The notes: generated from the sequence alone by a model not told the origin. A stretch of 64,000 nucleotides of DNA from Nitrososphaeria archaeon (GCA_963752255.1 CAVVXT010000019.1:32001-96000), one strand, 5' to 3'; shown: positions 1 through 64,000, counted from the stretch's first letter. A program made the numbers and translations.

Positions 1-545
1 GTGTAATTTCCAAGCAGACTGGGTCTCAAAAGAATCGACCCAACGCCAACAAATATTATGAGAAGGAGAGGAGTAAGCTTTGCGAAAGTCAGGACATCGT
101 TGAGTCGTCCGGCCGCTTTTACACCAACAATATTGATTGCGGTGAGGACTACGATGAAAATAATTCGGACTAGCAGCTGTACCCAGTAAGACAAAGGAAC
201 GAAGTACTGGAGGTAGTTCGTAAACACTATCGCAAAGACAGGAAGCGCGATGACTTCCGCGATACACATGCTCCATCCCGCGATGAACCCATAAAAATCG
301 TCAAAGGCCTCGGATACGAAGGCGAACGAGCCTCCCGCATTAGGAACATAGTAGCTACAGTACCCAAATACCATCGCCAGAACCATCGCAATTGCCCCAC
401 CGATAATCCAAACCACTATTCCAGAAGGCCCGATCAAGCCTGCGACGAGGCCGGGAACGATATAGATGTCGCTCCCGACAATTGCACCAATTACTATGTT
501 CATGAGGTCAAAATATGAAAGGTCCCGCTTTAGCCCCAAAAACAC
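1..545 (-). CDS. APC-family amino acid permease (5' part; runs off window start)
   Basis: Manual minus-strand translation: LGLKRDLSYFDLMNIVIGAIVGSDIYIVPG...PNAGGSFAFVSEAF...GFIAGWS...INIVGVKAAG, typical APC motifs; GTG at 545 after AGGT. Confidence 0.88.
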   Translation of the reverse strand, partial: MFLGLKRDLSYFDLMNIVIGAIVGSDIYIVPGLVAGLIGPSGIVVWIIGGAIAMVLAMVFGYCSYYVPNAGGSFAFVSEAFDDFYGFIAGWSMCIAEVIALPVFAIVFTNYLQYFVPLSYWVQLLVRIIFIVVLTAINIVGVKAAGRLNDVLTFAKLTPLLLIIFVGVGSILLRPSLLGNY

Positions 546-952
546 TACCTTACTGAATACCCAGCCAATTTTGCTTTAAAAAAGTTTGCAAAGAATGAAC
601 GAGCAAGTCTGCACGCGCTGACCTGAATGGGTCGGATTTCGTATAGGACTGTAGCATATTCAATCTTAAACTTAACGTCTTGAGCAAGTGTAAAACTGAG
701 AATATGTCACCTGAATCTTTGCAAATTGCGATAAAATTAGAAAACCCTAAAATAAGACCTGTATCATCATTAATCCCACCGGTTCCATTCCTAAATATAG
801 TCATTAAAGAAGAAAGTAGCAAGATAATTAAAAAACCACCTTTAACTAGTAAAGTATTCCTTTGGAAAATAAAGAAATACAACTCTGCTCCCTTTTTTTG
901 GATTTTAAAAGATAAAAGATGGTATTGACAATTAGGAGATGGCGTATGTTGT

Positions 953-1696
953 ATGCTAACAAAATATGAGCTTGAGAGGTACGATAGACAAATAAGGATA
1001 TCTGGTTTTGGCAAAGAGGGACAAGAAAAACTTAAGGAAGCACGCGTTCTTGTAGCTGGGGCTGGAGGCTTAGGTTTTCCAATTTCTGCTTATCTAGTTG
1101 CTGCTGGCATTGGGAAAATGAAAATTGTCGATAAAGATGTTGTTGAACTCAGCAATTTGAATCGGCAACTTTTGCATTGGGACAAGGATGTGGGAAGAAG
1201 AAAAGTAGAATCAGCCCGTGAAAAGCTGATTCAGATAAATTCCCGTGTAGAAGTAGACGCTATAGGCGATGTTATTACTGAAACCAACGTTCTTAATTTA
1301 GTAAGCGATGTGGACGCCATAGTAGATGCCATGGATAACTTTCCTACAAGGTTCGCTCTCAATAAAGCTGCACTGAAGAAGAGAATACCATTTTTTCACG
1401 GGGCTGTACGAGGATTTATGGGGCAAGCCACCACTATAGTCCCTGGGGAAACAGCTTGTCTGAGATGCATATTTCCAGAAGCGCCTTCGCCAGAAAAGTT
1501 TCCGATTTTAGGCTCTATAACAGGCCTAATAGGTACGATTCAAGCAACAGAAGTCGTCAAATATTTTACGGGGATTGGAAGTTTATTAAAAAATAAATTG
1601 CTCATCTACGATGGCAAATATACAAGTTTTGATATAATAGAGTTAAAAGCAAATCCGAATTGCCCTGATTGTAAAATAGGTCGCTGGGGGGATTAG
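953..1696 (+). CDS. ThiF/MoeB/UbaA-family E1-like adenylyltransferase
   Basis: RYDRQ, GAGGLG, SNLNRQ, DAMDNF, CLRC and CPDC zinc motifs. Confidence 0.93.
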   Translation: MLTKYELERYDRQIRISGFGKEGQEKLKEARVLVAGAGGLGFPISAYLVAAGIGKMKIVDKDVVELSNLNRQLLHWDKDVGRRKVESAREKLIQINSRVEVDAIGDVITETNVLNLVSDVDAIVDAMDNFPTRFALNKAALKKRIPFFHGAVRGFMGQATTIVPGETACLRCIFPEAPSPEKFPILGSITGLIGTIQATEVVKYFTGIGSLLKNKLLIYDGKYTSFDIIELKANPNCPDCKIGRWGD

Positions 1697-1768
1697 TACC
1701 TACCAAACTGTATTTTTTCCGCATATACTCGTAAAAGGATACAAAGTAAGTCCTAATTTTCAAACTTA

Positions 1769-2227
1769 TCACACGTTCTTAGGTTCGGCTCCCCCTTCCT
1801 TTTGCTTAATATATGTCTCTGCCAAATCGTACACCAATTTTTCTACACCCAATCTCAGAAAAAGGTCGTCTTTCCCATTTCGTACGGCGTCTATAGCACC
1901 ATTTACAATCTGTTCGAATTCATCGTAAAGCATAACCATTTCAGGAAGCGGCCTTGTTCTTGGCATAGGGTAGATTTTGTATCCTTTCTTTCGTTTAATG
2001 AAGCAGACGCACATGGTTTTATCTGTTTCATTCTCTAACGGGATCTTATCAGCTCGTATCTTCATCCATTTCAGATAACCTTCAAGGCCTTCGGTTAAAT
2101 CATTTCTTAGAAACTCCGTCAGCCTCCTTTCCAGCAGTTCATCAAATCCTTCGAAATTTTCTATAATGTCTTCCGATTCTTTCATGAATCGGTACAGTTC
2201 TTCTCCTACACTAGCTTTCGCTTGCAA
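1769..2227 (-). CDS. hypothetical protein, coupled to upstream coiled-coil gene
   Basis: 152-aa ORF overlapping the end of 2211..3473. Confidence 0.6.
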   Translation of the reverse strand: MQAKASVGEELYRFMKESEDIIENFEGFDELLERRLTEFLRNDLTEGLEGYLKWMKIRADKIPLENETDKTMCVCFIKRKKGYKIYPMPRTRPLPEMVMLYDEFEQIVNGAIDAVRNGKDDLFLRLGVEKLVYDLAETYIKQKEGGAEPKNV

Positions 2228-3473
2228 CCTTGAGCCACCCTAAAAGTGAAGAATTGAGACCTCTAATTTTACCCCTAGTCGCAAAGTAACCCGGATAGTT
2301 CGTATATTGTTCCAAGTACAGGTCTATTGCATTTACGAAGGTATTTGCCAGTTCGAGGACTTCACGCAGGTCATACAGGCCCTTGGGGTCTTTGAGCAAA
2401 TGAGATAACAGGTTCAACCTCTTTAAAAGGACTACTTTGTTCATGACTTTTCCTGCCTCGTTTTCAGCTGCAGTCATGTTCATCTTGAGAACATTTATTT
2501 CTCCTTCCAATTTATCCTTTCTCCTCTTAAGATCTTCAATTTCAGCTGTTTTCAATACTATTGTGCCGACATAATCTAGATCAAATTGCTTCCTCATTTT
2601 TTCATACGTTTCCTCAAGCTTTTTCGTTAGGAACCTATTCTCTTCTATTAGAATTGTTTGGTTTACGACCTGTTCATTGAGGCTTCTGAGCTTGATCTTC
2701 TCATCTTCGACCGCCTGCTCTGTAAGCCGTTTTTCGTTTCCCAAAATACGTAATGCGTTCTCCAGCTCTTGATATTCCCTTATGGCGTTAGCTAAAATTG
2801 CGGCAGCTTTATTTGGATCAAGATCAACTTTTGATAGTTCAGCGGCAAGGATTTCTGCAGTGGACAGCATGAACCCAAACTGTGATAACTTCCTGCTGTG
2901 GTCGATGAACCCGTCCAGGTTTAATGGCGTAAGTTGGTTATCCTGCATTTTAAGGCTGAGTTCCCTTAAGCGTTCAAGTTCGTACAAATGAGTTCTGATA
3001 TCCTCCTCTCTTGCCTTCAGCTCTCTTATTCGCTTCTCACTTTCCTCTAGCCTTTTCGCCTTTTCAAATGAGTCGTCGACTATTTGTTGATATGTTCTGC
3101 CAGATGTTGCCTCAAGCCTTTTCAGCCTGTCTAGGAGCGCCAGTATATTTCCAGCTTCTTTTCCATACTGGTTAAGCAGTTTTACACAGGCATCCAACTG
3201 CCCTAGACTGACGCCTAACTGGTCTAATCTTTCGAGGAATTTTTCACCCCTTAACAGGTCGATGTATGATGACTTCTGCGCTTTTATAGAAAGGAGGAAT
3301 TTTCTCAATTCATCTAGATCAGGAGCTGCTGTACGCTTCCTGTTTATTATCCCGGATACCTTCCCTATACTGACTAGAGTTTTATTCGATATTTCCCTAT
3401 AGTTGTGGCCTTCCAGCCAATACCTTAAAACGGCATCCTCCACGTCGGGCGGTATCTTCCTTACCATATTCAA
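2211..3473 (-). CDS. N-terminal HTH plus long coiled-coil protein (mobile-element type)
   Basis: N-term VLRYWLEGHNYREISNKTLVSIGKVSGII is HTH-like; the rest is heptad E/K/L-rich. Confidence 0.75.
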   Translation of the reverse strand: MNMVRKIPPDVEDAVLRYWLEGHNYREISNKTLVSIGKVSGIINRKRTAAPDLDELRKFLLSIKAQKSSYIDLLRGEKFLERLDQLGVSLGQLDACVKLLNQYGKEAGNILALLDRLKRLEATSGRTYQQIVDDSFEKAKRLEESEKRIRELKAREEDIRTHLYELERLRELSLKMQDNQLTPLNLDGFIDHSRKLSQFGFMLSTAEILAAELSKVDLDPNKAAAILANAIREYQELENALRILGNEKRLTEQAVEDEKIKLRSLNEQVVNQTILIEENRFLTKKLEETYEKMRKQFDLDYVGTIVLKTAEIEDLKRRKDKLEGEINVLKMNMTAAENEAGKVMNKVVLLKRLNLLSHLLKDPKGLYDLREVLELANTFVNAIDLYLEQYTNYPGYFATRGKIRGLNSSLLGWLKVASES

Positions 3474-3483
3474 ATAATAGTAG

Positions 3484-3531
3484 TGTTCATATATTTATTT
3501 TTTTGTTCATTTGGTTCATAAAATTGTTCAT
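3484..3531. promoter_or_regulatory. four (T/G)GTTCAT direct repeats upstream of the HTH/coiled-coil gene; putative operator
   Basis: gtgttcat, ttgttcat, tggttcat, ttgttcat within 50 bp; inverted copy atgaacaa near 3637. Confidence 0.4.
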
Positions 3532-3968
3532 ATGATTGCAAAATTGTCGCAGGACGTTTTTCTGGGGCATCTCCCTGGGGCTTTTCCCAGTGGCATACTC
3601 GCACATTTTTAGGGTCTTAACCGATACATAAGACATATGAACAAGCCTAGCATAATATGGCTATCATTATCCTGACGATTATTATAGACATATTGTAGTT
3701 CCTGCAGATCAAAAATAATCCTTTAGAAATATTTTTTAAAAAAGTTTGACAGTATTTTTTATAAAGGATTGGCTTTTTCTTTATGGTGGAATGTTGCCAT
3801 CTAAAATAGGTATATATGATACTATACATAGGTTCTTAATTTAAGGCTGGAAATCGATAGTGCTGCAGTTAGAAGGGAAGTCCAGATACGCAATGAGATG
3901 GAAGGATATTATCAAACTTTACTCAGAAAAGAGTTGTACGTAAAGTATGATGATGAAAATAAATTATA

Positions 3969-4009
3969 GTGCGGGGGGTGGGATTCGCGCATTAATCTAC
4001 CAGTAGATT
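3969..4009 (-). mobile_element. tRNA-Leu-like 3'-end fragment plus palindrome; relic att site
   Basis: Reverse complement CGAATCCCACCCCCCGCAC matches archaeal tRNA-Leu T-arm/acceptor end; adjacent TAATCTACCAGTAGATTA. Confidence 0.65.
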
Positions 4010-4163
4010 ATCAGACAGCACGCGGGGAGCAAGTTAGATGGGAACTATTCCTTCATCTGGGACAATACCAGGGCGTCAGCTGAGTTCATCTGTGCAGAAC
4101 ATGGAGCATCCTCTACTGCGATGCAGGAAAAAGCGGGACGATTGAGGGATGCGGAAGGTTAAC

Positions 4164-4664
4164 TCAAGGATTGCCAACGTTGCGCCGCGATGACATCCTC
4201 CTGGCGATCCACCTAATGAGTAGCATGGACGCTCCCATGAACAACGAAATGAAAGACCCCTGCCCTATGGAGTAGCCAAGAGGCTGGCCAAGCGCAAGGT
4301 ATGAAACCACTCCGAAAGAAATGAAGGCAGATATCATCCAGATCAGGATGAACACGTTGGAGATGGAGTCGGCGACCCCAGTCTTCCTCTGACCCGCTTG
4401 GTCTCTAGCAGCTGCACTTGACTCTATGATTCGGACCGCCACCAAGGCTTCCTTCCCTTCATCGGAAAGCCGATAGTTCCCTTCAGGATCGAGGACAATC
4501 AACCCTTCCAGTTTCTTCAGGTGGTAGTCCAAGTTGCCGCTGCTGGAGATTCCCAGCTCATTCTTCAGCTTTCCAAAGCTCAGGGGAGTGGACTCGAGAA
4601 CTTCCAGAACCCTGATTCGCGTAGGATGGGCGATCTTCTCAAAGAGCTCGGCTGAGCTGGACAT
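4164..4664 (-). CDS. ArsR-like winged-helix regulator with C-terminal TM helices
   Basis: IAHPTRIRVLEVL...SSSGNLDYHLKKL...YRLSDEG; two hydrophobic C-terminal segments. Confidence 0.85.
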   Translation of the reverse strand: MSSSAELFEKIAHPTRIRVLEVLESTPLSFGKLKNELGISSSGNLDYHLKKLEGLIVLDPEGNYRLSDEGKEALVAVRIIESSAAARDQAGQRKTGVADSISNVFILIWMISAFISFGVVSYLALGQPLGYSIGQGSFISLFMGASMLLIRWIARRMSSRRNVGNP

Positions 4665-4902
4665 TGCCTCTCAGGGTGCTCTACGGTTCGAAGCTATTTA
4701 ATTCCTCTATCCTTGACCAGAAGTCAACAGTTCGAGACGAGTGGTTGGAATCGTTTGTCATATTAGGTTTTACAGCTGAATTTTTATAGCGATCATGTCC
4801 CACCAAAGAACTTTTGACTTAAGACCAAGCAGAATGCCAACTTAAGCAACTGTCAATTATATCTCTGTAAAGTATTAATATCATATATATGTAAAATGAA
4901 CT

Positions 4903-5535
4903 ATGGCAGATCTTCCAGAAGGGCATATTACAAGAGAGGTCTATGAAGCCAGTAGAAAACTCATCAAAGAAGCTGAGATAGCTCTTAAAAGAGGATGGTT
5001 GATCGCTGCCATCTGTGATATTTTTGGTCATAATGATCGACATGGAGCGATAGAGGCTTTCCAGCATTGCATAGAACTTAGTCTAAAATCAATGTGGACT
5101 ATTGTTGGCTTCAAATACCCAAAGGATCATAATCCAACTAAGAAATTTGAAAAAGTTGAGCAACGTTTCTTCAAATTATTACCTTATACAAAAGAAGACC
5201 CAAACTTCCCTAAGTTTTCAGATTGGGTTAGGTCAAAGGGGCGTGCCATGAAGGCTCTCCATGAGCAGACTATATATGGGGATGAAGAGAAAGGGAAGTC
5301 CGCCTCAGAGCTCTTCGACTATAACGAAATGATGCAATGGGCAGACGATGCTATTCTAATTCATCAAATTGTGTTCGGTGAGATCAAAACCATAGGCTGG
5401 AAAAATAAATTGCTGACCCCAGACGAAATCAAAGAAATGGAGCAGATATATGACAGTGTCCAGAAATGGAAGAATATACCCGCACTTGCAGATGCACTCG
5501 ATAATTACTTGGACAGAAGGTTTAAAGCAAGTTAA
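4903..5535 (+). CDS. HEPN-domain protein
   Basis: AFQHCIELSLKS...YPKDHNP...RAMKALH...IYGDE; HEPN pattern with Rx5H. Confidence 0.75.
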   Translation: MADLPEGHITREVYEASRKLIKEAEIALKRGWLIAAICDIFGHNDRHGAIEAFQHCIELSLKSMWTIVGFKYPKDHNPTKKFEKVEQRFFKLLPYTKEDPNFPKFSDWVRSKGRAMKALHEQTIYGDEEKGKSASELFDYNEMMQWADDAILIHQIVFGEIKTIGWKNKLLTPDEIKEMEQIYDSVQKWKNIPALADALDNYLDRRFKAS

Positions 5536-5859
5536 GGGCTGTCAGTATCTTAAGATCCTAGAACATAAGATTGAATCCTAGTACCTGTCCCGTAGTTGTA
5601 TTCTCCACATCTCATCCTTCTTGGCCTTTTCCTTTTGCTTCTCAGCTATTCCGTTTCGCCTCTACAATTTACGGGCTAGTTAGATTTCTCCTAGGTTAAT
5701 ATAATATTCTAAAGATCTCTTTATCCCGTATGACATTTTCATTATGCTTTATTTCAAGATATGAAAACCGCTAGGAGGATAAAAAGATTGTGTTAAACGC
5801 CCTATTTAAGGTCTTGGGATTTATTCATAAATAAAATATTCTAATTTAAATGCGGAAGA

Positions 5860-5876
5860 TGCTCCGGCCGGTATTT
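5860..5876 (-). mobile_element. tRNA-Glu-like 3'-end fragment (att relic)
   Basis: Reverse complement AAATACCGGCCGGAGCA vs typical archaeal tRNA-Glu end AAATCCCGGCCGGAGCA. Confidence 0.45.
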
Positions 5877-6031
5877 ACACTAAAATCGGTATAAATCTAT
5901 TAATGCCATATTGTTCTTTGTCTATCAAAACATCATCCTTTTTGATTCTGAAATAGTCTCGTTGATTAAACTACTTTTCTTATATCAGATAATAAATGAT
6001 CATTGAATGTTATGGAGACCCTTACATGTCA

Positions 6032-7436
6032 TTATAAGAAATATTCCTTCGGTATTTCAAGAATTCGTTGGACAATGACTGATGTGTATTTGACATCTTC
6101 TAGTCGCAGAGTAACAATAGCTTTGTTACTAGCAGATGTCTCTCCTTCTGTTTTACGCATATATTTTGGAAAATCTCTAGCAATCCTAATCCATGGAACA
6201 TTAACTAACGTTGGAATGTCGAGCCTATTCCAAAATGAAGAATTTGTTGCCAAGTTATCATCTTCAACAAAGTTCTTTGCTACTTCCCATTTCGACGGTG
6301 TGAATCTATCATTTTCGTTTGCTACTACAACAATATTAGACACAAAATCCTTTATTCTACGAAAATTTTTTTTCATGAAGGTTTTATATTTGAGAACATA
6401 GTCCTTATGCTTTAAATAATCATCTTCATCGCTTCCCACATGTGCGATCTCCGCTCTTCTGAGATATTTGCGCCATCCCTTAGACATATTGTTCAAATCT
6501 GATTTAAAAATGGAGGAACTATGATCCATTTCTTCTAAAACCTTTAGCATATTATCAATCCTTGTTGAAGAAGGTGGATGGCCTGAAAGTAAGTCACAAT
6601 AGGTCCAAGGTTCGTATGTTAAGAATAAAAGCGGACTTGCTGGACCAACCATTATGACACTTGCAATATCACAAAGAATTTCTGTGAATTGGCCCACAAT
6701 ATGACTTAAATCATATGAACTAGCTTCTATCTAGAGGTCTACTTATTAATGCAGTTGAAAGATCTTCGAGAGGTTGCCTAAGTTCTGTGAAGACATCAGA
6801 GTAGATTTGCGTCAATTTCTGATGGGATGCTTCATGGGCAGCAGCGGCCCAACGTCTGGATCGCATAACATCCAAGTTTGGGACTCCAAAAACAAGAAGA
6901 AATCTTCCGGCAATTCTAAAATCTTGATTTGGGATACGCGCAGAAAAATCAAGAATGTCAGTTCCCGTGTGGAAAACATGAACAAAGCTATCACTTGGAC
7001 CAAAAATTGATTTCAGAAAAAACTTGAATACATGATCTAATGCTAAGAAGCACTTATCGATCTTTAGATTCTTTTTATTAAGAAAATTGATAAATTCATT
7101 ATTAAAGCGAATTTGGGATGAACTTCTCCTACGTACTGCTTCATCTTCAAAAAAAGAAAAAAGGGCTTGACCACGCGTAGTCAGTTTTTCCAGTTCAGCT
7201 AAGTCATGAAACAATTGCCGACTACTTCTGTAAGAGGACCTAGTAATTCTTTCAGCAATATTTATTAGCTCAACGGATGTAGGACTCATTAATTCTGAAA
7301 TGCTCGTAGCGTCCATAAAATCTGATTTTCTTATAATTTTATAAGAAGATCTGATTTTCTTTGCAATGTACATTGCATTTTCGACGCATTGATACCAGTA
7401 TTCATCAATATGAAAATCAGCGTTTTTAAAGGCCAT
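6032..7436 (-). pseudogene. gluzincin-like metalloprotein split by a frameshift near 6730 (ORFs 6720..7436 and 6032..6697)
   Basis: HEASH in the first ORF, EILCDIASVIMVGP in the second; second frame is open back to 6730 and overlaps the end of the first. Confidence 0.6.
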
Positions 7437-7445
7437 TAATACCAG

Positions 7446-7772
7446 TTATTTTTTCAGGAACTTTCTTAAACTATAATATCCACTTTTTTTATTATAGCTT
7501 ACGAAATTATGCTCTATGTATCCATTCAGTACATCATCAAAAAATCTTTTGGTATATAGCTTTCCGGACATTTCAATGGCTTCTTTTCTTAGTTGTTCCT
7601 TCTTCAGAACTCCTGACTTGCTCAAAATGCGTATAATACTTTCGCCTAAACTGGGTACAAGGATCTCTTCACCTACATTATAATAAGTTGGCGTCTTCTC
7701 TTTGGCGCGGTCAATAGATGCTTCTTTTGCGGCTTCTACGAATTTATCCTCGATATTAAGATCCCTTTTCAC
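7446..7772 (-). CDS. small winged-helix-like hypothetical protein
   Basis: IIRILSKSGVLKKEQL...FVSYNKKSGYYSL; 9 bp upstream of the peptidase-like gene. Confidence 0.6.
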   Translation of the reverse strand: MKRDLNIEDKFVEAAKEASIDRAKEKTPTYYNVGEEILVPSLGESIIRILSKSGVLKKEQLRKEAIEMSGKLYTKRFFDDVLNGYIEHNFVSYNKKSGYYSLRKFLKK

Positions 7773-8062
7773 TTTTGCTCAATAATATTATGGGGAAGAT
7801 GTATAAATACCTTTTGCCAAATTGTTCTATTACCTCTCCGGTTGGCTTATGTTGGTGTTACTTTTCGGTTGATAACTTCCAGATGTTTTCGTTAACATGC
7901 GGTCGTTAATTTTCCTGAGTTCCTTGTAAACTTTATCCAATTCCTTTCCCTTCTCAACAATTTGCTCATATTTACCTGAACTCAAAGTGATAACGCCTTT
8001 AACACGGATGGATTCGATTAATTTTTCTAAGTAAGGATTACTTGTGCATATTAGAAGATTGG

Positions 8063-8380
8063 TTAGAGTAGGCCAGAAAAGAAGTTCACAAGCCTCTCCT
8101 TTTTCCTGTAGACCTCCGCCTCCTTACTCTTTATCAAGACGTTTACAAGCTCGACAAAAGGGCTGATAACCTGCTCTGTGATACAATAGTCCACAAATTC
8201 ATGCTTGAGAGTCCGAACAGCCTCATCAGGATCTGAGTCGTAGACGAAAATAGTGCTTCCTCTTACTTCACCGTGGACATCCTTGCTTTCATCAGGGATC
8301 CACTGACCTTTAAGTTGCTGTTTAGACATGTCACGCTTTGAAGTCTTTTCAATTCCCTTTCAAGCTCACCGTGAACATCT
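8063..8380 (-). pseudogene. small HExx-type hypothetical protein, frameshifted near 8303
   Basis: ELERELKRLQSVTCLNSNLKV in one frame continues as WIPDESKDVHGEVRGSTIFVYD...TLKHEFVDY in another. Confidence 0.5.
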
Positions 8381-8445
8381 TTGACTTCCAGACCTTTTCC
8401 AGCTTTTTTCTACCTTCTGGACCTTACAGGGACGCCTTGGCTTCA

Positions 8446-8831
8446 TCATCTTGCATCAACCTTCTGCGCGGAAAGTTCCTTTGCCAATATGTCGAGCGCA
8501 CGTTTTAGCTGCTCTAGGGTAGGCTCTTCCTCTAAGGAAATGCTCTTGGAGAACAGGGGATGCTGGTGTACTGCCTTTTTAATAGGGTCCCAATGGTATT
8601 GGACGACCCTGATCAGGTAGAGCGTCATCGAAAACCATCCCCGTATTCTTGTACATCAGGCTTCTCGTAACAGAAGTGGGATGGTAAGGCGACATTCTTT
8701 GCCTTCCTCCTGTAGAACACGTTGTAATGCGTCTTTCTAAAAAACTCGTATAGGAGACCTTTTCTTACACGAACATGTATGGCGGTATCTGTAATTGTAC
8801 CAAACTCAGCGGATGTTCCTAAAGGTGCCAT
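8446..8831 (-). CDS. two small hypothetical ORFs (8625..8831, 8446..8628), possibly a decayed paralog of 9140..9928
   Basis: RKGLLYEFFRKTHYNVFYRRKAK resembles RRGLLSRVLNRKCYGLFYREKAK. Confidence 0.4.
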
Positions 8832-9139
8832 ACTTGCTCGATAAAAAAAGAAAATGAGGTTGCTTTTTAGTATATATTTTTCGTTTCAATGATCCGCCAG
8901 AGCATTTTTGAACCATCTAACAACATGCTGAATAATATAACAATACGTCGGTTAATATAACAACACGTTTGTTAATAGGGATCTTCAAAAGGCGAATTAC
9001 ATCTACCTTTCAATGGAAGCGTACTTAAATTGAATTGGAGTTGTAACTAAACGATCTTTGCTTTACATTTCTCAACGGGTTCGTCCATATTTAGCTCTGC
9101 CCTACCATTTTCCACTAAAATCTTCTCATCCAATAACAT

Positions 9140-9928
9140 TTATCTTGCAATTCCTTCTGTTACGTTCTGAATTATGCCATAGACAATCGCCCATGGTATT
9201 ACATCAATCTCATATTCCATACTAGAATAGGCCATCGACTGCCTCCGTATTGGAAAATCAGGAAGTGCCTGCCATGGGAACGACACATTCGACATTGAAG
9301 AAGCCATTGCTGACCACATGTTAATCATCGCACTCCCAAAGGCTTTGACTGCTTCTTCATAGACTTTAGACTGTAATGCGAAGACCTTATCTGCTTGGAT
9401 AAGGTCGTTGGACGTTGAAGCTACAGTTTTACGAGGATAAAACAAATACAACATTTCGTCTAATTTCCTTAAAGCCTCAAACGTATTCTGAAGGGGTTCG
9501 ACTGCTTCATCAGCCACCTTCGCTAGCCGTTCAAATACAGATTTTTCATTATTTTCTCGCTCCACAAAAGCCCTGTGCCTTCGGACAACCCATACAGGGT
9601 CTCCCTTTGGTCTCCCGCGCGCATCGGTTTCCTGTAGCCACCACGTCCTATTCGGGTCAAGTTCTCCGAAGTATAAGTCTATTTCGTACTGTGACACAGG
9701 GCGGTCGAACATTTCAGCCATGTGAGCGTTCGGGTCTTTCGTGATAGACAAAGCGTGAGACGTGCTTTTTGCCTTTTCCCTGTAGAACAGGCCGTAACAT
9801 TTTCTATTAAGAACTCGAGATAGAAGACCTCTTCTCTTTGAAGTGGGTGTTACCTGAGGAAATACTCCGCCATCCGCTTTCCCATTTGTACTTTTTTGTT
9901 TATTCTCCATTGTTATAAGGTCATACAC
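9140..9928 (-). CDS. hypothetical protein
   Basis: 262-aa ORF; no recognisable family. Confidence 0.6.
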   Translation of the reverse strand: MYDLITMENKQKSTNGKADGGVFPQVTPTSKRRGLLSRVLNRKCYGLFYREKAKSTSHALSITKDPNAHMAEMFDRPVSQYEIDLYFGELDPNRTWWLQETDARGRPKGDPVWVVRRHRAFVERENNEKSVFERLAKVADEAVEPLQNTFEALRKLDEMLYLFYPRKTVASTSNDLIQADKVFALQSKVYEEAVKAFGSAMINMWSAMASSMSNVSFPWQALPDFPIRRQSMAYSSMEYEIDVIPWAIVYGIIQNVTEGIAR

Positions 9929-10031
9929 GCTTACTTTTTAGTATGTGTTGAACATTGTTGCAGTTGTTGAACGATTTTGAAATTGTTTCACAAACCTATA
10001 TCACAATAGATGGTATACATGGCTATCTTGT

Positions 10032-10593
10032 GTTTCAAATCCTTATAGGTATTCTACAAACTTTTATATATAATTGATTTGGTTCATCCCTTTGTTTATT
10101 TCAAATCCTTATAGGTATTCTACGAACATAACATTGATTTCATCTGGGATGTGCAGAATGCTGCGTTTCAAATCCTTATAGGTATTCTACGAACATAACA
10201 TTGATTTCATCTGGGATGTGCAGAATGCTGCGTTTCAAATCCTTATAGGTATTCTACAAACACGCAACCGACTATATGGCAGAGCAAGCCTACCAGTTGT
10301 TTCAAATCCTTATAGGTATTCTACAAACGCATACGTTGTGATTCCTGCGATGGGATTTTTCTTGTTTCAAATCCTTTTAGGTATTCTACAAACGAGACAC
10401 CGAACTCTTTTAACGCTACACCTACGATCATGTTTCAAATCCTTTTAGGTATTCTACAAACCTTTACACCATACAATACATTTACTGTAACACCATAGTT
10501 TCAAATCCTTATAGGTATTCTACAAACAGTAACCACTTACGCTACTGTATGGGAAAAGGAAGTGTTTCAAATCCTTCTAGGTATTCTAAAAAC
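10032..10593 (-). CRISPR. CRISPR array 1: 9 repeats (30 bp, GTTTGTAGAATACCTATAAGGATTTGAAAC on minus), 8 spacers of 35-38 bp
   Basis: Repeats start at 10032, 10098, 10165, 10232, 10299, 10364, 10432, 10498, 10564; GAAAC 3' end and leader on the right give minus orientation. Confidence 0.98.
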
Positions 10594-10745
10594 TGGCGTA
10601 AATTATGTTCATTTCCACATTTTAAACCTTTTTCCAAGCCAATAATCCAAATGTCCAATGTCGACCCATAAAAGCGTGATACATGAGCGTAGACCGACGG
10701 AACGTTTTTATTATCCTAACAGGCCATAAAGAAACTATAATGCGA
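10594..10745 (-). promoter_or_regulatory. CRISPR leader of array 1, also the divergent upstream region of cas6
   Basis: AT-rich with a TTTAAAA box; exact inverted copy at 17470-17621. Confidence 0.9.
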
Positions 10746-11465
10746 TTGTGCTTGGCTATGCAAAATGATCGGGGACCTACAGTTCTTCCGATCAGCTATA
10801 ACCATCTTGTCCAAGCAGCAATCTACAGCAGCATATCCCTTGAACTTTCGACCTTTCTACATAACAAAGGATATATTTATGAAAAAAGGTCATTTAAGCT
10901 CTTTACTTTCTCTAGGCTTCTTGGAAAGTACGAGATAATGCAAAATAAGATATGCTTCAAAGATAATATAGATGTCTATGTTTCTTCTCCTATTGACAGA
11001 TTTATTAAAGAAATTGCAAACATTTTACTAAAAAGAGGCCATTTAGTTTTAGGCAAACAAAAGCTTAAGATTACAAACATATCTTTCCCACTAGAGCCGA
11101 AAATAGGTACTAATGTAAGAATCAAAACACTTTCGCCAATAACAGTCTACAGCACTATGCTTTCACCAACAGGAGATAAGAAGACCTACTATTATTCACC
11201 TTTTGAAGCTGAATTTTCTAAGCTCGTCGACGCAAACGCCAAAAAAAAGTTTTATATAACAAAAAAGAGAAACATTAAATCACGTTTAAAAATGCAGCCA
11301 CTAAGAGTCAAAGAATCAATTATAATCTACAAAGAAATAGTTGTAAAAGGCTGGAGTGGATTATTCCAGTTGAGTGGGCCTAAATCTCTTATTAAAATTG
11401 TATATGAAACTGGGCTTGGAAGCAAAAACCCTCAAGGTTTCGGAATGTTTGAGGTGTTAGCATAA
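10740..11465 (+). CDS. cas6: Cas6 endoribonuclease
   Basis: YNHLVQAAIY, FKLFTFSRL, TLSPI, GLGSKNPQGFG; likely start MRLCL at 10740. Confidence 0.96.
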   Translation: MRLCLAMQNDRGPTVLPISYNHLVQAAIYSSISLELSTFLHNKGYIYEKRSFKLFTFSRLLGKYEIMQNKICFKDNIDVYVSSPIDRFIKEIANILLKRGHLVLGKQKLKITNISFPLEPKIGTNVRIKTLSPITVYSTMLSPTGDKKTYYYSPFEAEFSKLVDANAKKKFYITKKRNIKSRLKMQPLRVKESIIIYKEIVVKGWSGLFQLSGPKSLIKIVYETGLGSKNPQGFGMFEVLA

Positions 11466-11466
11466 A

Positions 11467-13314
11467 TTGTTGGACTCAGTTGCAAAGATAGGAGAGAGTT
11501 TGCTTGAGGAAGACTCTGAATATTTTCTGAAGAGTCTAGTTATTTATAGGAGAAAAGATGTTGATAGCACTCTACTGCATATAATAATGGATTTGGATAG
11601 AGGCGTTATAGAAAAAGAAGAATTGAAATTGACTATGGAGAGGTACGAGCATTATTTGTGGATAGGTAATACCTTCAGAGCCTCACTTGAACCTATATTG
11701 AGGCTTACCAGCGATAGATTGGAATACTTATTTAGTGAACGCAATGGAGTTGACGGAATAGTTAAGACTATTGAAGGATTCCCAGCTCAGTATCGCTCAG
11801 ACTCTGTCAATAGGCTTTACGAATACTTAAAACAAATCAGAACAATTTTTGGTAATCTGCAGAATCTATCCAAAGAATACGAAGAGGAAATGAAGAAAGA
11901 AGATGTTAAGCCTGCCCTCTATTCTATAGCTGTACGCAAAAATGGAGAAGTGTTCGATTTATCTAAAGAGAAAGGATACAAAGAGTTCTTGGAAATAGTT
12001 TTACTTCAAAAGAATAAACAAGCAAGGAAAGGAACTTGCTATCTATGTGGCTTTGATAAAGTATTGCTTGATCCTTCATTCCGTTTGGGTTCGTTACTCA
12101 AAGTTTACGTTATTGATAAGAAAGGCTTCCTTTCGGGTATTTCGGATAATGAAGAGTCAAAATTACGAACTTTCACTTTATGTTCAAATTGTTTAAAGAA
12201 GCTCTTAACAGGAGATGGTTTTATAGAAACAAACCTTAGAAGTTACATAGGCCGATTTAATCTCTATATAGTACCAAGATCAGCAACAGAGATACGTCTT
12301 TTGAAGAAGTGGGCCGATTACATAAAAGATCGAGTTGGCGCACTTAACTCTTACAATGGCCTTATTGAATTTAACCAAAAATTGAGTGACTATAGCGAGT
12401 TTGTAAATAACGAACCATTGTATTCGTTAACGTTAATCTTTGGTGAAAGGGAGCAAATTTCATCATTTAGACTATACGGCATGATTACAGAGATTCCTAT
12501 CACAAGAATGACTTCATTCACGAGCAGTGTAAGCAAAATAGCCAGAGAAATGAGTCTATTGTTTACTTTGGAGGAAAACGTTTTCAATTGCGGTCTAGCT
12601 GAGATTTATAGAATATTCCCATTAAGAAAAAGTAAAAATGGTCCTGTGAGAGAGTATAAACCGCTTCTCTCACTTTATTCATCATTATTGCAAGATTCTG
12701 AATATTCAAGAAGTGAGTTATTAAAGAGAGCCCTACTGTTTGCAAGGATTAACAAGTTTAAGCTTCATAGTTTGTATGATATAAGACAGGAGAAGAATCT
12801 TGATGTTCAACTTTGCAATGGCATATTAAAGTTTAATATCCTGCTCAAACTATTGGATAAAAGTATGGAAGTGAGTGATGTACAAGCTAATAAAAGTGAA
12901 GACTTGAAATCAGGTAACAAGATTATGAAATACTTCAACTTAATGGGATATAAAGAATGGCAGCAATCCCTATTTTTACTCGGATATCTAGTTGGTGAAA
13001 TTGGTTCACAGCAATACAATAAAGGTGATGAAAAAAAGTCAATCCTGTCAAAAATAGATTTTGATGGAATAAGAAAAGAGAAAGTTGTGATTCTTTCGAA
13101 TCAGATTCTTAAATCACTTCGAGATTATAGAGTTCTGAAATATAATGAAAAAACATATGCTGATATGAAAGAATTATTGGACAGAAATCTAAACAATCTG
13201 TATGACCCCATAATGAATACATTTTACATTCTAAGTGGTTATTCATTTTCCACATTGCAAAGAATAAAAGCCAGTTCTGCTAATATTAACAAGGAGGATA
13301 ATAATGATGAGTGA
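11467..13314 (+). CDS. cas8b: type I-B large subunit Cas8b (Csh1-like)
   Basis: CYLCG...CSNC zinc motif, C-terminal FLLGYLVG...KSIL small-subunit-like region; position between cas6 and cas7. Confidence 0.88.
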   Translation: MLDSVAKIGESLLEEDSEYFLKSLVIYRRKDVDSTLLHIIMDLDRGVIEKEELKLTMERYEHYLWIGNTFRASLEPILRLTSDRLEYLFSERNGVDGIVKTIEGFPAQYRSDSVNRLYEYLKQIRTIFGNLQNLSKEYEEEMKKEDVKPALYSIAVRKNGEVFDLSKEKGYKEFLEIVLLQKNKQARKGTCYLCGFDKVLLDPSFRLGSLLKVYVIDKKGFLSGISDNEESKLRTFTLCSNCLKKLLTGDGFIETNLRSYIGRFNLYIVPRSATEIRLLKKWADYIKDRVGALNSYNGLIEFNQKLSDYSEFVNNEPLYSLTLIFGEREQISSFRLYGMITEIPITRMTSFTSSVSKIAREMSLLFTLEENVFNCGLAEIYRIFPLRKSKNGPVREYKPLLSLYSSLLQDSEYSRSELLKRALLFARINKFKLHSLYDIRQEKNLDVQLCNGILKFNILLKLLDKSMEVSDVQANKSEDLKSGNKIMKYFNLMGYKEWQQSLFLLGYLVGEIGSQQYNKGDEKKSILSKIDFDGIRKEKVVILSNQILKSLRDYRVLKYNEKTYADMKELLDRNLNNLYDPIMNTFYILSGYSFSTLQRIKASSANINKEDNNDE

Positions 13315-14279
13315 TGTGAGCAAGAATAGTGAAATACTTTTACTGTACGAAGCTATTCTATGTAATCCTAACGGTGATCCTGACGAGGAGAATAGACCTC
13401 GCATAGATATAGTAACTAAGAAAAATCTAGTGACAGATGTTAGATTAAAACGCTATTTTAGAGATCATATAATCAACAAATATGGAGAGAAGTATATTTG
13501 GATAACAAAGATTGCTGGTAATAATGTGGATCCTGAAACGAGACTTAATGAATTAATAGGAAAGGAAAAAGATGTCGATGAAGTAAAGTTTGTTACTCAG
13601 AGATGTATAGATGCCCGACTTTTTGGAGCTAGGCATGCCCAAAAAAGCAAGAAAAGGAGTAAAAGGTGAAACTTCACATGTAACAGGACCTGTTCAGTTT
13701 TCATGGGGATATTCGCTTCATCCTGTAGAAACCGTAGAATCTTCTTCAATAACTTCGTTATTTGTGGGTAGAGAAACTGAAGGAAGAGCTTACGGTACAA
13801 TAGGAAAAGACTATAGATTATACTATTCCTTAATCGCTTTTTATGGTTTGGCTAGCGGAAATAGAGGAAAGAAGACTGGCCTTAAGGAAAGAGACCTGGT
13901 TATACTGGACCACTTACTTTGTCCTTCGCTAAAATTAGAAGCAACTACAAGAAGTAAGATAGGAGAAAATCCACTATTATACATGAGAGTTGAATACACA
14001 GAGTCGGATACTTTAATCGGTGATCTGAGACGATTTGTCAAAGTAAGTTACGAAAACGAATCAATTAGATCACTTAAAGATCTGAAAATCGATACAAGTG
14101 ACTTGGCAAGAAGACTGAATGAAAAACAAAGCACAATAAACAAAATATATCTCTGGACTGATGAATCAATTAGAGAAAGCATAATTCCAATTGAAAGTAA
14201 AATGAAAGATCAGATTATTTATGTGCCTTATGCAAAACTTAATCTTCCAGATGACCTCATAATCAAAGAAGAAAAGTAA
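13304..14279 (+). pseudogene. cas7: Cas7 (Csh2-type), frameshift near 13631
   Basis: NPNGDPDEENRPR, VTDVRLKRYFRD, DARLFGA, then TGPVQFSWG and TRSKIG in the next frame. Confidence 0.9.
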
Positions 14280-14292
14280 CTGGCATTCTATT

Positions 14293-15025
14293 ATGATGTC
14301 TTTCAATTTGGAAGGGAAGATGGGGCATTTTCGGAAGTTCTATACTACTGTAACGTCATTAAGTTATGCTTTCCCTCCACGTAATACTATCTGTGGAACT
14401 ATTGCAGCTATTTTGGGCTTAGAAAGAGATTCCTATTACGATTTGCTGTCAAGAGATAGATGTAAAATAGGGATACAGATTTTAGAACCTGTTAAAAAGG
14501 TACTGTTGACAACTAATTATCTGGATACAGATGAGATAAGCTTTAGACGGCTCAGAGGTATCGGAATGAAACCAACTCGAGTCGAGTATCTGTTTTCTGA
14601 TAACGATAGATACCTTAGATACAAAATATATTTTGTTCATGAAGACAACAAGATAATGGACGAACTAAGTAAAAGGGTGAAAAGTCAAAAAATACATTAT
14701 CCAATATCTTTAGGACCTGCGCATTGCCTTGCTCAAATAGCAGATTTTGAGGAAATAGAGCCTAAAGCCTTAGTATTAGGTGATAAAACTCAACTTGGAA
14801 TACTTACAGTTATTCAGCAAGACCAGATAGTGGAAATAGATCCAAAATTAAATGAAGGAAAAAGAATAATAATCGAAGAAAGAGTTCCACCAGACTTTGG
14901 TGTAGGAAGAAAGCCAATATCATCGGCTAAGAACTATTTATATGAAGCTGCCTTGTAGTTCTATAATAGCTTCAGTAAAGGGTGAAACTTACAGAATAGG
15001 AGATAAGTATGGTGTCTTCTTATGA
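14293..15025 (+). CDS. cas5: Cas5 (I-B); ORF ends at 14958 but the natural C-terminus appears to continue in another frame to about 15025
   Basis: GHFRKFYT, SYAFPPRNTICG, YPISLG; shifted frame SSIIASVKGETYRIGDKYGVFL* overlaps the cas3 start. Confidence 0.9.
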
Positions 15026-17424
15026 TTATTTTTCGCACCCCAACTTTCCACTTAAAGAACATCTTAAAGCAGTAGGAAAATTGAGTAGATCTAAGGCTTG
15101 GGAATTAGGAATTAGAAGTGAAAATCTACTTAAGACAATTGAAGTAATTGGTTCATTTCATGATGTTGGAAAATATAGCCTCTATTTTCAAGAATATCTC
15201 TGGAGGTAAGAAATATAATAGGGAATTGACTTCCCATTCACTTTTTTCTGCACTTTTTACTAGTTGGTTTACTGCAGTGTCATTTAATGATTCATCTTTG
15301 ACAGCATTTGCTTTTTATTCTGTATACAAACATCATAGCGATTTAAAGGATAAAGTAGAAGATGTCTTTGATAAAAGCTTTCTAAACAAAATCATCGAAA
15401 ATTATAATTATAAAGAACAGTTTGAATCAATAAGTCGATCTAAAGCAATTGTTTCAACTGAATTAGCTGAATTGCTGAAAGATGGTAACAGTTACGTCAT
15501 CATGGACAGCTTCTTTAAAGAATATGAAGCAGGTTTCCCAATTTTAAAAGATTCAATCGTAAACTTTGTAACAAGAAAGCCTAACTTTCTTAAAGATTAC
15601 TATCAATTGCTATTATTCTTTAGCCTACTTATAGATTCAGACAAAAAAGAAGCGAGCCACTATAAATCGAAGGACAGACTTGAAGTTGATTCCTCTTCAG
15701 TCGACAAGTATCTCAGTACAATGAAAAAAACAGATAGTCTGATTAATAAAATTAGACAAGATATCTATCAATCAGCAAATTCGAAGCTTATTGAATTAGC
15801 TAAGGAAAAAGAACTACCAAAGATCTTGACTATAACTGCACCTACAGGGACTGGCAAGACCTTATTATCATTCTCATTAGCACTTAAGCTTAGAAATTTG
15901 ATAAAAGAGCGTCAAGGTCTAACACCTCGTATAATTTACATTCTACCTTACATTAACATTATAGATCAAACATATGATGTTTTTAATAATGTTCTAGATA
16001 GTGGAGGAAATTTGGAACTACTTCTGAAACACCATCATCTTTTATTTGGTTCCTTAGAACCTAATGAGAACAGATCCTTAGAGGATATCACTCTTCTTGC
16101 AGAATCATGGGATTCAGAAGTGATTGTTACAACCTTTGTACAACTTTTTGAAACCCTATTTGGAACAAAAAACAGAATGTTAAAGAAATTTCATAAATTT
16201 TTTAATTCAATAATCATATTCGACGAAATTCAAACCCTTCCTATTGAATATTGGAAGTTAGTCAAAGAAGCTTTACAAACATTGGTAGAGCAGACAAATT
16301 CTTACATAATATATATGAGTGCTACTAGGCCTATAATTTTTAGTGGGAATGAGCTCATTGATAACTGGCGGAAAAATTTTAGTATGCTGAACAGAGTAAG
16401 GTTTAGATACATATCTAAAAAGTTTAGCGTAGGACAAGCAGTTGAATTTGTCTCCAATGAATGGAACAGAAGCGGTTCTTTATTGGTAGTATTAAATACA
16501 ATTGATTCTTCAATTGAATTTTATAATAGAATTAAGGATCTGCTTAGGAAAGATGGATTAGCTTTTCAAGCTCTCAATAATAAAGACATCAATGAAGATT
16601 ATGATAAAGAAAAGATTATAGTAGGCTATCTATCTACAAACCTTCTTCCTATCCATAGGAAAAAACGAATCGATCAGATCAGAGAGTTATTAAAGAAGGA
16701 TACAAAGTTGATACTTGTTAGTACTCAAGTAGTTGAAGCAGGAGTTGACTTGGACTTCGACATGGCTATAAGAGATATCGGTCCCTTCGATTCGATTGTA
16801 CAAGTTGCTGGAAGATGTAATAGAAATGGGTTAAAAGATAAAGGCAAGTTTTATGTTTTGAACTTAGTCGATGAAAATGGGAAATTATATGCCAATAATA
16901 TATATGAACGATTAGCAGTGAAAGTAAGCAGGCAAATATTCGAAAGTGAAGAAGAGTTCGATGAAAGTACAATATTGAATAAAATTAATGATTATTATTT
17001 GAAGAGCACAGCATTTCTAGGAGAAGAAAGTGACGAATACAGAGAAGCTAAAGAAGCCATAGAACAATTAGACTTTGCTAAACTGAACTCCATCCGTCTT
17101 ATAAAGAATGAACCCAAGTTTAACGCTTTCATAGAATACGATGAAGAGGCATTCAAAATCAAAGAGGAACTTCTCAAGTTAATTGATGAACGGAAAAATC
17201 CAACTGAACAAAAAAATACGACCAAAATGTACGAAATTAATTTGAAGGTTAGGAAAAAGAGAGCAGAACTTGAAAATTACATAATCTCAACATGGAAGAA
17301 CATCGAACATCTTCCCCTAATGCTTGAATTTCCAGATTTAAAATACATTAATACTGACCTTATAAACCAATATTATGATGATGAAGTAGGCTTGAAATTA
17401 AATGAGCCAATGGACATTGAATAA
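15009..17424 (+). pseudogene. cas3: Cas3 HD nuclease-helicase, frameshift near 15200
   Basis: SHP..LKEHL, FHDVGK, HSLFSA, KHH, APTGTGKT, DEIQ, MSAT, STQVVEAGVDLD, QVAGRCNR. Confidence 0.93.
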
Positions 17425-17469
17425 GAACAAATTTAAAAAAGAGATCAGATTTGCTTTTGCCAATAATAT

Positions 17470-17621
17470 TCGCATTATAGTTTCTTTATGGCCTGTTAGG
17501 ATAATAAAAACGTTCCGTCGGTCTACGCTCATGTATCACGCTTTTATGGGTCGACATTGGACATTTGGATTATTGGCTTGGAAAAAGGTTTAAAATGTGG
17601 AAATGAACATAATTTACGCCA
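17470..17621 (+). promoter_or_regulatory. CRISPR leader of array 2 (inverted duplicate of 10594-10745)
   Basis: Base-by-base reverse complement of the array 1 leader. Confidence 0.9.
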
Positions 17622-18120
17622 GTTTTTAGAATACCTAGAAGGATTTGAAATTTCGGACTAATCGCTATACTACTCATGATTGTCGGAGTTTGTAGAATAC
17701 CTATAAGGATTTGAAACTTGTTAGTTGTGGCTTCAATCATTTGGTTAGATGGAGTTTGTAGAATACCTATAAGGATTTGAAACGTTGGAACCGTGACTGT
17801 GAACGTTTAGTTTTTCTGCGTTTGTAGAATACCTAGAAGGATTTGAAACTAGTAGTAATCTATGTTAGTTATGTTGTTGTCAATTGGGTTTGTAGAATAC
17901 CTAGAAGGATTTGAAACATCCATCCAAGACGGAAGACGTAGATAAATTCGGCGTTTGTTTGTAGAATACCTAGAAGGATTTGAAACTATCCTACTATCGC
18001 TTCAGCTCATGAAGGAGTCGTTAGTTTGTAGAATACCTATAAGGATTTGAAACGCATATATGGATAGAGGTGGAAATCTAATCTTTGGTCGTTTGTAGAA
18101 AACTATAAGGATTTGAACCA
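17622..18120 (+). CRISPR. CRISPR array 2: 8 repeats (last degenerate), 7 spacers
   Basis: Repeats at 17622, 17688, 17754, 17820, 17888, 17957, 18024, 18091; same repeat family as array 1. Confidence 0.98.
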
Positions 18121-18186
18121 TCTAAACCGTACTTTTTGGACTTAACCTGTTTTGGCTAGATCTCGTCGGGCACGCAATTGCTTATG

Positions 18187-18345
18187 CATAATTTACTGGT
18201 AAATTAGGGTTCAAATCCCACTTCACGCAACCGATTTATTTTTGATTTATTCATGCCAAATAAGTAAAACTGGGAGTTAGCCTAATAGCCCATCTGGGTT
18301 TTGGAGTAACACGTGTTTGATCTAAGTAATGAAGGAGTTTATACG
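18187..18345 (+). repeat. ~160-bp non-coding repeat (copy A) with palindrome and tRNA-like T-arm; copy B at 45321-45478
   Basis: TAATTTACTGGTAAATTA-GGGTTCAAATCCCAC...GATTTATTTTTGATTTAT...GAAGGAGTTTATACG shared with copy B. Confidence 0.8.
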
Positions 18346-18415
18346 CTGATCGTTTTGTTTCTTAACATAATTCTGTTGTGACCTTTACCTTAATTGAGCA
18401 AAGATGTCGCTGTCC

Positions 18416-19277
18416 CTAACATGCCTCCACGTTTGTTTCACGCCAGTCCTTTCCTAGCTTGAAAGTGAATCTGCTGCTGCAGCTTCTGTCCAATTGCTCG
18501 CTAACTTCATGGGAATATTCTAAAGTTGAAAGCAGTAGTATCACCTGTCTGTGTCTGCTGACTGCCAAAATCATGTCTACAAAACTATCCCTTAATCCAT
18601 CTCCCATTCCGGCTAGAGGCGCATCCATCACAATAGGCACATTAAACGCTGACGCCTGATGTGCGGCCAGCTTAAATGATAGCGTGAGCAGTCGGCGTTC
18701 TCCAGAAGACAAAATTTGGCAATTGTTGTATCTCATGTTATTCGGTTTAGAGGTGGAGTAGTCTTCGTCAGCATTGATGTCGGCGAAGAGTTTTTTGTTC
18801 GAAATCAGGTAAAGCAGTTCTCCCGCTCGAGACATGGTTTCCCGTCTGATCCTGTCCCCTGTGAGCTTCTTTTTCTGCCTCATTACGGTGAGGACGTTCC
18901 CGTAGGATTCTATCTGCTCTGTGCTGGTTGAGTTAAAGTAGCCGGCGTGTCTGTAGACCCTGAACAGGACCTTCCTCGAGAAAAGGAAATATCTGTCCCC
19001 CTCTGTAGCCAATAGTTCTACTACGACCTGCCTGGTCTCCCATGTTGTCTGAGGCTCCAGCGGCGTTGTCGTTCAGGAGAGGTGATTGCTGCTGATCTGA
19101 ATGTTGAGACTCGTCGCCGTAGAGGCACCATCTGATTGCGTTGAGCAGGTTCGTCTTCCCAACGCCTCCTCCTCCGACGAAGATGTGGAGGTCGTTTCTG
19201 CCAGGCTTCCTGCCGAGAGGGATTTCCGTGTCCCTGTACTGCATAAAGTTTTTGAGTGTAATCCTCTCAAACCTTAA
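18416..19277 (-). pseudogene. short SMC/Rad50/DndD-like ABC ATPase lacking a coiled coil; frameshift near 19028
   Basis: ITLKNFMQY, GGGGVGKTNLLNAIRWCLYG, LSSGERRL, PIVMDAP. Confidence 0.75.
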
Positions 19278-19620
19278 TGCTGCTCACCGTGTTCTTTCGT
19301 CAACATCTATGTACCCACTGTATACACCTTTTACTGATAGGTCTTTTTATAAATCTAAGATAGTAATTAAAACAGGTGTCTTAGATGTATAAGCTACTAC
19401 CATGGTAGGGAGGCTCTTTCACAAATCAAAAAATGTCAAATTGCATACTATTATGTGGTAACGAAGGCGACCTAAATCATCACTAGCTTCTTAGGCTCCC
19501 TTTTTTAGGCTAGTCCTCTATTATCCCACGTGTTCCTATCTTTTATCGCCCGAATACGATTATATTTCTGGCTTAATGAGCATTGATTCCAGCTGTTCTG
19601 TTCAAACTTCGGAGCTTGGT

Positions 19621-20301
19621 TCAGATGTAACCGAGTCTCTCCGCGATGTCCACGAAGTCAGCACGCATCTTCTCTTTTGTTTCATTGTTAAATCCACTTG
19701 AGCAGTATTTCTTTATTAATTCTGCTGTCCACTCATCCTTTAACTTTTTTCCTCTCTTTTTGCCTTGTAATTCTTGGATGAAACACATATAGGTTGGGAG
19801 TTGAAAATGCTTTGCGTTTGGATACTGTCGAGCAAGGGATTCTGTAGCCCTCAGCTTTCTCTTGAACTCTATCTTACTTTCGACCTCGGGTGTTTGAGCC
19901 ATTTCAAATTGTAGTGTCTGCTCTTTACCTTTCAGTTGGGACAGCAACTCGTCCCAGCATACCCTATACTCTTGGAAGAACGTATCTTTATACGCAATGT
20001 AAATTGCTTGGTCTAAAGCAGAGAAGACTTGCAGAGACCCCCTCACCCATTCTCTAGACACTTCTTCTTCAGCTTCGTCCAAAACAACATGGAAAAGGCA
20101 ATACTTCACGCCTTCTTTTTCGTAAGCAGACTCCGCCCAATTCATCACCGTCTTAAAATCGCTGATGCTGGATCTCCAAGAGTCATGAACGTAGCCTTCC
20201 TCAAAACCATCAATTTTGGAATCTATCGCTTTCATCTCATCATCTGAAAGCCTGATCCCAATTGAATGTGCAAGTTTCCTATGAGTGGGCCATCTTGGCA
20301 T
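19621..20301 (-). CDS. hypothetical, possible metal-dependent hydrolase
   Basis: MPRWPTH...ID...HD...HVVLD His/Asp pattern. Confidence 0.55.
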   Translation of the reverse strand: MPRWPTHRKLAHSIGIRLSDDEMKAIDSKIDGFEEGYVHDSWRSSISDFKTVMNWAESAYEKEGVKYCLFHVVLDEAEEEVSREWVRGSLQVFSALDQAIYIAYKDTFFQEYRVCWDELLSQLKGKEQTLQFEMAQTPEVESKIEFKRKLRATESLARQYPNAKHFQLPTYMCFIQELQGKKRGKKLKDEWTAELIKKYCSSGFNNETKEKMRADFVDIAERLGYI

Positions 20302-20503
20302 CTGATTTTCCCCTAGAATCTTGCCCTTTTGGAACTTATTAACACTTAACCAATCGAGATGGAAAAATCTGACAAAATAGAATTAAAAGGGTTCCCAAGT
20401 TGGCTCAAAATGAAATAAAAGAAAGTGAAGATGAGATAACACCTATGAAAAATTATTGGATATATACTTAAATATAGGTGAAGAATAAATTAAACCGAAT
20501 GTA

Positions 20504-21286
20504 ATGAGTAGTTCTAAAAATGGAAATCATGGTATTAGAAATATTGTTATCGTTTTTATCGCGGTTCTTGTAATTATTGTAATCCTCTTGATTCCTGTAA
20601 TACCCTTCGATTATAAAGTCGAAACAACAACAGTAACAACCCAGACTGACACGATACCGACGTCGACTATCCAAACAGTCTTGATATCGACAGAAACCAC
20701 CATTACCAACACGATACCGACATCTCAAATAGTAACCGTAACCGTTCCAGTTCAGACGGCCCAAAGCCGAAGTCAAACTCTGCTTAACTTGGGTTCCTAC
20801 ACACTGCAAGCAAACTATTACTATTCTAGCTATGGTCAAGTACCTGCTGGAAGTGATATTGCAATAACTTGGAGTGCAAGTAATACGGTCAACGTTTATG
20901 CCTTCACTTCAGACCAATATAGTGTGTACACAAAGAACAGCGGTAACGCAAACCCTATCGTTTCACAGAAAAATGTTGCAAGCGGGACCCTTGGATTCCA
21001 TGCTTCAGCATCGGACACGTACTACATTGTCATATTTAATCCTCACAGCACTCTCTTTGGCTTGATAAAAGAGGATGTAGGAATCTATAGTGCTAACGCA
21101 GTTGCTACATGGCAGGAAACAGTTACTACCACCACGACCCAAGTACAAACGATAGCTACGTCCACAACTACGATTCAAACGATACCTACGTCCACAACTA
21201 CGATTAAAACAGTAACTAATATACAGCCTGTGCCAAAACGGACCATGATAAGTTTACTTGACTGGCTACTCGGGATACATCCATAA
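20504..21286 (+). CDS. Thr-rich membrane-anchored or secreted protein with central beta-sandwich domain
   Basis: N-terminal TM helix, Thr-rich flanks, 30-bp tandem repeat near 21146-21205. Confidence 0.8.
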   Translation: MSSSKNGNHGIRNIVIVFIAVLVIIVILLIPVIPFDYKVETTTVTTQTDTIPTSTIQTVLISTETTITNTIPTSQIVTVTVPVQTAQSRSQTLLNLGSYTLQANYYYSSYGQVPAGSDIAITWSASNTVNVYAFTSDQYSVYTKNSGNANPIVSQKNVASGTLGFHASASDTYYIVIFNPHSTLFGLIKEDVGIYSANAVATWQETVTTTTTQVQTIATSTTTIQTIPTSTTTIKTVTNIQPVPKRTMISLLDWLLGIHP

Positions 21287-21877
21287 ATATAATCATTGGA
21301 TTTAAGCTAATAAGATTTTTCTTTGAATAAGAAACACTAAGGTAAAACGGAGTTTCAAGCACATGATACAAATTATTTATGCAATCTCTTACCTTTTATA
21401 TTCTGATTTTGTTAACCCTATGTCTAATCGTGGCGCGTTAATAAGTGGATTACCATTCTATAAAGCGAAATTATTGAATATCATAGCCGAAATGACACGT
21501 TTATCACATAGCAGATAAATCTTAACCATGAGGACTAAACTCTTCTCACGAAAGCGTCTACTTTCTAAGCTCTTCTGGCGTAAACTGCAGTGCTACCTTC
21601 CTCCTTTCCTTCCTTCGAAGGTTGAGCGGTCTGCCCTGAGTCAGCAGCTTCGTGTAGTACGCATGCCACGGGATAAAAGGATTATGTTGAGCGCCCTACA
21701 ATATTCTGACTGATTAAGGCTTTGTTATTTTTATCTATTTTTCTATCATTTGGACTTTCTTCTGATTTATAATTTATGTTATCAGTACGAAAAAGCGGCC
21801 AGTCGAAGCTTCTTATCCAAAGCCTCATAGAGTCGAAGTGAAGGAAAGCTTTCGTCATAAGTTTATTAATATTAAAT

Positions 21878-22351
21878 GTGAAAACAGAGATTAAGGTAAA
21901 CGATATGAGTGTAAAAGAAAACCTTCAGTTGATGAAGACGCTAGACGACGCATGGAATGCTGGCCCTGGAAGTCCCCTTTGGGAGACCTTCAGGAAACGT
22001 CACACCGAAAACGTCGCCGTCTACTGGCCTGGTCAGCCCGAACCTACAAAGGGGCGGCATAGCCATGACCTGGAAGCTGTGGAATTCTTCAAGACCTTTC
22101 CAGACAACCACCTAATCAACAACCCCTACAAAATCGCATTTGGCCAAGATGACTGGACGTGCAGCATAGCAGACTTTACAGGAACAATGAAAGGCCCTAT
22201 GAAAACTGCAGACGGCAAAACTATTCCCCCAACCAACAAAAAATTCAAAGTTGAATTCTGCACAGTTGCACACTGGAAAAACGGCGAAATCCTAGAAGAA
22301 CGGCTGTTCTATGACCTAGTAGGCTTAATGAAGCAGATCGGTCTAATGTAA
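21878..22351 (+). CDS. SnoaL-like ester cyclase family protein (likely start 21905)
   Basis: FFKTFPD...FTGTMKGP...IPPTNKKFKVEFCTVAHWKNGEILEERLFYD. Confidence 0.88.
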   Translation: MKTEIKVNDMSVKENLQLMKTLDDAWNAGPGSPLWETFRKRHTENVAVYWPGQPEPTKGRHSHDLEAVEFFKTFPDNHLINNPYKIAFGQDDWTCSIADFTGTMKGPMKTADGKTIPPTNKKFKVEFCTVAHWKNGEILEERLFYDLVGLMKQIGLM

Positions 22352-22429
22352 ATAAGACAGGCCAAAACAAATCACAAATAAAAACCCAATTATTTCGCTC
22401 AAGCAGATCTAAAACAAAGGTGAAAAATC

Positions 22430-22768
22430 ATGAGTAAAGCCCAAAGACGCAAATCAGGCAACAAGCAAAAAAGCCCAGTCCAAAGCGAAATCGAACGAAA
22501 AGAAAAAGCATGTGTTCTCTTCTACGCAACTTGGTGCCCATTTTCGCAGCGGTTTCTGCCGATCTTCGAAGAATATTCAAAAAGCAACCCAAAAGAGTGC
22601 CTAAGCGTCGTCATCGATGACAAGCCCGATGTCTGCGAAGAATTCGCCATCGACTATTATCCAACTGTGATCCTATTCAAAAAAGGCAAAGTGCACAAAA
22701 GATTAGACGCTCAGCCAGGAGTCGGCCTAAATAAAAAACAGCTTAAGGACCTCATTGAAGAACAGTAA
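22430..22768 (+). CDS. thioredoxin-like protein (CxxS)
   Basis: FYATWCPFS, YYPTVILFKKG. Confidence 0.85.
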   Translation: MSKAQRRKSGNKQKSPVQSEIERKEKACVLFYATWCPFSQRFLPIFEEYSKSNPKECLSVVIDDKPDVCEEFAIDYYPTVILFKKGKVHKRLDAQPGVGLNKKQLKDLIEEQ

Positions 22769-22879
22769 GGAGCCTAAAGCCTTGTGGTTTATAGTGGTGT
22801 TTGGTGGCTCTTAATTTTTTTGTGCTAATTGATAGTTAAATCTTTTTAAGTTTGTCAATTATAATACTATAGAAAAGCT

Positions 22880-23704
22880 ATGGAATCGAGTAAGGATCTT
22901 AGGAAGGAGTATCCTAGCGTCCTAGATCGAGCTTACAAGGAATCCAAGAGATATCAAAAGGTAGATGAAATTATGAGCCGAGATGTTATAACAACAACTC
23001 CTGAATCCACAATGTATGAAGTATCTAAGATTATGGGTGAAAAACATATAGGAAGCTTAATTGTGATAAAATATGCTACACCTGTTGCTATAGTTACAGA
23101 AAGAGATTTACTAAGTAATGTCTTATCGATTGGGATGAATTTGAAAGAAGTCACTGTTGAGAAAGTTATGTCCTTTCCTCTAATTTCTATCTGTCCAACA
23201 ATTCAGATAAAGGAGGCAGCTCAAATAATGATAGAGAAAAAAGGAAGACTCGCTGTTTTTGAATGCGGAAAACTTGTAGGAATGGTGACCGCATCAGATC
23301 TTATCCGAAGTTTACCTGAGGCACCTGAAACCCAGCTTAAGGTCGATGACTTTATGACTAAAGAAATTATAGAGTTTGATGAGAGAACTTCCGTTGCCAG
23401 TGTGGTTAAGGCTATGGGCCAGAGGCGCGTTGGCAGTGTCATAGTAACTACCAAAGGACTACCGACTGGCATATTCACAGAACGTGATCTACTTACCACG
23501 TTCCTGGCAAAGGATAAGACTTTGGATGTGCCACTAAGTTCAGTAACGCCATCCTCACTTATTACAGGTTCTTCAGGAATAAGCGTTCATGAAGCTGCTC
23601 ACGTTATGACATCAAAGCACATAAGAAGATTACCTATCAAGAAGGGCGATGCACTAGTAGGTATCGTCACAGCACGTGACCTTGTCGAAGCGTACGCAAA
23701 GTGA
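22880..23704 (+). CDS. four-CBS-domain protein
   Basis: Repeated IVTERDL / MVTASDL / IFTERDL / IVTARDL. Confidence 0.92.
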   Translation: MESSKDLRKEYPSVLDRAYKESKRYQKVDEIMSRDVITTTPESTMYEVSKIMGEKHIGSLIVIKYATPVAIVTERDLLSNVLSIGMNLKEVTVEKVMSFPLISICPTIQIKEAAQIMIEKKGRLAVFECGKLVGMVTASDLIRSLPEAPETQLKVDDFMTKEIIEFDERTSVASVVKAMGQRRVGSVIVTTKGLPTGIFTERDLLTTFLAKDKTLDVPLSSVTPSSLITGSSGISVHEAAHVMTSKHIRRLPIKKGDALVGIVTARDLVEAYAK

Positions 23705-24396
23705 ACTCTAGGTTTCCCTCTTTTTTTTTACCTAAAACTAGTTTCAGAGAAGGTTATTAATTGCACTAATTCCAAAAAATAAAAGGTATTTAAAAACAAT
23801 CAGAGGTCATAAAATTTAGGTCAGGAGCCTTCCAAAAAGTGAGCCTTTAAAATGCATAAAAATTTTTTCGACGACGTTATGCATCAAGACACGATAGCAC
23901 TTTTTTAATCTTTTTGTTTAAGTGAAAAGGTCTTTGTTGACTACTTTGCTATGCATCAGAGCTTTGTTCAGGATAAATGGCGCATTTTCTTAATGGCTGC
24001 ACAGTTTTGAGGAATGCTTCACTAATTATCATTGTGGTGAAACAATTTTCCTGTTTGCTGGTCGAATGCAGCGCACTTGTCTTTGCCTTCGAGGAAAAAT
24101 TGTTCTATCGTCAAGATAATTTTAGATCAAAATTCTATATATTTAATGTCAACTAACGATGGACATAGTTTGGTGGGATGTGAGTGGAAGAAGCCGATAT
24201 GCTTGACACCATTTCTTTCTGCTTTAAGTAAATGAAAGAAACGTAGATATTAAAGGAAAATATCTAGGCCCATTAGTTCAAGGCGCTTTGAGCATTCAAG
24301 ACTTGTAGTAGGATTTTTAGTAGATTTCCTTCAGCGCGCGCAAAAGTCGATGTCTCCAAACCCCATTATATTTAAGAAGTAGCTTGTTGTTTTTAA

Positions 24397-25179
24397 TTGA
24401 CGTGGTTGCCCATGAGCCCTCTTGGCCTGTTGATTCTTGCTTTTTGCTTATGTTTGTTTCTGACAGTATTTCTCGGCTCATTTCGACTGAAAACACCGCG
24501 TAGGGTGAGCATTCAAGGAATCGAAGATCCCCTTGCAGCGGAAGCTTATGATCGAATCAGCCGTATGCCCCAGTTTGGGTTATTCAGACAAAGTTTCGTG
24601 AAGAAACTGAAGAGGTATGTCGAAGAAGGATCAATCACTGACGTCGGATGTGGCCCAGGATATCTTCTGCTGCTCATAGCGAAGGAATTGCCAGTACACA
24701 AGTTGGTTGGTGTTGACATTTCAGAGGAGATGATTGCAAGAGCAAGAGTCAACTTTAGCTCAATAGGGCTTGGCGGAAGGGCTGATTTCAAGCTGGGCTC
24801 TGCTGACCACTTGCCATTTGAGGATAACACTCAAGACTTCATAGTGAGCACCCTTTCTCTTCACCATTGGGCTGATCCTCAATGCGCATTTGACGAGATT
24901 TACCGTGTCCTCAAACCTGGCGGGCAGGTGCTAATACTGGACCTACGGAGAGACGCTCGGAGAGTATTCTTTTGGCTTCTTTGGTTCGCTCAGAACGTGG
25001 CCCTTAGGGCAATTGGTGCAGATGTGATGAGGAAGATCAACGAACCAATTGGTTCGTTACTCGCCAGCTATACTTGTCGAGAGATCGAAGACATCTTGTC
25101 GAGGACTTACTTCGATGACTACGAAGTTGAAGGAAAAATGGGATGGATCTATCTCTGGGCAGGAAAAAAAGTGTATTGA
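24397..25179 (+). CDS. class I SAM-dependent methyltransferase (UbiE-like) with N-terminal TM
   Basis: DVGCGPG, GVDIS, LPFEDN, SLHHW, RVLKPGG. Confidence 0.9.
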   Translation: MTWLPMSPLGLLILAFCLCLFLTVFLGSFRLKTPRRVSIQGIEDPLAAEAYDRISRMPQFGLFRQSFVKKLKRYVEEGSITDVGCGPGYLLLLIAKELPVHKLVGVDISEEMIARARVNFSSIGLGGRADFKLGSADHLPFEDNTQDFIVSTLSLHHWADPQCAFDEIYRVLKPGGQVLILDLRRDARRVFFWLLWFAQNVALRAIGADVMRKINEPIGSLLASYTCREIEDILSRTYFDDYEVEGKMGWIYLWAGKKVY

Positions 25180-25252
25180 AGCCGAGAACTTAGTACACAA
25201 CATAGCCGTGTTTAAAAAGATATTATCTTTGAATAGTATACTTGTTGGTGGT

Positions 25253-26449
25253 TTGATAGGGGCTCAAAGTAAGATCTTTAAGGATAGGGAGAAACTGTCT
25301 CCCCGTTATGTACCGTCAATCTTGCCACATCGTGAGAAACAGATTGAAAGCCTTTACAATTCCTTCAGAGAAGCCCTGGCTGATCCTTCTAGAGCGCTAT
25401 TGAAGATTATCCAGATAATTGGACCTGCTGGCTCCGGGAAGACAAGCAGCGTTCTGAGGTTTGGTCAGAGGTTTGAACAGGACGCTGCAAGACTGAAGCG
25501 CGATATTAGACATGTCTACGTTAACCTGAAACTTCAGGGCGGAAGCAGAGTTGTACTCTACAGGTACCTTTTGGAAGCTGGGGCTCCTGAGGTATACTCC
25601 TCCAGTCTGAGTGCGGAAGAAATGTTGCGAGTGATGCTCCGGCAACTTCGAGAGAGGAAAAGATACCTACTGATTTCACTTGATGAAATTGACTATTTCA
25701 TAAGGAGCACAAAGGAAACTGGCGTGGTTTACGATCTAACCCGTCTCAACGAAATTGAGTTGGGGAAACCCTGTAACGTGTTAGGTGTCATCTTCACTGC
25801 AAGAAGCAAGGACTTCCACGAAAGGCTTGATCGAGCTGAACTCAGCACACTCGGTAGGATCCCGATAGAATTCTCCTCCTACACTTCCATTGAAATCGTT
25901 GACATCTTAGCTGACAGAGTCAAGGAGGCTTTTCAGCAGAGAGTTGTATCGGATGAAGTTCTAGAATATGTCGCAGACTTGACGGTAAGCTCTCCTGTGA
26001 ACGGTGACCTAAGATATGCCCTTGACCTACTTCTATATTCAGGTAACCTAGCAGAGAACCAGGGAGCTGAACAGATTCTGCCAGACCATGTCCGCCGAGT
26101 GCATGGGGAAACCCATCCTTCGATTACAGAAGAAGATATTCTGAACCTCCCCAAAAAGGAGCACCTTATAGCACTTCTGGCTGTGGTCAAATCGCTCAGA
26201 AACACGAGGAAGACCTACACTTCGATGAGAGATATACGTCTCAACTGTGGGATGATATGTGAAGACATGCACCTTAGGCCAACTGAAGACCTTGACGACT
26301 ACCTTCAGGACCTACACGACAGGCGGATAATCGAAATACGTTCTCTCAAAGAGATAGGCATAAGCGGAGTGCCAACAGAAAACCTTGGACTCTTCTTGGA
26401 TAGTTTGTTCAAACGGTTGGAGACTGGGCTGAATGTACGTCAATCGTAA
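25253..26449 (+). CDS. cdc6: Orc1/Cdc6-family AAA+ ATPase with wHTH
   Basis: LSPRYVP..LPHRE, GPAGSGKT, LDEID, GDLRYALDLL; TTG start 25253 after GGTGG, TTTAAAAA at 25211. Confidence 0.92.
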   Translation: MIGAQSKIFKDREKLSPRYVPSILPHREKQIESLYNSFREALADPSRALLKIIQIIGPAGSGKTSSVLRFGQRFEQDAARLKRDIRHVYVNLKLQGGSRVVLYRYLLEAGAPEVYSSSLSAEEMLRVMLRQLRERKRYLLISLDEIDYFIRSTKETGVVYDLTRLNEIELGKPCNVLGVIFTARSKDFHERLDRAELSTLGRIPIEFSSYTSIEIVDILADRVKEAFQQRVVSDEVLEYVADLTVSSPVNGDLRYALDLLLYSGNLAENQGAEQILPDHVRRVHGETHPSITEEDILNLPKKEHLIALLAVVKSLRNTRKTYTSMRDIRLNCGMICEDMHLRPTEDLDDYLQDLHDRRIIEIRSLKEIGISGVPTENLGLFLDSLFKRLETGLNVRQS

Positions 26450-26717
26450 AAGAGAAATCGAGGAGGGCCTTGGAACAATAGGCAGGATAAAGGTTATGGC
26501 AGAGCTGGCCAAGAAACCCAACGAATCCCTCACAAAATATTCTCTCCTAAAGGGTACAGGGCTAAAGCGAAGCGATCTGAACGAGAACCTCAGGCACCTT
26601 ACCAACATCAACTGGGTAAAGGAGCTTAGGGCCATACACCTCAGGTATCAGATCAACCTGGACAACCCCGTAGTCCGGGTTCTATACAATTTCTTCAAGG
26701 AGTCGGAGTACATTTAG
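26433..26717 (+). CDS. small winged-helix protein coupled to cdc6
   Basis: GRIKVMAELAK...LTKYSLLKGTGLKRSDL; overlaps cdc6 stop. Confidence 0.75.
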   Translation: MYVNRKREIEEGLGTIGRIKVMAELAKKPNESLTKYSLLKGTGLKRSDLNENLRHLTNINWVKELRAIHLRYQINLDNPVVRVLYNFFKESEYI

Positions 26718-26730
26718 GAAGACGGTGTTA

Positions 26731-26808
26731 ACCCCACCCTCTCCCCTAAGGTCCTTCATCCAATTAATATCGTCCTCTAGGCTATTTGTCGTGGAGGTCA
26801 GAAAGATG
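26731..26808 (+). promoter_or_regulatory. copy 1 of duplicated promoter/RBS/ATG block
   Basis: CTCTCCCCTAAGGTCCTTCATCCAAT(T/A)AATATCGTCC...TATTTGT.GT.GAGGT.AGAAAGATG shared with 27845-27925. Confidence 0.8.
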
Positions 26809-26863
26809 GCAATAGACATGAATGATGATACAGGTATCACTCCCATCCTCTAGAAATTAGAAA

Positions 26864-27295
26864 ATGGTGAAAGTGAATGGGGAAATAGATGTAGGCCGTT
26901 TAGCAGACAGTTTATCCGATAGGATGAGTAGCAGGATTTCTAAAGTCATTTCTAAAGTTATGAGGGAGGAGCTCAATTCACGTCTCCCGCCATCATATGA
27001 GATGAAAAAGTTCACGGATGAAATTCAAATACTGATAAAAGCTGCCTCTTATGGAAGAAAGAGGGTGTGGAAATCCATCCTCGTAGTTGGGACGATGGTT
27101 ATGACGAAGGATCTTACGGTAAAAGATGTCGTAGAAACATTAAGGTGTGATAGGACAACAGCCTACAGGATTTTGAAGAGGTTGCTCGAATTTGGTTTCG
27201 TCGAAAAGGATGGACGATTTTATAGATTGAATAGCAAAGTCTGTCCAGTGCTATACTCCATGACTAGAAGAACGCTTTTTGTGGTCAGGGAGTAG
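26864..27295 (+). CDS. HTH transcription regulator (C-terminal wHTH)
   Basis: LTVKDVVETLRCDRTTAYRILKRLLEFGFVEKDGRFYRL. Confidence 0.8.
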   Translation: MVKVNGEIDVGRLADSLSDRMSSRISKVISKVMREELNSRLPPSYEMKKFTDEIQILIKAASYGRKRVWKSILVVGTMVMTKDLTVKDVVETLRCDRTTAYRILKRLLEFGFVEKDGRFYRLNSKVCPVLYSMTRRTLFVVRE

Positions 27296-27366
27296 TGATG
27301 TTGCATGTACTATGCTACAAAAGTTTTTCCAACGTTGCATGTATGTAATATTATATTGCGACTTGG

Positions 27367-27552
27367 ATGAATCAAACGATTTCCAAAAATCGGCCAAATA
27401 AAAGGAAAATGCTAAGTCTACTTGCGATTCTGTTTGCATTTTTACAGGTTTTTCTTCTACTTCCTAATCTCCCAGATATTTTTACAATTCTATTTGTCAT
27501 CATTCTTGTTATTCCCATTATCTCTGTTGTATTGGGGAAAGGTAGGTTCTAA
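27367..27552 (+). CDS. small membrane protein
   Basis: 61 aa, two hydrophobic helices. Confidence 0.45.
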   Translation: MNQTISKNRPNKRKMLSLLAILFAFLQVFLLLPNLPDIFTILFVIILVIPIISVVLGKGRF

Positions 27553-27571
27553 ATAATGGAGGTTAAGGATT

Positions 27572-27754
27572 TTGACTGAAAAAGATAATTGGACTAAAAG
27601 GGGGGTAGAAGTTGATATATCAGTGGCGTTAGCTTATTGGTTCTACGAAATTTTATACAAAATGCAGAACATTACTGAAGCCCAAAGATACTTTCTTTTT
27701 ACACTTATTATATTCGTTGGCTTCTTCCTGTACTTTCAGTGGTTCAAGGAATAA
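27572..27754 (+). CDS. small membrane protein
   Basis: 60 aa, GGAGG RBS upstream, hydrophobic C-terminus. Confidence 0.5.
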   Translation: MTEKDNWTKRGVEVDISVALAYWFYEILYKMQNITEAQRYFLFTLIIFVGFFLYFQWFKE

Positions 27755-27844
27755 TCCGAAAACTATACTTTAGCTTGTAATAGACATATCTACGGAGAGG
27801 GATTATTTGTGTATTATATGACATTCCAGAAAAGCTGTATTAAA

Positions 27845-27925
27845 CCCACCCTCCCCTCTCCCCTAAGGTCCTTCATCCAATAAATATCGTCCCATAGAAT
27901 ATTTGTTGTTGAGGTTAGAAAGATG
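27845..27925 (+). promoter_or_regulatory. radA promoter (copy 2 of duplicated block)
   Basis: C-rich upstream element, ATAAATA TATA-like box, GAGGT RBS. Confidence 0.8.
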
Positions 27926-28915
27926 TCTGTAACCGTATTTGATATGGAGCTCCACGACTTAGAGGGTATTGGGCCGTCAACTGAAAAGAAGCTTAAGGAC
28001 GCTGGGATAGAATCTGTTCTCGATCTCGCAGTCGCCCTACCAGATGAAGTGGCTGATAAGATCGGTGGTGCGAAGGAGAACGCGAGTGCCATGATATTCG
28101 TCGCCCAAAAGGCGTTGATGGAAAGCGGCTTAATCGATAAGGAGTTCGTTCCAGCAATAGAAAATTATGAGAAGAGAAAGTCCATGATTAGGTGTACGAC
28201 AGGTTCGAAGAACCTTGACAGCCTGCTCATAGGGGGTATTGAGACTCAGGCTATCACAGAGTTTTGGGGTGACTTTGGCTCCGGCAAGAGCCAGCTCTGT
28301 CACACCCTCTGCGTGACAGCACAACTTCCAATAGAGAAGGGTGGATTCGGGGGAAATGTGATCTTCATAGATACTGAAAGCACCTTCCGCCCAGAGAGGA
28401 TTTACCAGATAGCTGAAGCAAGAGGGTTAGACCCAATCCAAGTTCTCAAGAACGTTATAATCTGCAGGGTCTACAACAGCAGCCACCTTGAGCTGGCGGT
28501 CAAAAGGCTCGGAAAATACATCGAACAGTACAACGTCAAGCTCGTCATTGTTGATAGTATAATATCCTTGCACAGGGCTGAGTTCGTGGGAAGAGGGACG
28601 CTGGCTGAGAGACAGCAGAAGCTGAACGGTCTCGTGCACCGTCTTCTCAGGATGGCTGAAATCTATAACGTGGCGGTAGCAGTTACTAATCAGGTTCAGG
28701 CACAGCCGGACACGTTCTTCGGGGACCCTACAAAGCCTGCTGGAGGGCACATTTTAGGGCATGCCTGCACGTACAGGGTCTACTTGAAGAAGGCTGGGCA
28801 AGAGAGGATCGCAACGATTATCGACAGTCCTTATCATCCCTATTCAGAAAACCGCTTTGTAATATCGGAGAAGGGAGTGGAGGATCCGGAGCCAAAGAAG
28901 GGCAGAGAAGGTTAG
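27923..28915 (+). CDS. radA: RadA recombinase
   Basis: N-terminal HhH EGIGP, GDFGSGKSQ, IDTESTFRPERI, GRGTLAERQQKL, TNQV, GGHILGH. Confidence 0.96.
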   Translation: MSVTVFDMELHDLEGIGPSTEKKLKDAGIESVLDLAVALPDEVADKIGGAKENASAMIFVAQKALMESGLIDKEFVPAIENYEKRKSMIRCTTGSKNLDSLLIGGIETQAITEFWGDFGSGKSQLCHTLCVTAQLPIEKGGFGGNVIFIDTESTFRPERIYQIAEARGLDPIQVLKNVIICRVYNSSHLELAVKRLGKYIEQYNVKLVIVDSIISLHRAEFVGRGTLAERQQKLNGLVHRLLRMAEIYNVAVAVTNQVQAQPDTFFGDPTKPAGGHILGHACTYRVYLKKAGQERIATIIDSPYHPYSENRFVISEKGVEDPEPKKGREG

Positions 28916-28940
28916 ATACCTTAAGGGGAGAGAGGTCGAA

Positions 28941-30092
28941 GTGAGCCTTCTCCTTGGAGGCGACCACAGGATGGGCGACAGACCTACGCCAATTATTCAG
29001 ACCGCTCTGGAGGACTTTGATGAGCAGAGGAAGAGGCAGAAGCTGACGACAGGCTCCGGTGACCTAGATAGCCTGATAGGTGGAATTGAAGGAGGATTCT
29101 TCTACCTGTTCTACGGTGAGCCAGAGATACTTGATCTCCTCATACATCGTCTTCTTGTAAACTGTGTTATGCCAGCCGAAAAAGGTGGCCTTGATGCAAA
29201 AGCAGTCTACTTTAACAACACCGACTACTACGTCGGCAAGACTCTAATCGATCCATCGAAACTCGGCATGCTAGCGAAGCATGTGGGTATAGATCCTTCC
29301 CTTGTCTTCAAAAATGTAGAGGTAGCGGCAGCATTTAATGAAGAAAGACAATGGTTTGCGTCAAAAGAGGTTGTAGATTTGATAAGAGAAAAAAAGGAAA
29401 TTAAGCTTCTCGCAGTCCACAACATAACACGCTTCCTTGTAAACTCGAAGAAGCCTAAGGAGTCCAAGGAGGTTCTGAAGAAGGTTGTAGGCAACCTTTG
29501 GAGGGCGGCATCTGAAAACCATGTAGCCTTCGTTATGACCGTTGATGCCATAGATACAGGTAAAGTATTGGCTCCCAAGCCGTTAGGTGGCATCTACATA
29601 AGGCAAGCAGCTTCAATCTTAGTTCATTTCAGAAAGTTCTGCGATGGGCCAATATCGTCCTATAAGGTAACGCTTGTGAAGCATCCATATAAGAGGGCTC
29701 CAGAGTCCATAGTGCTATATGTAAGCCAAGCTGGCTCTTTAGACCTAATGACAGGAAGGAACGTTCCATCCTTCCAGCAACTTTATGGAGAGTATTTGGA
29801 CCGCCTTAAAAGCTTCTTCCAGAACGATCTCCTAGATCTTGGGCACAGGTCTGCGTTTGATGTCCTGCTTAAGGAAGCTTGGAATATGGAACAGAAGGCA
29901 TTAAGCAACCTAAAGGAATTTACACTTTTGGATGGGCTGAACCTTACAGCATCAGTGGACACTCGTGCACTTATCGAGTCCGTTCAAAGACGCTTCCTCA
30001 CCATAGACGATGAAACTAAAAGGCTCGCTCAAGACATTGAATCAATAAGGAACAGGATCAATGTAACCACGAGGGATGACAAACATGGGTAG
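28941..30092 (+). CDS. inactive RadA/RecA-like paralog fused to a C-terminal arCOG07300-like domain
   Basis: LTTGSGDLDSLIGGIE start; Walker A replaced by YGEPEILD; KPLGG; C-term GRNVPSF...HRSAFDVLLKEAW homologous to the next ORF. Confidence 0.8.
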   Translation: MSLLLGGDHRMGDRPTPIIQTALEDFDEQRKRQKLTTGSGDLDSLIGGIEGGFFYLFYGEPEILDLLIHRLLVNCVMPAEKGGLDAKAVYFNNTDYYVGKTLIDPSKLGMLAKHVGIDPSLVFKNVEVAAAFNEERQWFASKEVVDLIREKKEIKLLAVHNITRFLVNSKKPKESKEVLKKVVGNLWRAASENHVAFVMTVDAIDTGKVLAPKPLGGIYIRQAASILVHFRKFCDGPISSYKVTLVKHPYKRAPESIVLYVSQAGSLDLMTGRNVPSFQQLYGEYLDRLKSFFQNDLLDLGHRSAFDVLLKEAWNMEQKALSNLKEFTLLDGLNLTASVDTRALIESVQRRFLTIDDETKRLAQDIESIRNRINVTTRDDKHG

Positions 30093-30438
30093 AATAACGC
30101 CTTCCGCGCGCACTCTTTATGAAGAAACGGTTAACGAGCTCAAATCGCAGTATCGGGGTAGTTTAGTCGATCAAGGCCACAGGCAGGCATTCGACCTCCT
30201 ACTCAAACTGGCATGGGAGACCGAGCAAGCGGCAATGGCTAACTCTAATATTCCTGTTGTGATCGATCGGCTCAATTTGACATCAAATCTGCATAACAGA
30301 AAGCTCATCGAAGCTCTTGCAAAGAGGGTGGAGGAGAAGGAGCAGGTCATCAAAGAGATTAAAGAGGAACTTTCCCAACTGAAAGCTCAACTGCACTACT
30401 CTACCACAACAGATGGAAGTGCTCCAAATGGTACCTGA
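30085..30438 (+). CDS. small PolB2-associated helical protein (arCOG07300-like)
   Basis: MGRITPSAR...HRQAFDLLLKLAW; located directly before the PolB2 gene. Confidence 0.75.
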   Translation: MGRITPSARTLYEETVNELKSQYRGSLVDQGHRQAFDLLLKLAWETEQAAMANSNIPVVIDRLNLTSNLHNRKLIEALAKRVEEKEQVIKEIKEELSQLKAQLHYSTTTDGSAPNGT

Positions 30439-32641
30439 GGTCGGCTGGGTCCTTGACGTCTACACAGAAGACAACTTAGCTTTTATCTGGATTCGAACAG
30501 AAGACAATAAGGTTATCAGGCTCCAAGACCATTACCATCCAAGCCTTTACATTCTTCCTAAGACATATGAAGATGGTGAACAGCTTCTATCCGCCCTACA
30601 GAATCAGATGGACATAAGAAGAACGACTTGGGTAGAAAAATACACGAACCTAAGGGAAGGGGAAAAGAAAAGGCTCATCCATGTTGTCGTCGAAGACGCC
30701 TTAGCCTACAGGCAGATAGTAGGGGCCCTTAAAAGACAGGAGCAAGTGATGGAGCTCTTCAACTTAGATCTTCTACATCTGCAACAGTATTTGTTTACAA
30801 GGCTTCAGATTGAACCGACCAGCAAGGTCGAATTCCTGCACGGCACAAATAGGTGCTTGTCAGAAATCAGAAAGGTTGATGACAGTAAAGAGATAGAGCC
30901 TCCACCTTTTACGACACTGCACTTTGACATAAACATCGGAGCAGCGTCTCTAACTCCAAACCCTCAAACAGATCCAATAACTTCGATAGAAACAAGATTT
31001 GAAGATAAAGAAACTCTTATCGAAGGAAGTGAAGAGGAGGTTCTAAAGGGATTCGAATCGATTGTGAAGGAGAAGGACCCTGATTTCATAGTTACACAAA
31101 ACTGCGATAAATTCGCTTTCCCATACCTGCAGACACGGGCAAGATCGCTGAACCTTAAAATGCAACTCGGAAGAGAAGATGTGGATTCCGATAGTTTTAA
31201 CAGGTCTCTTCCATATTGTGCACGAGGAAGAGTGGCTATCGGCTACGAATCCTATGGCATATTGCACGATAAATGGGGAATAGCTGGCCTTGTCGAACGT
31301 TCACGATTCGGGTTTCTTCCACCTGGTTTAGCAGCAAGGTGGTCCGCTAACAGGGTCAACGACAGCCGCGTCTGTTATGAACTACTCCAAAAGGATTATG
31401 TGATTCCGAAGAACACCGGCTACTATGAATACATTCGGCCCATGAAGGAGATCTTTGAACGCGATAAGGGTGGTATGATCATCCCTCCCAAAATAGGTGA
31501 GGTGCACGCCAACGTAGCAGAATTGGACTATGAATCGGAGTACCCAAACCTGATCGTCAAAGAATGTATAAGTTTCGAAACCGTAGGTCCAAAAGGACTG
31601 GATAAAAGGGATGACGCGATACTCCCATTAGTGACAGGGAAGGTTCTGGAGCGAAGATTATATTTTAAGAGGCTCCGTAAGAGCTTTCCCAAACAAAGCA
31701 AGGAATGGCTGTGGTGTGAGCAGCGTCAAAATGCTTTGAAGATGGTTTTGGTGTGCATTTATGGCACTTCAGGGTGTTGTTGGAACAGGTTCGGCAATGT
31801 ACTGGCCTTCGAGGAAATAAACAGAAAATCTAGGCAGGTAATGATTAGGACAAAAGACTATGTTCAGAGCCAGGGCTTTGAACTGATATATGCGGACACA
31901 GATTCTGTCTTCGTCAAAAAGGATGATGCGACAAAAGAAGATTACGAACAGCTAGCCGTACAACTAAGTAGGCTCATGGGTCTCCCGATTTCCTTGGATC
32001 ATCACTACAGGTTCCTTCTTCTACTACCGTTGGAGGCAGACCCTTCTCTGAATATGGAGGCGCAGAAACACTACTTTGGCGTCCTTTATGATGGAGAGCT
32101 TATCGCTAGAGGAATAGAGTTAAGACGACATGACACGCCGTCCTTCATAAAGGAGTTCCAAGCCAAGCTCATTCAAACCCTATTCGATTGTACGACTGTT
32201 GAAGAAGTATGCAACGTTGGATATGAGCGCGCCATGCTTCTCATCACAAGAACCATAGACAAAATTATGGGTGGAGATATATCATTTGAAGAATTGGTGG
32301 TCTCTAAGACGCTTAGGAAAACGGTGGATAAATATAGAAGTGTGCTTCCACATGTGGCTGCGGCCATCCAACTCGCAAGCAAAGGCAAACAGGTAAAGTC
32401 TGGCGAAGACATTAACTTCATCTACATGGATTCAGACCACCACAACCCTCTCTGTCGCGTCATACCATTAGAGCTAGCAAGCTCCCACGTAAACATAGAC
32501 AAAGAAAAGTATCGTGACATGTTATTGGATGCGGCTGAGACGGTTCTTTCAACCTTCGGTTTTTCAAGAGAAGCCTATGGCATCTATAAATCAAGGTCTT
32601 GGTTAGGAGAACTAAGAGAAGAAATAAGAAAAAAGGTCTAA
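30413..32641 (+). CDS. polB2: family B DNA polymerase, PolB2/Dpo2 group; exonuclease motifs degenerate
   Basis: DYESEYP (A), QNALKMVLVCIYG (B), YADTDS (C), KHYFG, RGIELRRHD; ExoI FDIN, ExoII NCDKFAF. Confidence 0.9.
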   Translation: MEVLQMVPEVGWVLDVYTEDNLAFIWIRTEDNKVIRLQDHYHPSLYILPKTYEDGEQLLSALQNQMDIRRTTWVEKYTNLREGEKKRLIHVVVEDALAYRQIVGALKRQEQVMELFNLDLLHLQQYLFTRLQIEPTSKVEFLHGTNRCLSEIRKVDDSKEIEPPPFTTLHFDINIGAASLTPNPQTDPITSIETRFEDKETLIEGSEEEVLKGFESIVKEKDPDFIVTQNCDKFAFPYLQTRARSLNLKMQLGREDVDSDSFNRSLPYCARGRVAIGYESYGILHDKWGIAGLVERSRFGFLPPGLAARWSANRVNDSRVCYELLQKDYVIPKNTGYYEYIRPMKEIFERDKGGMIIPPKIGEVHANVAELDYESEYPNLIVKECISFETVGPKGLDKRDDAILPLVTGKVLERRLYFKRLRKSFPKQSKEWLWCEQRQNALKMVLVCIYGTSGCCWNRFGNVLAFEEINRKSRQVMIRTKDYVQSQGFELIYADTDSVFVKKDDATKEDYEQLAVQLSRLMGLPISLDHHYRFLLLLPLEADPSLNMEAQKHYFGVLYDGELIARGIELRRHDTPSFIKEFQAKLIQTLFDCTTVEEVCNVGYERAMLLITRTIDKIMGGDISFEELVVSKTLRKTVDKYRSVLPHVAAAIQLASKGKQVKSGEDINFIYMDSDHHNPLCRVIPLELASSHVNIDKEKYRDMLLDAAETVLSTFGFSREAYGIYKSRSWLGELREEIRKKV

Positions 32642-32646
32642 CAAGA

Positions 32647-32790
32647 ATGGGCAAGTTTGATTATATAATATTCAAGAAGCTGAAAGGGGAAGAAGCTAGG
32701 AAAAGAGGATGTGGCATCAACAAATTGCTTAATTCAATCCTAAAAGGGGTCTTGCATGACCCTGAAAAAAGGTCCAGAGGCCACTTCTAA
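32647..32790 (+). CDS. possible small ribbon-helix-helix-like protein or remnant
   Basis: EEARKRGCGINKLLNSIL resembles RHH helices. Confidence 0.3.
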   Translation: MGKFDYIIFKKLKGEEARKRGCGINKLLNSILKGVLHDPEKRSRGHF

Positions 32791-33415
32791 GTATTATCTT
32801 CCTGTAAGCAACATTTTCAAAAGATTTTATATTATGTCCAGGCATAATATAAACAAGTTTGCCGTTACCGATTTGTCTTGTCCATCCAGCTGGATAGGTA
32901 TTCCCTTCATGATAGTATATCATGAATATGCTTTTTTCAGCATAATCAAACATCTCATAACGGTAAGGTTCATCTTCTATTTCAAATTCACTTATTCCAT
33001 TCATTATGTAATCATTATTTCCCGTAGATTTTACTGCAAGCTTTGTATATGCGGGATGACCTAAAAATTTTGCTCCAACCATTTCAGCATATTCTTTGTT
33101 CGAATCAAGAGAAATGCCGTTATGTATAATGAGGAGTCCACCTCCATTTTTTATAAAATCCAAAAGGTTGTGGGTAAGGGTTTTTCCAACTATTTTTCCC
33201 CAGCAGTCTACGTATAAAATACAAAGATCATAGTCTTTAAAATGTTCTGATGAAAGTATATTGTAATCTTCAGTACAGGTTAAAGAAAAATTATCCTTAA
33301 AAATGCTTTCAATTTCTTTGTCTATCGCTGTCAAAGGATGATATTGCGGATTTGAATAATCTCCAAGTAATAATGCTTTTTTACTTTTGTTTTCCATTTG
33401 ATTCCTCTTTACCAT
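32729..33415 (-). CDS. ThuA-like (class I glutamine amidotransferase-like) protein
   Basis: GGGLLIIHNG, GAKFLGHP, IEDEPY, GNGKLVYIMPGH; AT-rich. Confidence 0.85.
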   Translation of the reverse strand: MVKRNQMENKSKKALLLGDYSNPQYHPLTAIDKEIESIFKDNFSLTCTEDYNILSSEHFKDYDLCILYVDCWGKIVGKTLTHNLLDFIKNGGGLLIIHNGISLDSNKEYAEMVGAKFLGHPAYTKLAVKSTGNNDYIMNGISEFEIEDEPYRYEMFDYAEKSIFMIYYHEGNTYPAGWTRQIGNGKLVYIMPGHNIKSFENVAYRKIILRSGLWTFFQGHARPLLGLN

Positions 33416-33515
33416 TCCACTTGGGGGTTTTTCATGAAATATTCACATTTTGGAACTCATATTTAAAGCTGCTTTTGAATCAGTATGCAAACCAGCTTAT
33501 TTTTCACCTCTTAAG

Positions 33516-33576
33516 TCAGAAATTTAATAACGAGAAATCGGAAAATTTAATAACGTAAAATCGGAATATTAATAAC
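33516..33576 (+). repeat. three ~22-bp tandem repeats (TTAATAAC core) immediately upstream of the permease
   Basis: gaaatttaataacgagaaatc / ggaaaatttaataacgtaaaatc / ggaatattaataac-ATG. Confidence 0.65.
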
Positions 33577-34371
33577 ATGAGATGGTTAAAAGATAAATCG
33601 CCCTTTATCATTACTTCCCTAATCCTAGGCGTAGTCATGGTTCTGTTCCTCGGAATTCCAATCCTGGAGTCTTTGGCCGGTTCTTCCACCGGCCTCCTAT
33701 CAGCCTTAACTGATGTGCAAACCATCAACGCTATAGCAACTAGCTTCTACTGTGCGACCCTCGCCACCCTTTTCACCTTCGTCTCAGGAGTTCCCCTTGC
33801 ATATTTGACGACGAGGTATAAGTTCCCGGGTAAAGCCGTTATAAACTCGCTCATAGATATTCCGATCTTAATTCCCCACAACGCTGCTGGAATAGCGCTC
33901 CTTTTCGCGCTTGGCCCAAACTCCGTGATAGGTGGACTAAACAAATCTTTGGGGATAAATGTCGTCGATACCTATCTGGGAATAGTAGTAGCTATGGCGT
34001 TCGTCAGTGCTCCATTCACTATCAGGAGCGCCCAAGAAGCTTTCTCGTCTGTGAATCCATCAATGGAGAAGGCGGCGAGGAGCATGGGTGCAAGTAACCT
34101 GAAGGTCTTCACGAATGTGACCTTCCCCTTAGCTTCAAGGGGAATCATGGCCGGGTGCGTCTTGACCTGGGCTAGGGCGATCGCCGAGTTCGGTGCAGTG
34201 GTAATCCTCGCCTACTACCCAAAGACCGCCGCTGTGGACCTATACGACGTCTTCGTGAGCGGAGGGTTGAGCGCTGCCATGCCAATCACAGGAATACTGA
34301 TCATCTTCTCCGTAATCCTCCTAATAATTTTTAGGAAAGCTCTCATTAGGCCAACAGATACGTTGCGCTGA
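33577..34371 (+). CDS. wtpB: tungstate/molybdate ABC permease (WtpB/ModB)
   Basis: DIPILIPHNAAGIALL, EKAARSMGAS, WARAIAEFGAV. Confidence 0.88.
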   Translation: MRWLKDKSPFIITSLILGVVMVLFLGIPILESLAGSSTGLLSALTDVQTINAIATSFYCATLATLFTFVSGVPLAYLTTRYKFPGKAVINSLIDIPILIPHNAAGIALLFALGPNSVIGGLNKSLGINVVDTYLGIVVAMAFVSAPFTIRSAQEAFSSVNPSMEKAARSMGASNLKVFTNVTFPLASRGIMAGCVLTWARAIAEFGAVVILAYYPKTAAVDLYDVFVSGGLSAAMPITGILIIFSVILLIIFRKALIRPTDTLR

Positions 34372-34387
34372 AATAAGGTGAAACAAG

Positions 34388-35440
34388 TTGGGATTAAGAG
34401 TCGAGGGAGTCAGCAAAGCATGGAGGGGCTTCGCGCTCACCGACATAAATCTAGAGATAAGTGACGGCGAATACTTTGTGCTGCTTGGCCCCACAGGCGC
34501 AGGCAAATCCCTCCTCTTAGAAGTCATTGAAGGTTTCTACAAACCCGACAAGGGCAAAATATTTCTTAACGGCAAGGACATCACGTCGTATCCTCCAGAA
34601 AGGAGGAAAATTGGGTACGTACCGCAGAAAGACACCCTTTTCCCTCATATGACGGTGCGGCAGAACATTGAGTTTGGCCTAAAGATGCAAGGGAAGCTAG
34701 AAAGTGAGAGGCGAAAAAAAGTGAACGAGATGTCCATGATGTTGGGTTTGGAAAAACTTGAAAACAGGTTTCCGCCCACACTTAGCGGTGGGGAAAAGCA
34801 GAAGGTGGCACTCGCGCGAGTCCTAGCCATAGAACCCGAGTTAGTCCTTTTGGACGAGCCGTTGAGCTCAATGGACGCGGAAACGAGGCAGATCCTTAGG
34901 GAAGAACTGAAAAGAATAAACAAGGACCTCAAATTTACAACAATGCACGTTACACATGATCAATTGGAAGCCTTCTACCTAGCCAAACGACTAGGAGTAA
35001 TTCGCGGCGGAAGAATGATACGGCTTGGAGAGACAAGAGAAATCTTCGAAAACCCGCAAAATAGTTTTCTCGCAAGATTCCTTGGCTACGAAAACATACA
35101 CCCAGTCCAGGTCGCTGATAAACAGAAAAAATTGTTGACTTTGACCCCATTTGGCCATCAACTAATAACTGCGGGCGAAATAAAGGAAGACACTAACCTG
35201 ATTGGAATTCACCCCAGCGATATCACCATCTCAAGAATGCCGCCTTGTCCCGTGGAGAATCTCCTCAAAGGAATGACGAAGGATTACAGCGACCTCGGCC
35301 CCACCGTAATGGTAACAGTCGACGCAGGACCGATGATCAAAGCCGCAATCCCCAAAAGAATTTACCTAAACCACGAGCTCTACCCAGAACAGGAAGTATG
35401 GCTTTCCTTCACTGCCGACTCCGTCAAGATCTTGGAATAA
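34388..35440 (+). CDS. wtpC: tungstate/molybdate ABC ATPase with TOBE domain (WtpC/ModC)
   Basis: GPTGAGKS, LSGGEKQ, LLDEP, HVTHD, C-terminal TOBE. Confidence 0.88.
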   Translation: MGLRVEGVSKAWRGFALTDINLEISDGEYFVLLGPTGAGKSLLLEVIEGFYKPDKGKIFLNGKDITSYPPERRKIGYVPQKDTLFPHMTVRQNIEFGLKMQGKLESERRKKVNEMSMMLGLEKLENRFPPTLSGGEKQKVALARVLAIEPELVLLDEPLSSMDAETRQILREELKRINKDLKFTTMHVTHDQLEAFYLAKRLGVIRGGRMIRLGETREIFENPQNSFLARFLGYENIHPVQVADKQKKLLTLTPFGHQLITAGEIKEDTNLIGIHPSDITISRMPPCPVENLLKGMTKDYSDLGPTVMVTVDAGPMIKAAIPKRIYLNHELYPEQEVWLSFTADSVKILE

Positions 35441-35801
35441 GGCAGAGAAGGAAACTAAGTTTTCTTCTTGTCTAATTAACTGGAGGCGTCAATATTCTTC
35501 TTAAAGTTGGCAGTAATTAGATCTTTGAGAAGACTTTGATTACCGTAATATTTCGCTGTCAATTGGATTGTGATCAATGATCTGTAGCCAAAAAACGAAT
35601 CACATACAGAGAGCAGAAAACTATGCCAAATCGTCATAAATCAATCTTAACTAAGTTAAAGCCACATTCAGAAATCGTGGAAAAAAAAGACCTAATTGAA
35701 TCATCGTTAATCCCCCCCACTCGAATCCTAAATGACTTTGTCATACTTCGCTAAAATTTATTAAGATGATTGATCTTGCGCTAGCTTCAAGATGAAACAT
35801 A

Positions 35802-36728
35802 ATGGAAAAGAGAACTAAGATCCTTTCCGCCTTTATCATCATAATAATCATTTCCATTATGGCAACCGTGGCAATCTATTATCGCACTCTACAAACTACG
35901 AACCCATTACCCTCAGGAGAACCTCCAGATTGTCAGATCACTGTCACAGGCAGCGTCAGGCAAGAAAGAACATGGACATTAAAAGAAATCTCTGAAATGC
36001 CATTAACAAACGTCAATGTTGTAACTGATGGCGAAAACACGACCTACATCGGGGTAAGTCTTTTAGAATTTTGCAACCAAAGCGGTATGTTCTGGGACGC
36101 GGGACCAATTAGAATCATCGCCACAAATGGACAAAGCGTAACCTTGAACGTTTTTCAAGCTTGGAACAGCACAGCTTATCCTCGGTATCAAATAAACAAT
36201 AGGATAATTCTAGCCTTCGTAAAGGATGGACAATGGATGACAAAGGAGACAGGTGGGCCGGTGAAACTAATCACTCCAGCGTTTGGGGAACAATATCAAG
36301 TAGACAGTGTAGCTGATTTGAACATTGGTCTTTGGACCGTGTCAATTTCGGGAGCTGTTTCGAACCCTCTCACATTTACAGGAGAAAACATGACAAACTT
36401 CCAGGAGAGAACCATTGAATCAGAATTTGCTCCTGGTGATTCACCCCAAGTAACCGCAAACTGGACCGGTCTGTCTATGCTAGGTCTGCTTCAAGCCTCA
36501 AATATGTCAAATAAAGTCAAAATGATAACAATTATCGCAATCGATGGCTACGAAGAAAACTTCACAATTCAACAAATCAAAGATTCACAAATGCTTGTCG
36601 GTTTTAAAGAGAACAGCACGTATCTCCCACTAAGTCAAGGAGGACCATTCAGATTGTTCCTACCTGTCGATGAATATAAATGGGGATACAGGTGGGCTAA
36701 ATTTGTCTGCCAGGTAGTAGTCTCATGA
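35802..36728 (+). CDS. membrane-anchored protein with two molybdopterin-oxidoreductase-like (SO-family) domains
   Basis: N-terminal TM; ITVTG/VSISG...WTGLS...AIDGY...GGPFRL...RWAKFV. Confidence 0.75.
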   Translation: MEKRTKILSAFIIIIIISIMATVAIYYRTLQTTNPLPSGEPPDCQITVTGSVRQERTWTLKEISEMPLTNVNVVTDGENTTYIGVSLLEFCNQSGMFWDAGPIRIIATNGQSVTLNVFQAWNSTAYPRYQINNRIILAFVKDGQWMTKETGGPVKLITPAFGEQYQVDSVADLNIGLWTVSISGAVSNPLTFTGENMTNFQERTIESEFAPGDSPQVTANWTGLSMLGLLQASNMSNKVKMITIIAIDGYEENFTIQQIKDSQMLVGFKENSTYLPLSQGGPFRLFLPVDEYKWGYRWAKFVCQVVVS

Positions 36729-36875
36729 TCGTACGTGGTTCTGCTTGACAAATAGCACAACATTATAGACCAACATCATAACGGTAGGGTGATTTCTTGA
36801 ACGAGTTTGGGTTCTTACGATGAAAGGTGATTTCTCTCTTAGCCAAACCAATTATTCCTGTTCTAAGAGCACAAA

Positions 36876-37960
36876 CTAGGACTCTTTCAAAACCATTTGC
36901 TGAAGACTTTTGGGGAGCGCTTGAGGATTATCCGTGAAGGAGGGAGTGAAGATGGGTTGCCATGACTGTTCAAAATCGGTTCTCCCTTGTCCATTCAAAA
37001 CAAATTGAATAAACTGTCGTTGCTAACGCTGGATTTGGCGCATTTATGGGTATCGTCATTCCGTAGTATATTGTTTCTCCCGTTCTGTCTAGGCTTACCG
37101 TGGCAAATCTTTGATGTCCGTATGACACATACACCTGCGCATAGTTCTGATTGTATTGGATGGAGCCAAGGTTCACCTCGTTTGGAAGATTAATGTAGGA
37201 AAAGCCATACTGATTCGCATTGCTGAGGTAGAGAAAGCAGTAATCAAGATAGCCTTCTTGGAGAAGCGGAATGAGGTCAACTTCGCTCGCCCTTAGGATT
37301 ATCTTGTTTCCAGCAGGTTGTTGTGTGTCAGGAATAGTGATTGTATATCCTGTTCCATTCATGACGGAATTTATGGGAGGGTTGAAGTTGTCCGTGATTA
37401 GGTCATGAAATAGCTCGGGATCACCGTAGTAGGTTGAGGCAAGTTGAACTGTGATCAGCGTTCTGTAGCCGAGCGCGTCCAGTTCAGGATTTACTAATCC
37501 TATTTTCACGCTGGGCTGAGTCAGTACAGAATACCAGTTACTGGAGTTGATTTCGTCTGCATATTGACTGCGATTGGTGTAGGCTAAGACCATACTGTTA
37601 GTGGAAAATCTGATATAGTAATCTGCGAAGCTTTGGTTTGTGCCTGAGACTTTTGTCTTATACATCATGGTTGGAATTAGGGAGTAGTCAGCGACCATAA
37701 GGAGGTCCGACGCTCTGACCTAGCTCCGTCACTTGCCTAATGACTTGAATGCTGCCGTGTGCTTCAAGTTGTACATTTATGTTCGGGTTGGCTTTCTCGA
37801 AGTCAGCTTGAACTTTTTGAAGCGGGTACAATAGGCTTGTGGCGCAGTAGATCGTAAGTGTCTGCTTTGATGGATAATTGGAAAAATAAAACGTGGAGGA
37901 AATTAAGGCCACCGCGAGGATCGCCACGATTAAGGCCGTCGCGATGTAAGCGTTTCTCAC
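36876..37960 (-). pseudogene. wtpA: WtpA tungstate/molybdate-binding protein with two frameshifts (near 37708 and 37018)
   Basis: CATSL, EAHGSIQVIRQVTEL, ADYSLIP, NPELDALGYR, IYYGMTIP..APNP; shifted frame continues QFIQFVLNGQG...KES* at 36876. Confidence 0.85.
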
Positions 37961-37991
37961 TTGGCCTCATTTCCTATCTTATTTTCATGAT

Positions 37992-39494
37992 CTAGGGGTT
38001 TACCTGAATCTTCACCGCCATGCTCGCCCATTTGTTTCCGTCCGTGAGCAAGCCCTGAGGCCCTACAGTCGCGATTTTCAAAGGTTCTCCGGAAGTTAGC
38101 GCTGCTCCATTTAGGTAATAGGCTACGATCATCGTCATAGGTTGGGTGGCTGACATTGGGTTTCCTGTCGTGGGGTCGTACGTGTTCAGCCCCTGCCCAT
38201 TCAGCTGTTGATAGGTGTAAACCATCGAATATCCATCGCTAGCCGTGACTGTCACGTTTTGGTTTGCAGTGATGCCGCCTACTAGGTTCAGGAGGGTCAT
38301 AATTGGTACACCGGTATAATTACCGAAGCCTTGGATTCCACTCTTTCCTTTGTACCCTCCTCCTGCTGTGTATGAGCTGAGAGAGGCAATGTCTTGTGAA
38401 TGCAGTACTATTTGGGTTCCGCTGGAGCCTACTATTGTTAGGTTCAGGTGGGGTATCGGCATTATTTGAATTTGGACTATGTCCTTGACCATTTGTTTCT
38501 TGGTCACGCCTGAACCGACTAGAGTCAAAGGCCAGTACGGGCTGGGGAGTATGGCGCCGTTTAGCTTTGCCGCGACGATTATGTTATTGTTATTGGTGAC
38601 ATAGGTATCATTCATAACGGTGAAATAGCCATCTCCACCTATCACTTTCACAACGTAACCATTGGCCAGAGACACGTTGCTGATGCCGCCGTTGATGACA
38701 CTGTAAGATACGAATTGATCCAGAGCTACACCTGTCCAAACGTTGCCGGTACTATCAGTATAGTTTTGTGGGAAGTGATTGATGTCTGCCATATACGCTT
38801 GCATGTCCATGGTCAGAGGAGTTGTGCCGTTGACAACTAGATTCCAATTCTCCACACTCTGAGTTACTTCTATTTTGTCCACTAATTTAGTCCAGAAATG
38901 GCCTTCAGTGAGTAAACCTTGGGGTCCCAGAATAACGAGTCTTAGGGGTCCTACATCAGAAGTTAGGGCCGTGCCGTTATAGTAATATGCGACTACCACG
39001 GTCAATGGTTGAGTAGCTGAGGATTCGCTGCCAGTCACTTGATCATAGGTGACGTAACCTTGGCCGTTCAGCTGTTGATAGGTGTAAACCATCGAATATC
39101 CGTCTTTGGCTGTTATAGTGACCGTTTGGTTTGCAGTGATGCCGCCTACTAGGTTCAGGAGGGTCATAATTGGTACACCGGTATAATTACCGAAGCCGCC
39201 GATCATTCCACCGCTGCTCTTGTAGCCTCCGTGCCCGGAGTAAGCGGTGAGCTTTGCAATGTCACTTGAATTCAAGAATTTTTGATTTCCTGATGCCCCT
39301 ATGAGGGTTAAATTCATTGATGGAAGTGTGGTTGCTGAATTTTTTTTGTTGGATGGGCTTAAATTCAGTTGCCAAACGGCAACGGCTCCTACGACGATGG
39401 CTGCTACGACGATTATAGCGATAACCATGATCGTGACAAACTTTGGCTTGATCATGCCTTTTCTTTCCGAAATCTTTCTCATTTTAAGATTCAC
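37992..39494 (-). CDS. secreted/anchored protein with three molybdopterin-oxidoreductase-like domains
   Basis: N-terminal TM; repeated YTGVP...A.DGY...GPLRL...W.K; internal DNA repeats. Confidence 0.8.
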   Translation of the reverse strand: MNLKMRKISERKGMIKPKFVTIMVIAIIVVAAIVVGAVAVWQLNLSPSNKKNSATTLPSMNLTLIGASGNQKFLNSSDIAKLTAYSGHGGYKSSGGMIGGFGNYTGVPIMTLLNLVGGITANQTVTITAKDGYSMVYTYQQLNGQGYVTYDQVTGSESSATQPLTVVVAYYYNGTALTSDVGPLRLVILGPQGLLTEGHFWTKLVDKIEVTQSVENWNLVVNGTTPLTMDMQAYMADINHFPQNYTDSTGNVWTGVALDQFVSYSVINGGISNVSLANGYVVKVIGGDGYFTVMNDTYVTNNNNIIVAAKLNGAILPSPYWPLTLVGSGVTKKQMVKDIVQIQIMPIPHLNLTIVGSSGTQIVLHSQDIASLSSYTAGGGYKGKSGIQGFGNYTGVPIMTLLNLVGGITANQNVTVTASDGYSMVYTYQQLNGQGLNTYDPTTGNPMSATQPMTMIVAYYLNGAALTSGEPLKIATVGPQGLLTDGNKWASMAVKIQVNP

Positions 39495-39513
39495 CTTAGC
39501 CTTACTGCGACAC

Positions 39514-39536
39514 CGTTATGCTATAAAAACATAACG
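39514..39536. promoter_or_regulatory. ModE-box-like palindrome CGTTATG-N9-CATAACG
   Basis: Perfect 7-bp arms just upstream of the operon leading into wtpA; resembles the ModE consensus CGTTAT...ATAACG. Confidence 0.65.
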
Positions 39537-39994
39537 CTACAAACAACTCCGCCACTTACCAATTCAAAAAACACCCTCCTTCCACATCGACATAGCTTGT
39601 TATCTCTCCTTCTTATCAAGAGTTTTAATTCTTAATAAAATTACGAATGTCGAAGAAATTATGAGATCGCAGAAACTGGCCTGGGGGGATTAATGATCAT
39701 ATCGGTCTAATTTTGAGATTCTTATTAAAACCACATGAACAAGCATCTCCACCTACTATAGTTTTACGTTAATCGTAGATGTTATTTATCAGGATCCTCT
39801 CCTGAAACATGTTTGACCAAACCCTTTTTTTAGCCTTTACTAAGTATCCAGCTCTTTTGCCATATCGTTGTGCTATACTCTCTACAAATGTGGCGCCATG
39901 TAGAGAACCAAAAATGGTAAGACTGAAGGCATGTGTTTTTTTATGATGTTTTAGAATTAGCTTTTAGCATCAAAAGTCTTAAAAAAAGAAGGGG

Positions 39995-40913
39995 TTAGGC
40001 TTTTAGCCTTCTCCTTATGGTGACACCTACTGCAATGGATGCTAATGTTACAACGGTTAAGGCTATCAAGTTGGAAAGTGGAAGCGTGCTTTGTGCAACC
40101 AGTTCCCCTCCTACTTGTCTATTGAACGCTTGAGCGAAAGCGATCTCATTCCGCAACGGCCTCATAGAATCGGTAGTACCTATTGCATAGCCCCATTCCA
40201 TCGGCGATCTTGTGGCAACCACTATTCCGCTGCCAAACCGCCATTGGACATACGTTGGCGCACCTGGGTAAGGTGCAGTAGGCCCTTCGACCATGATCAC
40301 TGTAGCATTGCTGGGCAAGTTAGTGAAATATCCATGTGAGGACCAGAACCAGTTATCCATATTAGTATCGTTTACTACGCCCCAAGGACCATTCATTATC
40401 GGACTACTTACGTCAACGACCGAGACATCCTCTGTTAAATTTGGTGCTATTCCTAGACTTGGAGCACCAGGAAGGTTCAACGTAGCTGGTTCACTTCCAG
40501 TATAGAAAGCCATGTGTACAATGAGAACACCACCATTGTATACGAAGTTTTGGAGTATTGATCTTATTGGGTCACTGTTTATCGCAGCATAATATGCTGG
40601 AGTCTGTGCGCCTGCCTAGTATGATCACTCTATAGGGTGAAAGGTTTGTGGTTGGAAAATTGGTTGTGTTAACTATCATTAAGCTGAATCCGTTGTCGAT
40701 TATCGCCAGCTGGTTCGAGCTTGTCCCCCATGGTGCCTAATCTTGTAGGATAAGTTTGTCTAGAAGTCCTGTTCCTTGTGGCTGTCCCACCTGAGATGGC
40801 TGCATGCCTGGTGGCTTCACGCCGTCTATGCTAGATGCGAAGACAGCAAGAGGAGATATTGAGATTAATATACCCAGTACGATTATTAGCGACAGCTTCT
40901 CTGCGTTTTTCAA
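39995..40913 (-). pseudogene. secreted GATase-like-domain protein with C-terminal VGG/TM anchor; in-frame TAG at 40737 and frameshift near 40617
   Basis: Signal peptide from TTG 40913, LQD*APWG, NFVYNGGVLIVH joining ORF 39995..40513; C-term QVGG...TM...RRRLKA. Confidence 0.6.
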
Positions 40914-41057
40914 TTCTTCTCAGTAAAACTAATTTTTATCCTCACTTTTAAAGGTTTTGCCTAACTTCAATGGCCATCCTAACATGAAGACCCTTTTTGC
41001 CCCTCTGATCTGATCTATCGATTCAAACATCTTTTCTTGTTTCCCTTTCTTATGAAA

Positions 41058-41103
41058 TAGCGGGCCTGGGGATTTCTGACCCTAATTAAGTGCAGATACC
41101 TAA
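41058..41103. repeat. tRNA-3'-like terminal repeat; imperfect inverted partner at 45258-45305
   Basis: gcgggcc..gggattt...taattaagtgcagatacc vs ggtatctgcacctaat...aaatcccaccgggcccgc. Confidence 0.55.
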
Positions 41104-41202
41104 TTTTATTTAGGCTTAAGCGTTACATATTGTATTGCATTCAGCTTTCTTAGTCTCTATGAGAAGCGCGGCTGTCTTAGGGGCCTCAAAAAATGGGTCT
41201 GA

Positions 41203-42258
41203 TCATTCAGAAAATACACGTCTTTTTGCCCAGATAGCCACATTCACCAAGCCTATCATGACAGGCACTTCTATCAAGGGCCCTATCACTGTCGCAAAAG
41301 CTTCTTGCGAGGATAAACCAAAAACTGCGACTGCCACAGCAATAGCTAATTCGAAATTATTACTTGCTGCAGTGAAGGCAAGCGAAGTAGTCCTTTTGTA
41401 GTTTAGCTTCAAGTAGTAACCCAAGATGAATGATATTAGGAACATTGGAATGAAATAGGCTATCAATGGTATCGCTATCCTTACGACATCTAGTGGTAGT
41501 GTCACGATATATTCCCCCTTAAGTGAGAACATGACCACTATCGTGAAAAGAAGTGCGAACAAAGAAGTCGGGCTCAGCTTCGGCATCAGTTTATGGTCGT
41601 ACCATTCCCTTCCCTTCGTTTTCAGAAAGTAGTACCTTGCTAACATACCGCCGAAGAAAGGTATCCCCAAGTATATCGCTACAGACTCCGCTACTCCTAT
41701 AAAAGAGATGTTGACGACTGTCCCTTGTCCTCCAATCCAAGAACTTGCGAGAGTTATGTAGAAGTACGCTAAAACCGAGTAGAACAGTATCTGGAAGATG
41801 GAGTTCAAGGCTACAAGTATCGCAGCCCACTCGCTGTCCCCTCCAGCCAGGTCGTTCCAGACGATGACCATGGCGATGCACCTTGCCAAACCTACGAGAA
41901 TTATTCCATTTCTGAAAGCCGGATAATCTGCCAAAAATATCCATGCCAATGAGAACATTAAAAGAGGTCCAATTAGCCAATTTAAAATCAGCGAAGTAGA
42001 AAGCATCTTCTTCGAGCCCTTTGCTGTAACAACCTTCCCCAATTCCTCGTATCTGACCTTTGCTAGGGGAGGAAACATCATCCAAATTAGCCCAACTGCT
42101 ATAGGAATTGAAGTAGTTCCAACACTTACTGAACCTATTATTTCAGAGATCCTGGGGAAGACATATCCTAGGCCAACACCTAGCATCATGGCCAAGAATA
42201 TCCAGAGCGTGAGAAATCGGCTGAGAAAGGATAGCTTCTTTTTTTCATCTTTTTCCAA
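41203..42258 (-). CDS. acr3: ACR3 arsenite efflux transporter
   Basis: [34 protein letters not shown]. Confidence 0.97.
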
Positions 42259-42421
42259 AAAAATTCACCTTATGGAGAACCACATAAAAGACCATACAGT
42301 AGCCTAAAGAATACGCTACCTGCCCAAGCAATAACCATGAAGGTGGTGCACAAGGGGGTTCAGGATCAAAAACTTCAACAGTTATGCTTTTCACATTATG
42401 CATTATATTCAGACCGTAACT

Positions 42422-42445
42422 ATCACAATATTTAAATATTGTGAT
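42422..42445. promoter_or_regulatory. perfect 24-bp palindrome ATCACAATATTTAAATATTGTGAT; ArsR operator overlapping the TATA box
   Basis: Between divergent acr3 and arsR; centred on TTTAAA. Confidence 0.75.
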
Positions 42446-42460
42446 TAATTTACTATATGT

Positions 42461-42784
42461 ATGCCAATGCAGAAGGATGGTTTGGACAGATTTAGGGCTA
42501 AAATATTTTATGCCCTTTCGGATCCTATCAGGCTCAAGATTATTGAGTATTTGAGAAATGGAGAGAAATGCGTGTGCGAGATAATCCCATATATTAAAAT
42601 GCCTCAGCCTATAGTCTCACGCCACCTGAAGATTCTAAAAGACTCTGGGCTGCTGAAGGATAGAAGGGATGGAACTCGGAGATTTTATTCGATTACAGAC
42701 AGGAGGGTGTTCGATATAATTGATACTGTGTCACCTGACGTGGCCGAAAGTCTCTCGGGACATGCTATTGAGCAGATAATCTAG
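42461..42784 (+). CDS. arsR: ArsR/SmtB repressor
   Basis: ALSDPIRLKI, EKCVCEI, VSRHLKIL. Confidence 0.93.
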   Translation: MPMQKDGLDRFRAKIFYALSDPIRLKIIEYLRNGEKCVCEIIPYIKMPQPIVSRHLKILKDSGLLKDRRDGTRRFYSITDRRVFDIIDTVSPDVAESLSGHAIEQII

Positions 42785-42798
42785 AAGAGTCAATCTTT

Positions 42799-43227
42799 AT
42801 GCCACCTGTTAAAAGAAAGGTCCTCTTCCTTTGTGTTCATAACTCTGCTAGGTCTCAGATGGCGGAAGGTCTACTGAACCATCTATTTGGGGATAGATAT
42901 GTGGCCTATAGTGCGGGTCTTGCTCCAACAAAAGTTAATCCATACGCCATTAAAGTCATGGCAGAAATCGGGATAGACATCTTAGATAACAAAGCTAAAT
43001 CCTTCATTGAGTTCATTGGAAAAGGCATCGATGTAGTGGTTACAGTATGTGACGAATCAAAAGAGGTTTGCCCTTATTTTCCAGGAGCTAAAAGATTTAT
43101 TCATTGGAATTTTCAGGATCCATCGGAAGCTGTCGGCACTGAAGAAGAAATTCTAAGGGTATTTCGAAATGTCCGAGACGCATTAAGAGACCTGATTACA
43201 AAAGCTGTTGAAAAAAGTGAACTATAA
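42799..43227 (+). CDS. arsC: thioredoxin-coupled arsenate reductase (LMW-PTP fold)
   Basis: CVHNSARSQMAE, TVCD...CPYFP, HWNFQDP. Confidence 0.93.
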   Translation: MPPVKRKVLFLCVHNSARSQMAEGLLNHLFGDRYVAYSAGLAPTKVNPYAIKVMAEIGIDILDNKAKSFIEFIGKGIDVVVTVCDESKEVCPYFPGAKRFIHWNFQDPSEAVGTEEEILRVFRNVRDALRDLITKAVEKSEL

Positions 43228-43239
43228 AATGCGAGATAT

Positions 43240-44027
43240 TTGGACAGTTGTTTGCAGAAGCGAATAACAGTGTCTGAGCATAAAAAGGGCTGCTTGGTCT
43301 GCGGCGAAGAAATCGTATATGATGTAGAACGCTCAGAATTGGAGTGCTATTACTGCCATCAGATTCAAACCTCGCGGGTCAGGTGCATTAAGGGGCATTA
43401 CGTCTGTGACAGATGTCACAGCGCCTCCGCCAACGATCTGATAACGACCTCTGCACAAACACCAGCTCAACTGATCCCCTTGAGCAGGCATTGGTTCTTA
43501 TGAGAAATCCAAAGGTTAAGATGCACGGTCCAGAACATCATTTTCTGGTCCCGGCAGTCCTTTTATCTTCTTATTACAACATTAATGGTAATCCCCATGA
43601 AAAGGAGGCCAAGATCAGGGAAGCAAGAGAGCGTGCTTCCAAGGTGCCAGGCGGTTTCTGCGGCTACTTTGGGGACTGTGGCGCAGCAGTTGGGACCGGA
43701 ATATTCGTCAGCCTGATAACCAATGCAACACCTCTCTCTATCGGGGAATGGCGCCTTGCCAACATGATGACATCAAAGAGTCTCCTCTCAATCGCGGAGC
43801 ATGGGGGACCGAGATGCTGCAAGAGGAACAGTTACCTTGCGATACTGCAGGCCACCGATTTTTTAAAGGATAATTTCAATGTCGAAATGAAAGTCAATAA
43901 AAACATAAAATGCGAATTCCACGACCTGAATAAGCAGTGTCTTAGAGAAAAGTGCACATTTTCACTAGCTTCAATTTGCTATTGCAGTCGCCGTCGTGGT
44001 ATTTATTATTTGGCTATAAGATCATAG
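43240..44027 (+). pseudogene. Cys-rich DUF5714-like protein, frameshift near 43443
   Basis: CLVCG, CYYC, CIKGHYVCDRCH then MHGPEHHFLVP, GGFCGYFGDCG, GGPRCCKR. Confidence 0.75.
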
Positions 44028-44811
44028 TTGCGGGTAATAGAAAGTATTCTGGCTGCAAGTTGAATCTCCAAACTATTTTACATTTGTTAATTCTTCAATT
44101 TGTTATCAATTAAGATTAGAGGATAAATGTTCAAGAAACTGCCACACTTTTAGAAGGGAAGTCGATTTAATAGAAACTGCTTTTTACTATTAGAAGCCAT
44201 TCTTTTGAAGAATTTAAAAAAATCTGAGCATAAAGTTAAAAAGAAAAATAGAAAGATTCAGCGCAACCTACGCTCAAGAACACATAGCATAATATTTGAT
44301 AGCATTTATGACCGTAAAAATTACGGAGTTTAATATTTCTTGTTCAAATTGGTTTTGATAGTGAAGTTGAGTTATTAATCTTAATCTAAATTTCTCTTAA
44401 GGGAACAAATTCCCAAGAGTTCTCAATGTTGACTGGGGCAGTTCCGAACGCTTTTAGCCTTCAACTGTAAGCGCTTAAGAATCTTGTAGATGCTAGTGTT
44501 CCATGTCGTGCAGCTGTCATGCTTTCAAACCTCAATGAATTAACTTGTTAGCCCTAACCAGAAATCCGTTTAAAGTTTTCTTAAACCTTTCGTCCTTTTG
44601 ACTAGATTACCGATTTAAAAACTTGACACGTCTAAAGATTACTGATAAGGTTGACGATGTCCGTAAATAAGCCGTTGTCAAGAATCGCCTCTAGGAATGA
44701 GCGATAGATCGAGTTCGGGTCGTCGAGTCGCTTCATGCCGTGAGGCCTCTTGAAGCCAACGAACAGAATAGCAGCGAATTTGAATCGGACTGCATAGTAT
44801 AGGAAACCCTA

Positions 44812-44970
44812 GCTTTTCGACTTACTGCTTTCTTGCTTCTCGGACTTGCGGAGTCGGTTCAGTTCGGCTATCTTCTCCTTGTATTCCTTTTTCTTCTTCT
44901 TATTTCCTTGTGCGCGCGCTTGGTCGTATAGCTTCTTCAGTTTCTCTTCTTCTAGCGTGTAATGGGGCAT
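44812..44970 (-). CDS. small basic hypothetical protein (~52 aa)
   Basis: MPHYTLEEEKLKKLYDQARAQGNKKKKEYKEKIAELNRLRK... Confidence 0.35.
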
Positions 44971-45164
44971 CTTCGGAAATGAGGTCGTAGCGCAATAGTT
45001 AAGTCTTTCTGAGATGGGTCACAAAACTACCCGCTGAAGTAGTCCTCCTTGTTGTAATTACTTAAGATCACAGCATAATTTCTATTTGTCAAAAATGGGG
45101 GATCGAGGTAAATGAGTGAAACTGAATCACTAGGGAACTTCATCATGTTTAGGCAATCACAACA

Positions 45165-45222
45165 ATGGATGCTGCTGAATACAAGCATGCCGTTATTGGC
45201 TTAATTTTTCTTAAATTTGACA
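45165..45222 (+). pseudogene. fragment of type I R-M HsdM N-terminal domain
   Basis: MDAAEYKHAVIGLIFLKF matches the HsdM_N motif MDAAEYKHVVLGLIFLKY. Confidence 0.65.
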
Positions 45223-45320
45223 CTTAATAAAAGTTTACATAAAATCTCAATATCCTTATTTGGTATCTGCACCTAATAATGTACAAATCCCACCGGGCCC
45301 GCACCCAATTCTTCTCTGTT

Positions 45321-45478
45321 CATTATTTACCATTAAATTAATGTTGAAATCCTACTTCACAAATCAGATTTATTTTTGATTTATCCATGTCAAACAAGTA
45401 AAAATGGGAGTAGTTTAATAGCTCATCTAGGTTTTGGAATAACATTTGTTCGATTTAAGTAGTGAAGGAGTTTATACG
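45321..45478 (+). repeat. copy B of the ~160-bp non-coding repeat
   Basis: Colinear diverged copy of 18187-18345. Confidence 0.8.
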
Positions 45479-45722
45479 TTTCCGGATGTTTATGTCGTTG
45501 ACAAGTTTTGCAGAGAGTTCTATTTATTTGGGAAAAAAGAAGATGTCCTTATTAATAGAAACTAGTAGTGTCCCTGATGGCTATTTAATTACAATTGGTG
45601 AATATATCTTTGAATTATATAACGTTAGGCTCTATTTAGACAGGGAAATCGTCATCGATGCAAACCTAAGATCTCAATTGGAAGCGTTTGCTGGAAAAGA
45701 TCCAGTAAAGAATTGGGGCTAG
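45462..45722 (+). CDS. small hypothetical protein (likely start 45542)
   Basis: Short ORF following repeat copy B. Confidence 0.35.
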   Translation: MKEFIRFRMFMSLTSFAESSIYLGKKKMSLLIETSSVPDGYLITIGEYIFELYNVRLYLDREIVIDANLRSQLEAFAGKDPVKNWG

Positions 45723-47177
45723 TTCGTTCAGTCCACTCACAAACTAACTAAGAAAGACTTTCCATCTTTATAGAAACTTTACCGATTTTGTTAAGGTTTC
45801 CTTTACGTTTTCTGTTAATGAAAATATCGTTGATAATCGTGGATAATTCCGGCTCAAACAGAAATTTGTTTGTGCAATTAGCGCAAACGTTCTGCTTGTT
45901 GGCTCAGACAGATGCCCCTGTGCTCAATTAAATATCATACTCCTCTCATGCAGGACACCGTTAAGTTGAGCCGACAAAAAGAGTTTGCGCTAACTTTTTT
46001 GCTGATTTTCTATTTGAGCCGAACATGATTGCACCTGGTTGGTTAAACGTCGCACATTAACAAAAACTTTAAAGTTTGAGCATGGCATAGACCTGCTTTT
46101 ATCACTTTTTGGATATGCAGCGGTCGGAGTACCAGCATAAAGATAACCTTCTCCCCTTTTTCTTTTTTATAGTGTATACGGGATTATCCTAATCGGTAAA
46201 GGTTCTTTTATAATGAACTTGAAACAAAAAGAATGTACGGCCCGTGAGGCACTTTGTTCTGACTGACTAACTGGACTTCATGGGAAATGTTCAAAAAGTG
46301 GGTTTACGGTCATGACCACAGACCTAGATTTTGAACATTATTGCCAAAAAGGAAGTTATAATTTTGTGTCAACTCCTTCTCAGTGATTGCGCCATTTACA
46401 TCCGTTACATCCTATTATAGGAGAGTTAAATTTCTTCTAAAGGTGCTTTACCATATTAATGGACGAATGATTGGAGGATGACTGCAACTGCACCAAATAT
46501 CAGGAAGAAAAAGAAAATACGACTAAACCAACTATCTGAGAAATTGGAAAACTCATGGTATTTTGGGTTGACTAGACTTTAAAATGTTCAAAAATAGTGA
46601 CTACTGTCATGACTGCGGATGCAGATTTTGAACAAGACGACCTTAATGGAAAAAATAACTTTTGTCCGTTATACAAAGATCTTAATGCTGCAAGCAGTGT
46701 TGAAAAAAATTAGAGTCAGACTTATAGTCGAATAATTTAAAATCCCACTTTTATAGGATAGAATTATTGCTCTACTTCTATAGAATCTCCAACTGGAGTA
46801 TTAAACTAGTTCTCCGAGAATCAATCACCACCTTTATTGCTTCAAATGCTTAAAAAATTATTGCGAGTTAGACTTTAATAAGATAAGAAATTTAACAAGT
46901 CAATACACCCTTTCAGCATAGAACAACTTCAGGAGATCCTCTATCTCCTCCTTTTCATCCTTCGATGGCTTCCATCCACAAAGTTCACATTTACTTTTGA
47001 TATTTAATGGTTCATTTTCTTGTCTAAGCTTTTCAACTAGTACCTTTAATGTTAAAGGGAGAACGGGCGACCAAACAATATCTTATCAGTTAGTGCAGGG
47101 ATTAACGATTCTTCAATGATCTTTTCAGTCCAACTTACTTTAGGACTTTTTAAAGTTCAGGATTACCAGAAATTTGT

Positions 47178-47740
47178 CTAATTGTTGAACTTTTTCCTTG
47201 CTGTGTAGAGATGGATACACCCTGCAAAAATCAAACCAAAAGCAAAGATCCCGATAGCAGTCGATAAATCACCATCTCGAGTTATTGCCTTAAGCCCAGC
47301 TTTAACTGGGCTATTCTGTTTTACTATGCAACGTCCGGCCAGATCTCCCGTTTTTTCCTCCCTTTCATTAATGGAAAGATTCTGCTTGTTTCTGCTTGTT
47401 TCCAAAATCGCTTCTATCATCACGAATTATCATCATCGATTATCCATTCTTTTTTGGAACTTTCAGCACGTATAAGCTGCTTATCCTTAGAGCCGCATAT
47501 GTACTCGCTTCGCTGTACCCATGGCGAAAAGATTTCATCGTCCATCGTTACAGGACACATTTCTTCAAGACAGGCTTCTGTAATGTTATGGTCAATGGAA
47601 CACTGCTTTTTAACCCTGTAAGGTGTTACCACAGAGAATTTTTTAAATGGAGGATTACAAATGCAATTTTCCACCGCATTTTTTAGATGGTCGCTGCAAT
47701 ATTTTTTTCCCACGTTTCTCCACAGAAACAGGGGATACCT
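47178..47740 (-). CDS. small Cys-rich ORF plus coupled small membrane ORF (47178..47423), divergent from the topoisomerase
   Basis: AGGAGG RBS near 47740; CSDH..CIC..C..C..C; ATGA overlap at 47420-47423. Confidence 0.4.
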
Positions 47741-47804
47741 CCTTTCTATACTTATCGTTTGATATGTACAATCAGAATAATTGTGCAAAAAAAGGTGTGC
47801 AGTC

Positions 47805-49978
47805 ATGACCGCAGCTGATGATTTTGAACATGACGATTTTGAGGGCGAGATAAGGTCAAGGCCAAGGGTCTTTGATTTCTTCACTCTCGATGGTGTTGAG
47901 AGGCTTACCGGGTGCACCCTTAATAAATTCCTGTTGTTCATTACAAAGGAACTCATAGATAATGCCTTAGACAAAAAAGATGTAAAGAACATCAATGTTA
48001 ATATCTGTGAGGAATACAAAACATTAACATTATCTGTTTCTGATGACGGCAATCCCACATTTGACAGGGAATCCCTCTCAAAGGTCCTGGATTTCGAGAA
48101 AGCGCCTTCGTCTAAAAGAATATACAAGACTGTGAAAAGAGGTGTCCGAGGCAACGGACTACAGAGCTGCTTCGGGATTTCTTATACCACATGGACTGCA
48201 GACGACAGGCCCGAAATACAGCTGAAGTATTGGGAACGGAAAGATTTTTAGTCAATTTAGATCCAAGCAAAGTGTCAATTAAAGAAGAACCAAGAGTCAA
48301 CGATGGCACTACAGTAGTTTTATTCAAACTGCCCGTGGCCGATTATATATCACCCTTCAGAATCGTAGAAACCGTCGCTTTACTTAACCCGCGTACAACT
48401 TTGACTTTTAAGGACAAGGAAGTTGAGCAGACCTTCGAAGCCTTGGAAGATGCTTCACCTTCTTCACAGACAGATGTCGACATACATTGTTACAGCTTAG
48501 CAGAATTCGGCTACCTTGCCGATGAAATAAAACATATAACAGTCGAGAGGTTAGTTACCATTTTCAAAGGCCTGAAACATCGTTCCTATGCGAGAGAGAT
48601 CCTTGATGAACTGGAAATTCAGCCAGGGACCAGGCTTTCAGATATCGGTTCTAAAGAACTCGAATCGCTTTACAATGCGATAAAAGAGGCTGCCAAGAGC
48701 ATAAAAGCTACCCAGCTTCCTCTGGTTGGTCAGGACGCGTTTGAAAACTTTGGTGCTGTAGGTTACTCCGTGAAGCGCGGTGTGTGGAGTGAAGATGGTA
48801 GGATCGTGCCCTATGCCGTCGAAGTTGCCTCCTTTGAAGGCGAGGGTGAAGATATCATAGAGACGATAAACTTCTCCGCTTCTATCCACCATCCTTTTAC
48901 AATGTGGGTCAGGACCGAAGGTGAAAGGAGGGTTAAACTGCATGACCTCATAAAAGATAAGGGAGTCACTGTTCTGATCCATCTGGTGTGTCCTGCGATA
49001 ACGTGGCTAAACGCAAGTAAGGGTGAGATGGACATCGAACCATTTGGGGAGAAGATTTTTTCTGCTGTCCGAAGCGTCTGCAAGCAGAATACACGATCAG
49101 GATTCGATTCCGAAACCCTGACTTCGCTTGCCAACAAGGTCATGTGTTCCTACCCGACATTGAACTTTACAATCAGGCAGGTCTTTTATAGGTTGGTGGC
49201 CCTTCACGGTTACCCGAACACCCGACAGTCGTATAACAAATTAGGAAAAGCTCTTGTCATGGCAAGACAAGAAGGCTCTGTAGATGCTGACCGGATAGTG
49301 GATTTGAGTAGGCCAGAATACGTTAACAATAGCCAGTATCAGTCATTCCTTGAGAAGGTTGAGTCGGACTTCAAGGCGATGGTAGAAAACTTCGATTTGG
49401 ACATGTGGGATCAGCAGCCCTTCTTCTGTGAAACGTGGACGGAAAAGGAGGCGCTCAGTCGCGTTCTCATGCCAGTCTGCCAAAAATATCGGGTGAACTT
49501 GATCGTTGGACGCGGGTATTCCTCATATACACAAATACGAAGAGCGGTTAAAAGGTTTCCTGAGGGAAAGAAGGTCATTTTAATGTACATCGGAGATTTC
49601 GACCCAACGGGTCGACACATCGAGGTGAAGTTGATACAAAGACTACATGACCAAATTAGAAGGAGTGGTAAGGACGTAGAAGTAGAGGTGAAAAGGATAG
49701 CGCTTACCTATGAACAAATTAAACAACACGATCTACCCTCTTCTCCCCTGAAAAAGTTCGGCCAAAAGCGTAACGAATACTACGAAGAATATGGTGATAA
49801 CGTGTGGGAAGCTGATGCCCTAAGTCCTGAAGTCCTTATGAAAACTTTAGAGGAAGAAATTAGAATTTTAATCGACTGGGAGATCTGGGACAAAAAAGAG
49901 GAAGAGGTCGAATACTTCAGGAAACTACTAAGAGAACGTTTGGGACGGCTTTTGGACGAACTGAGGGCTTTCGAATGA
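47805..49978 (+). pseudogene. fused type IIB topoisomerase (Topo VIII-like: GHKL + H2TH + transducer + wHTH/TOPRIM), frameshift near 48215
   Basis: KELIDNALD, VSDDG, RGVRGNGL; TIRQVFYRLV; WTEKEAL, GRGYSS, IGDFDPTG, WEADAL. Confidence 0.85.
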
Positions 49979-50218
49979 TAAGGCTTCTGGCAGATGTTCG
50001 TACATTTTTCTTAAGATTTCATAATGTTCTACATGATGTGTTGATTATTTTTTGCCATAATACCTAAAAGGCCATATGGTTGGGTGGATCAGGCGGCCAA
50101 TCTTTTTTTGTTCAACGACAAGTTTAGAGAACGCCGTATTTCATAATTATATCAGTTTGGAAAACCGTGCCCATTAATCACACAGAATCTTAAATTATAC
50201 ACAATATGATCGCTTTGA

Positions 50219-51067
50219 TTAGGCAGAAGTTGTAACTTCCAAGTCCAGAACTACTTGAACAATTCTGGGTCCGACCTCTCTCACGACTTTTCCTCGAGTT
50301 GATGAAATCTTGAAGTTATGAGGTAAAACTAGCTCCGGTAAAACTTCATTAATCGTTTCATCCATCGGTGCTGATTTAGCGTGCAGATATAAGTGAATGA
50401 CCCCACCTTCCTCTCTCAACGCCTTGACAGCGTACGGAAAATATTCTATGGATCTCTCAGGATATGGCATTATAACGCGATTGGCGGAACCTGCGAGCTT
50501 GTAACTTATTATTCGAGCTGCATCACCCAAGAAAGCTATTATGCGGTCGTCCACCTTATTTACGAAAACGTTTTTCAATATCATTTCATACGCGTCAGGG
50601 TTAAGGTCAATTACATAATTTGTCGATGTCTTACGTTTTTTTGCGATCAAAATGGAAAACGTGCCGACACCCGCGAACATGTTGACAACAACCTCATTCT
50701 CGCCAACGAGGTTTGCAATCCTCAACCGTTCCGCAGACAATCTTGGTGAAAAATAGGTTTTACCTATGTCTACATAGAATCTGCAACCGCTCTCCTTACA
50801 TTCTGTGAAAGTCCGATTTTCCCCGGCTAGATATTCTAAGCCCATCAGCCTATATTCTCCAGAAACAGGTGAAGCCTGTCTGAAAACGCATTTTACAGCT
50901 TTAACGTTCTCCAGTAAGGTTTCCGCAATCAGGCTCTTCTTCGGCAAAAGTGTGTCTGGAATCTTTATAACCGCAATATCTCCAATAATGTCAAATCCTG
51001 AAATGATGTCGTCGAGCTCTTCAGGCGAGAGTTTCTCTGAAAGTAATTCTTTTACAAGACGCCCCAA
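50219..51067 (-). CDS. trm5: Trm5/Tyw2-family tRNA methyltransferase
   Basis: FDIIGDIAVI, YFSPRLSAERLRI, NMFAGVG, DLNP. Confidence 0.88.
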   Translation of the reverse strand: MGRLVKELLSEKLSPEELDDIISGFDIIGDIAVIKIPDTLLPKKSLIAETLLENVKAVKCVFRQASPVSGEYRLMGLEYLAGENRTFTECKESGCRFYVDIGKTYFSPRLSAERLRIANLVGENEVVVNMFAGVGTFSILIAKKRKTSTNYVIDLNPDAYEMILKNVFVNKVDDRIIAFLGDAARIISYKLAGSANRVIMPYPERSIEYFPYAVKALREEGGVIHLYLHAKSAPMDETINEVLPELVLPHNFKISSTRGKVVREVGPRIVQVVLDLEVTTSA

Positions 51068-51130
51068 TTATTATAGCACTTTGCCCCATGGGAGTGCACA
51101 TATGATACCAATTTATTAAAAGTTTTTCAT

Positions 51131-52948
51131 TTAAGAAGGCGATTCTTCTTCCGTCGACCTAGCAATATAATAATACCTGCCTTCTTCTTTCTGTATTCTA
51201 TCAAGCTTGCTCTTAGGTTTGTTTATTCTTGGTCTCCCGGTTGTCCAATCCCTCCTGTAAGTTATCCCCAACTCTTTCAGAAATTCATTCATGCCGTCGT
51301 CCTTCATCCGGGGAGCTTCGACGTAACCGAGAACAGACGGGGTCCCCTTGAATATCATAAGTCTATCAGAGACTATGTCAATTAGCTGTATATCGTGGTC
51401 TACAACGATAGCCGACTTGTTCCCAGAGCGAATATATCTTTGGATGATCTTAGCTAGTTCAACCCTATCCTCGGCGTCTATGAAGGCCGAGGGCTCATCA
51501 AGTGCATATATTTCTGCATCCTGTAACAGCGTCGCGGCAACCGCTGTCTTTTGAAGCTCCCCACCACTCAATTTTGAGACCTCTTTCTCAAACAACTTGT
51601 CCACATGAAGTGGGACGATAACTTCATTGAACTCTGAGACTGATGTCACATCCTTACCTGCGACACTATCCAACATTTCTTTCACATACTGGAATTCTCC
51701 TGATGCCAGAAGGTACTGAGGCTTATACGATATTTTTGAAGTGATCGATACTTCCCCCGAATCAGGTTTTTCAACACCCGCTATCATCTTGATAAATGTT
51801 GTTTTACCCAGAGCGTTCGCACCGACTACACCGATTACTTCTCCTAACCTAAGTTTACCGCCTAGGACCTTTAAACTGAATTTATCATAGTGCTTTTCAA
51901 GATTAGTGTATTCTGCCATAGCGACAGATTCTATCTTCTCAGGCTTGGGGGTGTAGATGTCAAAAACGATCCTTTTATCCCTGAAACGAATATTTTCTTC
52001 AGGAATGTAGCCGTCAAGGAAAGCGTTTATGCCCGCCTTTGTAGAAATCACATCGGAGACTACACCATAGACCCCAGGCTCTCCGTAAAGCAGGTGGATG
52101 TGATCGCTGAGGTAGTCAAGAATCGTGAGGTCGTGTTCCACTACGAAAACACATTTTCCGTTTTTTGCAAGATTCATTATTACATTGGAAACTGCAAGCC
52201 TTTGATAAACATCATTATAGGACGATGGTTCATCAAAGAAGTATATGTCCGCATCCTTTGCCGCTGAAACAGCGATCGAAAGCCTCTGGAGTTCTCCGCC
52301 GCTAAGTTGTGAGATGCTCTTAGTTATAGATTCACGCAGGTTAAGTTGCGATATCAAATCGTCTGATGCACCTCGATGGTCCATCACTTTTAACAGGGAC
52401 AACCCGTCTCCCGACCAAACTTTAACAAGATTGTAGACCGCTTGAGGTTTCACACTAACCTTTAGTTGGTTGTTAACTATCTTTTCAAAATGATCTTTCA
52501 AAGCTGTTCCCTTAAAATAGGTTAGAACATCTTCCCATTTAGGTTCGGGTACTCTGCCAAGGTTAGGTTTGAGCAGTCCTGACATAATGTTGATTACGGT
52601 TGACTTACCGACGCCATTTCTTCCTAGAAGACCTACTACAGAATTGGGCTTAGGTGAAGGTAGACGGTAAAGTCTAAAGCTATTCGGACCATATTGGTGC
52701 ATCTTTTCACCTGCCAGTTCTTCGGCAAGGTTAACTATCGAAATAGCTTCGAATGGACAGCGCTTTGGGCAGATACCGCATCCTGTACAAAGAATTTCGC
52801 TGATAAGCGGATAATCGTCTTCGCCTTTTTTGACAGTTTCCTTCTTCATCTTGTTAATGGGGCATACGTTTACGCAGATGTAGGGGCACTTTTTAGGATT
52901 GCAGAGTTCTCGATCTATCACCGCTATTCTGTGAACCACAACTTTCAC
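51131..52948 (-). CDS. rli: ABCE1/RLI ribosome recycling ATPase
   Basis: N-terminal Fe-S CNPKKC..C...CP / CTGCGICPKRCP; two ABC domains with LSGGELQ. Confidence 0.97.
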   Translation of the reverse strand: MKVVVHRIAVIDRELCNPKKCPYICVNVCPINKMKKETVKKGEDDYPLISEILCTGCGICPKRCPFEAISIVNLAEELAGEKMHQYGPNSFRLYRLPSPKPNSVVGLLGRNGVGKSTVINIMSGLLKPNLGRVPEPKWEDVLTYFKGTALKDHFEKIVNNQLKVSVKPQAVYNLVKVWSGDGLSLLKVMDHRGASDDLISQLNLRESITKSISQLSGGELQRLSIAVSAAKDADIYFFDEPSSYNDVYQRLAVSNVIMNLAKNGKCVFVVEHDLTILDYLSDHIHLLYGEPGVYGVVSDVISTKAGINAFLDGYIPEENIRFRDKRIVFDIYTPKPEKIESVAMAEYTNLEKHYDKFSLKVLGGKLRLGEVIGVVGANALGKTTFIKMIAGVEKPDSGEVSITSKISYKPQYLLASGEFQYVKEMLDSVAGKDVTSVSEFNEVIVPLHVDKLFEKEVSKLSGGELQKTAVAATLLQDAEIYALDEPSAFIDAEDRVELAKIIQRYIRSGNKSAIVVDHDIQLIDIVSDRLMIFKGTPSVLGYVEAPRMKDDGMNEFLKELGITYRRDWTTGRPRINKPKSKLDRIQKEEGRYYYIARSTEEESPS

Positions 52949-52951
52949 CCA

Positions 52952-53470
52952 TCATTCTTCCATTAAACGGCCTGGTATGGGGCAGTATTCACACACTCCG
53001 CCTTCACGATAAATATTCATTTCTTCTGCACTATAAACCTTCTTTAAAGTGTTCCAGACTTCCTTTTCTGACGCATTCGAATTCAGATGGACGAGCTCGT
53101 GGTCTATGATGAGCTTATCGAAATCACATCTGAAGCATTTCTTCTTTATGAAGATCATCCCGAAAAAATAGCTGTTGATAAGGAGGACGAATCCTATCGA
53201 GCCTATAGAGAAGGTGAATAAAATATAGGAGAGTATTAGCAAAAGTTTTAGTGGTAATTCATCAATGTTTAACAAGAGGGCTGTAAATGCTACACCTAAA
53301 CCTATCCAGAGGGCAATAAATATGACACCGAGCAGACCCATGAAATTGTTTCTGTTAAAAGAAAACGCTAGGTTGCGTTTGGCGAGAGAAAGTATTAAGA
53401 GTTGAGGGAGTATTATTAGTAGTAAAGGGTTCAATATAAAAATTCTATAAGATTTCTCTTTTACATTCAA
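52952..53470 (-). CDS. hypothetical membrane protein with HELVH and CxxC motifs
   Basis: Three TM segments, CFRC, HELVH, CEYC. Confidence 0.65.
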   Translation of the reverse strand: MNVKEKSYRIFILNPLLLIILPQLLILSLAKRNLAFSFNRNNFMGLLGVIFIALWIGLGVAFTALLLNIDELPLKLLLILSYILFTFSIGSIGFVLLINSYFFGMIFIKKKCFRCDFDKLIIDHELVHLNSNASEKEVWNTLKKVYSAEEMNIYREGGVCEYCPIPGRLMEE

Positions 53471-53482
53471 CGCTATACACTC

Positions 53483-54316
53483 TCATGGGAAGGCTGGTCC
53501 AACAATGACACCCAACTCTCTACCCGCTTTAACAATCTTGGAATAAACTTTATCCATATGTCCTTCCCTTATTAATCGGATAACAGTAGACAGCCTGTCG
53601 TCTCCAATTTTACTTGAAAGCCTTTTAGATAAGATTGGCCTAAGATTTAGTCTATCGTATAAAAGATGGCTCTTGGTTCTCTTAGCCAAATTCATCACCG
53701 CCATTATTGTTTCTTCATCATCATTGTAGCCTGGTATAATTGGGCCGTAGAAGATCCACGTTTTAACACCGTTTGAAGCGAACCTTTCTAAAGCCTGAGC
53801 TCTCGTTTCAGGTTTAGAGGCGTAAGGTTCAAAGGTTCCTGCGAACTCGTTGTTAAACGATGTAATTGTAAAACCTACTTCAACGTTTTCTCCTCTAATT
53901 AGGTCTTCATCTCTCAATATCAAAGAGGATTTCGTCTGGAAAGAAATTCTAAAGTTATGTTTAAGAAGGGTTTCTATAAGAGTTCTCGCAAGGCACTTCT
54001 CTGATTCGATTGGCTGATAAGGGTCTGTTACTGTACTGAATCCGACCACACCAGGTTTAATTGTGTGGATCTGTCTCATCAAGGTCTCAGATATATTCCC
54101 TTTAGAATATATGATGTGCCCCCAAGAATCGACAAACTGCTTCTTCCTTAGAACGTCTGGTACGTAGCAGTAAAGGCAGCCGTGCTCACATCCCAAATAT
54201 GGATTAATAGTGTAATCTAGTCCTGGAAGACTACTCTTTGAGAGAGCACTGTAGCATTTTACCTCACCGAGATACTTTGCATGTTTTTGGAGCAACAGAC
54301 GTTCACTCTTATCCAA
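53483..54316 (-). CDS. SplB-like radical SAM protein
   Basis: NPYLGCEHGCLYCY, STVTDPYQPIE, TKS, FEP. Confidence 0.9.
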   Translation of the reverse strand: MDKSERLLLQKHAKYLGEVKCYSALSKSSLPGLDYTINPYLGCEHGCLYCYVPDVLRKKQFVDSWGHIIYSKGNISETLMRQIHTIKPGVVGFSTVTDPYQPIESEKCLARTLIETLLKHNFRISFQTKSSLILRDEDLIRGENVEVGFTITSFNNEFAGTFEPYASKPETRAQALERFASNGVKTWIFYGPIIPGYNDDEETIMAVMNLAKRTKSHLLYDRLNLRPILSKRLSSKIGDDRLSTVIRLIREGHMDKVYSKIVKAGRELGVIVGPAFP

Positions 54317-54458
54317 GAAATTTAGGTTGTTTTTAACAATTGCGATAGCGACAAGCCTTTTAATTCTTTAAAGTAAATACTTGGATTGATAAAATTGATT
54401 TAAGGAATCTAAAGATGTTTTAACAGTAACGTCTCATAGAAAAAACAATATATCATCA

Positions 54459-55769
54459 TTATGTCGTTTGTTTCCAGTAGTCAGTTATCTTCCTCTGAAA
54501 GTGACAGTTTCTTAGTATTTCACTCTTTGTAACCCATCTGTTCAGAGGTATCGTAAGAGCTTTGGATAGACCCTTCAAAGCAGAATCCAAATCTTCATAA
54601 ATATCAGGTTTATTTTTGAACATGCTTCTGACGCACTCTCTAACAAACCATACTCCTAAAGGCAGAGGAAATTCAGGATGAATTTCCCTTAAAATGAGGA
54701 CGGTAGCCTGTCTTTTCATTCTTTCTAGAACTTCAGCCGCACCAAGCTTTGACGAGAAATAGCAGCCTCCTATACTTGGATACGTAGTCCTCCCCCAGTA
54801 ACTTTCGTAATCTCCGCCTACATCTGCTTCAGGTAAGGTTTGATTCCAAAAGGTTCCAGGGAACCATGCCTCCATCCATTCGTAACTCCATTTCTCAGGA
54901 AAGAGCAGTGCCGCATATATGTTATGCATGTATATGTATTTGTATAGGAGGTACTTGTCTACTGTTTCATATCTCTTAACCTTGTCTATATTTGTTGATG
55001 CTATCATGCTGTCAACAGCCGTTATGCTCCATCTTGTCGGAACAAGTTTTCTATTGTTTTTTAATCCAAACATTCCAACGCTGAAGGCTTTTTGGATCTT
55101 GCTTACTTCAATCCCTGAATTATATAATTCAATTACAGCGTCATGAGATAAAAGGTCCGTGTCGTAATATAACTTCTCAATCCTTCTATCGGCTGAAACA
55201 TTCTGCAGCTTGAAGTTTTTGAAAGGAGCACTCGGCCCAAAAGGCTGCGAATGATCATCTATGTAGATTGTGCCAGAGGGCTTCTTAGTGAATTCAATTT
55301 CAGATTCCACCGGCTTAGAGCTCATCGCTAGCTCATGCAGATTTCCTATCAGACGGTTTCCTAATCTAACGTCGGTAACTTTCATCTGAGTTTTTCCTCT
55401 TAAAAGAGAATACCTGTAATCAATGATCTGCTCTAAAGGTGTTCCCATCCATTCTTCAGGAAGATCCATTATAAGGGTATCTCCTGTGATTGGAGGAACC
55501 ATAGGCCCGATTGCAACCTTAGGGTAGCCGTATCTTCCTACAAAGACAGAAGGTGGAGATGAGCCAGCTACGTAGTTAGAGTTTATTGGTTTGGACACTT
55601 TCACCATCGCCATCGCTTTTAGGGTTATAGGGCATACAGCTTTTCCGCAGAGATTTCTTCCTCCTCTGCAGTAAATGCAAATTGAGGAGAATTTTCCTCT
55701 GACAGAGACTCCGCTACTGTCTAGATCTCTTTTCACATGTTCTGGAACTATCTGGTCAAGCCGGCTCAT
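54459..55769 (-). CDS. nreA: NreA DNA repair protein
   Basis: CIYCRG..LCG..CP, GSSPPSVFVG.YGYPKV, LVPTRWSITAVD, C-terminal PIP box QRKITDYW. Confidence 0.93.
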   Translation of the reverse strand: MSRLDQIVPEHVKRDLDSSGVSVRGKFSSICIYCRGGRNLCGKAVCPITLKAMAMVKVSKPINSNYVAGSSPPSVFVGRYGYPKVAIGPMVPPITGDTLIMDLPEEWMGTPLEQIIDYRYSLLRGKTQMKVTDVRLGNRLIGNLHELAMSSKPVESEIEFTKKPSGTIYIDDHSQPFGPSAPFKNFKLQNVSADRRIEKLYYDTDLLSHDAVIELYNSGIEVSKIQKAFSVGMFGLKNNRKLVPTRWSITAVDSMIASTNIDKVKRYETVDKYLLYKYIYMHNIYAALLFPEKWSYEWMEAWFPGTFWNQTLPEADVGGDYESYWGRTTYPSIGGCYFSSKLGAAEVLERMKRQATVLILREIHPEFPLPLGVWFVRECVRSMFKNKPDIYEDLDSALKGLSKALTIPLNRWVTKSEILRNCHFQRKITDYWKQTT

Positions 55770-55885
55770 TGGTCACAACCAATGGTCAAACGGTCAATTT
55801 TAAACTTTAGTCTTACAAGACTATTCTATGGTATTCTGCCTAAAGTTTAACTATATTTGGAGTCATCGCTAGACGTGAGCTAGGA

Positions 55886-56584
55886 ATGACGCTTAAGATG
55901 CCTTGGAGGGGTTGGAAGCATGTAACAAAGCTTGACCCCGATAAAGACAACAAGGAGGAAATAGTTAACACAGTTCTAGAAAATCGTACAGATGCTATAC
56001 TAGTTGGCGGGACACAGGGTGTAACTTTAGAGAAAGTCAGAAGGTTGAAGAAAACACTCGGAGATTGTGATGTCCCAGTACTGCTAGAGCCGTCGAAAGC
56101 TGAAGCAGTTGATCTTTCTTACGATTACTTCTTTGTACCACTTGTTTTAAACTCTCAGGAGAGGTGGTGGCTTGGTGGAGCTCACATAGAATGGATAAAC
56201 TCTCTTAATAAGAAATTTGGAAGCTACGATAGCATTCCATGGGATAAAATTGTAATAGAAGCTTACATCGTTCTAAATCCTGAATCTGTAGTTGCTAGGG
56301 TTACAAAAAGCATCACTAATTTAACGATAGATCAGATCGTCTCTCATGCCGTATACGCTGACAGAATATTGAACGCCCCCATAATATATATAGAATACAG
56401 CGGAAAATTTGGAGACCCGAACATTGTGAAGACGGTTAAGGACAACCTGAGAAGTTCCCATCTTTTCTACGGCGGCGGAATCGACTCAAAAGATAGAGCA
56501 GCGATTATGGGAAAATATGCCACAGTAGTAGTTGGAAATATAATATACGATGATGTGCAAAAATATAAGCAGACAATAATTTAG
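55886..56584 (+). CDS. geranylgeranylglyceryl phosphate synthase (group I, PcrB-like)
   Basis: HVTKLDPDK, VGGT, EAYIVLNP, YIEYSG, YGGGI, VVGN. Confidence 0.92.
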   Translation: MTLKMPWRGWKHVTKLDPDKDNKEEIVNTVLENRTDAILVGGTQGVTLEKVRRLKKTLGDCDVPVLLEPSKAEAVDLSYDYFFVPLVLNSQERWWLGGAHIEWINSLNKKFGSYDSIPWDKIVIEAYIVLNPESVVARVTKSITNLTIDQIVSHAVYADRILNAPIIYIEYSGKFGDPNIVKTVKDNLRSSHLFYGGGIDSKDRAAIMGKYATVVVGNIIYDDVQKYKQTII

Positions 56585-56602
56585 TAATAATGAAGTATCA
56601 GT

Positions 56603-57481
56603 CTATTTCTGGCGTATGGCCTTCGCAGCTCCTATTGCTGTAGCATAGAGGGCGTTAACTGGAATGGTAGCTTTCCCTCCAAGAATTCTAAGGGTTTCAT
56701 TTAGCTCTCGTGAGAAAAGTTCCTGCGCTGGAAGCCTGCCAACATAGACGATTTCGTTTTCTAGATTCTTCTGTTTTGCCGCAAAATAGGTTATCGTCGC
56801 AATGGTCTGCGCTATCATCACTATGAGGCCTAAAGCTATATCTTCTGACCTAGTATCATCGCCAACTTTGCCGAAATTAGATGCTGTAGCGTTTGCAGGT
56901 ATTATCCCTATTGGACCTCCTCTAATATCTTGAACCAGAAGGTTTGTTCGCGATATTTCTCCCATCTTCGCCTTTTGAAAGATAGTTGAAGCTTTATCTT
57001 TATTGAGTAAGAGTTTTCCGAGACCGACCATTGTTCCCCCTCCCACACCTGTTCCCCCCAAGTGCTCTACATGATATTTTGTGCCATCTTCCCTAGCATA
57101 GACTATAGCTGTCCCCGTCCCTATACTTGCCACTATAGATTCTTTTTTACCTGACAGGTATAGGCCTCCTATCCCTACCGCGTCAATTTCGCTTATTATG
57201 CTGTATTTTAGTTCCGTCATGTCGAACTTGAATCCTCTTCCTATCGAACCTGTAAGCGCAACTTCAGATATGTCTCTCATCTTTATCTGCGCTTCAGACA
57301 ATAGCTTTCCCAAGCAGCCTAAGGCAGAAGCTAATGAATCTGAAGCTTGAACTTCCGATAATGCCCAAATCTTGCTTTCGTTGAGTAGTACACCCTTTGT
57401 TATACTTCCTCCAATATCTAACCCGGCCACTATCATCCGATTCGCTGTAGATATTCTTCCCTTTATTTCTTTTACTAACAA
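56603..57481 (-). CDS. type II pantothenate kinase-like (Fumble/ASKHA); start may be at MIVAGLD
   Basis: DIGGSITK, EIDAVGIGG, SIGTGT, GGTGVGGGT, ASNFGK. Confidence 0.82.
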   Translation of the reverse strand: MLVKEIKGRISTANRMIVAGLDIGGSITKGVLLNESKIWALSEVQASDSLASALGCLGKLLSEAQIKMRDISEVALTGSIGRGFKFDMTELKYSIISEIDAVGIGGLYLSGKKESIVASIGTGTAIVYAREDGTKYHVEHLGGTGVGGGTMVGLGKLLLNKDKASTIFQKAKMGEISRTNLLVQDIRGGPIGIIPANATASNFGKVGDDTRSEDIALGLIVMIAQTIATITYFAAKQKNLENEIVYVGRLPAQELFSRELNETLRILGGKATIPVNALYATAIGAAKAIRQK

Positions 57482-57581
57482 AGAAAAAGTAAGCCGGAGA
57501 GTTTAACTCAAACGCAGTGGGTTCAAGAAAAGAAACGGAAAAGGATAAGAACTGCATGATTCACCTGAAAGGTGCAGAATT

Positions 57582-58391
57582 ATGAATCAAGTCATCAACA
57601 AGCCGAATAGGGTCGTACTTGTGTCAAGGATCGCCATCTGCGCTGCCCTCTATGCTGTGATAAATGGTATTACAGCCGCAATTCCTACGCCATTTTCGAT
57701 AGGACAATTCAGACCTGGTGTGATAATACCGGCTTTATTTTCAATCATATTCGGAACTCTAGTGGGGTCGGTTGGCGCAGCTTTAGGGTCTTTTATAGGT
57801 GACATAATTTTTTTGACACCTTTAGGACGTACCAACCCCTTGTTGGCGTTGGTGGCTGGAGTTCCAGGTAATTTTGTTGGGTTTCTTGTTTTTGGCATTA
57901 TAATTAATAGATATAAATCGTGGAGCTGGTTTATGATCGATAGCCTTATAGCTCTATTTATAGGCAATTTTATTGCCGGTGCCGGAGTGGTTCTAATAGT
58001 TTTCCAAATAAGTAGCACCCCACTGCCCTTTGGATTAGCATTAGGTGCGACGCTAGGGTACGCCTTTTGGTGGTTATTCACAATGCTACCTTTTATGCTA
58101 CTAGTTTTACCACTAATTTTGCGTATATTCCTTAGATATGAAAACGGAAAGGTTTTAGCGCGTGAATTTCTAACGTGGAAAGAGGAGTCAATAAAGCACG
58201 TTGCTTTGGTGTCTGTTCTTGTTTCTTTACCATTATTTCTTATTTTCATGTTCAGTTACACACCTTACCTTTCTGGTGCATTTGCTGCTCTTGGAAGCCT
58301 ATCTGATTTGATCCGTTATCTGATATTAGGGTCAGCCGTTGTACTGCTGTTAACCCCTTTTGCTCCAAAGATAGCGGGTGTTAGATCGTAG
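57582..58391 (+). CDS. ECF transporter S-component-like membrane protein
   Basis: AICAALYAV, QFRPGVIIPA..FG...GAALGSFIGD. Confidence 0.78.
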   Translation: MNQVINKPNRVVLVSRIAICAALYAVINGITAAIPTPFSIGQFRPGVIIPALFSIIFGTLVGSVGAALGSFIGDIIFLTPLGRTNPLLALVAGVPGNFVGFLVFGIIINRYKSWSWFMIDSLIALFIGNFIAGAGVVLIVFQISSTPLPFGLALGATLGYAFWWLFTMLPFMLLVLPLILRIFLRYENGKVLAREFLTWKEESIKHVALVSVLVSLPLFLIFMFSYTPYLSGAFAALGSLSDLIRYLILGSAVVLLLTPFAPKIAGVRS

Positions 58392-58513
58392 TCGAACAGG
58401 CCATGTAATAAATATTCAGTAAATCAACACAACTCAGGCGTGGACATTTCACACGCGCGACATCACAAGTTCTTTTATCGTTCTTTCCTGATATTCGTAA
58501 ACAGGCGTAAAGT

Positions 58514-59743
58514 TTAAACCTTATATGAAATCCCTGGCTGAAGATTTTTTATGACGTTGAGCTTATCGATGACCTTCTCCCTGATTGTTTTGCTGTCCTC
58601 AAACTTTTTTACAATCTTGCCGTCAATAATTAGATCGTTGAGCAAAGGGATCATCTTCTTTGAAGGGGGTCTCTCTTCCCTGAGTGTAACAAAATCTGCA
58701 TATGTATCCGGATCACGGTACACAGCCTTTGCACCGCCAATATCTCCCCTTTTAGCCATTGGCACCATCACTCCATCTCTCTCAACAGCTACAATTTTGG
58801 CGCAGAAATCAACAGGTTGTGCGCCGCTTACGGATGCTCCTATACCAAAACCATCCACAAGATCCGAAAGCTCTTGAATTGTTTTTTCATCTATCCCTCC
58901 GCTTATGAAAATCTTGACGTTTTTCATTCCTCTGGCATGAAGTTCCCATTTAACCTCCTCTATGATCTTCCGCCATTCTCCCCTCCTTGATTTCGGTGTA
59001 TCGAGTCTTACGCCATCAAGTTTTGAGCCGAGTGTTTCTGCCGCCATTATCGCTTCTATTTTCTCGTCACAGAAGGTGTCTATCAGAGCTATTCTCGGAA
59101 CATCCTTGGGCATCGTTTTATCGAGTGCTAGCCAAGCTTTCCTTTGGTCTTCGAATACTTGAACCATCGCATGTGGCATTGTGCCAACAGGTGTCAGACC
59201 CAGTAGCTTTCCTGCTAAAACGTTAGATACTCCATTGAATCCTGCGATGTATGCTGCTCTCTCCGATGCGGGAGCTATAGCGGGGTGAATTCTTCTTGAA
59301 CCGAAACTGAACATTACCCTGTCTAAAGCGAGAATTCTGAAGTGTGCTGCTTTAGATGCGACCCCTGTATTGCTGGATAGAAGGCCTAGAAGCGGGTTCT
59401 CGTATAAGCAGAAGTCATCGTAATAACATTCTATCTGCATAACCGGTTCGTACACTATAGACTTGGAGTTGACCTCGAATATTTCACCTTCGTCCATACT
59501 TTTGACGTTTATTGGCAAACCTTCCAGAAGCTTTGCTGCGTCGTGTACGCCGAGCAGTATGCCCCAGTTTCCTTCGAATGGCAGGTTTCTAGCGTAGACC
59601 TCAATTACAACCTTCTTATGTAAACCGAATTCTTCAAGAGCCCTTTTTGTGTAAATTAAATATACGTCAGTAGTCTCCGCATTTTTAATCTCATGCTCTG
59701 TGGCAATCCAAAAAAGTCTATCCAAAACTGGATCATTCCCCAA
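58514..59743 (-). CDS. pncB: nicotinate phosphoribosyltransferase
   Basis: TTDVY, SFGSRR, GTMPH, IDTF, VRLDTP, SGGI. Confidence 0.92.
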   Translation of the reverse strand: MGNDPVLDRLFWIATEHEIKNAETTDVYLIYTKRALEEFGLHKKVVIEVYARNLPFEGNWGILLGVHDAAKLLEGLPINVKSMDEGEIFEVNSKSIVYEPVMQIECYYDDFCLYENPLLGLLSSNTGVASKAAHFRILALDRVMFSFGSRRIHPAIAPASERAAYIAGFNGVSNVLAGKLLGLTPVGTMPHAMVQVFEDQRKAWLALDKTMPKDVPRIALIDTFCDEKIEAIMAAETLGSKLDGVRLDTPKSRRGEWRKIIEEVKWELHARGMKNVKIFISGGIDEKTIQELSDLVDGFGIGASVSGAQPVDFCAKIVAVERDGVMVPMAKRGDIGGAKAVYRDPDTYADFVTLREERPPSKKMIPLLNDLIIDGKIVKKFEDSKTIREKVIDKLNVIKNLQPGISYKV

Positions 59744-59848
59744 TTATGTCTCCTGTGATTGTAGATAACACAACATAGATAAAAGTTTAACGTCTGCATC
59801 ATATGATAGATACCTGTCTCAAGATTTAGACAAGCTGCAGTTTCGAAC

Positions 59849-60262
59849 CTACGCTTTCTTATCTTTACTCTTTCGGCTTTCTCTTATCGCACGCAGATTT
59901 TCTCTCCTAGCTCGAGCGTACACCTCTGCCATAATATTTCTTGCAGATCTCAACTGTTCCAGTGCTTGAATCACTTTTCCTTCCCCCATAAATCGGAGCA
60001 CGTTTGCTAATTGGTCTCCAGCCAAATTTATCGTTTGTTCCATGTGATCGACATCGATCCGCGTACTTATATTATCTGGGAATTCGACATCTGAAATTTC
60101 AAGCTTAACAAGGAACACCGCTGACTCGCAGTCCCTGTAGACCGCCCATAACTCTTTTTCGAGATCCTTAACTGGGGTTCCAGCCATAACTTGTTCCTCT
60201 ACCGATTTTATTCCATTCGCGGCACTATCCACGAACTTTAAAATATCAGGTGAACGTCCCAT
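59849..60262 (-). CDS. hypothetical helical protein
   Basis: 137-aa ORF divergent from 60346. Confidence 0.65.
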   Translation of the reverse strand: MGRSPDILKFVDSAANGIKSVEEQVMAGTPVKDLEKELWAVYRDCESAVFLVKLEISDVEFPDNISTRIDVDHMEQTINLAGDQLANVLRFMGEGKVIQALEQLRSARNIMAEVYARARRENLRAIRESRKSKDKKA

Positions 60263-60345
60263 GTTTCAGATTCTCTGCATTAAAATATAATGATTTAAAA
60301 AGTTTTTATCACCTCTAAAACAGAAAATCTATCAGCGATTTAGGT

Positions 60346-61002
60346 ATGGCGTTTGAGCTGGTTTCCATTAATGATCTCGGCAGACTAGCCTGTGCTTTTG
60401 AACGGACACCTCAGCCTATATTTGCTTTCAAAGGAAACAAGTCTTGGAATCTTATAATACAGTTTCAGATAGATGAAAAAAAGATAGACTTCTTCCATGT
60501 TCAATGCAATAAAATCGGATCTTTTCTTGGTTACAAGAACGTCTACGGCAACGAAATAGTTGAATTCTTCTCGGTTGTTCAAAATGCTTCATATATCTAT
60601 GCACCTATTATATTTCTTAGGAAGTCTCCGTTTAAACAGGGTGAACATAATAAATTTTTGGGAAATGTTCCTCTAATCGAATTGGAAGATATAGGAAGTC
60701 TGATAAGAATTGTCACATACAAGATTCTCTATGAGGAATCACCTCTACCTGTTTTTCTTTACCCTCTTAGCTCGGGCTCAGCTCTTTTTACCATGCTAAG
60801 CTATTCGGAGGAAGGACCCGCAAGTGTATATTATATAAAAGTAAATGAGGTGCCTGAACAAAATTTCATAAAATATGCCTCCGACCGAGAAGAAACCGAC
60901 TATACGGACAATGTTGATGAATCAGGATCAATTTATGTAAAGATTATTAAGTTAAGGAGTTTTCCATCAAATGTGGGAAAATGGCCTTCGCGCAAAGGAT
61001 AA
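60346..61002 (+). CDS. hypothetical protein, coupled to pyrF
   Basis: 218-aa ORF with internal two-fold similarity (INDLGRL / IGSLIRI). Confidence 0.7.
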   Translation: MAFELVSINDLGRLACAFERTPQPIFAFKGNKSWNLIIQFQIDEKKIDFFHVQCNKIGSFLGYKNVYGNEIVEFFSVVQNASYIYAPIIFLRKSPFKQGEHNKFLGNVPLIELEDIGSLIRIVTYKILYEESPLPVFLYPLSSGSALFTMLSYSEEGPASVYYIKVNEVPEQNFIKYASDREETDYTDNVDESGSIYVKIIKLRSFPSNVGKWPSRKG

Positions 61003-61721
61003 GGGACGCTTCAGTCAGCAAGAAGAGCAGGATCGTAGTAGGTCTAGACCTAAAATCTGAAGATTTTAGTCAGTTGGCGCAAAAGGCTGAGCATATTATA
61101 AATCTTGTTCAAGGAGAAATATGTGCTGTCAAAATAAATTTTCATCTTATAATCCCCCTCGGAATATCTGAATTAAGTAGAATTGTGACAGAAGCGCACA
61201 GACATGGCCTTCAGGTGATTGCTGATATTAAACTAAACGATGTATCTTCAACAAATCTAGCAGCCACAGAAATATTATGGAAAGCCGGCTTCGATGCCGT
61301 CATATCAAATCCCTTTGCCGGTTTCGTTGAAGGTCTTGGGCCATGTTTAGAGGAAGCTCATAAAAGAGGGAAAGGCATGATCCTTCTCATATATATGAGT
61401 CACAGAGGTGCTGTTGAAAACTATGACCTAGATGTTCTTTATGGAGGACAGGTTCAGAAGATGTATGATCTCTTCGTACAAAGAGCGAAAAGCTGGGCTG
61501 TTGACGGACTCGTAGTTGGTGCGACGAAGCCTGAGATAATAGCCCACGTAAAAAAAGAAGCAAGAGGCATACCCATTTTTTCTCCCGGCCTAATTGCGCA
61601 AGGGGGAGACCCTAAAGAGGCTGTTAAAGCGGGCGCAGATTACCTTATAGTTGCGAGAGGAATAATAGCGGCTGCCGATCCACTCTTAAAAGCAAGAGAA
61701 ATACGAGCTGCAACATGGTAG
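60981..61721 (+). CDS. pyrF: orotidine 5'-phosphate decarboxylase
   Basis: VGLD, IADIKLNDV, VVGAT, SPG..AQGG, IVARGI. Confidence 0.95.
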   Translation: MAFAQRIRDASVSKKSRIVVGLDLKSEDFSQLAQKAEHIINLVQGEICAVKINFHLIIPLGISELSRIVTEAHRHGLQVIADIKLNDVSSTNLAATEILWKAGFDAVISNPFAGFVEGLGPCLEEAHKRGKGMILLIYMSHRGAVENYDLDVLYGGQVQKMYDLFVQRAKSWAVDGLVVGATKPEIIAHVKKEARGIPIFSPGLIAQGGDPKEAVKAGADYLIVARGIIAAADPLLKAREIRAATW

Positions 61722-61812
61722 CGATGATTTTTACAGTTTTCCATATAAGAATATCTTCAAAAAATAAGTAAGCTTTTATAATAAGGCATATCCCTTTGGG
61801 GGACGAAGCGTA

Positions 61813-63276
61813 ATGGAACACTTAAAGTTTACAAGGAGCCTGTGCCCCATATGTTTTAACGTCATTCCAGCGGAGCTGTTTGCTGAGAACAACGTTGTAT
61901 ATATGAGAAAGAAGTGTGAAGAACACGGGGAATTTGAAGATATTTACATGTCAGATTACAGATGGTATAAGAGAGCTCAGCGTTTCGAGCGACTAGGTGG
62001 AGGAATAAGTAATCCTAGAACAAGAAGGAAGATAGGTTGCCCGCGCGACTGTGGCATATGTAATGAACACAAATCCCAAACTCTCCTAGGCATAATTGAT
62101 GTCACAAACGCATGTAACCTCAGATGTCCGATATGTTTTGCAAACGCTGCCGCAGTAGGATACCTCTATCAACCAACTTTGGAACAGATTAAAGGAATGC
62201 TTGATAATCTGTACCATAACACGCCCGTTCCAACATTAGCTGTTCAACTTAGTGGTGGTGAACCAACTTTAAGGGATGACCTACCGGAAATAATAAGTTA
62301 TGCGGGGAAGATAGGCATACCCCATGTTGAGGTCAACACGAATGGTGTGAGGATAGCCAGGGACGTTGACTATCTTAAGAAGCTTATAGAGGGGGGAGTC
62401 AGCACTTTTTACCTTTCGTTTGACAGTTTGACAAAGGAAGCTTATTTGAAGATGAAAGGTGCCGATCTACTTGACTTAAAGCACAAGGCTTTACAGAATA
62501 TTCGAGAAGCTGGTTTCCACAGCGTAGTGCTTGTGCCAACCATTGTAAAGGGGATAAACGACAGTGAAATAGGTTCAATTATAGAATTCGGTATAAAAAA
62601 CAGCGACATAGTGAGGTGTGTGAACTTCCAGCCAGTATCTTTTGCAGGCAGGATAGAGACTTCAAAGTTGAAGGAATTCAGAGTGACAACTTCAGATATA
62701 ATAAACAACGCTGAAAAACAGACGTACGGTAAGATTAAAATGGATGACTGGTATCCAGTTCCCTTCATTGCACCAATATCGGATTTCATAGCTGGATTGA
62801 AAGGGGAACCTCAACCAACTTTTACCGTTCACCAGAATTGTGGCGCAGCGACATTCTTGGTCGCAGAGGATAATGGTAACAGCTACGAGCCTGTGACCAA
62901 ATACGCGAATGTAGAAAGATTCGTGCAAGACTTATCAAAGGCAGCGGTGGCGCTGCAATCAGGTAAAAGGACGCAGGGGAAACTTAGAGCCGCTTCCGCA
63001 CTTAGACACGTCAGTCTAGGGCTGTCTACTTCATTAGTAAAAGGCTTTCTTTCAAACGGGACCTACAATTCGCTTGGTAAGTTCATGAGAAAAATAGTAA
63101 TGGTTGGCGACATGCACTTTATGGACCCATACAACTTTGACCTTGAAAGGGTTGAGAGATGCGGAATTCATTACGCAACGCCTGACGGAAGAATAATACC
63201 CTTCTGCACAATGAACACGCTCTACAGACCAGAAATTGAGAAGGCTTTTTCTATAGCGTACAATAAGAAAGAATAA
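61813..63276 (+). CDS. tes: tetraether lipid synthase Tes (MJ0619-like radical SAM)
   Basis: N-terminal CPIC..C..H, CPRDCGIC, CNLRCPIC, NFQPVSF.GR, HFMDPYNFD.ER..RC.IHY..PDGRIIPFC. Confidence 0.9.
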   Translation: MEHLKFTRSLCPICFNVIPAELFAENNVVYMRKKCEEHGEFEDIYMSDYRWYKRAQRFERLGGGISNPRTRRKIGCPRDCGICNEHKSQTLLGIIDVTNACNLRCPICFANAAAVGYLYQPTLEQIKGMLDNLYHNTPVPTLAVQLSGGEPTLRDDLPEIISYAGKIGIPHVEVNTNGVRIARDVDYLKKLIEGGVSTFYLSFDSLTKEAYLKMKGADLLDLKHKALQNIREAGFHSVVLVPTIVKGINDSEIGSIIEFGIKNSDIVRCVNFQPVSFAGRIETSKLKEFRVTTSDIINNAEKQTYGKIKMDDWYPVPFIAPISDFIAGLKGEPQPTFTVHQNCGAATFLVAEDNGNSYEPVTKYANVERFVQDLSKAAVALQSGKRTQGKLRAASALRHVSLGLSTSLVKGFLSNGTYNSLGKFMRKIVMVGDMHFMDPYNFDLERVERCGIHYATPDGRIIPFCTMNTLYRPEIEKAFSIAYNKKE

Positions 63277-63281
63277 GATAG

Positions 63282-64000
63282 CTACCGTCTAATTCTGCCC
63301 AAGACTATCGCACACCCAATCATGACAATGATAGCGATAATGATAGGAATCAAGTATCTCGCGGTCAAATTTTCTGAAACTGTTAAAGACAGCGACGTCG
63401 GAAGTGAAGTAATGGTTTCACCTTTGAAGCTATAATATATCTTTGTCGTATTAATCTGATAGGCTCTAGGTGATGAAGAAGACATATATAGAATGCTTGA
63501 TTCCTGCTTTCCTCCTTCAAGGGTTGAAATCTGAACCGTATCCGATCCATTGAGTATTTTAAATTGCGAAGGTAACAGCACCTTGTACGAGATATTATTT
63601 ACTGTAACATTTGCGACGTTGTTTGTTGTTACCTCTATTTTAATAGGCTTTCCTTCAACAGCCTCACCAACTTGGTTCAATGTTACCTGCGGAGGTGAAT
63701 AAGATGTTACAAGAATTGTCTGAGAGCTTACGTTCATGCTTCTTCCTGCAAAGAAGAACGTGGCGTTAGATGAAATATCGTTTGTACCGACACCGTTGAA
63801 CATAAGGTTAAAATCGATTTTTTCTTGTGAGCCTGCTCTCATAAGAGCAGTTGTAAAGTTAGAGGATGTTACCGTAAGATTGGGACCAGTGTTCAGTTGC
63901 GTTTCTAACCTGAACACATTTTGGTCTCCATTATTGTTAACTACATAATATCCTGTTGTATTATACGTAGCGAAAGCGGCCCTATCTGCCAAGTTAAGTG
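63282..64000 (-). CDS. C-terminal part of a surface protein with Ig-like/BatD-like domain and C-terminal TM
   Basis: Beta-rich S/T/N sequence ending in a TM helix + RIRR; open to window end. Confidence 0.75.
   Translation of the reverse strand, partial: LNLADRAAFATYNTTGYYVVNNNGDQNVFRLETQLNTGPNLTVTSSNFTTALMRAGSQEKIDFNLMFNGVGTNDISSNATFFFAGRSMNVSSQTILVTSYSPPQVTLNQVGEAVEGKPIKIEVTTNNVANVTVNNISYKVLLPSQFKILNGSDTVQISTLEGGKQESSILYMSSSSPRAYQINTTKIYYSFKGETITSLPTSLSLTVSENLTARYLIPIIIAIIVMIGCAIVLGRIRR

Follow-up and report, generated by a model that had tools for sequence, protein, structure and literature searches.

A PolB2 mutasome-type operon headed by a RadA paralogue and preceded by a duplicated C-box promoter in a Nitrososphaeria archaeon

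The DNA analysed here is a 64,000-nucleotide stretch of the genome of a Nitrososphaeria archaeon, referred to as the window, and the module described below consists of nine same-strand ORFs and two copies of a promoter repeat (Table 1). All ORFs named in a first-pass annotation of the same DNA are present on the plus strand and free of internal stops. Its parts list was nevertheless incomplete, as it omitted the two small ORFs that precede the second promoter copy; these gave no family match in family scans and are kept only in a relative of the same genus (locus L013), at 85-87% identity. The tight coupling of the genes that had been described holds for two blocks, the Cdc6 and winged-helix genes, which overlap by 17 nt, and the series RadA-iRadA-PPB2-PolB2, with gaps of +25, −8 and −26 nt, and does not extend to the remaining intergenic gaps (146, 71, 19 and 168 nt). 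The flanking genes reported as broken are indeed so: cas7 is found in two parts (13304-13669 and 13611-14279) and the gene for an AAA_23 ATPase is fragmented (18416-19244). The G+C content of the module is 0.44-0.48, versus 0.39-0.40 in the flanks.

Table 1. Features of the module, with positions counted from the first nucleotide of the window.
Feature	Position	Strand	Basis
Orc1/Cdc6 paralogue, 398 aa from TTG 25253	25253..26449	+	TIGR02928, Cdc6_lid
ArsR/SmtB-fold winged-helix protein, 94 aa	26433..26717	+	predicted-structure match
Promoter repeat copy 1, ahead of the HTH gene	26716..26808	+	direct repeat
TrmB/IclR-type HTH protein, 143 aa	26864..27295	+	PF01978 TrmB
Two small hydrophobic (membrane) ORFs, 61 + 60 aa, gene status unsure	27367..27552, 27572..27754	+	
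Promoter repeat copy 2, ahead of the RadA gene	27828..27925	+	direct repeat
Full-length RadA paralogue, 330 aa	27923..28915	+	NF003301, TIGR02236
iRadA::PPB2 fusion, 383 aa	28941..30092	+	Rad51 match, PPB2 alignment
Free PPB2 (arCOG07300 type)	30085..30438	+	sequence alignment
PolB2, 742 aa, alternative start 30428	30413..32641	+	DNA_pol_B, exo1 matches

The last ORF encodes a polymerase that matched DNA_pol_B (PF00136, 111 bits) and exo1 (PF03104, 48 bits) in the family scan. As first read, polymerase motifs A (DYESEYP), B and C (YADTDS, with DTD) are kept and the exonuclease site has decayed, with E replaced by N in ExoI (FDIN) and D by A in ExoII (NCDKFAF); ExoIII could not be aligned. A family B polymerase domain is thus combined with a decayed 3′-5′ exonuclease site, as in the PolB2 mutasome. 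The best NCBIfam models, NF004416 (214 bits) and NF004418 (178 bits), both scored below their cut-offs and are also the best models for the IVD-type PolB2s of relatives; the replicative PolB of the same genome matches NF004417 instead (1033 bits). The motif-C region is near-identical to that of a DTD-type PolB2 in a 2025 data file (PMC11791011). Judged against the published family models, the protein is probably a DxD-intact, proofreading-dead PolB2. Its distribution is patchy, with a PolB match at E ≤ 1e-30 in four of the nine other genomes of the family, and the PolB2 gene of L013 is disrupted, so that either the system is dispensable or the L013 assembly is faulty.

The 383-amino acid protein matched Rad51 (55 bits over residues 34-232, family scan) and lacks a Walker A motif, as had been proposed for the second RecA-fold protein: FYGE-PEILDLL is found where RadA has FWGDFGSGKSQL. 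Its alignment begins at RadA residue 78, the N-terminal helical domain being missing. It therefore has the make-up of iRadA, a RadA core with neither ATPase motifs nor the N-terminal helical domain, and carries the motif IQTA at residues 19-22. Its C-terminal residues 270-383, which begin with MTGRNVPSF, form a PPB2-like domain, and residues 272-380 show 37% identity (E 2e-23) to the 120-amino acid protein encoded next to it. Because of this match the earlier count of two arCOG07300-like copies is correct, one copy being free and the other fused. The free PPB2 likely starts at ATG 30085 (MGRITPSAR, with R3 and R9), overlapping the iRadA stop TAG at 30090-30092, although another ATG occurs upstream of it, at 30076. 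Among 12 PPB2 domains, that of the window and 11 free or fused ones, G2, R3 and P6 are invariant and R9 nearly so. The model of the free protein (pLDDT 73) has helices at 8-24, 30-53 and 59-110 and a free N-terminal arm, so that it can be considered a small three-helix protein with an MGRT arm and arginines at positions 3 and 9, as PPB2 is. A Foldseek comparison of this model with the PDB returned no match.

The reading of the trio of RadA-like protein, small protein and PolB as the PolB2 operon is supported. The iRadA-PPB2-PolB2 core, a nearby orc1/cdc6 gene and the analogy to the Pol V 'mutasome' have been published (Makarova, Krupovic and Koonin 2014, PMC4104785; Timinskas, Timinskas and Venclovas 2025, PMC11791011); the main idea of the first-pass annotation is therefore right but not new. 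The published system shares with the module the gene order iRadA-PPB2-PolB2 with orc1/cdc6 nearby, a Walker-A-less RadA homologue without HhH, and a three-helix protein with an MGRxT arm; iRadA-PPB2 fusion and PPB2 duplication are both known there, and an exonuclease-dead PolB with DxD kept is like the basal TACK members. Compared with the operon as described there, the module differs in having a full-length, Walker-A-positive RadA paralogue at its head, a fused and a free PPB2 together, a C-box promoter common to other genes, and an FxxA-like motif in iRadA with modelled docking on RadA. Table S1 of PMC11791011 lists 20 neighbour domains, with no Rad51/RadA among them, and neither 'Rad51' nor 'PF08423' occurs in data file 1 of that paper. 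Within the portions of the literature available to us, we could not find the RadA linkage, the C-box or the iRadA docking motif in print.

A Cdc6 paralogue, RadA and PolB within 7.4 kb could also represent an integrated plasmid or virus replication module, with Cdc6 as initiator, PolB as replicase and RadA for recombination-dependent replication, and the deviating G+C content, the patchy presence within the family and the different neighbours of the operon in the family-level relative L014 would agree with such an origin. However, the neighbours in L014 are thermosome, NadA and other cell genes, the PolB is without terminal-protein-type features, a chromosomal operon known from more than 1,800 genomes (PMC11791011) corresponds to the trio, and the window includes no gene for an integrase, a tRNA, a capsid or conjugation and no flanking repeats. 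We consider this origin highly improbable. The 'portable cassette' that had been suggested is unsupported as well, because integrase, tRNA gene and flanking repeats are lacking: no mobile-element marks (integrase, att repeats, tRNA target) were found within the 64,000-nt window. In a search for the empty site, the flank gene was matched in none of five genomes of the family.

The RadA encoded at the head of the operon is an archaeal RadA equivalog over its full length by curated cut-offs (NF003301, 406.6 bits, cut-off 259; TIGR02236, 385 bits, cut-off 361). It includes an HhH N-domain (HHH_5 match of 26.8 bits, slightly below the cut-off of 27), the polymerisation motif FVPA, Walker A (GSGKS, residues 118-122) and Walker B. 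The catalytic and DNA-binding columns are invariant among 25 relatives, and F75, A78, G121, K122 and D211 are invariant or nearly so; by these residues it is apparently an active recombinase. As anticipated, it is a second copy, another full RadA (51% identical) being encoded elsewhere in the genome (G000 C19:97979-98692). The housekeeping RadA (L001) adjoins an Asp/Asn-tRNA-ligase-like gene and clusters with those RadAs that are single-copy in related genomes, a group outside which the RadA of the window falls in the trees, against its being the housekeeping copy. A further full RadA was found elsewhere in 14 of the 15 genomes with a linked RadA, the 15th genome being 73% complete, and exactly one RadA in all seven genomes that have a RadA-less operon and a RadA match.

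The 21 operon-linked RadAs fall outside a 58-row RadA group (SH-aLRT 84) that comprises all but five of the other RadAs of the class, together with 29 from elsewhere in the phylum. With a 34-row subset, in which the tested group was named after the first tree, duplication within the family was rejected (p-AU 2e-6) and the separating branch had a support of 94. On these alignments the branch that would separate linked from housekeeping RadAs is not strongly supported, and the linked RadAs are not one resolved clade (basal polytomy).

Loci were mapped in a total of 45 cases, 29 of the module type and 16 with a more distant PolB2. A Walker-A-positive RadA lies directly before iRadA in 19 of the 29, from several families; it is absent in nine and one locus is cut by the end of a contig. 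Among the 16 with more distant PolB2, a linked RadA was found in one. The radA-iRadA spacing is 25 nt or less in the window and in most linked loci, from at least seven family codes. The linkage cdc6-radA-polB2, on which the first reading relied, is consequently conserved for radA and polB2 and only partially for cdc6, a Cdc6 homologue being near the operon in 11 of the 29 related loci and missing from L014. A winged-helix gene follows Cdc6 in nine of the 29, and a homologue of the TrmB-type HTH protein was found only in L013 among the 45 loci.

Copy 1 of the promoter repeat consists of a C-box (26732-26747), the TATA-like sequence TTAATAT, a Shine-Dalgarno sequence (GGAGGT) and the ATG of a 15-codon ORF; copy 2 consists of a C-box (27845-27864), GTCC, a TATA-like sequence (27880-27887), a Shine-Dalgarno sequence (GAGGT) and the RadA start codon. 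Copy 1 and nucleotides 27848-27925 are direct repeats with 87% identity over 78 nt, and no further copies were found in the genome. Of 21 operon-linked radA genes, 14 have a strict C-box 55-80 nt ahead of the start codon and seven lack it; among housekeeping radA genes it precedes 2 of 54, both from another family. The background was 58 boxes in 708,318 nt of the same loci and 31 in the whole genome of the archaeon; in that genome the box marks no promoters other than the two of the module and perhaps that of one zinc-ribbon gene. The C-box is also found before the PolB2 operons L106, L110, L098 and L102. In the complete genome of a relative (G188), 7 of 25 sites share the arrangement box-N4-GTG[CT]-N8-TATA; these lie ahead of RadA-b (a stand-alone RadA paralogue), the zinc-finger-iRadA gene at the head of the PolB2 operon, one radical-SAM gene, one unknown gene and three zinc-ribbon ORFs. 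This distribution suggests that a small regulon of repair-type genes may be controlled through the C-box.

In nearly all of the 27 iRadAs compared, a motif [FMIL]-x-x-[AS] aligns to the FxxA of RadA, A22 being nearly invariant. Models of the complex between RadA and iRadA (residues 1-270) gave ipSAE values of 0.68, 0.68 and 0.65, the best of three controls reaching 0.00; the runs share at least 70% of contacts, with a partner pLDDT of at least 79. Of 157 solved complexes, 116 reach the pass mark used, as do 2 of 215 mismatched pairs; with the alignments made for this analysis, these figures apply only approximately. The modelled interface includes residues 15-23, 25-26 and 29 of iRadA and residues 130, 148, 153, 155-162, 172, 175-184, 188, 191-192 and 199 of RadA. 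That the predicted complex passes may reflect its likeness to solved RadA/Rad51 filaments, and the model cannot distinguish linked from housekeeping RadA as the partner of iRadA. The hydrophobic-x-x-Ala motif is present also in the iRadAs of the nine RadA-less operons and is therefore not specific to the linked form. A poor score was obtained for PolB2 with active RadA in PMC11791011, a pair other than iRadA-RadA.

Some RadAs of the linked type occur by themselves, both in Nitrososphaeraceae-like genomes and in another class, and four of seven such copies still carry the C-box. Taken with the nine operons without RadA and the independence of the iRadA motif from linkage, this could mean that the proximity of RadA and PolB2 has no mechanistic meaning, RadA being an independent second recombinase that has a damage-type promoter in common with the operon and that co-regulation alone joined to it in some lineages. 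We find this quite unlikely, as the short radA-iRadA spacing is kept across families and the predicted RadA-iRadA complex scores above its controls; even so, purely regulatory links would make the module a clean case of operon growth by co-regulation. Another possibility is recombination-coupled synthesis, in which RadA would make D-loops and PolB2 and its partners would extend the invading 3′ end (template switching or break-induced repair), so that the operon would serve to repair gaps or breaks, with little mutagenic role. The recombinase that heads the operon in 19 of the 29 loci looks complete (HhH domain, FxxA, both Walker motifs, invariant DNA-binding arginines), the DxD-intact PolB2 looks polymerase-competent from its motifs, and the G188 box set has helicase-like and radical-SAM genes and no Y-family polymerase. 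We nonetheless regard this as a rather unlikely main role.

The explanation that we favour, and hold to be probable though by a modest measure, is that of a basal-type, DxD-intact PolB2 mutasome operon extended by RadA, with its complex recruited to filaments and its expression controlled by the C-box. The order RadA paralogue-iRadA::PPB2b-PPB2a-PolB2 behind a C-box and TATA resembles a transcription unit; the same promoter is duplicated before the TrmB-type HTH gene, with Cdc6 and the coupled ArsR-like winged-helix gene upstream. Following the published family models, PolB2, iRadA and a PPB2 trimer would form a complex that extends primers past lesions after DNA damage. Of the three PPB2 copies in the trimer, one would here probably be the fused domain and the other two the free protein, which would supply the MGRxT arm. 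The presumably co-transcribed RadA paralogue, if active, would coat single-stranded DNA at the gap, and the N-terminal hydrophobic-x-x-Ala of iRadA would bring the complex to the filament end by fitting the RadA-core pocket in which the FxxA of the next protomer is normally seated. The C-box would control a small repair-type regulon, with the Cdc6 paralogue and the winged-helix protein as candidate regulators.

Outside Sulfolobales, little is established on how archaea sense DNA damage and direct error-prone synthesis, and knowledge of the PolB2 complex comes so far from models and from genetic work in a single genus. An active recombinase in the same operon and a shared box would provide a handle on recruitment or activation of PolB2 by RadA filaments and on the protein that binds the box, and, in the same lineage, on whether Nitrososphaeria, the class to which some abundant ammonia oxidisers of soil belong, have a defined damage regulon.

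In the bacterial ImuA-ImuB-DnaE2 cassette, as would be the case here, an inactive RecA-like protein and an error-prone polymerase belong to one damage-controlled cassette; the polymerase is of the unrelated family C and there is no counterpart of PPB2. We know of no active recombinase gene in that cassette. In the way it would work, the proposed scheme resembles Pol V activated by RecA. E. coli Pol V (UmuD′2C-RecA-ATP), as described in PMC11791011, likewise unites an error-prone polymerase, a small-subunit oligomer and a RecA-family protein under damage control, which for the module is presumed, and by this analogy the active recombinase would here be encoded alongside. Unlike Pol V, the module has a family B rather than a family Y polymerase, a dead paralogue as its resident RecA-family subunit and no LexA, and the part of the active filament is conjectural. 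A wider proposal, which we offer as speculative and rather doubtful, is an SOS-like DNA-damage regulon in non-ammonia-oxidising and soil Nitrososphaeria, in which C-box-GT[GC]C-TATA promoters would drive a core made up of a dedicated active RadA paralogue and the PolB2 mutasome, the FxxA-like arm of iRadA would load the mutasome on the filament ends of that paralogue, and Cdc6 and the winged-helix protein would act as the switch. If true, this would be the archaeal counterpart of the activation of Pol V by RecA filaments.

The candidate regulators of the C-box are the Cdc6 paralogue and the winged-helix protein. The former belongs to Orc1/Cdc6 (TIGR02928, 202 bits, cut-off 181.3; Cdc6_lid, 74.5 bits), keeps the Walker A motif GPAGSGKT and has a weak winged helix (17.6 bits, below the cut-off of 25.1); its frame is open from 25049. 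The 94-amino acid protein had no Pfam match, and its AlphaFold model (pLDDT 93.1) had SmtB and CzrA as best Foldseek matches in the PDB (TM 0.72-0.77). The HTH protein matched TrmB with 32 bits (cut-off 25.6). A short promoter box common to repair genes is a property of the Sulfolobus Orc1-2 regulon, as here; unlike that box, the putative site in the module is C-rich and has a GT[GC]C element before TATA. An Orc1/Cdc6 paralogue beside damage-response genes, as candidate regulator, is a further resemblance to that regulon as cited in PMC11791011. An Orc1-2-like nature of the Cdc6 of the window, one of the alternatives raised earlier, is not supported: it scored 104-124 bits against Orc1-1-type structures (1fnn, 124; 2v1u, 110; 2qby_A, 104) and 46 bits against the ORC2 type (1w5s). 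We take this ORC2 of Aeropyrum to be Orc1-2. The Cdc6 of the window is 29% identical to the main Cdc6 of the genome. The gene for the latter adjoins that of the PolD small subunit.

The PolB2 module of the window consists of nine ORFs (see table), and the genes, loss of Walker A and polymerase motifs that the first-pass annotation had described are borne out. The tight coupling that it had also proposed holds within two blocks, Cdc6/wHTH and RadA-iRadA-PPB2-PolB2, but the gap lengths show that the joins between these blocks are looser. The last 110 residues of iRadA, a RadA-like protein, are 37% identical to the free PPB2 (arCOG07300) protein that follows it.

Features of the PolB2 module, of the remainder of the window and of compared loci
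Locus	Position	Strand	Feature	Details
Window	25253-32641	+	PolB2 module	nine ORFs
Window		+	Orc1/Cdc6 paralogue	TIGR02928, 202 bits (cut-off 181)
Window		+	94-aa ORF	overlaps Cdc6 stop by 17 nt; no Pfam match; modelled as an ArsR/SmtB-type winged helix (pLDDT 93)
Window	26716-26808		repeat copy 1	before HTH gene
Window		+	143-aa ORF	TrmB-type HTH
Window		+	two small hydrophobic ORFs	no family match
Window	27828-27925		repeat copy 2	ends on RadA start codon
Window	27923-28915	+	full RadA (linked RadA)	above cut-off for both NCBIfam RadA equivalogs
Window	28941-30092	+	iRadA, 383 aa	no Walker A
Window		+	free PPB2, 120 aa	directly after iRadA
Window		+	PolB2	742-aa family-B polymerase
Window	10683-17424		Type I CRISPR-Cas set	cas6, cas8b-like TM1802, cas7, cas5, cas3
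Window	13304-13669, 13611-14279		cas7	two overlapping ORFs
Window	18416-19244	-	AAA_23 (SMC/Rad50-like) ATPase	gene fragments, two ORFs
Window	41203-43227		SBF-family transporter, ArsR-type regulator, low-molecular-weight phosphatase	adjacent genes
L003 (contig C19)	1318-2229	-	third RadA-like gene	303 aa
L006 (contig C12)	859-2730		PolB paralogue	623 aa
L013	9001-11256		PolB2	in three pieces
L014	5811-7532		573-aa ORF	between radA and iRadA, abutting both
L091	3028-5193	-	721-aa ORF	across iRadA-PPB2 region
L096	8992-11688		PolB2	898 aa
Contig C7	89500-89975	-	double zinc-ribbon gene	108 aa

In its core, this module adds one more member to a system already in the literature. A 2014 study (PMC4104785) described inactive RadA, arCOG07300 and PolB2 as a trio that often has an arORC2 gene close by; in 2025 the trio was modelled as the 'PolB2 mutasome' and likened to Pol V (PMC11791011). 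As far as the main sections of the latter paper go, iRadA-PPB2 fusions have already been reported, as have PPB2 duplications that leave the N-terminal MGRT arm in one copy only, TACK archaeal PolB2s that keep DxD and branch close to the root of the PolB2 tree, and an enrichment of orc1/cdc6 near the operon (364/1823 operons). The window fits this description in its iRadA-PPB2 fusion, duplicated PPB2, DxD-intact PolB2 and nearby orc1/cdc6 gene. The earlier interpretation as a mutasome was right in its core, which agrees with the accessible parts of both papers, but it was already in print. The RadA-led form, with its common C-box (a C-rich promoter element) and the iRadA arm, is a variant that we have not found in print: the literature searched, in which subscription journals were thinly covered, yielded neither an active RadA within a PolB2 operon nor the C-box, and figures or supplements might show RadA neighbors.

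The polymerase retains motifs A (DYESEYP), B (K...YG) and C (YADTDS) and has lost the ExoI Glu (FDIN) and the ExoII Asp (NCDKFAF), in agreement with the proposal of a PolB that lacks proofreading; these exonuclease positions are freely variable across relatives. Its motif-C region is nearly identical to that of a DTD-type PolB2 from the data file of PMC11791011, and the top two NCBIfam models for the window polymerase and its relatives are the same as for IVD-type PolB2s. Three PolBs are present in the genome: the module PolB2, a replicative PolB of 845 aa with a different best NCBIfam model, and the 623-aa paralogue, in which motifs A and C are intact and the exonuclease domain is absent. This last protein comes closest to the replicative PolB model NF004417, at 339 bits, which is below the cut-off, and its 4-kb locus showed no iRadA. 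The PolB2 of the same-genus relative L013, 96% identical to that of the window, is broken by a TAG and by a shift around codon 45, through either decay or an assembly error. The L096 PolB2 aligns with that of the window except for a stretch of about 170 residues separating the regions of motifs A and B, which could be a mini-intein.

The start of the free PPB2 is most likely the ATG at 30085, which overlaps the iRadA stop and would give an N-terminus, MGRITPSAR, with Arg3 and Arg9; the fused copy begins MTGRNVPSF and has no Arg9. Foldseek found no PDB structure like the PPB2 model within E 0.001; the best match had E 5.

Two full RadAs, 51% identical, are encoded in the genome (2.1 Mb, 94.7% complete). 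The housekeeping copy lies 2 kb past the window end adjoining an Asp/Asn-tRNA-ligase-like gene, and the module RadA is, as had been suggested, a second copy. A scan of species-representative genomes found nine loci, and RadA preceded iRadA in all five with sufficient upstream DNA. A same-class search over 401 genomes, after which 40 loci were fetched, brought the module-type loci to 29 overall; a Walker-A-positive RadA stands directly before iRadA in 19 of them, is missing from nine and is cut off by a contig end in one, so that the claimed linkage of radA and polB2 is conserved elsewhere. One additional locus, with an IVD-type PolB2, also has a linked RadA. A second full RadA was found elsewhere in 14 of 15 genomes having a linked RadA; the seven genomes that combine a RadA match with a RadA-less operon each have exactly one RadA. 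The third RadA-like gene of the window's genome, about 11 kb past the housekeeping radA, matches Rad51 with 62 bits, has no Walker A and has no PolB adjacent. The 573-aa ORF of the 76%-identical family relative L014 has no Pfam match and is possibly a further operon member, and the 721-aa ORF of L091, which overlaps the RadA ORF in another frame, could be a radA/iRadA fusion or a frameshift. In L148, L149 and L150, from three relatives, the housekeeping RadA ORFs are 590-848 aa long and match the family only in part, which suggests that they contain inteins.

In an 84-row RadA tree, which left out L030 (a 189-aa fragment) and L023 (a same-genus copy of the housekeeping RadA L001), all single-copy RadAs formed one group (SH-aLRT 84) together with 29 RadAs taken from elsewhere in the phylum. 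Outside this housekeeping group fell the 21 linked RadAs, in several clades, and five stand-alone copies of one family, with no PolB2 nearby. A duplication inside the window's family was rejected (p-AU 2e-6; AU test, LG+G4, on a 34-row subset whose group was named only after the first tree was seen). From these sequence comparisons, the linked RadA appears to be an old second copy. It is probably active, because the catalytic and DNA-binding columns are invariant among 25 linked-type RadAs. The idea that iRadA arose by tandem duplication of the linked RadA found no support, as its scores against the linked RadA were no higher than those against the housekeeping RadA in 11 genomes; that of the window's genome scores 72 and 76 bits, respectively.

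Aligned iRadAs share an N-terminal hydrophobic-x-x-Ala/Ser motif, aligned with the FxxA polymerization motif of RadA; in the window iRadA it reads IQTA, and A22 is nearly invariant. Models of the linked RadA with iRadA residues 1-270 gave ipSAE values of 0.68, 0.68 and 0.65 (best of three controls 0.00), with at least 70% of contacts in agreement between runs and partner pLDDT of at least 79, and placed iRadA residues 15-29 against the RadA ATPase core. In the calibration of the method, 116 of the 157 solved complexes and 2 of the 215 mismatched pairs reached the score mark, counts that apply only approximately to the custom alignments used here. The models support, rather than demonstrate, binding of iRadA to the linked RadA; since solved RadA and Rad51 filaments exist, the pass may reflect likeness to them. 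The motif also occurs in iRadAs of operons without a linked RadA, and therefore may serve docking on any RadA. PMC11791011 places an oligomerization-like motif for iRadA binding on PolB2, and its main sections mention neither the iRadA N-terminal motif nor a test of iRadA with RadA.

The two repeat copies in the window are direct and 87% identical over 78 nt, and the genome holds no third copy of the 98-nt repeat. In each, a C-rich box is followed after about 16 nt by a TATA-like element, and a Shine-Dalgarno site is present. Apart from the window, the 1.1 kb separating the copies (HTH gene and two small ORFs) is confined to the same-genus relative, and the repeat therefore resembles a promoter that was duplicated along with an insertion. 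A strict box, defined as a 12-mer made up solely of C and T and containing nine or more C, precedes 14 of 21 linked radA genes, in most of these 55-80 nt ahead of the start codon. It precedes iRadA in 2 of 10 RadA-less operons and lies near 2 of 54 housekeeping radA genes; the relatives counted are non-independent, yet boxes turn up across six or more family codes. The background is 58 strict boxes in 708,318 nt of strand from the same loci and 31 in the window's entire genome. Four of seven linked-type RadAs that stand alone also have the box ahead of them, as do the leading genes in two distant PolB2 operons.

A search of the complete relative genome G188 for CCCCCTCCCCC, allowing up to one mismatch, gives 25 sites; the pattern is the same read backwards, which voids its built-in control. 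The arrangement box-N4-GTG[CT]-N8-TATA is common to seven of these sites, which stand ahead of the second RadA, three short zinc-ribbon ORFs, an unknown 330-aa gene, a radical-SAM gene that resembles PA0069/Rv2578c at a score below the cut-off, and a zinc-finger-iRadA gene at the head of the PolB2 operon. A helicase-like gene has the GTCC variant, as in the window. In our reading the C-box is a putative control element shared by a small, repair-type regulon. When the window's genome was scanned with relaxed box-plus-TATA criteria, 11 sites resulted, and a wider regulon there was not upheld: beyond the two module promoters the only promoter-like candidate precedes the double zinc-ribbon gene of contig C7. 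This gene follows CCCTCCCCTCTCC, identical to 13 bases of the module box, and a TATA-like element; it is a possible member of the regulon, and the box in G188 likewise stands before zinc-ribbon ORFs. No convincing homologs of its protein were found near PolB2 operons (best E 0.012).

Two further proposals fared less well. A portable cassette is not supported, as integrase, tRNA gene and flanking repeats are absent within the window. An empty-site search with the ThuA flank protein gave no match in five genomes of the family, which bears on mobility in neither direction. The module is patchily present within the family and its neighbors differ in L014, which fits gain and loss, mobility not being thereby established. 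Nor is an Orc1-2-like identity of the Cdc6 supported, with scores of 104-124 bits against Orc1-1-type structures versus 46 against ORC2; its identity to the genome's main Cdc6, which adjoins a PolD small-subunit gene, is 29%. The cdc6 linkage is partial: a cdc6 lies near the operon in only 11 of 29 loci.

Elsewhere in the window, the overlapping cas7 ORFs point to a frameshift, the AAA_23 ATPase gene looks broken, and the genes at 41203-43227 look like an arsenic-resistance cluster.
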